From the IMG/VR virus record IMGVR_UViG_3300045988_136473: a stretch of DNA of 35,714 nucleotides; one strand, written 5' to 3'. The notes under the pieces are model-generated. The model searched no databases. It saw only the letters and a list, made by a program, of their open reading frames with translations, and was not told where the DNA came from. The stretch's first letter is position 1. Each line of letters begins with the position of its first letter. The stretch comes from a virus. Of the stretch, positions 1 through 35,714 are shown piece by piece. A program made the position numbers and the translations under genes.

Positions 1-86
1 ATTGAACCGCAGAAATACGGGAAAATGCGGGTTTCTTCTTATTTTGTCAACCTACATAAACCTACAAAAAACTACCTTACGGGATA
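1..86. repeat. Left copy of 86-bp terminal direct repeat
   Basis: Bases 1..86 are identical by eye to 35629..35714. Confidence 0.95.
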
Positions 87-125
87 CATACTGGTAACAC
101 GCGGGAAACACAACAGAATCTTGCA

Positions 126-160
126 AAGAAAAAGGGGCGGCATTTTGCCGCCCCTTTTTT
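126..160 (-). terminator. Intrinsic terminator downstream of integrase (bidirectional shape)
   Basis: 8-bp GC stem ggggcggc (134..141) / gccgcccc (147..154), 5-nt loop. A-run on one side and T-run on the other. Lies immediately after the int stop at 159..161. Confidence 0.75.
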
Positions 161-1193
161 ATGTGTGTATTTGATTGACCGCATCAATCTTTGTCTTCAT
201 ATAGATATGTGTGTAAACCCTTTCTGTGAAGGTCTGCGCTGCCTTATGCCCGACAATTTCTTTGATAACGCTTTCATTGACATTGTGAACGGTCAGTTGC
301 GTGATGCAAGTGTGCCTTGCTTCATGGGTTGTGTGCTTGATGTTCAGAGCGCCCAGCGCCTTTGCCTGAAGCCGTCTGAACCAGTCATCAGGCAACCTGC
401 CGCCTTTGTCACCTGTGAAGACCCATTTGCATTTTGACTTCTTCTTGAAGTGTTCAAAGAACGGCACAATGCAATCAGCAATCGGCACATCACGCACCCC
501 CGCTTCAGTTTTGCTTTTGATTACTTCAAAATACTGTTCGTCAAGATGCAGGTGCTGTTTCTGAAGCATCAGCAATTCATTGCACCTGACCCCCGTATAT
601 ATGAAAATCAGAATGATTTTGATGATGTCATCTTCTGTATTTTGCCACAAGATGTCAATTTCTTCATCTGAATACGGTATCTTTTCTTTTGCGGTGTTTT
701 TCGGTGAACCGACATCAAGCATCACCGCTTTGTTTTCCTTGATGATTTCTTTTAATATACAGTATTGATACATCTTTGAAGCAAGGTTCTTCATTTCACG
801 GTTTGACACATAGCCGCTTGTGTTATTGTCAATGCAATGCTGCAATTCAACCCGCTTGATTTTCAAGAAGGGCTTTGTGTGCAGCGTTTCATACTTCTTG
901 AATGCTGACCTGTACCCCTTCTTTGTACTGTCTGACAGAGCATCAAAAGCAGGGGTTTCAATCCATTCTTCATAGACATCAGCGAAGGTCAGTTTGATTG
1001 TATCAATATCATAGGGGTCACGGTTGTATTCGGCAAGGGCTTCAGCCGCTTTCTTGTATGAAGGATATGACCCTAAAATCTTCCTGATGTATATGCCCCT
1101 TTCGTCAAGCCCCGCAGGTACTCTGACAAGATAAGGGTTGCGGCGGCTGCCCTTCTGTTTTGTTATACTGCCGTATCCGTTAGGAAGTCGCAT
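159..1193 (-). CDS. int: Tyrosine recombinase / phage integrase
   Basis: 344 aa. C-terminal catalytic signature ...ARHTCITQL...GHKAAQTFTERVYTHI (R..HxxR..Y pattern). Sits at the genome end next to the att-like region. Confidence 0.9.
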   Translation of the reverse strand: MRLPNGYGSITKQKGSRRNPYLVRVPAGLDERGIYIRKILGSYPSYKKAAEALAEYNRDPYDIDTIKLTFADVYEEWIETPAFDALSDSTKKGYRSAFKKYETLHTKPFLKIKRVELQHCIDNNTSGYVSNREMKNLASKMYQYCILKEIIKENKAVMLDVGSPKNTAKEKIPYSDEEIDILWQNTEDDIIKIILIFIYTGVRCNELLMLQKQHLHLDEQYFEVIKSKTEAGVRDVPIADCIVPFFEHFKKKSKCKWVFTGDKGGRLPDDWFRRLQAKALGALNIKHTTHEARHTCITQLTVHNVNESVIKEIVGHKAAQTFTERVYTHIYMKTKIDAVNQIHT

Positions 1194-1347
1194 TGTATCA
1201 CTTTTTCCTTTCTATGTGGTGAAGTTACATTCATTTCACCTAAAAATTGAAATTTGGGGGCATTGTGGCAACCTGTCCGCTATTTATCAAACATCTTTTT
1301 TTGAAAAAGATGCACGATAACGGCAGAAAAGGGCGCAAAAATACCCC

Positions 1348-1376
1348 TTGAATAAAGGGGCAAGGTGTGATACAAT
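1348..1376 (+). promoter_or_regulatory. Near-consensus sigma-70/SigA promoter
   Basis: TTGAAT (1348..1353), 17-nt spacer, TACAAT (1371..1376) preceded by TGa (extended -10). Confidence 0.55.
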
Positions 1377-1382
1377 ATTGTT

Positions 1383-1452
1383 ACTATCAGGTGGGTGTGT
1401 ATCACACCTGCCGCACCCCTGACCGTTTGCAGACGGTTGGGGGTGTTTTTTT
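1383..1452 (+). ncRNA. Candidate ~70-nt small RNA (promoter + two hairpins + intrinsic terminator)
   Basis: No ORF. First hairpin ggtgtg-tat-cacacc. Then a 13-bp stem 1414..1426 / 1433..1445 (two G-U pairs) followed by T7 at 1446..1452. Confidence 0.45.
1414..1452 (+). terminator. Rho-independent terminator
   Basis: 13-bp stem, 6-nt loop, run of 7 T. Confidence 0.7.
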
Positions 1453-1502
1453 GTAATGGTTTTCGCCTTGTCAAAGGTTCTTTTCGGTAATGGTGTTTGC
1501 CA

Positions 1503-1889
1503 TTACAGTATTGCAATTATCATCAGTATTGCAAAAAATACGGTAATTGCTATTTTAACCCACTTTTTCCAAGTACATTTTGCCCATAAGAAATACAGAC
1601 CGACAGGAAAAAAGAATATCAATGCAATCAGCGTTTTTTCGTTATCGTTAAGGGGCTGTTTTGATTTTTTCTTGCCTGAAGATTTAGTGGCTTTGAAAAT
1701 ATCAGATGTGCCGAAGGTGGTTTTGTGATATACTTTGCTTTTTACGGCTTTAGAAGGATTTTTTATATAGCCCATACCCTTTTTACCATAAAGGGGGTTG
1801 ATGGCTTTTTTTACTTTTCGTTTTGCTTTTCCTGTTGTTCTTGCTTTAACAGATTTCTTGATGCTGGGTTTTCTATAACCTACCTTCAT
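1503..1889 (-). CDS. Hypothetical membrane protein of the lysogeny module
   Basis: 128 aa. Very basic Lys-rich N-terminal half, two hydrophobic segments at the C-terminus (LIALIFFFPVGLYFLW, IAITVFFAILMIIAIL). Located between int and the repressor. Confidence 0.6.
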   Translation of the reverse strand: MKVGYRKPSIKKSVKARTTGKAKRKVKKAINPLYGKKGMGYIKNPSKAVKSKVYHKTTFGTSDIFKATKSSGKKKSKQPLNDNEKTLIALIFFFPVGLYFLWAKCTWKKWVKIAITVFFAILMIIAIL

Positions 1890-1907
1890 TTGTTATTACT
1901 CCTTGAT

Positions 1908-2591
1908 TTATAACTTGCTTGTGAAGCCTACGGCTTTACCTAAAATATGTACCTTGTTCATTTCTTCTTTGATGTAAACGAAGGGCGGGTATTGCGGGTT
2001 TTCAGATTGAAGTACAACCCTGTCATCGTATTTGAAGAAGCGCTTTAATGTCACACGGCTGTCAAATTCACCGTCAACACGGCAAGCAGCAATTTCACCG
2101 TTATCAACAATCGGCTGTTCTTTGATATATACAATGTCACCTTCATTTATTCTTGCACCTGTCATACTGTCACCCTGACAAATCAAGGTGAAGTCGCATT
2201 GCATATCTTCAGGCACATCATCATAATCTTCAATATTTTCTTGCGCCAGTATAGGTTCACCGCAAGCAATGACACCTAAACGGGGGCGGCGCTTTGTTCG
2301 GGGCAGGGGTGCAATATTTTCAACATCAGAAAATTTGAACGAAGCAACATTGTCTTCTAATAAATCAGACAAATCAACATCTAATATTTCTGCAATTTTG
2401 TTCAGCGTAGTTGTGCTGGGCATCTTGCGGCTGTTCGGGTTCAGCCATTGTGATACGGTTGATTTTGAAAGATGCAAACGATTTACAAGGTCAATTTGCT
2501 TCAGGTTGCGTTTGTTCAACCAGTATTTCAGATTGTATGAAAATGCCCTTTTGATTTCTTGTTTCAGTTTGATTTCCATTTCAGTTTTCAT
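1908..2591 (-). CDS. CI/LexA-like repressor (XRE HTH + S24 peptidase domain)
   Basis: N-terminal HTH (LKQIDLVNRLHLSKSTVSQWLN). C-terminal S24 signature GDSM ... TLKRF (Ser/Lys dyad). GAGGTG RBS. Confidence 0.9.
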   Translation of the reverse strand: MKTEMEIKLKQEIKRAFSYNLKYWLNKRNLKQIDLVNRLHLSKSTVSQWLNPNSRKMPSTTTLNKIAEILDVDLSDLLEDNVASFKFSDVENIAPLPRTKRRPRLGVIACGEPILAQENIEDYDDVPEDMQCDFTLICQGDSMTGARINEGDIVYIKEQPIVDNGEIAACRVDGEFDSRVTLKRFFKYDDRVVLQSENPQYPPFVYIKEEMNKVHILGKAVGFTSKL

Positions 2592-2613
2592 ATTATCACC
2601 TCTACAATTATAT

Positions 2614-2641
2614 ATTATATCGGGTTTGCCGAAAAAGTCAA
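2614..2641 (-). promoter_or_regulatory. Repressor promoter (minus strand)
   Basis: On the minus strand: TTGACT (2641..2636), 16-nt spacer, TATAAT (2619..2614). The spacer contains GGTTTGCCGAAA (2623..2634). Confidence 0.6.
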
Positions 2642-2681
2642 CATTTTTTTATTCACGGACAAAAAGTTTTCATTTTTGGGG

Positions 2682-2710
2682 TTGACAAGGTTTACCGAAA
2701 GTGGTAAACT
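2682..2710 (+). promoter_or_regulatory. Early rightward promoter with overlapping operator
   Basis: TTGACA (2682..2687), 17-nt spacer, TAAACT (2705..2710). The spacer holds the inverted repeat GTTTACC-n6-GGTAAAC (2690..2709) and the half-site GGTTTACCGAAA (2689..2700). Confidence 0.65.
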
Positions 2711-2743
2711 GATGAAGACATCACAAACGAAAGGGGGTTCGGT

Positions 2744-2953
2744 ATGCGAAAGAAACCGTTTATTTCTTTAGAGGCTTGCAGGGTGAATGCGGGGTTAACG
2801 CAAAGCGAACTTGCAACGGCGCTAAATGTTTCTGTTACAACCATAAAGAACTGGGAAAAGTACAAAAACACACCGCCAGTTGACAAGGCAATGATGATTT
2901 CAAAATTATCACATATCCCGCTTAACCTTATTATTTTATGCCCTGAAGGTTAG
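2744..2953 (+). CDS. Cro/XRE-family HTH regulator
   Basis: 69 aa. HTH GLTQSELATALNVSVTTIKNWE. Divergent from the repressor. Confidence 0.8.
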   Translation: MRKKPFISLEACRVNAGLTQSELATALNVSVTTIKNWEKYKNTPPVDKAMMISKLSHIPLNLIILCPEG

Positions 2954-2987
2954 CCAAAAACGGCAAACTATATGAAAAAGAAAGAAG

Positions 2988-3248
2988 GTGAAAACAATCA
3001 AAAGTATATTCAAACGCATTGAACGGCTTGAAAAATTTGCGGCAGAACAGGACGTGCACAACATTGAAATTGATGACGGCTTGAAGGAGATTGATGCAAT
3101 GACTGCTGAAACGCTTGAACTGCAAAAAAAGACATACGAAATAAGGCGGAACAGCATTACACACACAATTTTTGATATTATGCCGTTGATGCTTTCTGGC
3201 GCCGCATTGCTTATTTCAATATTGTGTGCCGTTAAATTAGGTCTATGA
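2988..3248 (+). CDS. Hypothetical protein with C-terminal transmembrane segment
   Basis: 86-aa ORF, GTG start. Hydrophobic tail IMPLMLSGAALLISILCAV. Confidence 0.45.
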   Translation: MKTIKSIFKRIERLEKFAAEQDVHNIEIDDGLKEIDAMTAETLELQKKTYEIRRNSITHTIFDIMPLMLSGAALLISILCAVKLGL

Positions 3249-3276
3249 ATAACAAAACAGAAAGGTGAATGACAAA

Positions 3277-3498
3277 ATGAAAAGCAGCGATAAATTTTTA
3301 ACTGATGAACAGGTGGAGTTTGAAATTGAAAGATTAAGTCAATCCGAAGATGTCAAACTTGCTGAAAAAGAACAGCGCTTGAAGTATAAGCGCCGACAGC
3401 GCCTGTATCAGTTACGCTTTTATGAGAAGCGGGGCAAAGAGTTAAAAAAAGCGGGTATTACAGAAGCCGAACTTGAAAAAATGTATGCCGACAAATAA
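3277..3498 (+). CDS. Hypothetical coiled-coil protein
   Basis: ORF 3265..3498. The ATG at 3277 has better spacing to the AAAGGTGA RBS than the GTG at 3265. Confidence 0.5.
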   Translation: MKSSDKFLTDEQVEFEIERLSQSEDVKLAEKEQRLKYKRRQRLYQLRFYEKRGKELKKAGITEAELEKMYADK

Positions 3499-3577
3499 AA
3501 AAAGCGCCGCCCGATAAACAGGCGGCAAGGTTGATGTTTGTTATACATCAAGCCCAAATCATACTTGATTATAGCAA

Positions 3578-3808
3578 ATGTCACCGCAAAAAGCAAGGAG
3601 CGTGATATTTATTTTTGAAAACACAGAAACCCTGAAGGTTGAAGAAGCGGCGGTGCTAATGCACAAAAACCCCGCATTCGTCAGAAAAGGGTTGCAGGAC
3701 AAGCGGTTCGGGTTCGGCTATGCCGTATATAACAACGGCAGGTGGAATTACTACATAAACCGCAAGAAATTTTTTGAAGAAACAGGCATCACAGAAAAGG
3801 CGGTGTAA
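3578..3808 (+). CDS. Putative excisionase / MerR-type HTH DNA-binding protein
   Basis: The pattern LKVEEAAVLMHKNPAFVRKGLQDKRF...Y.I.RKKFFE resembles excisionase-family HTH proteins. Start codon uncertain. Confidence 0.45.
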   Translation: MSPQKARSVIFIFENTETLKVEEAAVLMHKNPAFVRKGLQDKRFGFGYAVYNNGRWNYYINRKKFFEETGITEKAV

Positions 3809-3810
3809 TT

Positions 3811-4053
3811 ATGCTTGCAGAATTTATTGATTTGATTTTGACATTATGCTTCACGCTTGTACCGTTTGCGGCGGCAGGGTTCGTTGCTTTTGTAGTGTGC
3901 AGCATTGTATTCAAGATTGCAGACAAAAAAGAGCGTGAAGAACGCAGAGAAGCGCACAAGGCGCAAACTGCATCAGATATGTACGAAATGCAAAAGTGTT
4001 ACATTGATGCGGTTGTATTAAGTGTATTAAAGGAGGAGCAATATGCAGAATGA
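3811..4053 (+). CDS. Hypothetical membrane protein
   Basis: 80 aa. N-terminal hydrophobic stretch of about 35 aa. Confidence 0.5.
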   Translation: MLAEFIDLILTLCFTLVPFAAAGFVAFVVCSIVFKIADKKEREERREAHKAQTASDMYEMQKCYIDAVVLSVLKEEQYAE

Positions 4054-4366
4054 ATGGACAGGGCTTGTCATTGTCAGACATCCGAACAGCGAAAAGGTTT
4101 ACTTGTATGAAGCACCCGCCTTCACGGGCTTGAATAAGGGTGACAAGGTTTTGTGCAGGGTCAAGAAAGACAGGCTTGCTGTTGGTGTTGTTGTTCACAC
4201 GGACGATGTTGAAAAGGGCAGCGCTTCAGTTGATATGTGGGCTGATGTCACAAACGCAACCTTGCCGCTGGAGCGCATTGAAGGCATCTTTGAAAAGTGC
4301 CGCTACAAAGACGAAGAAGAAGCGGCGGCACCTGAAGAAGGCGGTGAAACAGTCAATGGCAATTAG
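4043..4366 (+). CDS. Hypothetical protein
   Basis: 107-aa ORF, co-directional and tightly packed, acidic C-terminus. Confidence 0.5.
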   Translation: MQNEWTGLVIVRHPNSEKVYLYEAPAFTGLNKGDKVLCRVKKDRLAVGVVVHTDDVEKGSASVDMWADVTNATLPLERIEGIFEKCRYKDEEEAAAPEEGGETVNGN

Positions 4367-4559
4367 TTGTAACGGGGTAGGCTGCACTGGCGCACTTGAT
4401 TGTGACAATTGCCGTCAGACGCATGGGTGCAATGTCACCGTCACCTGCGATTTGTGCGGCGGTGAAATTTATGAAAATTATTACGAAATTGAAGGTGATG
4501 AAATCTGCGAAGATTGCCTTGATGAACATTACAAAAGGAGTGTTGATAGTTTATGTTAA
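4356..4559 (+). CDS. Cys-rich zinc-ribbon-like protein
   Basis: Internal ATG at 4356 of ORF 4140..4559. The 67-aa product has several CxxC pairs (CDNC, CDLCGG, CEDC). The longer ORF would overlap the preceding gene almost entirely. Confidence 0.5.
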   Translation: MAISCNGVGCTGALDCDNCRQTHGCNVTVTCDLCGGEIYENYYEIEGDEICEDCLDEHYKRSVDSLC

Positions 4560-5197
4560 AAGGTTTCAATGAACTGCGTGAACTTGATTTGTCGCAGTAT
4601 ATCAAAAAAAGAGATGGCGCAGACTATCTGCCGTGGGCGGTATGTGTTGACCTTCTGCATCAGCACGGCGCTGAATATGTTGACTTTGAACCGCTGACGA
4701 ATGCAAACGGCAGTTCCTTGTTTATGAGCGAAAAGACCTTCACCGATAAGAATGGCAATACAAACAATTGTTATGAAGTTGCCGTGAAGGTCACGATTGA
4801 TGACTTGCAATTTGTTCAGCGTGAACCGCTGATGAATGGGTCAAACCCTGTGAAAGACAATTCGTTGACCCAGCAGCGCTTGGGCAATGCGCAGAAAAGG
4901 GCATTTGTCAAAGGTGTTGCAATTCGCACGGGCTTGGGGTTCGGCTTATGGTCAGAAGATATTGATGATATTACTGATGTTGCTGACGATTTAAGCAAGC
5001 ATTCATTAAAGGCAATCAAGGAGCGCATTCTTGAAAAGGTCACAACCCTAATGAAGCAGGGCATCAGCGAAGACGAAATTGCCCAGCGCAACAATATGAC
5101 GATTGAAGAAATGAAAGGCTTGTTTTCATACTTCACTTCAATCAATCGTTTTGAAAGAACGCTGAACGATATGTTGAACGGCAATGATAGCAAGTAA
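4553..5197 (+). CDS. Rad52/Sak-like single-strand annealing protein
   Basis: ADYLPWAVCVDLL... and QRLGNAQKRAFVKGVAIRTGLGFGLW resemble Rad52-type phage annealases. Paired with the exonuclease gene downstream. Confidence 0.6.
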   Translation: MLKGFNELRELDLSQYIKKRDGADYLPWAVCVDLLHQHGAEYVDFEPLTNANGSSLFMSEKTFTDKNGNTNNCYEVAVKVTIDDLQFVQREPLMNGSNPVKDNSLTQQRLGNAQKRAFVKGVAIRTGLGFGLWSEDIDDITDVADDLSKHSLKAIKERILEKVTTLMKQGISEDEIAQRNNMTIEEMKGLFSYFTSINRFERTLNDMLNGNDSK

Positions 5198-5780
5198 AGA
5201 CAGAAGCGGCTGGTTCGGCGCATCAGATGTCAATTACATAATCGGCAATTGGTCAACAGCATCATTTGCAAACTGGTGGCTTGAAAAGGCAGCCTTCAAC
5301 AGCAACAATTTCACGAATGAAGCAATGCTTGCGGGTACGCATTATGAACACAAAATACTTGACTTCATAAAAGCACCCGAAAAAGACAAGCAAATTAGGT
5401 TGCCTGATGTTCGTTTGCGGGTGAACCTTGACGGCAATTCAGAAGATACAATTTTTGAAGTGAAAACATACCGCTTTGAAAAGGGCTTCAAATTGCCTAT
5501 ACGGTACAAACGGCAGGTGTGGGTTCAGTTATTTGCGGCAGGGCTGAAAAAGGCTTTTGTGGTCGCATACGGCTTGACAGACGGTGATTACAAAAACTTT
5601 TTCAATGACATTGACCCTGACAGGCTTTCATTCTATGAGATTGAACCGAATGATGCTTTTATACAGAATGACTTTTTGCCGAAATTGACATACCTTGCGC
5701 AATGCCTGAAAGAAGGTTTTTTCCCCCGAAAGGAGCAGTTTGAAAAATGGATGACTTTAGATGCCGCATTATTGACCTGA
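5184..5780 (+). CDS. YqaJ-like recombination exonuclease (PD-(D/E)xK)
   Basis: WFGASDV..., GTHYEHKIL, LDG...IFEVKT motifs in the order expected for lambda-Exo/YqaJ-type nucleases. Confidence 0.65.
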   Translation: MIASKDRSGWFGASDVNYIIGNWSTASFANWWLEKAAFNSNNFTNEAMLAGTHYEHKILDFIKAPEKDKQIRLPDVRLRVNLDGNSEDTIFEVKTYRFEKGFKLPIRYKRQVWVQLFAAGLKKAFVVAYGLTDGDYKNFFNDIDPDRLSFYEIEPNDAFIQNDFLPKLTYLAQCLKEGFFPRKEQFEKWMTLDAALLT

Positions 5781-6283
5781 CAAGAGATTACAAGACGGGG
5801 GCGGCAAGGCTGACGGTTGAAACCGAAAAGAACATCTTTGCCGAAGCAGAAAAGTTGACAGACCTTGACCTGACCTGCCGCCTTGTACGCTTCAGGAAAA
5901 GGCGCTCCCTTGATGCAAATGCGTATTTTTGGGTGCTGCTGAATAAACTTGCCGAAGAAATCAACATACCCGCTATTGAGATATACAGAAGTTATATCAG
6001 GCACATAGGCGGCAACAATACGATTATTTGTGTGCCTGACAAAGCGGTTGATGATTTAACGAAGGGCTGGGAACATAACTGCATAGGGTGGCAGACCGAA
6101 AAGACAGCAAGCAAGCTGAAGGGCTGCACAAATGTCATTCTGTATTACGGGTCAAGCACCTATGACACAAAGCAAATGTCACGCTTAATTGATATGGTTG
6201 TGCAGGACTGTCAGTCTGTCGGTATTTCAACAATGACCCCCAGTGAACTTGCAACGCTGATGCAGGGGTGGTCAAATGAGTAA
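5747..6283 (+). CDS. NinB/Orf-like recombination mediator
   Basis: RKRRSLDANAYFWVLLNKLAEEI resembles lambda NinB RNRSLDQNRKLWACLGDVS. The later GSSTYDTKQMSRLIDMV resembles GQSTSRMRVGEFAELLELI. Confidence 0.5.
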   Translation: MDDFRCRIIDLTRDYKTGAARLTVETEKNIFAEAEKLTDLDLTCRLVRFRKRRSLDANAYFWVLLNKLAEEINIPAIEIYRSYIRHIGGNNTIICVPDKAVDDLTKGWEHNCIGWQTEKTASKLKGCTNVILYYGSSTYDTKQMSRLIDMVVQDCQSVGISTMTPSELATLMQGWSNE

Positions 6284-6563
6284 ATCAATATTACAGCAAG
6301 ATGATGATGTGTGCTTCTTATGCGGCGGGTACGGCGCAACGGAGTGGCATCATATATTCGGCGGTGCGAACCGCAAAAAAAGTGAACATTACGGTCTGAA
6401 GGTCAGATTGCATCACGATTGCCACAATGAACCGCCTGAAGGGGTGCATTTCAACAAAGACAAAATGCAATACCTTCACGAAGAAGGGCAGAAGGCGGCA
6501 ATGAAGCGATACGGCTGGTCAAAAGATAAATTCAGGCAGATATTCAGTAAAAACTATCTTTAA
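6276..6563 (+). CDS. HNH/zinc-finger-like nuclease-family protein
   Basis: CFLCGG ... EWHHIFGG ... LHHDCH pattern (CxxC + HH + CH). Confidence 0.45.
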   Translation: MSKSILQQDDDVCFLCGGYGATEWHHIFGGANRKKSEHYGLKVRLHHDCHNEPPEGVHFNKDKMQYLHEEGQKAAMKRYGWSKDKFRQIFSKNYL

Positions 6564-6580
6564 CACGAAAGGACTATATT

Positions 6581-7189
6581 ATGAACGAAATTAAAGAAAT
6601 GACAATTGAAGAAATCACAAAGGTGCTCGGTTACGAAGTCAAGATTGTAAAAGAGCATAGCAAAGTGCAGCTTGCCGACATTGAGCAGTACAAAACCTTC
6701 AAAATCGGTGATACAGAATTCATTGTACTTGAACAGGACAATCACGGCGCAACAATTTGTTTGACAAGGAATTTTATTGCTAAAAATACGCAGTTTGACG
6801 AAGACACAAACAACCTTGCGAATGCATCCGTGCTGAAGGTTCTTGATGATTTTGAAAGCAAAATTGCTGATAATATCGGCGCTGATAATATGTGTGAATT
6901 TGAAATTGACCTGACAACAGATGACGGGTTAAAGGATTACGGTTCAATTACCCGCAAAACAGGTCTTCTGACTGATGTGCAATACCGCAAACATAGTGAA
7001 GGCATAGAACCGTATGAAGTTGATGACTGGTGGTGGCTTGCGAATGCAGTTTCAACACCCCGCCGTGATATTCAGTACGCTGTTCGCTGCGTTGCTTGCG
7101 GCGGTAATTTGGATGACTACAATTGTTTCAACGACATCGGGGTTCGTGCGGTTTGCATCTTCAAATCTAATATCTTTGTATCTGAATAA
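6581..7189 (+). CDS. DGR variable (target) protein, C-type-lectin/DUF1566-like C-terminus
   Basis: 202 aa. C-terminus DDWWWLANAVS...VRCVACGGNLDDYNCFNDIGVRAVCIF contains the VR. No signal peptide seen. Confidence 0.85.
   Translation: MNEIKEMTIEEITKVLGYEVKIVKEHSKVQLADIEQYKTFKIGDTEFIVLEQDNHGATICLTRNFIAKNTQFDEDTNNLANASVLKVLDDFESKIADNIGADNMCEFEIDLTTDDGLKDYGSITRKTGLLTDVQYRKHSEGIEPYEVDDWWWLANAVSTPRRDIQYAVRCVACGGNLDDYNCFNDIGVRAVCIFKSNIFVSE
7083..7155 (+). repeat. DGR variable repeat (VR)
   Basis: Aligns base for base with TR 7603..7675. There are 10 mismatches, 9 of them at TR adenines. Confidence 0.9.
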
Positions 7190-7200
7190 GGAGTATATCA

Positions 7201-7572
7201 ATGAAACAAGAAGGTGATTTGCAGGTCATCATCAAGGCGAAAAAGTTGTGTGTTCATACAATCAGGGTTACTTCAAATTGCAAGAAGTTTCCTAAAAAAT
7301 ACCGCTTTACGCTTTGTGACAAGATGCAAAACAAGGCAATGAAAATATATGAAAATTTGCTTGAAGCGAACAGAACGCTTTTGACCGACAAAGCGGCAAG
7401 AAATGAATTGCAGACAAAAGCAATTTTGTATTGTGATGAACTGCTTTTTTATATTGAAATGTGCCTTGATTTGCAAATCATTCAATCAAATAGTGCTGAT
7501 TTTTGGTCAAAACTTGTTACTGATATAAAATTTATGACTATTGCATGGCGGTCAAAGGATAAACAAAGATAA
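7201..7572 (+). CDS. avd: DGR accessory variability determinant (four-helix-bundle Avd)
   Basis: 123 aa, helical and basic. Positioned between the target gene and the TR. AAGGAG RBS. Confidence 0.8.
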   Translation: MKQEGDLQVIIKAKKLCVHTIRVTSNCKKFPKKYRFTLCDKMQNKAMKIYENLLEANRTLLTDKAARNELQTKAILYCDELLFYIEMCLDLQIIQSNSADFWSKLVTDIKFMTIAWRSKDKQR

Positions 7573-7602
7573 TCAGCACAGGCGGCAGGTTGAATTTGCA
7601 CA

Positions 7603-7675
7603 TTCGCTGCGTTGCTTGCGGCGGTAATATGAACAACAACAATTGTAACAACAACAACGGGGTTCGTGCGATTTG
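7603..7675 (+). repeat. DGR template repeat (TR)
   Basis: Non-coding. In the VR frame it reads ...GGN M NNN N C NNNN GVRA..., with seven AAC codons and one AAT. Confidence 0.9.
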
Positions 7676-7773
7676 GGAAAAAGTCAGACGGAGTACGCTA
7701 TAAGCCGAAATCAGTACATTCCTTTCAAACGAACTTGCCGCCTTTCTTTTGACCGTTGCAATAAAAGTGATAT

Positions 7774-8808
7774 ATGACAGATTTTGAAAAGATATGTGAT
7801 TTTAACAATCTATACAAAGCATACAAGAAGGCGAAGGCGGGTAAAGGATACCGCAACAGCGCCGCACAGTTTGAAATCAGAGCGCTTGACGGCATACAAC
7901 GATTGAAACTGATGCTTGAAAACAAAGAATATCAAGTTACAAAGTATAACAGTTTTTATGTGTATGAGCCGAAGCAGCGCTTGATTGAAGCGGCATCATT
8001 CAAGGACAAGGTTGTTCAACATTCGCTTTGCGATAATGTGCTTCTGCCAAAACTGCAAGATGTATTCATCAGGAATAATTTTGCAGGGCAGAAGGGCAAA
8101 GGTACATTGTTCGGGCTGAACACCCTGAAAGAGCAGATGCAAGCCTTCTATGATGAACACGGTATGTGCGGATATATTTTGAAGGCAGATGTGACAAAGT
8201 TTTTCTATACGATTGACCACGACATTGTGAAGGGGCTATTGCGCAAATATTTTGATGAACCTGATTTGTTGTGGCTGTGTGATGCGATTATTGACAGCAC
8301 AGAAGGCGCTGGTCTGCCTTTAGGCAACCAGTCAAGTCAGGTGTTTGCTTTAATGTATTTGCACGAATTAGACGGCTTTGTGGCTTCAGAAACAAACATC
8401 AGGTATTACGGCAGGTATATGGATGATTTTTACCTGATACATCAGGACAAAGAATACTTGAAACAATGCCTTCTTCAGATTGAAGAAATCATACACAGTT
8501 TGAATTTAACGCTGAACGGCAAAACGCAAATAATGCCATTCAAGCAAGGTATTAAATTTCTCGGCTTTCACACCTACATCAAAGACGGTAAAGTGCTTTG
8601 CCGTATCAAGAACGAAAACAAGCGAAATGCCTTTCGCAAGTATAAGAAAATGGCGCAGCTTGTTGTTGAAGGCAAGGTTGAATTATCAAAATTTAATGAA
8701 TGTTATCAATCTTGGAAGGCACACGCTGCTTTCGGTGATTGTGAAGGTATTGTGAAAAGCCTTGATGCACAAATAAATCAAATTTTAGGAGTTGAACTAT
8801 ATGTATAA
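7774..8808 (+). CDS. DGR reverse transcriptase
   Basis: 344 aa. YMDD at 8416..8427. LGNQSSQ at 8320..8340, the DGR-type [I/L]GxxxSQ motif. The size and the lack of maturase/endonuclease domains fit DGR RTs. Confidence 0.92.
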   Translation: MTDFEKICDFNNLYKAYKKAKAGKGYRNSAAQFEIRALDGIQRLKLMLENKEYQVTKYNSFYVYEPKQRLIEAASFKDKVVQHSLCDNVLLPKLQDVFIRNNFAGQKGKGTLFGLNTLKEQMQAFYDEHGMCGYILKADVTKFFYTIDHDIVKGLLRKYFDEPDLLWLCDAIIDSTEGAGLPLGNQSSQVFALMYLHELDGFVASETNIRYYGRYMDDFYLIHQDKEYLKQCLLQIEEIIHSLNLTLNGKTQIMPFKQGIKFLGFHTYIKDGKVLCRIKNENKRNAFRKYKKMAQLVVEGKVELSKFNECYQSWKAHAAFGDCEGIVKSLDAQINQILGVELYV

Positions 8809-8923
8809 CAAACACAAGCAGAGAAGCAGAAAGACCTACAAAAAAGGGCTTCATAATTTCAGAAAGTTTATGACGGCAAGACCCGACAAGAAGTATTACC
8901 ACAGAATGGGGGGGCTTTTCTGA
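8801..8923 (+). CDS. Candidate 40-aa highly basic peptide
   Basis: MYNKHKQRSRKTYKKGLHNFRKFMTARPDKKYYHRMGGLF. AGGAG RBS 9 nt upstream. The start overlaps the RT stop (ATGTATAA) and the stop overlaps the next start (TGATG). Below the ORF-track length cut-off. Confidence 0.4.
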   Translation: MYNKHKQRSRKTYKKGLHNFRKFMTARPDKKYYHRMGGLF

Positions 8924-9384
8924 TGAATAGCGAAAAACGAATTGTTGAAATAAACGGTGTGAAAATGGAAGTTGACCTGTCAACCTGCCGCCGCATTGAT
9001 GAATTCAGGGTCGGTGATGCGGTCAAGATTTTGCACAAGGGTAACGATTACCGAAGTGACACAATCTTTGTCGGCACGATTGTTGAATTTGTGAATTTCA
9101 AAGAACTGCCGACAATCAAGATTGCTGTTTTCAAACAGGATTATCACGGCAGCGCCGAAATTGAATTCATTTATTACAACAAAAACACAAGGGAGTATGA
9201 AATCATACCCGCAATGAAGTCTGATTTAACCCTTGAAAAAAGCGCCGTTGTTGACAAATTCAACAACAAAATTGAAGAGAAGAAAAACGAAATTGCCGAA
9301 CTTGCGGCGAAGCGTGACTGGTTCATTGCACATTACGGCAAGTATTTTGCAATTGATGAAGAAATTGAAACGGAGGACAAATAA
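8923..9384 (+). CDS. Hypothetical protein
   Basis: 153-aa ORF, translationally coupled to its neighbours. Confidence 0.55.
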   Translation: MNSEKRIVEINGVKMEVDLSTCRRIDEFRVGDAVKILHKGNDYRSDTIFVGTIVEFVNFKELPTIKIAVFKQDYHGSAEIEFIYYNKNTREYEIIPAMKSDLTLEKSAVVDKFNNKIEEKKNEIAELAAKRDWFIAHYGKYFAIDEEIETEDK

Positions 9385-9833
9385 TGAATGTTGTTGCTAT
9401 TATGGGGCGCTTGACCTATGAACCTGAATTGAGGGTCACACCTTCAAATGTTTCTGTACTGCGCTTTCAGATTGCTGTTGACCGCAGTTATACACCGAAA
9501 AATCAGGAAAGACAGGCAGATTTCATTGATTGTGTTGCATGGCGCAGCACCGCTGAATTCATCAGCAGATATTTCCACAAGGGTCAGATGATTGCCTTGA
9601 CGGGTTCTATTCAGACAGGCAATTACACCGACAAGAACGGCGAACAGCGCAAGGCGGTTGATGTTGTTGTGAATGAAGCATCATTTTGCGGCAGCAAGAG
9701 CGAAAGCAACCCGCAGCTTGCAAGCGCACAGCCCCCGCAATATACGGCAGCGCCGAATTACGCTTCTGCTGATGCAAGCGATTTTGAAGAAATCATTGAT
9801 GATGATGACGATTTGCCATTCGGGAGGGCTTGA
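9384..9833 (+). CDS. ssb: Single-stranded DNA-binding protein
   Basis: OB-fold N-terminus MNVVAIMGRLTYEPELR... and acidic tail DDDDDLPF. Confidence 0.95.
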   Translation: MNVVAIMGRLTYEPELRVTPSNVSVLRFQIAVDRSYTPKNQERQADFIDCVAWRSTAEFISRYFHKGQMIALTGSIQTGNYTDKNGEQRKAVDVVVNEASFCGSKSESNPQLASAQPPQYTAAPNYASADASDFEEIIDDDDDLPFGRA

Positions 9834-9835
9834 TT

Positions 9836-10060
9836 ATGAAGGTAAAGAAAAATCAGCGCACCCGCATTATTGAATATATACGCAGGTTCGGCAGCATCAC
9901 CACATGGGAAGCGTACACCGATTTGGGCGTTGCCTGTTTACCAAAGCGCATCAGCGAACTGATAAAAGAAGGGTACACCTTCAAGAAAGAGCCTGAAAGC
10001 ACAAAAAACAGGTTCGGTGAACCAGTCAATTACATCAGGTATTCGCTGATTGAATGGTGA
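9836..10060 (+). CDS. Winged-helix/HTH DNA-binding protein
   Basis: RIIEYIRRFGSITTWEAYTDLGVACLPKRISELIKEGY. ATG at 9836 lies 9 nt after a GGGAGGG RBS. Confidence 0.5.
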   Translation: MKVKKNQRTRIIEYIRRFGSITTWEAYTDLGVACLPKRISELIKEGYTFKKEPESTKNRFGEPVNYIRYSLIEW

Positions 10061-10066
10061 TGCGGT

Positions 10067-10822
10067 ATGTCAGAAAAGAGATATTACTGGTTAAAGCTGC
10101 ACAAAGATTTTTTCAAGCGGCACGAAATCAGAATAATTGAGAGTATGCCAAACGGCAAGGACTATATTCTTTTTTATCTGAAGTTGCTTGTTGAAAGTGT
10201 AACGCACGAAGGCAACCTGCGCTTTTCTGATGCTATTCCCTACAATGAAGAAATGCTTGCGACAATCACAAACACAAATGTTGATGTTGTGAAGTCGGCA
10301 ATGCAAATTTTCATTGAACTGAAGATGATTGAAGTGCTTGATGACCAAACTGTTTATATGACTGATGTTCAAAATATGATAGGCAGCGAAGCATCAAGCA
10401 CAATCAGAAGCAGAAGGTGCAGGGAAAAACAAAAAGCGTTGCAATGCAACGAAGATGCAACAGCATTGCCACAAAACTGCAACACAGAGTATAGAGATAA
10501 GAGTATAGAGGCAAGAGATAAAGAGAATAGAGAAAAGAATATTGCTGACTTACTGACTAATTACACGCTGTCAAAAGAAACTTTTTCTTTTGCCGATTAT
10601 TCAGAAGACGAAAAAAGAAGGTTATTCGGTGAAACAACCTTGACTGTTGCTGAATATTGCGAATTGTCAAAGTATATCAGGGAATATGCCTTGAATACAT
10701 ATTGCAAAAAGTTGAAGGATTACCCTGATTGTGAAGACCGCTTCAAACTTGTGCTGACTTGGGCTATTAAAGATGACAATATCAAGAAGGCATACAAAGA
10801 AGATTTTGAAGGCAGTATTTGA
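10067..10822 (+). CDS. Phage replisome organizer (N-terminal domain family)
   Basis: YYWLKLHKDFFKRHEIRIIESMPNGKDYILFYLKLLVES...GNL matches the remembered replisome-organizer N-terminal pattern. Confidence 0.7.
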   Translation: MSEKRYYWLKLHKDFFKRHEIRIIESMPNGKDYILFYLKLLVESVTHEGNLRFSDAIPYNEEMLATITNTNVDVVKSAMQIFIELKMIEVLDDQTVYMTDVQNMIGSEASSTIRSRRCREKQKALQCNEDATALPQNCNTEYRDKSIEARDKENREKNIADLLTNYTLSKETFSFADYSEDEKRRLFGETTLTVAEYCELSKYIREYALNTYCKKLKDYPDCEDRFKLVLTWAIKDDNIKKAYKEDFEGSI

Positions 10823-10835
10823 AGGAGTGATGATT

Positions 10836-11165
10836 ATGTCAGGTAAACGAAGCAGAAACAAGGGCAAGGCGGGTGAAAGAGAACTTGCAAAGCTGCTGCG
10901 CAATCTTGGGTTTGATACAAGAAGGGGGCAGCAGTATTGCGGCGCAAACGGTGATGCTGATGTTGTCGGCTTGCCAAACATTCACATTGAATGCAAACGC
11001 AATGAAGGCTTACGCCTGTATGATGCGCTTGCACAGGCAAAGGCTGATGCCCAGCAGGGCGAAATACCTGTTGTGATGCACCGCCGCAACAATTGTGAAT
11101 GGGTTGCTGTCTTGACCCTTGAAGATTTTATCAAGATTTACAAGGAGTCAGATTACTACAAATGA
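10836..11165 (+). CDS. Putative Holliday-junction resolvase / PD-(D/E)xK nuclease
   Basis: KGKAGERELAKLL..GF....DADVVGLPNIHIECK pattern. ATG at 10836 lies 8 nt after a GAAGGAG RBS. Confidence 0.5.
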   Translation: MSGKRSRNKGKAGERELAKLLRNLGFDTRRGQQYCGANGDADVVGLPNIHIECKRNEGLRLYDALAQAKADAQQGEIPVVMHRRNNCEWVAVLTLEDFIKIYKESDYYK

Positions 11166-11827
11166 ACATATTAGTAGCGTGTGAAGAAAGCCAAAGGGTA
11201 TGTATGGCTTTTAGAAATAAAGGGCATAAGGCATTCAGTTGTGATGTGATTGAATGCAGCGGCGGACACCCTGAATGGCATATACAGCAGGATGTAATAC
11301 CGCTGTTAAATGGTAATTGTACTTTTAAAACCTGTGACGGCACAGTACATAAGATTGACAGCAGGTGGGATATGATAATTGCATTTCCGCCGTGTACAAA
11401 AACAAGCAATGCGGGAGCAAGGCATTTGTGGAAAGGTCATAAATTGAATTTACAAAGATATTATGAAGGACTTTGCGGTAAAGCATTGTTTATGACAATT
11501 TATAATGCCGATTGCGATAAAGTTGTGATTGAAAATCCAACACCGAGTAAGATTTTTGAGTATCCAGACCCAACGCAGAAAATACAGCCTTATCAATTTG
11601 GACATCCTTTTACAAAGTTAACATTGCTTTGGGAAAAAGGTGTTAAACCGTTAGTGCCAACAAATATTGTTGAAGCAAAAAACACTTGGTGTCCAAGCGG
11701 TTCATATTCAAAAAAACACGGTGAACAGCACAGAGGTATGTTTACAAAAAATCGTGCAAGAAACAGAAGCAAAACCTTTCCAGGCATAGCCCAAGCAATG
11801 GCAGAACAGTGGGGTGATGCAGTATAG
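11162..11827 (+). CDS. DNA cytosine-methyltransferase-like protein
   Basis: IIAFPPCT (PC catalytic-loop-like) and VVIENP (ENV-like) motifs. No clear FxGxG motif, so the assignment is tentative. Confidence 0.45.
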   Translation: MNILVACEESQRVCMAFRNKGHKAFSCDVIECSGGHPEWHIQQDVIPLLNGNCTFKTCDGTVHKIDSRWDMIIAFPPCTKTSNAGARHLWKGHKLNLQRYYEGLCGKALFMTIYNADCDKVVIENPTPSKIFEYPDPTQKIQPYQFGHPFTKLTLLWEKGVKPLVPTNIVEAKNTWCPSGSYSKKHGEQHRGMFTKNRARNRSKTFPGIAQAMAEQWGDAV

Positions 11828-11976
11828 CAAGGTGGGGTGTCGGTTATTTAGGCAGCAAATCAGGTATTGCAGATGACATTGTTGCCTTACTGCCTCCAGC
11901 AACAAGATTATATGACCTTTTCGGCGGCGGCGGTGCAATCACACATTGCGCTGCCCTGTCGCAGAAGTACGGTAAA

Positions 11977-12753
11977 GTGATTTATAACGATATAGGCGAT
12001 ATTGCAACGCTGTTCAAACAGGCGGTATCAGGCATTGACAAGTACATTGACACATCAGAATTCATTACAAGGCAGATGTTCAATGACCGCAAGTCAGATT
12101 GCCCGTATATCAAATACAATTGGTCTTTCGGCAACAGCGGTGAAGGCTATATGTACGGCGCAGAGTTAGAGAAATGGAAACATTGTCTGCACAATGCAAT
12201 TTTTTTCTTTGATGTTTCAGGCTTCAAAAAGTATTACGGTCTTGAATTGCCTGTATATGAAGACATCAAGAACCGCCGATTGCGGCGGCTTGCATATTCA
12301 GCTTATATCAAGGAGCATAACCTTGAAAGCGAACAAAGGCTGTACGAATTACAGAGCCTTGAAGGGTTAGAACGCATTGAAAGCCTTGAACGGCTGCAAA
12401 ACATTGAACGCTTGCAGCGCCTTGACGGGCTGGAAACCCTTGAAATTCACAATAAAAGTTATGATGAATTTGAAATCACAGAAGGCATCATTTATTGTGA
12501 CATACCGTACAAAGACACGGTGTGCGGGTCATACGGTGGTTTTGACCACAATGCGTTTTATGAATGGGCTGAACATCAGGTTGTGCCTGTTTACATAAGC
12601 GAATATGCAATGCCTGATGACAGGTTCAAAGAGATTGCCGCCTTCAGCAAGCGCCAGCAGTATAACGCAATCGGCAGCGGCGCTGAAGTGAAAGAAAAAA
12701 TCTTTGTGCCGAAACATCAGGAAGTTATCACAAATCAATTATCATTCTTTTAA
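11977..12753 (+). CDS. Dam-type N6-adenine DNA methyltransferase (the conserved N-terminus extends upstream to about 11824 without a canonical start)
   Basis: DIPY (DPPY-like) motif in IIYCDIPYKD. The same frame upstream reads WGVGYLGSKSGIADDIVALLPPATRLYDLFGGGGA (motif I). The GTG at 11977 is the first canonical start. Confidence 0.7.
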   Translation: MIYNDIGDIATLFKQAVSGIDKYIDTSEFITRQMFNDRKSDCPYIKYNWSFGNSGEGYMYGAELEKWKHCLHNAIFFFDVSGFKKYYGLELPVYEDIKNRRLRRLAYSAYIKEHNLESEQRLYELQSLEGLERIESLERLQNIERLQRLDGLETLEIHNKSYDEFEITEGIIYCDIPYKDTVCGSYGGFDHNAFYEWAEHQVVPVYISEYAMPDDRFKEIAAFSKRQQYNAIGSGAEVKEKIFVPKHQEVITNQLSFF

Positions 12754-12763
12754 CGGAGGCTTT

Positions 12764-12913
12764 ATGAACAAAATGAAAGCAGAATATTTTTTCCCGTTGC
12801 TTCTGATTGCGCTTGATGTCGGTGCGGCATCTGTTTACGCTTTCAGCGGCGATATAAAAAAGGCGGTGTACTGGTTTGCCGCCGCAGTATTGAATGTATG
12901 CGTGACTTTTTAA
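12764..12913 (+). CDS. Small two-TM membrane protein
   Basis: ATG at 12764 after a GGAGG RBS. MNKMKAEYFFPLLLIALDVGAASVYAF...VYWFAAAVLNVCVTF. Confidence 0.55.
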   Translation: MNKMKAEYFFPLLLIALDVGAASVYAFSGDIKKAVYWFAAAVLNVCVTF

Positions 12914-12923
12914 GGAGGTTGTT

Positions 12924-13337
12924 ATGTCAGAGAAAAGAAAAGTCATCAGAGTATATGACAAAGTTGATAGCGATGCTGATGAATTTAACAAAAAAATCAA
13001 AGAAGCCGAAGATGACGGCTGGCAGGTGACTGGTATGGAATACAGCGTTTCAGAAGGTAAAGCTGATTGCTTTATTGCATATCTTGAAAAGCGTGAAGAA
13101 AAAACGGTTGCACAGCCACCTGAACCGCACATCACAGATTTGCCCTTCAGGGCGGTAACAATTCTTGATGCCTTCACAAAGTCATGGTGCATTGATGAAG
13201 CGGCATCAAAAATTGAAGGTGACTTGTTATTCAGATGTCACTGCTGCCCGTTTAATGATGAAGGCTATTGTGATGTCAAGCGCTTCAAAAACTATTATGC
13301 GCCGGGGTTTGAAAATTTCGGTGCTATGAGCCGATAA
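12924..13337 (+). CDS. Hypothetical protein (Cys-rich C-terminus)
   Basis: 137-aa ORF with a GGAGG RBS. Confidence 0.55.
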   Translation: MSEKRKVIRVYDKVDSDADEFNKKIKEAEDDGWQVTGMEYSVSEGKADCFIAYLEKREEKTVAQPPEPHITDLPFRAVTILDAFTKSWCIDEAASKIEGDLLFRCHCCPFNDEGYCDVKRFKNYYAPGFENFGAMSR

Positions 13338-13419
13338 CGGGCGCAGTTATGAAGTGGTACAAATTTACAGCAATTCTGATGATTGCATTATTTATTATTT
13401 TGATAGGGAGTTAAACAGT

Positions 13420-13833
13420 ATGTGTTTAGGTTTAGCATCAGGCTATAAAAAAGACAAGAAGAAGGATACCGATTACGGCAGGGTGCCTGACACCTGCCCC
13501 TTCATCGAAGGTATCAGAGAATGCAAAGAAGCGCTTTGTTACCATAACATTTTGGGCGGGTGCTTCAAGAAGGGCAGCGGGTACAACCCGCACGGCGAAC
13601 ACAAGGGGTTCACGAATTATGAACACCTGAAACTGATGAAGGTTGATGTGTTTGCGAAGCAGATGGCAACCTTTGAATGCAATGCAATCTTTCAATTCTG
13701 CAAATTCAATGATTTGAAGATTAAAGACTTTGACCCGCAGGAAATCATTGCTGAAAGAGCAGAGCAATGGCAAAAGTTTCTTGAAGAAGAATACAAATCT
13801 GAAGCAGAAAGCAAAGGTGGTGAAGCGAAATGA
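13420..13833 (+). CDS. Hypothetical protein
   Basis: ATG at 13420 lies 9 nt after a GGGAG RBS. The ORF is open from 13354. Confidence 0.5.
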   Translation: MCLGLASGYKKDKKKDTDYGRVPDTCPFIEGIRECKEALCYHNILGGCFKKGSGYNPHGEHKGFTNYEHLKLMKVDVFAKQMATFECNAIFQFCKFNDLKIKDFDPQEIIAERAEQWQKFLEEEYKSEAESKGGEAK

Positions 13834-14228
13834 AAAGCATTGATGAAATGACAACAGAATTGAATTTGATTAAAAATCTGATGCGGTCAGAAATTCACAG
13901 TTTTTGCGGACATTCGGCTGAAAGCCTGATTGAAACAGTTGACTATGCGCTGGCAATGATAGGCGACAACACGGTTCATCAAATCAAATTGCAAAGCCCG
14001 CATATTGATGCTGTTTATTCAGGCAAGAAAACCTTTGAAATCAGAAAAAATGACAGGGGTTACAAGGTCGGTGATATGATTGAATTTATACCGTATGACA
14101 AAGTCCTTGACAAGCCCTTCAGACACCCGATTATTGAAAAGCGTTACCGCATTGAATACATAATCTATGAAGGCTGGGGGCTTGAAAAAGGCACTTGTGT
14201 CTTCTCAATCAAGGAGGTTGATGTGTGA
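13830..14228 (+). CDS. ASCH/DUF3850-like domain protein
   Basis: HQIKLQSPHIDAVYSGKKTFEIRKNDRGYKVGDMIEF matches the remembered DUF3850 (ASCH-like) core KtfEiRkNDR..vGD. Confidence 0.6.
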   Translation: MKSIDEMTTELNLIKNLMRSEIHSFCGHSAESLIETVDYALAMIGDNTVHQIKLQSPHIDAVYSGKKTFEIRKNDRGYKVGDMIEFIPYDKVLDKPFRHPIIEKRYRIEYIIYEGWGLEKGTCVFSIKEVDV

Positions 14229-14231
14229 TGT

Positions 14232-14672
14232 GTGATTTTTGTGAAGGCAAATTCGTACACGCTGATGAAGAAGGTGGTGATGACGGTGCCTGAAATGACA
14301 ATGCAGCGCCTTGATAATTATTACATCTTGCTGAAGCAAAAGGAATTTTTTGAAATCAAATACATACCTTCTTCAATCAGCGGGGTTGATACATCAAGAC
14401 CTGCGATACAAAGCAACACAATCAGCAATGTTGTTGAAAATCAGGTAATGCAGCGCCTTGATATTGACCCGAACATCAAAGCTGAATATCACAGAGTGTG
14501 TGAAGAACTGAAAGCCCTGAATGCCTTTATATTTGCTATTGAAGACGAAACAATCAGGGCAATTGCAATCAGGCGCTTTGTGTATCATCAGAATTATAAG
14601 AAAATCGGGCAGGTATTGAACTACACAAGGGAGTCGGTTTACAGAATGATTGTAGGGTATGTTGAAAGATGA
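14232..14672 (+). CDS. Putative late-gene transcriptional regulator (ArpU/RinA/sigma-70 region-4-like)
   Basis: C-terminal HTH IRRFVYHQNYKKIGQVLNYTRESVYRMIVGYV. It is the last gene before the packaging module. Start uncertain. Confidence 0.5.
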   Translation: MIFVKANSYTLMKKVVMTVPEMTMQRLDNYYILLKQKEFFEIKYIPSSISGVDTSRPAIQSNTISNVVENQVMQRLDIDPNIKAEYHRVCEELKALNAFIFAIEDETIRAIAIRRFVYHQNYKKIGQVLNYTRESVYRMIVGYVER

Positions 14673-14704
14673 AACAAATGTCACATTTGGATACACTTTA
14701 CGCA

Positions 14705-14733
14705 TTGAAACCCCCTAAAATATCAAATATAAT
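14705..14733 (+). promoter_or_regulatory. Consensus-like promoter of the late leader
   Basis: TTGAAA (14705..14710), 17-nt spacer, TATAAT (14728..14733). Confidence 0.6.
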
Positions 14734-14740
14734 ATAATAG

Positions 14741-14907
14741 GCATAATGCAAAATGCGCAAAGCCGCAAGGCTTGTTTCCGTTGCGCATTCGTACAGGTAG
14801 CCATTATGCTCCTCCTTTCAAATAGCGCTTGCGTATGCTTCTGACGGTGTACGCAGGTGCATTGAAGGAAAACACAGGCGCTCCGCATCAGGGGCGCTTT
14901 TTGTTTT
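14741..14907 (+). ncRNA. Candidate structured leader/small RNA (~167 nt)
   Basis: Nested helices 14741..14748/14802..14809, 14752..14760/14781..14789 and 14761..14764/14769..14772 (GCAA loop). A further hairpin at 14830..14855, then a terminator. Confidence 0.45.
14878..14907 (+). terminator. Rho-independent terminator upstream of the late operon
   Basis: Stem gcgctcc / ggggcgc (one G-U pair), loop gcatca, then TTTTTGTTTT. Confidence 0.7.
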
Positions 14908-15005
14908 GAACTTTATGAACGGCTGGGTGTGTGTAATGCTCCGCTATGGTAATAACTGCGCTATCGGCTTGACGGGCGAATTGCTTTTTTTGGAGGGACT
15001 ATCTG

Positions 15006-15350
15006 ATGAAGGTTGACATTTTAGGCACGAAGTATGAAATCCTGAAGGGGTCGGTGAAGAAATTCCCGCATCTGAAAGATTGTGACGGGTACATCGACAC
15101 ATCAATCAAGCGCATTGTTGTTCTTGATATGCAGACATTTGAAAAAGATGAAAGCCGCCTTGCTGACCTTGACTATTATGCAAAGAAGGTCAAAAGGCAC
15201 GAAATCACACACGCATTTATGTATGAAAGCGGCTTGTCTGTCAGTTCGGCTGATACTGAACAATGGGCAACAAACGAAGAAATGATTGACTGGTTTGCTA
15301 TTCAGGCACCGAAAATGTATAAAGCCTTCAAAGATGCCGATTGCATATAG
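15006..15350 (+). CDS. Putative zinc metallopeptidase-like protein (HExxH)
   Basis: 114 aa with HEITH in KRHEITHAFMYESG. GGAGGG RBS. Confidence 0.45.
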   Translation: MKVDILGTKYEILKGSVKKFPHLKDCDGYIDTSIKRIVVLDMQTFEKDESRLADLDYYAKKVKRHEITHAFMYESGLSVSSADTEQWATNEEMIDWFAIQAPKMYKAFKDADCI

Positions 15351-15367
15351 AAGGGTGGTGTTGCGCA

Positions 15368-15847
15368 ATGGCATTGACAGAGAAGCAGAAAGCGTTTTGC
15401 AATGAATACCTGATTGACCTGAACGCAACACAGGCTGCTATCAGGGCGGGTTATTCTGAAAAGACTGCCTATTGCATAGGACACGAAAACCTGAAGAAAC
15501 CCGAAATTCAAGAATATATGCAAGAATTGATGAACGCAAGGCAATCTGAAAAGGTTGCATCACAGCAAGAAGTGCTTGAAACGCTGACAGCTGTTTTGCG
15601 CCGTGAAGTCAAAGAACAGGTGGTTGCATCTGAACGGCACCGCAAGTCATATTTTGACGAAGACGGCAGAAAAGTCACAGCAGATGATGAATTGCCCTGC
15701 ATTGTTGAAACAGACACAAGGGTTTCTGATGTGAACAAAGCTGCTGAATTGCTGGGCAAGCGTTACGGTTTATTCAGCGATAAAGTGAACATTGAAGGCA
15801 GCGCAAAGGTAGTGATTGTTGATGACCTTGAAGACGAAGAAGTCTGA
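15368..15847 (+). CDS. terS: Terminase small subunit (P27/Terminase_2-like)
   Basis: MALTEKQKAFCNEYLIDLNATQAAIRAGYSEKTA... is the typical N-terminal HTH of this family. Confidence 0.88.
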   Translation: MALTEKQKAFCNEYLIDLNATQAAIRAGYSEKTAYCIGHENLKKPEIQEYMQELMNARQSEKVASQQEVLETLTAVLRREVKEQVVASERHRKSYFDEDGRKVTADDELPCIVETDTRVSDVNKAAELLGKRYGLFSDKVNIEGSAKVVIVDDLEDEEV

Positions 15848-15860
15848 TGCGGTTTTCAAG

Positions 15861-17186
15861 ATGTCTGATTTTGTCGGCGGCGGGTACAAGGTCTTTTGGA
15901 ATTTCAAAGGCAGGTACAGGGTTTGCAAAGGCAGCAGAGCATCAAAGAAATCAAAGACAACGGCTTTGTGGTACATCAGTCATTTATCGAAGGCGAAATA
16001 CAGCGGCGCAAATCTTCTTGTTATTCGTAAAACATACCGCACATTGAAAGACAGCTGCTTTACCGATTTGAAGTGGGCGGTCAACAGGCTGGGGCTTCAG
16101 GGTGTATGGGTTGCAAAAGAAAACCCCCTTGAAATCACGAATGTTAAAACGGGACAAAAAATACTATTCAGGGGTCTTGATGATGCGCTGAAGATAACAT
16201 CAATCACAGTTGAAGTCGGCTATTTGTGCTGGGCGTGGATTGAAGAAGCGTATGAAATATTTGATGAAACTGATTTTGATATGATTGATGAAAGCATCAG
16301 GGGTGAAATACCCGCACCGCTTTTCAAACAAATCACAATCACCTTCAACCCGTGGAATGAACGGCACTTTTTGAAGCACCGCTTTTTTGATGAAGTGACA
16401 GGCTATGACACCGCTGGCAAGCCTATATACAGAGAGCGCAAGACCGACATATCAGAAGACGGTGAAATTCTTGCAATGACAACGAACTACACCTGCAATG
16501 AATTTCTTGATGCCGCAGATTTGAAGGTCTTTGAAAATATGAAGAAGAACAACCCCCGCCGATACGCTGTTGCAGGTTTAGGGGGCTGGGGCATAACAGA
16601 CGGGCTTGTGTATGAGAACTGGAAGGAAATGCCCTTCAGATTGATGACAAAAGAAGCGTTTGAAGCGCTTGAAGAAAAACCCGAAGAAGCGGTTGTGTTC
16701 TTTGACAATATAGAAGACGGGTTCGGGCTTGATTTCGGTTACACGAATGACCCCACCGCCGCCTTTATCGGCTTTATAGACACAGCAAACAAAAAAATAT
16801 ATGTGTATGATGAACTATACAAGAAGGGCTTGTCAAATCGGCGCATATACGAAGAAATCACAAGGATGGGTTATAACAAAGACCGCTTCACAGGTGATTC
16901 CGCAGAGCCGAAAAGCATTGACGAATTGCGGGGTTACGGTATGCGCATTACAGGCGCAAAAAAGGGCAAAGACAGCATCAACAACGGCATTCAGTACATA
17001 CAGGACTTTGAAATCATCATACACCCCCGCTGTGTAAACTTTTTAACCGAAGTCAGCAATTACAGTTGGGCAAAAGACAAATTCGGCAACAAGCTGAATG
17101 TGCCGATTGATGACTTTAACCACCTTATGGACTCAATGCGTTACGGGCTTGAAAAATACATCAGACAGACAAAATGGTTGATATAA
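15861..17186 (+). CDS. terL: Terminase large subunit (PBSX/Terminase_3-like)
   Basis: About 441 aa. Walker-A-like KGSRASKKSKT, WIEEA (Walker B-like). C-terminal nuclease region with DDFNHLMDSMRY. Confidence 0.9.
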   Translation: MSDFVGGGYKVFWNFKGRYRVCKGSRASKKSKTTALWYISHLSKAKYSGANLLVIRKTYRTLKDSCFTDLKWAVNRLGLQGVWVAKENPLEITNVKTGQKILFRGLDDALKITSITVEVGYLCWAWIEEAYEIFDETDFDMIDESIRGEIPAPLFKQITITFNPWNERHFLKHRFFDEVTGYDTAGKPIYRERKTDISEDGEILAMTTNYTCNEFLDAADLKVFENMKKNNPRRYAVAGLGGWGITDGLVYENWKEMPFRLMTKEAFEALEEKPEEAVVFFDNIEDGFGLDFGYTNDPTAAFIGFIDTANKKIYVYDELYKKGLSNRRIYEEITRMGYNKDRFTGDSAEPKSIDELRGYGMRITGAKKGKDSINNGIQYIQDFEIIIHPRCVNFLTEVSNYSWAKDKFGNKLNVPIDDFNHLMDSMRYGLEKYIRQTKWLI

Positions 17187-17199
17187 AGGGGTGATTTCA

Positions 17200-18657
17200 A
17201 TGCTGAACGAAAGCGAAATCCTAAATTTAATAAACGAAGACAAGCAAAGCGCCTTGAAACTTGCGGCAGAAGAAGGTCACAATTATTATGATGGGAAACA
17301 CGATATTCAGAAAAGCCGCATTTTTTATTACAATGCAGACGGTGAACTGGTTGAAGACAAGACCCGCAGCAACATCAAAATCTGTCATCAATTCTTTACT
17401 GAACTTGTTGACCAGTGTGTGCAGTACATCTTGTCAGGTGATGAACCGCTGGTTGCTTCTGATGATCCTGAACTGCAAGGCTTTCTTGATGAATACTTTG
17501 ATGAAGAATTCATTGCTGAATTAAGTGACACGCTGACCGACACCTGCAAAGGCGGGTTCGGTTATATGTACGCATACAAGAGCACCAAAAAAAGAATTGC
17601 TTTTCAGTTTGCACAGGCAATGGGTGTTGTTGAAGTCAGGGCAAAAGATACCGACACAAACACCGAAAATGTTATTTACTGGTACACAGACCGCATTGCG
17701 AAGTCAAACAAGACAATCAAGCGCATTCAGGTTTGGGATGACCAACAGACATATTATTATGTGACTGATGGTGAAGGCAAAATTGAACTTGACAAAGACG
17801 AAAAAATCAACCCCCGACCTCACATCCTTTACAAGAAGGAAAATGACCCTGCAACATATTATGACGGGTTCGGGTTCATTCCCTTCTTCAGGCTTGACAG
17901 CTGCCGTCAAAAGACAAGTCACCTGAAGCCGATTAAAGCGCTGATTGATGATTATGATATGATGGCTTGCGGTCTGTCAAATAACCTTGTTGATTTTGAT
18001 ACACCGATACACATTGTCAAAGGCTTTCAGGGTGATAACCTTGACGAACTGCAAACGAACCTGAAGACAAAAAAGATTATCGGTGTTGAACCTGACGGTG
18101 GCATTGATATTCAGACGGTTGATATACCGTATCAGGCAAGGCTGGCAAAACTTGAACTTGATGACAAGAACATTTACAGGTTCGGCATGGGCTTCAATTC
18201 TTCACAAATCGGTGACGGCAACATCACAAATGTTGTCATCAAATCAAGGTATGCGCTGCTTGACCTGAAGTGCAACAAACTTGCCAAGCGCCTGAAGGCA
18301 TTTTTGAAGAAGATTGTGAAGGTTGTTATTGATGAAATAAACAATGACAATGACACCGCCTACAAGGCATCAGATGTATATTTCAATATCAAACCCGAAG
18401 TTATCACGAATGCGGCAGACAACGCAAGCATTGAAAAGACGAAAGCAGAGACAAAGCAAATAATCATCAACACGCTTCTTGCGGTTGCATCAAAGTTTGA
18501 TGATGAAACCCTGATGAAGGCGCTTTGTGATATTCTTGAAATTGATTATGAAGAAATCAAAGACAAGCTGCCGAAAAACCCGCTTGATTTGAATGCGGCA
18601 AGTGAAGCGCTTGCAAACGAACCGACAGAAAGCGAAGGCGGCGGTGAAGATGACTGA
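17200..18657 (+). CDS. Portal protein (SPP1 gp6-like)
   Basis: About 485 aa, directly after terL, with an acidic C-terminus. ATG at 17200 lies 8 nt after AAAGGGG. Confidence 0.85.
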   Translation: MLNESEILNLINEDKQSALKLAAEEGHNYYDGKHDIQKSRIFYYNADGELVEDKTRSNIKICHQFFTELVDQCVQYILSGDEPLVASDDPELQGFLDEYFDEEFIAELSDTLTDTCKGGFGYMYAYKSTKKRIAFQFAQAMGVVEVRAKDTDTNTENVIYWYTDRIAKSNKTIKRIQVWDDQQTYYYVTDGEGKIELDKDEKINPRPHILYKKENDPATYYDGFGFIPFFRLDSCRQKTSHLKPIKALIDDYDMMACGLSNNLVDFDTPIHIVKGFQGDNLDELQTNLKTKKIIGVEPDGGIDIQTVDIPYQARLAKLELDDKNIYRFGMGFNSSQIGDGNITNVVIKSRYALLDLKCNKLAKRLKAFLKKIVKVVIDEINNDNDTAYKASDVYFNIKPEVITNAADNASIEKTKAETKQIIINTLLAVASKFDDETLMKALCDILEIDYEEIKDKLPKNPLDLNAASEALANEPTESEGGGEDD

Positions 18658-20242
18658 CCGTGAAAAAGAACTGCTGAAAATCAATATTGACAATGAACAG
18701 AGTATAATTGATGCATTGACAAAGAATTACACACGGGCGCTTGCTGATGTGAAGCGGAACATCAGGTCATTACAGGCATTACCTGAAACGCAGTCAAGGA
18801 TATATCAAATTGAATATCAAAAGAACCTTGAACGGCAGATTTCAGCATTTCTTGATGTTTTGAAAACTGAAAACTACATAACAATTACTGATTACCTTGC
18901 GAAATGCTATGAAACAGGCTTTGTTGGGTCAGCATACGCCCTTCAAGGGGTAGGCGAAGGCTTTTTTGCACCGTTAAATCAAGAACAGGTTGTAAAGGCG
19001 GTAGAAACGGTCAGCGAAGATGTCAAACTTGCTGAACGAATTGATGTTGACACGGCGCAGTTGAAGCGTGATGTCATATCAGAAATACAGCGGGGCTTTT
19101 CAACAGATTTGTCATATACTGAAATTGCCCGAAATATCAGCAATTTGGGGCAGTCATCAATGTATAGGGCGTTAAGAATTGCAAGAACAGAAGGCGGCAG
19201 AATTCAATGCGAAGCAGACATGGACTTTGCAAGGGCTGCGAAATCGTCAGGGCTTGATGTTGTAAAGGTTTGGCGGTCTGTTCTTGACGGCAAAACAAGG
19301 GAGTCGCATCAGAAGGTTGATAAAGAGTGGCAAGAAATTGAAGACCCGTTTTCAAACGGTCTGATGTACCCCCATGACCCGAATGCACCCGCTTCTGAAC
19401 GCTGCAATTGCCGTTGTGATATGGTTGAATTGCCCCGCTGGTATGTCAAGGCTGGCGGCAACAAATTACGGCGTGACAATGAAACGGGTGAAATAATAGA
19501 ATGCAGCAATTATGCCGAATTCAAAGAAAAGTATTTGAATGACCCTGACAGGGTGCGCAAGGTCAGGGCTGAAAAGGCTGCATCTTCTGTTGACAGGGAG
19601 CAATTCAGGAGATATAATGAAGTCCTGAAGGGCATTGCACCTGACAATTTGCAAGATTTCTATGAAATGAAATATGCAACGCCTGATGTATGGAAAGACC
19701 TTCAAAAGAAGTATAGAATTGTCAATCAATACAAGATTGACAGCGGACATCTGACACCGAAACAAATACTTGACCTTGACAGGCAGATAATAACCGAAAA
19801 GCGCACAAATTTCACAAGCAAGTATAAAACTTCAGGCAATATTGCTGGTGTGTATATAGGCAAGAAGAAAGACAAACTGTTTCTTGCGCACAGTAAAATT
19901 GATGCTGTTGCAGAAACAGGCAAATACAAAGGCAAACATATTTGTGTGCCGTTATCTGACAAAAGGCAATTCAAATATATTGATGTTCGCAAAAGTGATG
20001 GGTCAATACGCAAACACACATATTATGATTCCGAAGCAAAGCTGTTTGAATACCTTGCGGCGCAATACGAAAAACACCCCTTTGATGAAATCACATTGCT
20101 TTCTGAAAGGGGTATGTGCGACAGCTGCAAAGGCGTAATGCGGCAATTTGCTGAAAAATACGGTGTAAAGGTCAATGCTGTATCAAATAAGAAAGTGGAG
20201 GGTGATGTATGGAAGCACAGGCAAAGAAGCAAGAAGAATTAA
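18650..20242 (+). CDS. MuF/SPP1 gp7-like minor head protein fused to a C-terminal deaminase-like toxin domain
   Basis: MuF core ...RIARTEGGRIQCEAD...DGKTRESHQKVD...ERCNCRCDM. The C-terminal ~150 aa carry DSE (20027..20035) and CDSC (20117..20128). Confidence 0.8.
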   Translation: MTDREKELLKINIDNEQSIIDALTKNYTRALADVKRNIRSLQALPETQSRIYQIEYQKNLERQISAFLDVLKTENYITITDYLAKCYETGFVGSAYALQGVGEGFFAPLNQEQVVKAVETVSEDVKLAERIDVDTAQLKRDVISEIQRGFSTDLSYTEIARNISNLGQSSMYRALRIARTEGGRIQCEADMDFARAAKSSGLDVVKVWRSVLDGKTRESHQKVDKEWQEIEDPFSNGLMYPHDPNAPASERCNCRCDMVELPRWYVKAGGNKLRRDNETGEIIECSNYAEFKEKYLNDPDRVRKVRAEKAASSVDREQFRRYNEVLKGIAPDNLQDFYEMKYATPDVWKDLQKKYRIVNQYKIDSGHLTPKQILDLDRQIITEKRTNFTSKYKTSGNIAGVYIGKKKDKLFLAHSKIDAVAETGKYKGKHICVPLSDKRQFKYIDVRKSDGSIRKHTYYDSEAKLFEYLAAQYEKHPFDEITLLSERGMCDSCKGVMRQFAEKYGVKVNAVSNKKVEGDVWKHRQRSKKN

Positions 20243-20577
20243 ACCTTTATGCTGATTTCAAAGCCGATATACAATCCGCAAAAACAAAATACCTGATTGA
20301 CGGTGAAGAAGCAAGCACATGGGAAAACAGTTGGTTCTATCAGAATACAACAACCCGTGAAGATTACCGAATGTGCATTGTCATTTCGCTTGCAGTATAT
20401 GAGATTGAAAAGGACAACATTTCAAAGGCAATGATTGATGAAGTTGATTATTACTTTGATGAAGTCTTTGTGCAGCGGTCTTTTGATGATGTCTTTACTG
20501 ACAAAGAAGCTGAAACAGAATGCTTTGAAGACATCAGATGGTGTTACAACAAATTGAAAGAAAAAGGTTTATTATAA
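20209..20577 (+). CDS. Putative immunity protein for the MuF toxin domain
   Basis: 122-aa acidic protein. GGAGGG RBS. The start overlaps the toxin 3' end by 34 nt, and a terminator follows. Confidence 0.5.
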   Translation: MEAQAKKQEELNLYADFKADIQSAKTKYLIDGEEASTWENSWFYQNTTTREDYRMCIVISLAVYEIEKDNISKAMIDEVDYYFDEVFVQRSFDDVFTDKEAETECFEDIRWCYNKLKEKGLL

Positions 20578-20602
20578 GCGCCTGATTACGGGCGCTTTTC
20601 TT
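20577..20602 (+). terminator. Rho-independent terminator
   Basis: Stem agcgcc / ggcgct, 8-nt loop, T-rich tail. Confidence 0.65.
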
Positions 20603-20786
20603 ATGCTCAAATTTAATAATGTTGAATGAAGCATCTTGTGAAAACAGGGTGCTTTTTTCATATATTTCACCCCTTGACACGGGATATAAACTGTCAAATA
20701 TTACTCCTGCAATATGAGATATAAACTGTTGCGCCTTTAGCGGAAGACACCGCATATAAAAACGAAAAGGCAGAAAGGTAGGTTTT

Positions 20787-21437
20787 ATGGACTTTTTGAA
20801 GGCAATTTTGGGTGATGACCTTTATTCACAGGTTGAAGCAAAGGTGAATGCTTACAATGCTGATGAAGCGAACAAGGATAAGCAGGTGAAAATCGGCAAC
20901 CTTGCTTCAGGCGAATACACCAGCAAAAACAAGTATTCAGACCTTGAAACCGAAAAGGGCAATCTCCAGCAGCAGCTTCAGGCTGCGCAGCAGACAATTG
21001 CAGATTTGAAAAAGTCAAACAAGGGTGATGAAGGCTTGCAGCAGAAGGTTACTGAATACGAAGCCGAAATCACAAAGCTGACTGACGAACTGGCGGCAAC
21101 AAAGACTGACAATGCTTTGCGTAATGCCCTGACGGAAGCGGGTGCGGTTGATGTTGATTACCTAATGTTCAAGGTTAAGCAGAAGGGCAAGGTTGAAATG
21201 GGCGAAGACGGCAAAATCAAAGGCATTGATGACACAATTTCAAGCCTTAAAACGCAGTATGCCCAGCAGTTTAGCGGTTCGGATTCGGGCAAGAAGTATG
21301 CCGAAAAGAAGTTGCCTGAAGAAGATGACAAAAGCAAGGGCATCACGAAGAAAGAATTGCTTTCTATGCCGTATCCTGAACGCAACAAATTTTATCAGGA
21401 AAACCCTGAAAAATTCAATGAAATTATGAATTCTTAA
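20787..21437 (+). CDS. Capsid scaffolding protein (GP20-like)
   Basis: MDFLKAILGDDLYSQVEAKV... Coiled-coil, Lys/Glu-rich. Immediately upstream of the major capsid gene. Confidence 0.75.
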   Translation: MDFLKAILGDDLYSQVEAKVNAYNADEANKDKQVKIGNLASGEYTSKNKYSDLETEKGNLQQQLQAAQQTIADLKKSNKGDEGLQQKVTEYEAEITKLTDELAATKTDNALRNALTEAGAVDVDYLMFKVKQKGKVEMGEDGKIKGIDDTISSLKTQYAQQFSGSDSGKKYAEKKLPEEDDKSKGITKKELLSMPYPERNKFYQENPEKFNEIMNS

Positions 21438-21455
21438 AGAAAGAAGGTATTTATT

Positions 21456-22469
21456 ATGTCAGTTACAATGATGTCTGATATTATCAACCCCGAAGTAATG
21501 GGTCCCGCTATTGATGCGAAGATTGATGCGCTTGCAAAAATCACCCCGTATGCGAAGGTTGACACCACGCTTGTCGGTGTTGCAGGTGACACAAAGACGG
21601 TTCCTTGCTGGAACTATATCGGTGATGCTGAAGAAGTTGCAGAAGGCGCAGAGATTACGCCCACCAAACTTACGGCATCAAGCACACAATTTACTGTCAA
21701 GAAGGCAATGAAGTCTGTTTCTATTACGCAGGAGGCTGTGAACAGCGGTCACGGCAACCCTGTTGGTCAGGCTGAAACGCAGCTTGCAAAGGCTGTTATC
21801 GGCAAGGTTGACAGCGATTGCATCACCGCTGCATACACTTCAAACAATGTTCACGATGGCACCGCTGGCATTATCGGCTACAAGGGTGTTGTTGCTGCAA
21901 ACGGCAAGTTTGAAGATGAAGAAGATGAAATTGAAAAGGTGCTTTTCATTCATCCTAATCAGGAAACACAGATGCTTGTTGACCCTGATTTTCTTTCCGC
22001 TGATAAATTTACGGGCGGTGTTGCAGTCAAGGGCGCAATCGGCAAGGTTGCTGGCGCTTGGGTTAAGAAGTCGAAGAAAGTTGTGCTTGTTAAGTACGAA
22101 AAGGCAACGGGTGGTTCTATTACTATTGTTGCCGACAGCGCAAACGAAACCAGCACAAACAAGCACCTTGCAAGCATTCAGCCTTACTGCATTACTGCCT
22201 TAAAGGTAGGCGATAAGGTGAACGCTGCATCTGCTGAATACTATGCAAATCCGATTATCAAGATTGAACCCGACAGCCCCGAAACAGAGTACACCGAAGA
22301 TGAACTTCCCGCACTTACAATCTTTTTGAAGAAGGATACCACCGTTGACACAGAGTGGTTCCCGAAGAAGCAGATTACCGATATTACCGCTTGCAAGTAT
22401 TACGGTGTTGCGCTCACGAATGCAGCGAAGGTTGTTGTTGCAAAGTTTCTTGCGGTTGCAGCATCATAA
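21456..22469 (+). CDS. Major capsid protein
   Basis: 337 aa, follows the scaffold gene, strong RBS, and a strong terminator follows. Confidence 0.85.
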   Translation: MSVTMMSDIINPEVMGPAIDAKIDALAKITPYAKVDTTLVGVAGDTKTVPCWNYIGDAEEVAEGAEITPTKLTASSTQFTVKKAMKSVSITQEAVNSGHGNPVGQAETQLAKAVIGKVDSDCITAAYTSNNVHDGTAGIIGYKGVVAANGKFEDEEDEIEKVLFIHPNQETQMLVDPDFLSADKFTGGVAVKGAIGKVAGAWVKKSKKVVLVKYEKATGGSITIVADSANETSTNKHLASIQPYCITALKVGDKVNAASAEYYANPIIKIEPDSPETEYTEDELPALTIFLKKDTTVDTEWFPKKQITDITACKYYGVALTNAAKVVVAKFLAVAAS

Positions 22470-22473
22470 TCAC

Positions 22474-22504
22474 ACCCACCGTGAATGCGGTGGGTTATTT
22501 TTTT
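22474..22504 (+). terminator. Rho-independent terminator after the capsid gene
   Basis: Stem acccaccg / cggtgggt, 6-nt loop, then TTATTTTTTTT. Confidence 0.8.
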
Positions 22505-22520
22505 GAAAGAAGGTGTTGAT

Positions 22521-23042
22521 TTGATAATCAGTATTGCTGAATTAAAGAAAGAGATGGGCGAAACTGAATTGACTGATGCTTCACTTGAAAGAAAGATGAA
22601 AGCGATTGAACAGGCAATCAGAGCCTACACAAACAACAATTTTCAAAACAGGGCAATTCGCTTTGTTGCACCTTCAGATGAAAATTTATTACTTTTCACA
22701 AGCCCTTATATTGCCGTAAATGACACATTGCAGATAACGCAGTCAATCAATCAGGGATTATATAAAATCACAGAAATTGACGATTGTGTGAAGTGTGATG
22801 GCACATTGTACCCCTGCGAACAAAATCTAATTACAAAGGTTGAATACCCTGATGATGTAATTGAAGGGTGCATCAACCTTCTGAAGTGGGATATTGAAAA
22901 CAGGGACAAAACAGGTGTGCAGTCTGAAACGATTTCAAGGCATTCAGTCACATATTTCAATCAAGACGCATCAAACACCGCTATGGGATACCCCATTGCG
23001 CTGTTAGGCTTCTTGAAGCCGTATGTGAAGGCAAGATTTTGA
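22521..23042 (+). CDS. Head-tail connector (gp6-like/QLRG-type)
   Basis: ISIAELKKEMGETELTDASLERKMKAIEQAIRAYTNNNF fits the connector family N-terminus. A TTG start at 22521 avoids the terminator hairpin, but the start is uncertain. Confidence 0.6.
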   Translation: MIISIAELKKEMGETELTDASLERKMKAIEQAIRAYTNNNFQNRAIRFVAPSDENLLLFTSPYIAVNDTLQITQSINQGLYKITEIDDCVKCDGTLYPCEQNLITKVEYPDDVIEGCINLLKWDIENRDKTGVQSETISRHSVTYFNQDASNTAMGYPIALLGFLKPYVKARF

Positions 23043-23044
23043 TT

Positions 23045-23482
23045 ATGTCAAAGATAAGCGGTAACATTTTTGCGTTTCTTCAGATTTATGACGAAGCGCA
23101 CGAAAACGAAATTGGGGAGGTTGTGCCTTCTTGGGTGAACGCTGCAAAGCTGAAAGGATTTCTTGACTTTAGCGGCGGCGGCAGCAAGTACACAACCTTC
23201 AGTGCGAAGACCGAAGAAACAACGCATATTTTTATTTGCGATTATGCGAACCTGAACAAGTTGCACTTTCTTCTTGATACTGATGACAAGAAGATAACAG
23301 ATAATGAAGGTGTTGCCATTCAGACACAATCTGCTGACGATACCTTCAGTATCAACAGCGAAAAAGCAAGGGTTGTGATTGACGGTCTGAAGTATGATTT
23401 GCTTTATCTTGATGATCCTATGGGGTTACACAAACACCTTGAATTGTACTTGAAGTTTACAGGCGGTGATGCGAATGTCTGA
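23045..23482 (+). CDS. Putative head-closure/head-tail joining protein
   Basis: Called by position only. The ATG at 23045 overlaps the upstream stop. Confidence 0.4.
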   Translation: MSKISGNIFAFLQIYDEAHENEIGEVVPSWVNAAKLKGFLDFSGGGSKYTTFSAKTEETTHIFICDYANLNKLHFLLDTDDKKITDNEGVAIQTQSADDTFSINSEKARVVIDGLKYDLLYLDDPMGLHKHLELYLKFTGGDANV

Positions 23483-23900
23483 TTTCAAAATTGAATTCAC
23501 GAACAACGCAAAGGTTATAAAACGGGCGATTGCTGATGCGCAAAAAACATGGCTTGTTCAGTCTGCTGAAATACTGCGTGATGCTGTGCGTGACCTGACA
23601 AGGGTTAAAACAGGCAAAACAAAGCGGTCTTTCAATTATTATTTGCAGTCAAAAGGTGATGACCTTGAAGCAAAGGTCGGTTCACCTGATGAAAATGCAA
23701 TATGGGAAGAATTCGGCACGGGTGAATACGCACTTGAAGGCAACGGCAGAAAAGGCGGCTGGGTTTATACGAATGAAAAGGGCGAAAAGGTATTCACTTA
23801 CGGCAAAACACCTTCAAGGGCTTTATACTATGCCTGTAAAAGCGTGGAGGGTGCGCTGAAGGCAGGGTTTAAAGAAGTGTTTGGAGGTGTTTTTAAATGA
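23475..23900 (+). CDS. HK97 gp10-family tail-completion protein
   Basis: RVKTGKTKRSF...VGSPDENAIWEEFGTG matches the gp10-family pattern (TG.l..S ... EfGT). Start is one of 23466, 23469 or 23475. Confidence 0.7.
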   Translation: MSDFKIEFTNNAKVIKRAIADAQKTWLVQSAEILRDAVRDLTRVKTGKTKRSFNYYLQSKGDDLEAKVGSPDENAIWEEFGTGEYALEGNGRKGGWVYTNEKGEKVFTYGKTPSRALYYACKSVEGALKAGFKEVFGGVFK

Positions 23901-24274
23901 TAACAGAAGCGCTGAATGTCATTAAAGACGAACTGCGAAAAATCGGCGTGAACTATAAGTTTTTCAGGTGGCAAGGCACGGTGAAATACCCGTATTTTGT
24001 CGGCGAAATAAGCACAGATGATTTTGCTGACGAAAACGGCTATCAATCGGGTACCTTCTTCCTGAACGGTTTTACACGGGGTGAAGTCTTTGATTTGTTG
24101 AAAATCAGCGAAAAAATCAAACAACATTTTGCAGATTTTAGGTGCATATCAGAAAGCGGCAGCGGTATTTCAATTACCTTTGCCGCTTCTACTGTTATAG
24201 CGCAAGATGATGCAGAATTGAAAAGAATTCAAATAACTTTATCACTTAAAGATTGGAGTGTGAACAATGAGTAA
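23897..24274 (+). CDS. Putative tail terminator / hypothetical
   Basis: Called by position, immediately upstream of the major tail gene. Confidence 0.4.
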   Translation: MITEALNVIKDELRKIGVNYKFFRWQGTVKYPYFVGEISTDDFADENGYQSGTFFLNGFTRGEVFDLLKISEKIKQHFADFRCISESGSGISITFAASTVIAQDDAELKRIQITLSLKDWSVNNE

Positions 24275-24869
24275 AGCAGGTAGAAATGGCGTTACTTCAA
24301 GCACACCGAAAAATATTATGTTCGGTGCGGGTACTATTCACAAGAACCTTGCATATACCGCTGGCACAAGCGGTGCGACGGGTTCATGGAACTTTGAAGA
24401 AAGTATTGTCGGCGCAACGGCTGGCGGTTCAAAGTTTTCTGTTACGCCTGAAGTTACAACGGTTGAAGTTGATGGTGTGCTTGTCAAAACAAAGGGCTTT
24501 CACAAGAAGACGGGCGAAGCCGCACAAATGGAAATCAATTTTGCCGAAATCAAAACAGAGCTGATAAAGGCTGCTGTTATCGGTCAAAGCACGGTAACAG
24601 AAGACAGCACATATACGAAAATTACAACGAAGCCTGACATTGAAACAGGTGATTACTGGGACAATATCGGTTTTGTCGGTGAAACGCTTGAAGGCAAGAA
24701 AATCATTGTCATTATGCACAATGCGCTTTGCACATCAGGCTTTGAACTTGAAGGCAAGAACAAAGAAGCGGGAACGCTTGCTGCAACCTTTGAATGCAAT
24801 GCAGACCTTGAAGATGAAGGCACATTTGATACCTTGCCTGTTGAAATTTATTATCCGTCTTCAAACTAA
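24267..24869 (+). CDS. Major tail protein
   Basis: 200 aa, upstream of the chaperone pair and the tape measure. Confidence 0.7.
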   Translation: MSKAGRNGVTSSTPKNIMFGAGTIHKNLAYTAGTSGATGSWNFEESIVGATAGGSKFSVTPEVTTVEVDGVLVKTKGFHKKTGEAAQMEINFAEIKTELIKAAVIGQSTVTEDSTYTKITTKPDIETGDYWDNIGFVGETLEGKKIIVIMHNALCTSGFELEGKNKEAGTLAATFECNADLEDEGTFDTLPVEIYYPSSN

Positions 24870-24902
24870 TCATTTTTTTATTATGAAAGGGGTTAAACCG
24901 CT

Positions 24903-25286
24903 ATGACAAAATATACATTCAGACAGTTGACATCAACAGATATTTTTCCTGTGTGTAATATCATTTCAAAAATCGGCATCAGGGAACTGAAAAGTTGCCT
25001 TGACACACAAAACCTTGCTGTGTTTGCAGCGCAGGGCGGCAAGAAGAACAAAAGTGCAATCATGGCGCTTGGTGCAAGCGTTGCTTTTGATATTGCAGGT
25101 GTTGTCTTTGCAAATATGCAAAAATGCGAAGCAGAAATCTTTACATTTCTTGCTTCAGTAACAGATTTGACAGAAGATGACCTGCGCACAATGCCTCCCG
25201 CCGATTTTGCAGATATTATCATCAATTTCTTCAAAAAAGAAGAACTGGGGGATTTTATTTCGGTTGTTTCAAAATTCATCAAGTAG
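24903..25286 (+). CDS. Tail assembly chaperone (G-like)
   Basis: 127 aa, between the major tail gene and the tape measure. A6 run near the 3' end. Confidence 0.65.
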   Translation: MTKYTFRQLTSTDIFPVCNIISKIGIRELKSCLDTQNLAVFAAQGGKKNKSAIMALGASVAFDIAGVVFANMQKCEAEIFTFLASVTDLTEDDLRTMPPADFADIIINFFKKEELGDFISVVSKFIK

Positions 25287-25300
25287 GTTTAATTAAATTC

Positions 25301-25582
25301 ATGGACTTGCTATTCAGTAGATATGCAAGCCCTTTTGTTTTTTTAGACACTTTAATTTCAAACGGTTTGTTCACGCAAGGCATTGATGAAATATGGGGCT
25401 GCGTATCAGAAGACAGGGCGTGGGAATTCTATTTGCACAAGGTCTTCAATCAAAGTTTTGACGATTTCAAAAAGGCTGAAATTGACGAACCGCAAGAAAT
25501 GACACCTGATGATTTTGAAGCAACGGTCAATAATTCAAAATCTATGTTACAGGGGTTTGACCCCCGCAAAAGCGGAGGTTGA
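25301..25582 (+). CDS. Tail assembly chaperone, T-like part (probably expressed as a -1 frameshift extension)
   Basis: In the -1 frame relative to 24903..25286. That frame is open from at least 25220. No RBS before the ATG at 25301. Confidence 0.55.
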   Translation: MDLLFSRYASPFVFLDTLISNGLFTQGIDEIWGCVSEDRAWEFYLHKVFNQSFDDFKKAEIDEPQEMTPDDFEATVNNSKSMLQGFDPRKSGG

Positions 25583-25586
25583 TTGA

Positions 25587-27965
25587 ATGGAATTATTCAA
25601 ATTATTTGCAACCCTTGCTATACGAAACAAAGAAGCAAATGATGCTATTGACGAAACAACGGGCAAAGCTGAAGGCGCAAAGGGTAAATTATCAGGAGCG
25701 TTTTCAAAAATCGGTTCAGCAGCGCTGAAGGTCGGCAAGGTTATTGCGACAGGTTTGGCGGCTGGTGCAGGTGCGGTTGTTGCGATTACAAAACAGGCTG
25801 TTGATGCGTATGCAGATTATGAACAGTTAGTCGGCGGTGTTGAAACGCTTTTCAAAGATAGTGCCGATACTGTTTTGAATTATGCAAACAACGCATACAA
25901 AACAGCGGGACTTTCTGCAAACGATTATATGGAAACTGTCACAAGTTTTTCAGGGGCGTTATTGCAGAGCCTGAACGGCGATACAGCAGCGGCGGCAAAA
26001 AAAGCAGACCTTGCAGTTACCGATATGTCAGATAATATGAACAAAATGGGTTCATCTATGGAATCTATTCAAAACGCATATCAGGGTTTTGCAAAGCAAA
26101 ATTACACGATGCTTGACAACCTAAAATTAGGTTACGGCGGCACGAAAGAAGAAATGCAAAGGCTTCTTTCTGATGCTGAAAAGTTAAGCGGTCAAAAATT
26201 TGATATTAGCAGTTATTCAGATGTTGTTGATGCTATACACATTGTGCAAACCGAAATGGGCATTACAGGCACAACGGCAAAAGAAGCTTCAACAACAATT
26301 CAGGGTTCTTTGTCATCATTAAAGGCTTCTTGGCAAAATCTGCTTGTCGGTCTTACGGATGACAGTCAGGATTTTGATACGCTACTTTCAAATGTTCTTG
26401 ATAACGCCATCAATCTTCTGCAATTATTATTGCCCCGTATTACAACAATTTTCGGTCAATTGCCGAAATTGATACAGGGTATTTTGCCGCAGATTCCGCC
26501 TGTGCTGCGTGAACTTTTGCCGCAGTTGCTTGTTGCGGCTGAAGACCTGTTGCACGGTTTGGTGGCTGCATTGCCTGAATTGATTGATATTTTGCTTGAT
26601 ATTTTGCCTGATGTGTTAGATGCAGTAATGCAAATCGGGCTTGAATTGGTCAATGCATTGCCGCAAATAACGGATTCAATTATAGCATTTTTGACAAATC
26701 AATCAACGATAACGGCATTGATACAGGCGGCAATCACCCTGTTCATGGCGTTGGTTGCTGCGATTCCTGAAATTGCAAGTCAAATCGTAGAAGCTGCGCC
26801 CGTAATCATTGAAGCCTTGATAACAGGTATAATTCAGTCAATACCGCAATTGTTATCAGGTTTGCAGCAGGTCATTGACAATTTCGGGCAGTTTGCTTCA
26901 AGTATTTGGGGCGTAATTCAGCAAATTTGGGGTGCTGTATCAGGGTGGTTCAAAGAATACATCATTGACCCGATTGTGAACTTTTTTACAGGCTTGTGGA
27001 ACAAGGTAGTTGAAATCTGGAATCAAATAAGCAATGCAATTTCGGCTGCATTTCAGTTTATTGCAAGCATCATTTCAGCGGCGTTTCAGATTATAACATT
27101 GCCCTTCAGGTTCATTTGGGAAAATTGCAAAGAATATGTGTTCGCTGCCTTTGATGCAATAAAAACCTTTATCAGTAACGCAATAAACAACATCAAGACG
27201 GTTATATCAACGGTGCTGAATGCGATTAAATCCGTATGGAATACGGTGTGGGGCGCAATCAAGAATTTCTTGACTCCTATATTTAACGCAATCAAAAATG
27301 TTGTTACAACGGTTTTTACTGCTATAAAAGACTTTATTGCAACCCGTATTCATAACATCAAAACGAATGTGACAAATGTGTTCAATGCAATCAAGAATGC
27401 TATATCAACACCGTTGAATGCGGCAAAAACGGCAGTCACGAATGTTTTTGACGGCATCAAAAGCAAGATTGATACAGTCATCAGCGGTGCAAAAAGCATT
27501 GTGAAGAAGGGTATTGGTGCAATCAAGGGTATGTTTGAGAAATTAAAACTGAAATTTCCTGATATTAAGCTGCCGCATTTCGGCATTTCACCCAGCGGCT
27601 GGAAGGTATCAGATTTGCTTGAAGGTTCTATACCGAAATTAAGCATTGAATGGTATGCGAAGGCTATGGACAACGGTATGATCCTTGAAAAACCGACAAT
27701 TTTCGGTGTCAATGCGAAGGGTCAGCCTATGGGCGCAGGTGAAGCAGGAAGTGAAACGGTAGTCGGCACAAACAGCCTGATGACAATGATTAAAGCGGCG
27801 GTTGCGGAGTCAAACGCAAATGCAAATACAACGCTTGAAAAGATACTTGCGGCGATTATCAATATTGACCGCACAATATATGAAAAGGTTGTTGCAGCGC
27901 TTCAGACAATGGGCATTGAATTTGATGAAAGAGAACTTGCAAGGCTGGTGAAGAAATATGCTTGA
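25587..27965 (+). CDS. Tape measure protein
   Basis: 792 aa, helical and Ala/Ile-rich, with reiterated NAIKN-like motifs. Canonical position. Confidence 0.9.
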   Translation: MELFKLFATLAIRNKEANDAIDETTGKAEGAKGKLSGAFSKIGSAALKVGKVIATGLAAGAGAVVAITKQAVDAYADYEQLVGGVETLFKDSADTVLNYANNAYKTAGLSANDYMETVTSFSGALLQSLNGDTAAAAKKADLAVTDMSDNMNKMGSSMESIQNAYQGFAKQNYTMLDNLKLGYGGTKEEMQRLLSDAEKLSGQKFDISSYSDVVDAIHIVQTEMGITGTTAKEASTTIQGSLSSLKASWQNLLVGLTDDSQDFDTLLSNVLDNAINLLQLLLPRITTIFGQLPKLIQGILPQIPPVLRELLPQLLVAAEDLLHGLVAALPELIDILLDILPDVLDAVMQIGLELVNALPQITDSIIAFLTNQSTITALIQAAITLFMALVAAIPEIASQIVEAAPVIIEALITGIIQSIPQLLSGLQQVIDNFGQFASSIWGVIQQIWGAVSGWFKEYIIDPIVNFFTGLWNKVVEIWNQISNAISAAFQFIASIISAAFQIITLPFRFIWENCKEYVFAAFDAIKTFISNAINNIKTVISTVLNAIKSVWNTVWGAIKNFLTPIFNAIKNVVTTVFTAIKDFIATRIHNIKTNVTNVFNAIKNAISTPLNAAKTAVTNVFDGIKSKIDTVISGAKSIVKKGIGAIKGMFEKLKLKFPDIKLPHFGISPSGWKVSDLLEGSIPKLSIEWYAKAMDNGMILEKPTIFGVNAKGQPMGAGEAGSETVVGTNSLMTMIKAAVAESNANANTTLEKILAAIINIDRTIYEKVVAALQTMGIEFDERELARLVKKYA

Positions 27966-28920
27966 TAAATTTTACTATTTGAACAATTACGGCGAAACGC
28001 TGTATTTCGGCAAAGAAGGCATCTTTGCTTTTTACAATGATTTGCGTGATTATCAATGGGGTTATGAGAGTGTAAACGAAAAAATCACAGGCTTTACAAG
28101 GGGCATTGTCACAAAAAAACTACCTGTTTTGTTCCTGTCGGCATCAGGTCAGCAGACAAGACAGGCAAGAAACAGAGCCTATGAAATAATTGAAAAAGAT
28201 GTGCTTGCGAATAAGAAGGGCAAATTGTACTGCAACGGATATTACATGGAATGCTGGCTGATAGGTACATCAAACAGCGAATACCTAAACAGCGAAAGTT
28301 ACCTGAAGACCGAATTTGCGGTTGTAACAGACAAGCCCGAATGGGTGAAGGCAACAACACTTTCATTCGTTCCTACTACACAGGCGGCGGGTGAATATGA
28401 TGTTGACTTTGACTGCGATTTTCCTTTTGACCTTCAGGCAGTATCTTATGCAACAAATACCCTGATAAACCCCTTTGCATTTGCAAGTCAGTTTATATTG
28501 AATATATACGGCGCTTGTGAAAACCCGCAAATCACAATCGGTGATTACACCTATTTATTCAATTGTGAATTGTCGGCTGGTGAAAGGCTTGAAGTGAACA
28601 CCCTGACAAAGAAAATTTACAAATATGATTTGCAGGGCAATGTTGAAAATTATTTCAATTGTCGCAACAAAGAACAGACGGTCTTTGCAGCGATACCCAG
28701 CGGCAACAAGCAGGTACAATGGAATAATGAATTTTCATTTGACCTGATGCTGTTGCAGCAGCGGTCTGAACCTGAATGGTCATACACTGCAAAGAGCGTA
28801 TCAGATATTGCCGACATTGAAGTTGTTGACAGTAGGTATTACCTTATTGATACAAACGGCGAATACATCATGGACAATTACAACGAACCTATCAGCGTAC
28901 AATCGGCGGCAGGTGATTGA
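27958..28920 (+). CDS. Distal tail protein (Dit-like)
   Basis: 320 aa, directly after the tape measure gene. Confidence 0.6.
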   Translation: MLDKFYYLNNYGETLYFGKEGIFAFYNDLRDYQWGYESVNEKITGFTRGIVTKKLPVLFLSASGQQTRQARNRAYEIIEKDVLANKKGKLYCNGYYMECWLIGTSNSEYLNSESYLKTEFAVVTDKPEWVKATTLSFVPTTQAAGEYDVDFDCDFPFDLQAVSYATNTLINPFAFASQFILNIYGACENPQITIGDYTYLFNCELSAGERLEVNTLTKKIYKYDLQGNVENYFNCRNKEQTVFAAIPSGNKQVQWNNEFSFDLMLLQQRSEPEWSYTAKSVSDIADIEVVDSRYYLIDTNGEYIMDNYNEPISVQSAAGD

Positions 28921-28922
28921 TT

Positions 28923-29909
28923 ATGGAGTTTATAATTGCAGATGCAAACAAAAAAGACTTGTGTTTTTTAGACGAAGGCGCAAGTCTTGATTTTGATGTC
29001 GGTGCATCAGATGACTTTCAAATCAGCATAGCGCTGGACAGTTATAATCCTGAAGCGCACATTGAAGGCAATATTTTATATTGCATAGGCACCGAATACG
29101 GCGGCATATTCAATGACCCTGAAATCAGCACAAAAGAGCGTAAAAAAACGCTGACAGGCGATACCTTCAGGGGAATGCTGAAGAAAAAGTACATTGAACC
29201 TGCAAGCGGTCAGGACTATAAGACGATAAGCGGTGAACTGAATGCCTGTATTGCGCAGCTTATGAACAGCGCATTTTCAAATATGCTTTTCAGGGTGTCA
29301 AGCGCAAGCACTGGCGTTTCCGTTTCGGGCTTTCAGTTTGACCGTTATTGCAGTTTGCTTGACGGCATCAACAAGATGCTTGCTTCAAAGGACTTCAGAT
29401 TAAGTATAAAGGCGGTGCGGGTTGAAGATGACTTCTTCATTGAACTTGCCGCAAAACCGCTTGTTGATTATTCTGAAGACATTGAATTTTCACAGGACAA
29501 TGATGTGAATTTCAAAATCAAAAGGGTTACAAACAAATATAACTATATGATAGCACTTGGCAAAGGTGAACTTCACAAAAGGCAAGTGCTTTATTTTCGT
29601 TGTGATGCGGGTGGTGCTGTAACGCAGGTCAGCGCAATACCGAAGGGCGATAATGTCAAGGTGTACTTGTATGATAATACATCAACAGAAGACTTTGCAG
29701 CAGATGCAGTGAAGAAGTTTGCAGAAATCAATGCAGCTGACGAATATTCAATGACAATGAAAGATGACATTGAACTTGAAATCGGTGATGTTGTCGGTGG
29801 CAGGGACTACATTACAGGCTTGACGATTGCCCAGCCTATTACAAGGAAAATTATAAAATACAACAACAAAAAACAATCAATATCTTATGAAATAGGGGGT
29901 AAACAATAA
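28923..29909 (+). CDS. Tail-associated/baseplate protein (siphovirus Gp37-like)
   Basis: Position after Dit. N-terminus MEFIIADANKKDLCFLDEG. Confidence 0.45.
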   Translation: MEFIIADANKKDLCFLDEGASLDFDVGASDDFQISIALDSYNPEAHIEGNILYCIGTEYGGIFNDPEISTKERKKTLTGDTFRGMLKKKYIEPASGQDYKTISGELNACIAQLMNSAFSNMLFRVSSASTGVSVSGFQFDRYCSLLDGINKMLASKDFRLSIKAVRVEDDFFIELAAKPLVDYSEDIEFSQDNDVNFKIKRVTNKYNYMIALGKGELHKRQVLYFRCDAGGAVTQVSAIPKGDNVKVYLYDNTSTEDFAADAVKKFAEINAADEYSMTMKDDIELEIGDVVGGRDYITGLTIAQPITRKIIKYNNKKQSISYEIGGKQ

Positions 29910-30883
29910 TGCCTAAAATTATTACAGGTCATACAGGCACACCGCACATCACTTCTGATGATGTCCGCGCTTTGCTCAAAGCAATTATCGGCAGTAATGA
30001 TTACCTGTTAAGTGATGACACCAGCACATTTGTTGCAACGCAGCTTGACAACAATGTTGTGCAGATGCCTGATGCTGAAGTTGTGCTGCAAGGCACACAT
30101 ATCAGAGTGCAGCAGACAGATACCGTGACGGTTGCGCAGGGTCAGAATGGTATGAAACGCTTTGACCTGATTGTTTGCCGTTATACGAAAGCGCAGGAAG
30201 GTATTGAAGGCGCTGAAATTGATATTGTGACGGGTACACCCGCCGCATCTGACCCCGCTGTACCTGCTGTCACGCAGGGTGACATTAGGGGCGGTGCATT
30301 GCTTCACGAAATGCCGTTGTTCAAGGTTGAATTAGACGGCTTTTCAATTGTTTCAATTGCAGGTGTGTGCAACACAATCAATTCGCTGAAAGCATCTTTT
30401 GCGGCGATAAGCGCTTCAATTCTTTCTTCAGAAGAAAGAACGGCGCAAAGCATCAAAAGCATAAACGAAACGCAGGTGCGCTTTGCAGACATGGTGAACA
30501 CAAAGTTTGCAAACATAAACGCAAACAGCATCTTGTGGTCAGGTGCTTACTATATGACGGCAGCGCATTCATTCACAATACCTTCTGTTCAAAATCAAAC
30601 AAACGGCATTGTGCTTGTCTTTAGTTTATACGCTGATAAAGAAGCGAAAGACGGGACTTTTCATTCATTCTTCATACCGAAGGCGGCTGTTTCAAAGCAT
30701 AATGGTCGCGGTTGGAGTTTCTGCTTGTTTGAACGCCTTTTTTCAAAGGCGGCAAACAAGTACATTTACATCAATGACACGAAGATTACAGGCAATGACA
30801 GTAACAATAAATCGGGTACAGGCGCTTGTGGTATCAAGTATGAAAATTCCCGTTTTGTGCTGCGCTATGTAATCGGTGTATAA
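29909..30883 (+). CDS. Hypothetical tail/baseplate protein
   Basis: 324 aa, translationally coupled (ATAATG). Confidence 0.4.
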   Translation: MPKIITGHTGTPHITSDDVRALLKAIIGSNDYLLSDDTSTFVATQLDNNVVQMPDAEVVLQGTHIRVQQTDTVTVAQGQNGMKRFDLIVCRYTKAQEGIEGAEIDIVTGTPAASDPAVPAVTQGDIRGGALLHEMPLFKVELDGFSIVSIAGVCNTINSLKASFAAISASILSSEERTAQSIKSINETQVRFADMVNTKFANINANSILWSGAYYMTAAHSFTIPSVQNQTNGIVLVFSLYADKEAKDGTFHSFFIPKAAVSKHNGRGWSFCLFERLFSKAANKYIYINDTKITGNDSNNKSGTGACGIKYENSRFVLRYVIGV

Positions 30884-30897
30884 AGGGGTGATTAACT

Positions 30898-32700
30898 ATG
30901 GCACGAATTAGACAGTATGAATTGCTGGAGGAATTCAACGGTGATGAAACCTTTGTTGTTGAAACAGACAACGGCACAAAAGCCCTGTCGGTTAATGCAA
31001 TCAAAGACCACATCACAGAAAAGATTGAAGAAAAAGCCGCACAGTTAAATCAAAGTGAAGTTACGGTTGAAAGTGACAATGAGTCAGAGTATATTTTAAG
31101 TATATCAATCGGCGCTGAAACGATAACCACGCCGAACTTGAAGGGCAAATCAATTGCTTCAATTCAGGTTGTAAATCATCACCTGATGATTTACTTTAAT
31201 GATGCAACAAGTTATGATTGCGGTGTCATTGACGGCGAAGTGCCGAAGTACGGTGTGTGCCGTGACATTCCTAGTCATAGCCCGACACTTACAAGGGTGG
31301 GTGATGCAACAGGTTTAATTGCGCAGGTCTTCAAGGGTAATAACGATGAAGAAATCAGAAATGATTTTGACACGATTTACCCGTGGAGCGAAATCAAACG
31401 GTGCACACTTTCAAACAACGGTGCTGTAAATCATTATGAAGATGACCCCGATTATAAGGAAGACGGCACAGACGGTCAGGTCATGGTCGAAATACCGAAA
31501 TTCTATATTGCGCACTATTTTGATGAAAGCGGTGCAAAAGAATACTGGTACATTTCAAAAGAAAAAATTAACAGCAGGTACAGGCTGCCGAAGCCCTTTA
31601 TTGCGGCAGACGGCACCGAACTTGACCACATTTACATTGCAGCGTTTTTGTCGACAAATGACAACGAAAATATCCTTGACAGTAAATCAACCCCGACAGC
31701 AAAGGCAGCAGACTTTGCATATAGTTGGGCGGTTGAATACGCAAAGACAAGGGGTACAAACTGGCATCAGCTTGATATTGCTGAATATTCAGATGTGCTT
31801 GTGCCGCTGTTCATTGTTGAATTTGCAACACTTGACAGCCAGTCAGTGTTCTATGCAGCGGATTCAGAGTATGTTGCTGATTATATGTATGTATCATTAG
31901 AGCAGGTCATGGCAGATAATCCCGACACATCACTTGTGACACGGGGCAATGAATTCTTTGTGTACGGCGAAAATGAATACTTTGTCGGTCAGGAAATTTC
32001 AATTTTCGGCATAGCTGCTGAAGATGTAACGGGTGATTGTGATGTCAAAGATGAAACGAACGGTCCATACGCAATCAGGAACATCACGAATGTTCAAGTT
32101 GTCGGCAAAGATGAAGCAAAAGGTGTTGACCTTTTGAAGATTACCTTTGACGGCGGGGCGGTTGATATTCACAATAAAGAACAATTCATGGTAAATATCG
32201 GCAGAAATGGTGTAACAAATTACATCTATTATGAAGTTGGGTATTTGTCAGGTTCGTTTGCAGCACCTAAAGACCAAGGAAGTGACTTCGTTTACAGGGG
32301 CATTGAAAACCTGTACGGCAAATACACATGGCTTGCAGGTGTGCTGAAAAGGCGCTACGAGTATTTTGTAACAGACAAACTTGCGGCATACGGTACGGCT
32401 ATTACAGACGATTATGCGAAACTGGGTTATAATGCTACAATGATAGGCTTTGTCAGAAAATTGGGTCTTGATGAAGCATATCCGTGGGCAACCTTGCCGA
32501 CAGAGAACGGCGGCGCATCAGATACTGATTTTTGCGATAAGACAATATGCACAGGCGCGGACATGGTCAAATCGGTTCGTTTCGGCGGCGGTTATGACTT
32601 TTCTTGTGGCTTGTTCGCCTTCTATTGCAACACTAATGCTACTGATACGAATGTGAATAATCGGTGCGGTGCCCGTCTTTCTTACAGGTCATATCAATAG
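30898..32700 (+). CDS. Tail fibre / receptor-binding protein
   Basis: 600 aa, the last large structural gene. C-terminus VRFGGGYDFSCGLFAFYCNTNATDTNVNNRCGARLSY looks lectin-like. Confidence 0.6.
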   Translation: MARIRQYELLEEFNGDETFVVETDNGTKALSVNAIKDHITEKIEEKAAQLNQSEVTVESDNESEYILSISIGAETITTPNLKGKSIASIQVVNHHLMIYFNDATSYDCGVIDGEVPKYGVCRDIPSHSPTLTRVGDATGLIAQVFKGNNDEEIRNDFDTIYPWSEIKRCTLSNNGAVNHYEDDPDYKEDGTDGQVMVEIPKFYIAHYFDESGAKEYWYISKEKINSRYRLPKPFIAADGTELDHIYIAAFLSTNDNENILDSKSTPTAKAADFAYSWAVEYAKTRGTNWHQLDIAEYSDVLVPLFIVEFATLDSQSVFYAADSEYVADYMYVSLEQVMADNPDTSLVTRGNEFFVYGENEYFVGQEISIFGIAAEDVTGDCDVKDETNGPYAIRNITNVQVVGKDEAKGVDLLKITFDGGAVDIHNKEQFMVNIGRNGVTNYIYYEVGYLSGSFAAPKDQGSDFVYRGIENLYGKYTWLAGVLKRRYEYFVTDKLAAYGTAITDDYAKLGYNATMIGFVRKLGLDEAYPWATLPTENGGASDTDFCDKTICTGADMVKSVRFGGGYDFSCGLFAFYCNTNATDTNVNNRCGARLSYRSYQ

Positions 32701-32792
32701 GGGGTCTGGGGGACACTGACCCCCAGCGGCTTCTTACAACAAATACATTAAACCGTATCTTGATTTTGACAAGATAAAGGAGGTTACCAAAA

Positions 32793-33293
32793 ATGAAAGC
32801 AGAAAGCAGCAGCAGACCCGCTGCCTATCAGGTCAATGTGTCTGAAGGCAAAGCGGTCATCAGATTTGCTGATAACATTGAACGCATTGAAGCTGAAGTT
32901 GACGGGGAAAAGATTTTGTCGTACAAATATGACAGTTACACCTTTGAAACAACGAACCGTCAGGGGCTTGCAGAAGATGTTGAAAACAAATTTGAAGACT
33001 GGCTTGCGGCGGCGAAACAGGCAGAGTATAACAGGCTGGCAAAAGAAATCAGGGCAAAGCGAAATGCCCTTCTTGCCGACACCGACAAAGATTTCACCTT
33101 TGACAGGCTGGGCATCACATTCCCTGATAAAATCACCGCATCAACGCTTCTTGCGGTGGTGAAAACAATATGCACCGAACTTGCGGCGGCTTGCAGTTGT
33201 CAAATGGCGGTATATCGTCAGGCATTAAGAGATATCCCGCAGCAGGAGGGCTTCCCGTATGATGTGAAGTTTCCTTCAAAACCGAATAATTGA
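32793..33293 (+). CDS. Hypothetical protein (possible tail-fibre assembly/XkdW-like)
   Basis: Position, and the motif AKRNALLADTDKDF. Confidence 0.35.
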   Translation: MKAESSSRPAAYQVNVSEGKAVIRFADNIERIEAEVDGEKILSYKYDSYTFETTNRQGLAEDVENKFEDWLAAAKQAEYNRLAKEIRAKRNALLADTDKDFTFDRLGITFPDKITASTLLAVVKTICTELAAACSCQMAVYRQALRDIPQQEGFPYDVKFPSKPNN

Positions 33294-33352
33294 TACAACC
33301 TTGTTGATGTAATCAGCAGGGTTATTTTTATGCTAAAAAGGAGTGCTTTACT

Positions 33353-33811
33353 ATGAAAGTCTTTAATATTTTTTCTGTGCTGGGTGGCACAATCGGAGGT
33401 GTATTAGCGTTTATGTTCGGGGGCTTTGATGTTCTTCTGTACGCCCTGATTGTCCTTGTTGTTCTTGATTATGTGACGGGGCTTGCAAAAGGCTTTTACA
33501 CAAAGACTGTTTCAAGCGAAGTCGGCTTCAAGGGGTTGATTAAGAAATTCATTATATTTGTTGTGGTTGTTGTTGCGGTTGTGCTTCAGCGGGTATTGAA
33601 TAATACTGTGCCGCTCCGTGAAGTGACAATCACATTTTTTATTTGTAATGAAAGTATTTCAATTCTCGAAAATGCGGCTGAATTTGTACCGATACCGCAG
33701 AAGCTGAAAGATGTGCTTTTACAGTTAAGGTCAACAGGTGACAAGAAGACTAAAGAAGAAAATGATGAAATTGATGAAGATGCCGAAAGTGGCAGGGAGT
33801 CTGACGGATGA
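33353..33811 (+). CDS. Holin (phage_holin_4 / TcdE-like)
   Basis: LVVLDYVTGLAKGFYTKTVSSEVGFKGLIKKFIIF signature. Three TM segments and a charged C-terminus. Confidence 0.88.
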   Translation: MKVFNIFSVLGGTIGGVLAFMFGGFDVLLYALIVLVVLDYVTGLAKGFYTKTVSSEVGFKGLIKKFIIFVVVVVAVVLQRVLNNTVPLREVTITFFICNESISILENAAEFVPIPQKLKDVLLQLRSTGDKKTKEENDEIDEDAESGRESDG

Positions 33812-35277
33812 TTTATTTTAACCAAAACGATTATGACAAGGTTGCCTACAATAAGCCTGACGGCACGAAGGCAACGGTGAAAAGCAGCGGGTGCGGTGTT
33901 GTTGCCGCCTGTATTGTTTTTGATAACTATGTCGGCAAGACCTTATATACACCCGCACAAATGGCAGTCTTCAGCATTGCGCACAAAGCCCGTATCAATT
34001 ACGGCACGAATGAAGCAACGCTTTTGAAGGCACTGTGTGCTGAAAACAAGGGCTTTTCTTTCAAGGTGACAAACAATGTTGATGACCTTGTGAAGCACCT
34101 GAAATCAGGCGGCATGGCAATCTGCAATCAGGGTGACAAGTACAATGTGTTCAGCACGGGCGGTCATTATGTTGTCGCATACCGAATGAACGGCAACAAC
34201 ATTGAAGTTGTTGACCCTTCTATGTATGCTGGCAAATATGACAGTTACGCAAGACCGACACGAATTGTCAAGAAAACTGAACACGGCTGCATTGTCACGG
34301 CGGCTGAAATGAAGAAGGCAACGCAAGACCGCAACCCTTGTTATTATCTTGTATCATACGAAGGAGTGAAGACTGTGAACAAAACATATTTCGGTGTTGA
34401 TATTTCTGAACACAACGGCACGGTTGATTGGGCAAAGGTCGCAAAGAAGGTTGATTTTGCAATCTTGCGCATCTGCTGGGTCGGCAATACGCAGAATAAA
34501 ATGGACAAGCTGTTTGAAAAAAACTATGCCGCCGCAAAAAAAGCGGGGGTTAAACTTGGCGCTTATGTTTACATTTATTCAAAGACCGCCGCTGCCGCAA
34601 CGAAGGGCGCTGAATGGGTGCTGAAACAGATTAAAGGCAAGACCTTTGAACTGCCGATATACTGTGATATAGAAGACCCGACAATTGCGGGGCTTGGCAA
34701 AACAAAGCTGACCGCAATTACAGATGCTTTCAATACCGCAATCAAAAAGGGCGGTTACAGGGTCGGTATCTATGCAAGCCTTGACTGGTTCAGAAACAAG
34801 TTGAATTCAACGGTCAAAAAATACTACACTTGGATTGCGCACTACACATCAGGCACCGACAAATACAAGGGTGAATATCAGATGTGGCAGAACAGCAGCA
34901 AGGGCAAGGTTGACGGTGCGAAGGGCAATGTTGATACAAATTACCTGTATGAAAACATTTTTAGCGGGTCAGCATCAACACTCAAAAAGCCGAAGACTCC
35001 CGCTTCTTCTGCGCCGACATACACGGCTGGCAAGACATACACCCTGCAAACCGATTTGAAGGTGCGCAAAGGCGCTGGCACAAAGTACGCACAAAAGCTG
35101 CTTACCGAACTGACGGCTAACGGCAAAAAGAATGCGAAGTCAGGCAAGTATGCTGTGCTGAAAAAAGGCACAAGGGTAACAGCGCAGAAGGTCATCAAAG
35201 AAGGCAACAACATTTGGCTTCAGATACCTTCAGGCTATGTTGCCGCATACTACAACAAAAACAAATACATCAAATAA
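33808..35277 (+). CDS. Endolysin: N-terminal Cys-peptidase-like domain + GH25 muramidase + C-terminal SH3-like domain
   Basis: SSGCGVVAAC...GGHYVVAY (Cys/His peptidase). FGVDISEHNGTVDWAKV...FAILRI (GH25). C-terminal YTLQTDLKVRKGAG...WLQIPSGYV (SH3-like). Confidence 0.88.
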   Translation: MIYFNQNDYDKVAYNKPDGTKATVKSSGCGVVAACIVFDNYVGKTLYTPAQMAVFSIAHKARINYGTNEATLLKALCAENKGFSFKVTNNVDDLVKHLKSGGMAICNQGDKYNVFSTGGHYVVAYRMNGNNIEVVDPSMYAGKYDSYARPTRIVKKTEHGCIVTAAEMKKATQDRNPCYYLVSYEGVKTVNKTYFGVDISEHNGTVDWAKVAKKVDFAILRICWVGNTQNKMDKLFEKNYAAAKKAGVKLGAYVYIYSKTAAAATKGAEWVLKQIKGKTFELPIYCDIEDPTIAGLGKTKLTAITDAFNTAIKKGGYRVGIYASLDWFRNKLNSTVKKYYTWIAHYTSGTDKYKGEYQMWQNSSKGKVDGAKGNVDTNYLYENIFSGSASTLKKPKTPASSAPTYTAGKTYTLQTDLKVRKGAGTKYAQKLLTELTANGKKNAKSGKYAVLKKGTRVTAQKVIKEGNNIWLQIPSGYVAAYYNKNKYIK

Positions 35278-35283
35278 CAAATT

Positions 35284-35317
35284 GCCCCCTTTTGCTTCTG
35301 CGAAGGGGGCTTTTTTT
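35284..35317 (+). terminator. Rho-independent terminator after the endolysin gene
   Basis: Stem gccccctt / aagggggc, 11-nt loop, T7. Confidence 0.8.
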
Positions 35318-35448
35318 ATTGCATTTTTCAGGTATCATATTATAATGTAAATAATAATGAAGACCTATTGCGTGTGGGTAGCGAACTGTTGTGGGGGATA
35401 CGCACGGGAAACAAAAGGCTTGCAAAGGCACATAAAACCTACAAACAC

Positions 35449-35463
35449 CCGCCATCTCCACCA
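35449..35463 (+). other. 15-nt tmRNA/tRNA-type 3' end fragment (copy 1)
   Basis: CCGCCATCTCCACCA: a 7-nt acceptor strand compatible with a G3:U70 helix, then ACCA. Followed by its own terminator hairpin. Confidence 0.5.
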
Positions 35464-35469
35464 AAAATT

Positions 35470-35500
35470 AAGAGTACCCTTGTGGTACTCTTATATTTTT
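35470..35500 (+). terminator. Terminator hairpin following copy 1
   Basis: 9-bp stem aagagtacc / ggtactctt, loop cttgt, then ATATTTTT. Confidence 0.7.
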
Positions 35501-35533
35501 GCTGTGGGATGTAATCGAAACAGCCGTAAAGAA

Positions 35534-35556
35534 AACAGTCCGGTGGACTGTTTTTA
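35534..35556. terminator. Bidirectional terminator-like hairpin
   Basis: Stem aacagtcc / ggactgtt, 3-nt loop. A-run upstream, T5 downstream. Confidence 0.5.
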
Positions 35557-35597
35557 GGCGCGGCGTGTCGGCGAGCGCGGAAGCGAGCCGAGCGATA

Positions 35598-35612
35598 CCG
35601 CCATCTCCACCA
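35598..35612 (+). other. 15-nt tmRNA/tRNA-type 3' end fragment (copy 2)
   Basis: Identical CCGCCATCTCCACCA, 16 nt upstream of the right terminal repeat. Confidence 0.5.
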
Positions 35613-35628
35613 CGCATTAGAAACCTAC

Positions 35629-35714
35629 ATTGAACCGCAGAAATACGGGAAAATGCGGGTTTCTTCTTATTTTGTCAACCTACATAAACCTACAAAAAAC
35701 TACCTTACGGGATA
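35629..35714. repeat. Right copy of 86-bp terminal direct repeat
   Basis: Identical to 1..86. Confidence 0.95.

Follow-up and report, generated by a model that had tools for sequence, protein, structure and literature searches.

The window, a stretch of 35,714 nt from a temperate phage of gut bacteria that is integrated as a prophage at tmRNA, carries a diversity-generating retroelement (DGR). We estimate at about 93% the probability that this element is a complete BPP-1-type DGR and has been active in its recent natural history. The target gene, avd, TR and the reverse transcriptase (RT) gene lie in that order on the + strand, in a cassette of 2228 nt (6581-8808), and all four parts that an earlier note on this DNA had placed in canonical order on one strand were found in position.

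The cassette and its host prophage

Apart from the TR/VR pair, we found no long internal repeat in the window. A further long repeat, of 86 nt, is located at the termini and was considered as the overlap of a circular assembly; we rejected this reading and favor an att duplication at tmRNA. In the window's own contig (L083), smpB/tmRNA adjoins the integration site. A repeat search of the whole window revealed no second VR, and an Rfam search over the same length returned no family at the gathering threshold. We also rejected a basic ORF of 40-43 aa that overlaps the RT stop codon as an extra DGR component, because no lineage but the closest retains it.

The cassette belongs to a recurrent type. 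The target-avd-TR-RT arrangement was found again at the majority of some 50 loci with related RTs, and a homologue of the small target is also encoded at 49 of 80 loci with related RTs. DGRs of such architecture are common in gut phages, and the earlier description of this element as the most unusual system in the window was overstated. At the nucleotide level, when the cassette was compared with GenBank phages by megablast, the only match was a 43-nt RT fragment, and an exact 26-mer scan of viral contigs recovered a single relative. No relative was confirmed when genome contigs were scanned with the target alignment, and scanning metagenome contigs with an unconstrained VR core gave nothing beyond the known allele of one relative (L002).

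TR and VR differ at template adenines

VR (7083-7155, + strand) spans codons 168-192 of the target gene and is a 73-nt repeat of TR (7603-7675, + strand), which is non-coding and contains 20 adenines, 19 of them in a 33-nt AAY-rich core, with adenine-free homology arms. Alignment of the two 73-nt segments bore out the claimed collinearity, the offset being exactly 520 nt, with 86% identity. Nine of the ten mismatches fall at TR adenines; with 20 adenines in 73 nt, a binomial estimate of the chance of at least nine in ten is about 7e-5. The tenth mismatch, from C7634 in TR to T7114 in VR, turns GAC into GAT and is synonymous. Two details of the earlier description needed correction. TR is non-coding and 73 nt long, as claimed, but it is not made largely of AAC codons, since its roughly 24 codons include nine AAY (seven AAC and two AAT) and one ATG. 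Likewise, the target does have 202 aa, but VR does not form its last ~25 codons, as ten codons follow it.

The 3' end of VR, GGGGTTCGTGCGGTTTG (7139-7155, + strand), is adenine-free and G+C-rich and carries G7151, which stands opposite A7671 of TR. This is a fixed difference and not a diversified site: G7151 was constant at the DNA level in 9/9 distinct VR sequences (including seven target alleles and the second target of L002), and V191 was invariant in 36 proteins, with TR retaining A at the corresponding site. By analogy with IMH/IMH* of BPP-1, we consider 7139-7155 a candidate IMH-like element that may give homing its direction. A DNA hairpin downstream of VR has been reported in BPP-1, but no hairpin or cruciform was detected 3' of VR in the window (z -0.15).

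The reverse transcriptase and Avd

The RT gene (7774-8808, + strand) encodes 344 aa, and both motifs claimed for its product, YMDD and LGNQSSQ (within LPLGNQSSQ), are present. Its best relative in the PDB was bRT of Bordetella phage BPP-1 (8ub7_A; E 2.8e-34, 122 bits, residues 5-331), as against 2.4e-8 for group II intron RTs and 5e-5 for retron-type RTs, and LGNQSSQ aligned with IGSLTSQ of bRT ([LIV]GxxxSQ motif). Profile searches matched Pfam RVT_1 (3.1e-16) and PHROG phrog_1423 (6.6e-111), and the nd12 RT, 49% identical, was the closest among GenBank phages. Judged by its best match, the protein sides with RTs of the DGR clade, the side on which the earlier note had placed it as opposed to retrons and group II introns.

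We considered whether the RT might instead be of another class (retron, group II intron or Abi/DRT defence RT), with the repeat an unrelated duplication. The top NCBIfam matches were indeed group II RT/maturase and Drt3a, with no DGR-RT model among them, but their scores lie far under the cutoffs (93 against 300; 56 against 200). With bRT far ahead of the other solved relatives, LGNQSSQ aligned with its counterpart, neither retron nor group II RNA found by Rfam, and adenine-specific mismatches in the repeat, we regard this reading as almost certainly wrong and the DGR assignment as the one to keep.

The avd gene (accessory variability determinant; 7201-7572, + strand) encodes 123 aa and matched the PHROG family 'Avd protein of DGR' (E 2.2e-20). 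The match to NCBIfam DivGenRetAVD had an E of 7.1e-11 but scored 42 bits where the cutoff is 80, and the Pfam matches to 23S_rRNA_IVP (1e-6) and bAvd (4e-4) also scored under the curated cutoffs. A single-sequence model contained four helices (pLDDT 65), and Foldseek matched it to 2rld and then to Avd (4dwl/8ub7_B; TM ~0.6, probability 0.97-0.98). PDB sequence searches with Avd, and with a profile of its relatives, did not reach BPP-1 Avd. The claimed 123-aa Avd-like helical protein is thus matched by Avd models and modelled as a four-helix bundle resembling Avd, and an Avd-type four-helix accessory protein is common to the window and BPP-1.

Natural alleles vary at positions of TR adenines

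Independent assemblies of the same phage differed from the window by 11-17 nt, all within the 73-nt VR. Outside VR we counted 0-1 differences in the 2228-nt cassette, and none in TR. The seven VR alleles, compared with the unchanged TR, showed 78 substitutions, 75 at TR adenines and 3 at non-adenines; counted by TR position, 20/20 adenines had changed against 3/53 non-adenines (Fisher 4e-15). The adenine-specific polymorphism by which the earlier note proposed to check its reading was accordingly seen, in alleles from independent assemblies. The TR sequence was shared unchanged by every allele and by L002, a relative with 96% identity. Among 36 close protein variants, variation occurred at ten central adenine-containing codons, the exceptions being three singletons at C170/C173, within VR. 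Every residue at the ten variable codons can be obtained from the TR codons by adenine-only changes: the AAY codons gave no K, E, Q, W or stop, and the ATG codon gave L, M or V only.

The alleles found between samples display the outcome expected of mutagenic retrohoming, and as a sequence record the variation between assemblies speaks for past activity, not for present activity. One VR allele (P0121) was seen in at least five samples, so the element may go through long stretches of silence. Its recurrence, on backgrounds with differing flanking SNPs, could also mean that the element is decayed or domesticated, with homing lost and old VR differences maintained by recombination between phages; the RT frame is interrupted in one relative (L003). 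However, the three ORFs are all intact, TR is the same across alleles, the substitutions are adenine-specific, and compensatory changes preserve the RNA helices described below. In addition, VR diverges among alleles at 15-23% of positions beside 0-1 differences in the other 2155 nt, which fits ongoing or very recent targeted mutation and not old divergence. We consider a relic very improbable and recent activity the better reading.

Conserved RNA helices surround TR

We identified three helices in the RNA around TR, all on the + strand. Helix 1 pairs 7580-7591 with 7732-7743 over 12 bp, 10 of which have compensatory changes in an alignment of 20 loci. Helix 2 pairs the TR 3' end (7674-7678) with 7723-7727 over 5 bp, 3 of them compensatory and 97% paired. 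The spacer segment 7723-7743 thus contains the 3' strands of both helices, with an invariant CAAA at 7726-7729. A spacer hairpin (7696-7706) has the invariant motif GAGUA-GGC-N4/5-GCC-GAAAUCAG in relatives; its 3 bp all have compensatory changes in some sequences, whereas the window has C opposite C at the outer pair (7696-7706), which leaves 2 bp. Taken jointly, the three helices have compensatory changes in 16/20 pairs in the 20-locus alignment, and 98% of cells are paired versus 31-44% in slid controls, with 0/500 shuffles as high. The minimum-free-energy fold of the TR RNA was not better than that of shuffled sequences (z -0.35), so the support for the helices is covariation.

The ribonucleoprotein structure of BPP-1 contains a cPRT Stop duplex and a template:primer duplex (bioRxiv 10.1101/2023.10.23.563531), and the upstream:spacer and TR-3'-end:spacer duplexes are laid out alike in the window RNA. 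By this analogy, helix 1 would be the counterpart of the avd:Sp 'cPRT Stop' duplex, and we predict that it acts as a barrier at which cDNA synthesis terminates. Helix 2 would be the counterpart of the template:primer duplex between TR and Sp, and A7727, corresponding to Sp A56 of BPP-1, is the predicted priming adenosine. The spacer hairpin is a candidate Avd-binding stem-loop. The two systems differ in the placement of the long-range helix's 5' strand, which in BPP-1 is inside avd but in the window follows the avd stop codon at a distance of 8 nt, and in the length of TR (73 nt in the window versus 134 nt in BPP-1).

The target is a small DUF6273 protein

The target gene (6581-7189, + strand) encodes 202 aa and matched PHROG phrog_9958 (E 1.3e-36). 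It had no match in Pfam (E<=0.01, and none at E<=0.1 either) or in NCBIfam, and a PDB sequence search gave nothing useful. Among its homologues, 38/61 matched Pfam PF19789, DUF6273 (best 1.7e-11). The AF2 model of the target is a single domain with pLDDT 94.2, and its best Foldseek matches were DUF6273 phage proteins (TM ~0.66) and the IgA peptidase of T. ramosa, which has DUF6273 as its N-terminal domain (PMC12402451). Further fold neighbours were the Lcl C-terminal domain and, directly only weakly (E>0.1), C-type lectins; DUF6273 has been described as C-lectin-like (PMC10743442). We therefore assign the target as a divergent member of the DUF6273/C-type-lectin-like proteins with a single domain. 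The hypervariable core (7106-7138, + strand), in which codons 176-181 and 183-186 vary and C182 (TGT) is constant, forms a beta-hairpin in the model, with strands at 177-181 and 185-188 (DSSP on the AF2 model).

Small DUF6273 DGR targets are already known as target2 of nd4/nd12 (Baykov et al. 2023, PMC10743442) and from the Faecalibacterium phages Lelie, FP_Toutatis, Roos, Pioen and CP11 (Gulyaeva et al. 2024, PMC11792537). Like the window target, with which they share 30-38% identity, these have a single globular DUF6273/C-lectin-like domain, in which VR forms a C-terminal beta-hairpin. The small target of nd4, nd12, Lelie and Toutatis is a second and remote one, and the cassette of these phages adjoins a large Ig-containing target (tentaclin or Hoc-like). 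Unlike in those phages, the small protein of the window is the sole target and lies directly before avd.

The target gene lies among recombination and replication genes

The target gene sits in an early recombination/replication operon, and there is no other DGR target in the window. On the same strand, genes for a Sak-like annealing protein, a RecE-like exonuclease, NinB and an HNH-like protein lie upstream, and those for SSB and a replisome organiser downstream; the genes are tightly packed, and no terminator-like site was found on the + strand from 6000 to 9400. No VR occurs in the tail and fibre genes (27958-33293), which lie over 20 kb from the target gene. This location of the cassette differs from that in BPP-1, where it adjoins tail genes.

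By precedent, a role of the target in binding phage or cell surfaces is most likely. The early-operon position leaves room for a non-virion role of the target, namely as an early-expressed, non-structural cytoplasmic binder directed, for example, against variable host-defence or competitor-phage proteins. Beyond the operon context and the remote tail genes, the small DUF6273 targets of FP_Toutatis, Lelie and nd4 also lie among early/replication genes, far from the DGR cassettes. Three phage lineages or more share a placement of this kind. Homologues of SSB, Sak, exonuclease or replisome organiser occur within 4 kb of 19 of 80 related-RT loci and terminase homologues near 2, a count biased by the faster divergence of structural proteins. 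One target homologue is fused to DUF551. No signal-peptide-like or hydrophobic segment was seen by eye at the N-terminus of the target, but Mtd is not known to have a signal peptide either. Gene position is also weak evidence of expression timing. Elsewhere, DUF6273 domains are found in an IgA protease that is secreted and anchored to the wall, and in large phage proteins that are tail-fibre-like, receptor-binding or Ig-containing, which suggests extracellular binding, and the small DUF6273 targets have been published as Mtd-like receptor binders (PMC10743442; bioRxiv 10.1101/2024.10.15.618418). Weighing these points, we regard a cytoplasmic, non-virion target as unlikely and retain surface binding as the preferred role.

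Even so, the target is built differently from Mtd. It has neither the N-terminal attachment domains nor the tail-module location of an Mtd-type receptor-binding tail protein, and Mtd was absent from its best 50 PDB matches in Foldseek. BPP-1 Mtd is a trimeric protein of 381 aa with beta-prism and beta-sandwich domains, whereas the window target is a 202-aa single-domain DUF6273 protein.

Proposed mechanism

We propose that the avd-TR-RT region would be transcribed and that the RNA would fold so that the 12-bp long-range helix (7580-7591/7732-7743) closes TR into a loop, with the last bases of TR (7674-7678) paired with the spacer (7723-7727). RT and the four-helix Avd would then prime cDNA synthesis on the RNA itself, probably at the invariant A7727, and RT would copy TR back in the direction of the long-range helix, with random bases incorporated opposite template adenines. 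The cDNA would replace VR (7083-7155) by way of the adenine-free homology arms, and the fixed G7151/A7671 difference may mark the edge of the transferred segment. In this way nine AAY codons and one ATG would be rewritten in a surface beta-hairpin of the 202-aa DUF6273 protein. By arithmetic, the diversity potential is 15^9 x 3, or about 1e11 possible proteins, and the result would be a library of binding specificities.

Relation to known systems and significance

DGRs have been catalogued by the tens of thousands, and both DGRs and small DUF6273 targets were already known, so the window DGR adds little new in kind. It shares with BPP-1 (mtd-avd-TR-brt) the gene order, the adenine-specific TR-to-VR differences and a VR near the target C-terminus. 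Its one odd feature is a sole target located among early recombination/replication genes and not tail genes.

The same prophage lineage and cassette, with an identical or near-identical TR, were found in IMGVR_UViG_3300045988_172631 and in a prophage of GCA_965617265.1, the latter integrated beside smpB/tmRNA like the window's contig. In both, a second DUF6273 target that has a VR of its own lies 3.7-3.9 kb upstream; the window has a single target. The window's host belongs to another Clostridia lineage than the hosts of nd4/nd12 and the Faecalibacterium phages; the MAGs closest to it are inconsistently named, for the most part as Eubacterium sp. or uncultured Clostridia, and MAGs of Acutalibacteraceae are further off.

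The element is a clean natural example, with one short TR, one small and confidently modelled target, and many natural alleles on an otherwise identical background. Covariation supports the structure of its RNA, which can be mapped onto the ribonucleoprotein of BPP-1. These features make it a compact candidate for the study and engineering of targeted diversification. Should the target not be part of the virion, the purpose now ascribed to phage DGRs would have to be broadened. We think it unlikely that the small DUF6273 DGR targets of gut phages, of which the window's sole target is one, are early, intracellular hypervariable binders that a temperate phage turns against variable host or rival-phage factors (for example in anti-defence or host take-over); if they are, DGRs would serve not surface recognition alone but also the arms race inside the cell.

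Organization of the DGR cassette

The diversity-generating retroelement (DGR) forms a 2,228-nt cassette (6581-8808) of three + strand ORFs, encoding the target (6581-7189, 202 aa), the accessory protein Avd (7201-7572, 123 aa) and the reverse transcriptase (RT; 7774-8808, 344 aa). In the 201-nt gap between avd and the RT gene, no ORF on the + strand reaches 40 aa over the template region (TR). The TR (7603-7675) and the variable region (VR, 7083-7155) make up a 73-nt direct repeat with an offset of exactly 520 nt, the sole long repeat found in the window besides the terminal repeat. In a repeat search of the whole window, no second VR-bearing gene was detected, and the target alone carries a VR. 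The two copies differ at ten positions, nine of which have an adenine in the TR; with 20 A in the 73 nt of TR, the binomial chance of at least 9/10 at A is about 7e-5. The tenth mismatch, TR C7634 to VR T7114, is synonymous and falls in a third codon position.

Because the ORFs, the repeat, its offset and the adenine mismatches were all confirmed, the earlier note's description of three same-strand ORFs with a 73-nt TR/VR repeat at a 520-nt offset is correct, with two small corrections. The VR does lie in the 3' part of the target, but it spans codons 168-192 and is followed by ten more codons, so it is not the last ~25 codons of the gene. The TR is indeed adenine-rich, but rather than consisting largely of AAC codons it has an AAY-rich core of 33 nt (AAT ATG AAC AAC AAC AAT TGT AAC AAC AAC AAC) flanked by two adenine-free arms, with one extra A at 7671.

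VR polymorphism tracks TR adenines

At 90% identity, the exact target protein heads a 30-member cluster. Among 14 aligned members, residues 1-169 and 187-202 are identical; bar two singleton changes at C170, variation occurs at codons 176-181 and 183-186, with C182 invariant. We extended the comparison to three neighbouring clusters, 36 protein sequences in all. At the nine AAY codons, all residues were among the 15 reachable by adenine-only change, with no K, E, Q, M, W or stop, and the ATG codon gave M, L or V exclusively.

At the DNA level, independent assemblies were recovered for five further alleles, plus the relative L002 (IMGVR_UViG_3300045988_172631), whose cassette is 96% identical to that of the window and whose TR is identical. 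Alleles of the same phage differ from the window by 11-17 nt over the 2,228-nt cassette, all within the VR, with 0-1 changes elsewhere in the cassette and zero in the TR. Across seven distinct alleles, 75/78 TR-relative substitutions were at adenines, and 20/20 A positions were substituted versus 3/53 non-A positions (Fisher 4e-15). This was the decisive test set beforehand, and VR polymorphism followed TR adenines as had been proposed. Opposite TR A7671, every VR inspected has G, and V191 is invariant in the 36 proteins; we infer that A7671/G marks where information transfer ends, in a manner resembling IMH versus IMH*.

One VR allele, P0121, was found in at least five different samples (L088-L092), on backgrounds with 8101 G>T or 7396 G>A. 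Its recurrence reflects either stable inheritance or selection of the allele, or related samples, and suggests long quiet DGR periods during lysogeny.

The RT and Avd are of the BPP-1 type

The RT matches Pfam RVT_1 (3.1e-16) and PHROG phrog_1423 (6.6e-111). Its best solved relative by far is the DGR reverse transcriptase (bRT) of Bordetella phage BPP-1 (8ub7_A, E 2.8e-34, residues 5-331), whereas group II intron RTs gave 2.4e-8 and retron-type RTs ~5e-5 in the same comparison. LGNQSSQ aligned with bRT IGSLTSQ and YMDD with YMDD, and every NCBIfam group II, Drt and retron match was far under its cutoff. The assignment to the DGR type, originally made from YMDD and LGNQSSQ, is thereby borne out. 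In L003, an 84%-identical relative, the RT frame (4001-5035) is broken ~180 codons in and resumes at LPLGNQSSQ, which represents either a pseudogene or an assembly error. A very basic ORF of 40-43 aa (8792-8923, + strand, ~30% K+R) overlaps the RT stop codon. L002 and another relative, L093, keep this ORF, whereas more distant relatives lack it after the RT gene; it is therefore probably not a general DGR component.

The 123-aa product had been described as an Avd-like helical protein, which agrees with its match to PHROG 'Avd protein of DGR' (2.2e-20). It also matched Pfam 23S_rRNA_IVP and bAvd, and NCBIfam DivGenRetAVD under cutoff (7.1e-11). A PDB sequence search did not reach BPP-1 Avd, even with a 15-member profile. 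The single-sequence model has four long helices (pLDDT 65); its nearest folds are 23S-IVS-type bundles (2rld, 2gsc), followed by BPP-1 Avd (4dwl, 8ub7_B; TM ~0.6, probability 0.97-0.98). Overall, we put the probability that this is a complete DGR of the BPP-1 type with recent activity at about 0.93.

Conserved RNA elements around the TR

We aligned the region from avd stop to RT start of 20 loci with RTs sharing 53-84% identity with that of the window, and analyzed it with RNAalifold. Three elements were predicted: a 12-bp helix 1 joining 7580-7591, just 3' of the avd stop, to spacer positions 7732-7743; a 5-bp helix 2 joining the last TR bases (7674-7678) to 7723-7727; and a small spacer hairpin (7696-7706), whose outer pair is a C-C mismatch in the window, leaving just 2 bp. 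Across the 20 pairs of these elements, 98% of cells are paired, versus 31-44% with partners slid by 1-3 columns; compensatory changes occur in 16/20 pairs, and 0/500 shuffles reached the observed values. For the window RNA alone, the minimum-free-energy fold was no better than shuffles. No DNA hairpin was found 3' of the VR.

In BPP-1, the TR 3' end and spacer form a template:primer duplex, with the priming adenosine Sp A56 at its end, and an avd:Sp duplex ('cPRT Stop') two nucleotides later ends cDNA synthesis and is also required for synthesis (bioRxiv 10.1101/2023.10.23.563531). The RNA elements of the window lineage share this ribonucleoprotein layout. By analogy, the priming nucleotide is predicted to be the invariant A7727, inside an invariant CAAA, and cDNA would run from ~7673 back to ~7592, just spanning the 73-nt TR.

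The spacer also holds a near-invariant motif (7691-7715; alignment columns 143-166), which reads GAGUA-GGC-loop-GCC-GAAAUCAG in relatives. Its 3-bp stem covaries while the unpaired flanking bases are invariant, and it may be an Avd-binding stem-loop or another protein-contact site. Further downstream, 3' of helix 1 (columns 199-225; window ~7744-7770), most relatives have a short covarying stem-loop (such as UCC-GAAA-GGA or CCAC-UAG-GUGG) followed by an A-rich tract (UAAAYAAAAAG), recalling the stem-loop and A-minor adenosines of the BPP-1 cPRT Stop. In the window lineage this stretch allows just a UC/GA stem of 2 bp around a UUUU loop.

The target model has a DUF6273-like fold

The target itself has no Pfam match; 38 of 61 homologues match DUF6273. 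An alignment-based AlphaFold model (pLDDT 94.2, pTM 0.83) has phage DUF6273 proteins as structural neighbours (TM ~0.66). In the PDB, the IgA peptidase of Thomasclavelia ramosa, which has DUF6273 as its N-terminal domain (PMC12402451), ranks first (E 9.4e-5), ahead of the Legionella Lcl C-terminal domain and then weak C-type-lectin matches. In the model the variable codons make up a beta-hairpin (strands 177-181 and 185-188), as they do in the published targets of gut phages nd4/nd12 (PMC10743442).

Cysteines C170, C173, C182 and C192 (7088-7156) are invariant or nearly so among close homologues; in distant ones C170 and C192 remain nearly invariant and C182 is common. The codon for C182, TGT, has no adenine and lies centrally in the variable core. 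The four cysteines could brace the hairpin through disulfides or a metal site. In addition, one homologue carries an N-terminal DUF551 (PF04448) fused to the target domain and another an acidic C-terminal extension of ~80 aa (P0050, 291 aa; P0060, 270 aa). The small scaffold is joined to other modules in some phages.

Prophage context and related systems

The window is a temperate siphovirus-type prophage. Its genes encode, in order, an integrase, CI-like repressor, Sak-like annealing protein, RecE-like exonuclease, NinB and HNH-like protein, then the DGR; 3' of it follow SSB, replisome organiser, methyltransferases, terminase, portal, head and tail genes, and finally tape measure, Dit, minor tail and fibre proteins, holin and endolysin. 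Two adjoining DNA methyltransferase-like genes lie downstream of the replisome organiser in the early region (11162-12753, + strand), with matches to phrog_757 (8e-50) and phrog_56 (6e-14).

The window is 100% identical across 17.2 kb to L083, a 289-kb metagenomic scaffold on which the prophage sits directly 3' of smpB and the tmRNA gene. The identical 86-nt window ends (1-86 and 35629-35714) are part of a ~122-nt att duplication; within the L083 region 3053-3506, its left copy overlaps the tmRNA 3' end just downstream of smpB. A circular-assembly overlap was thus rejected, and the window is a prophage whose integration site is ssrA and whose ends were cut at the att repeats. RecR of the host shares 92-95% identity with MAGs labelled Eubacterium sp. 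or uncultured Clostridia, and 65-76% with Acutalibacteraceae MAGs. Because the MAG labels are inconsistent, the host is named no closer than uncultured gut Clostridia.

Small DUF6273 DGR targets have been described in nd4/nd12 ('target2'; PMC10743442), in Faecalibacterium phages (small targets of Lelie and CP11; targets of Roos and Pioen; PMC11792537) and in Toutatisvirus (bioRxiv 10.1101/2024.10.15.618418). The window's target shares 30-38% identity with these proteins, and the RTs of the window and nd12 share 49%. Among ~50 loci with related RTs, most have a small target directly 5' of avd (offset -507 to -614 nt) and ~21 carry another target in tandem (about -1040 to -1130); 49/80 related-RT loci encode a homologue of the window's target. 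This small target-avd-TR-RT arrangement is thus a common one among gut viromes.

The cassettes of nd4, nd12, Lelie and Toutatis adjoin a large Ig-containing protein, and the small protein serves there as a second target at a distance, whereas the window has the small protein as its only target. A second small target, which the window lacks, is present in close relatives of the phage. That of L002 is a 179-aa DUF6273 protein (L082 904-1443) without the N-terminal helix; its VR (VR2, L002 146-218) mismatches the TR at 14 positions, 11 of them A. The gene is missing from the equivalent window junction (~3800-4030), and window gene 8923-9384 is missing from L002. L093 has a second VR 3.9 kb upstream.

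The target gene is packed inside a recombination/replication operon, with no terminator-like site on the + strand over 6000-9400, and over 20 kb separates it from the tail genes. Early/replication genes surround the small target in the window, Toutatis, Lelie and nd4. By a biased count, an SSB, Sak, exonuclease or replisome-organiser homologue lies within 4 kb in 19/80 related loci and a terminase homologue in 2/80. Published authors 'suppose' an Mtd-like receptor-binding role for small DUF6273 targets, Mtd being the BPP-1 counterpart; a non-virion, early-expressed role we regard as rather unlikely. The sole-target state and early-gene setting are the less usual features of this element. Since the system type and the DUF6273 target family are already known, its interest is modest and centres on what this hypervariable lectin-like product of an early operon binds and where in the cell it resides.
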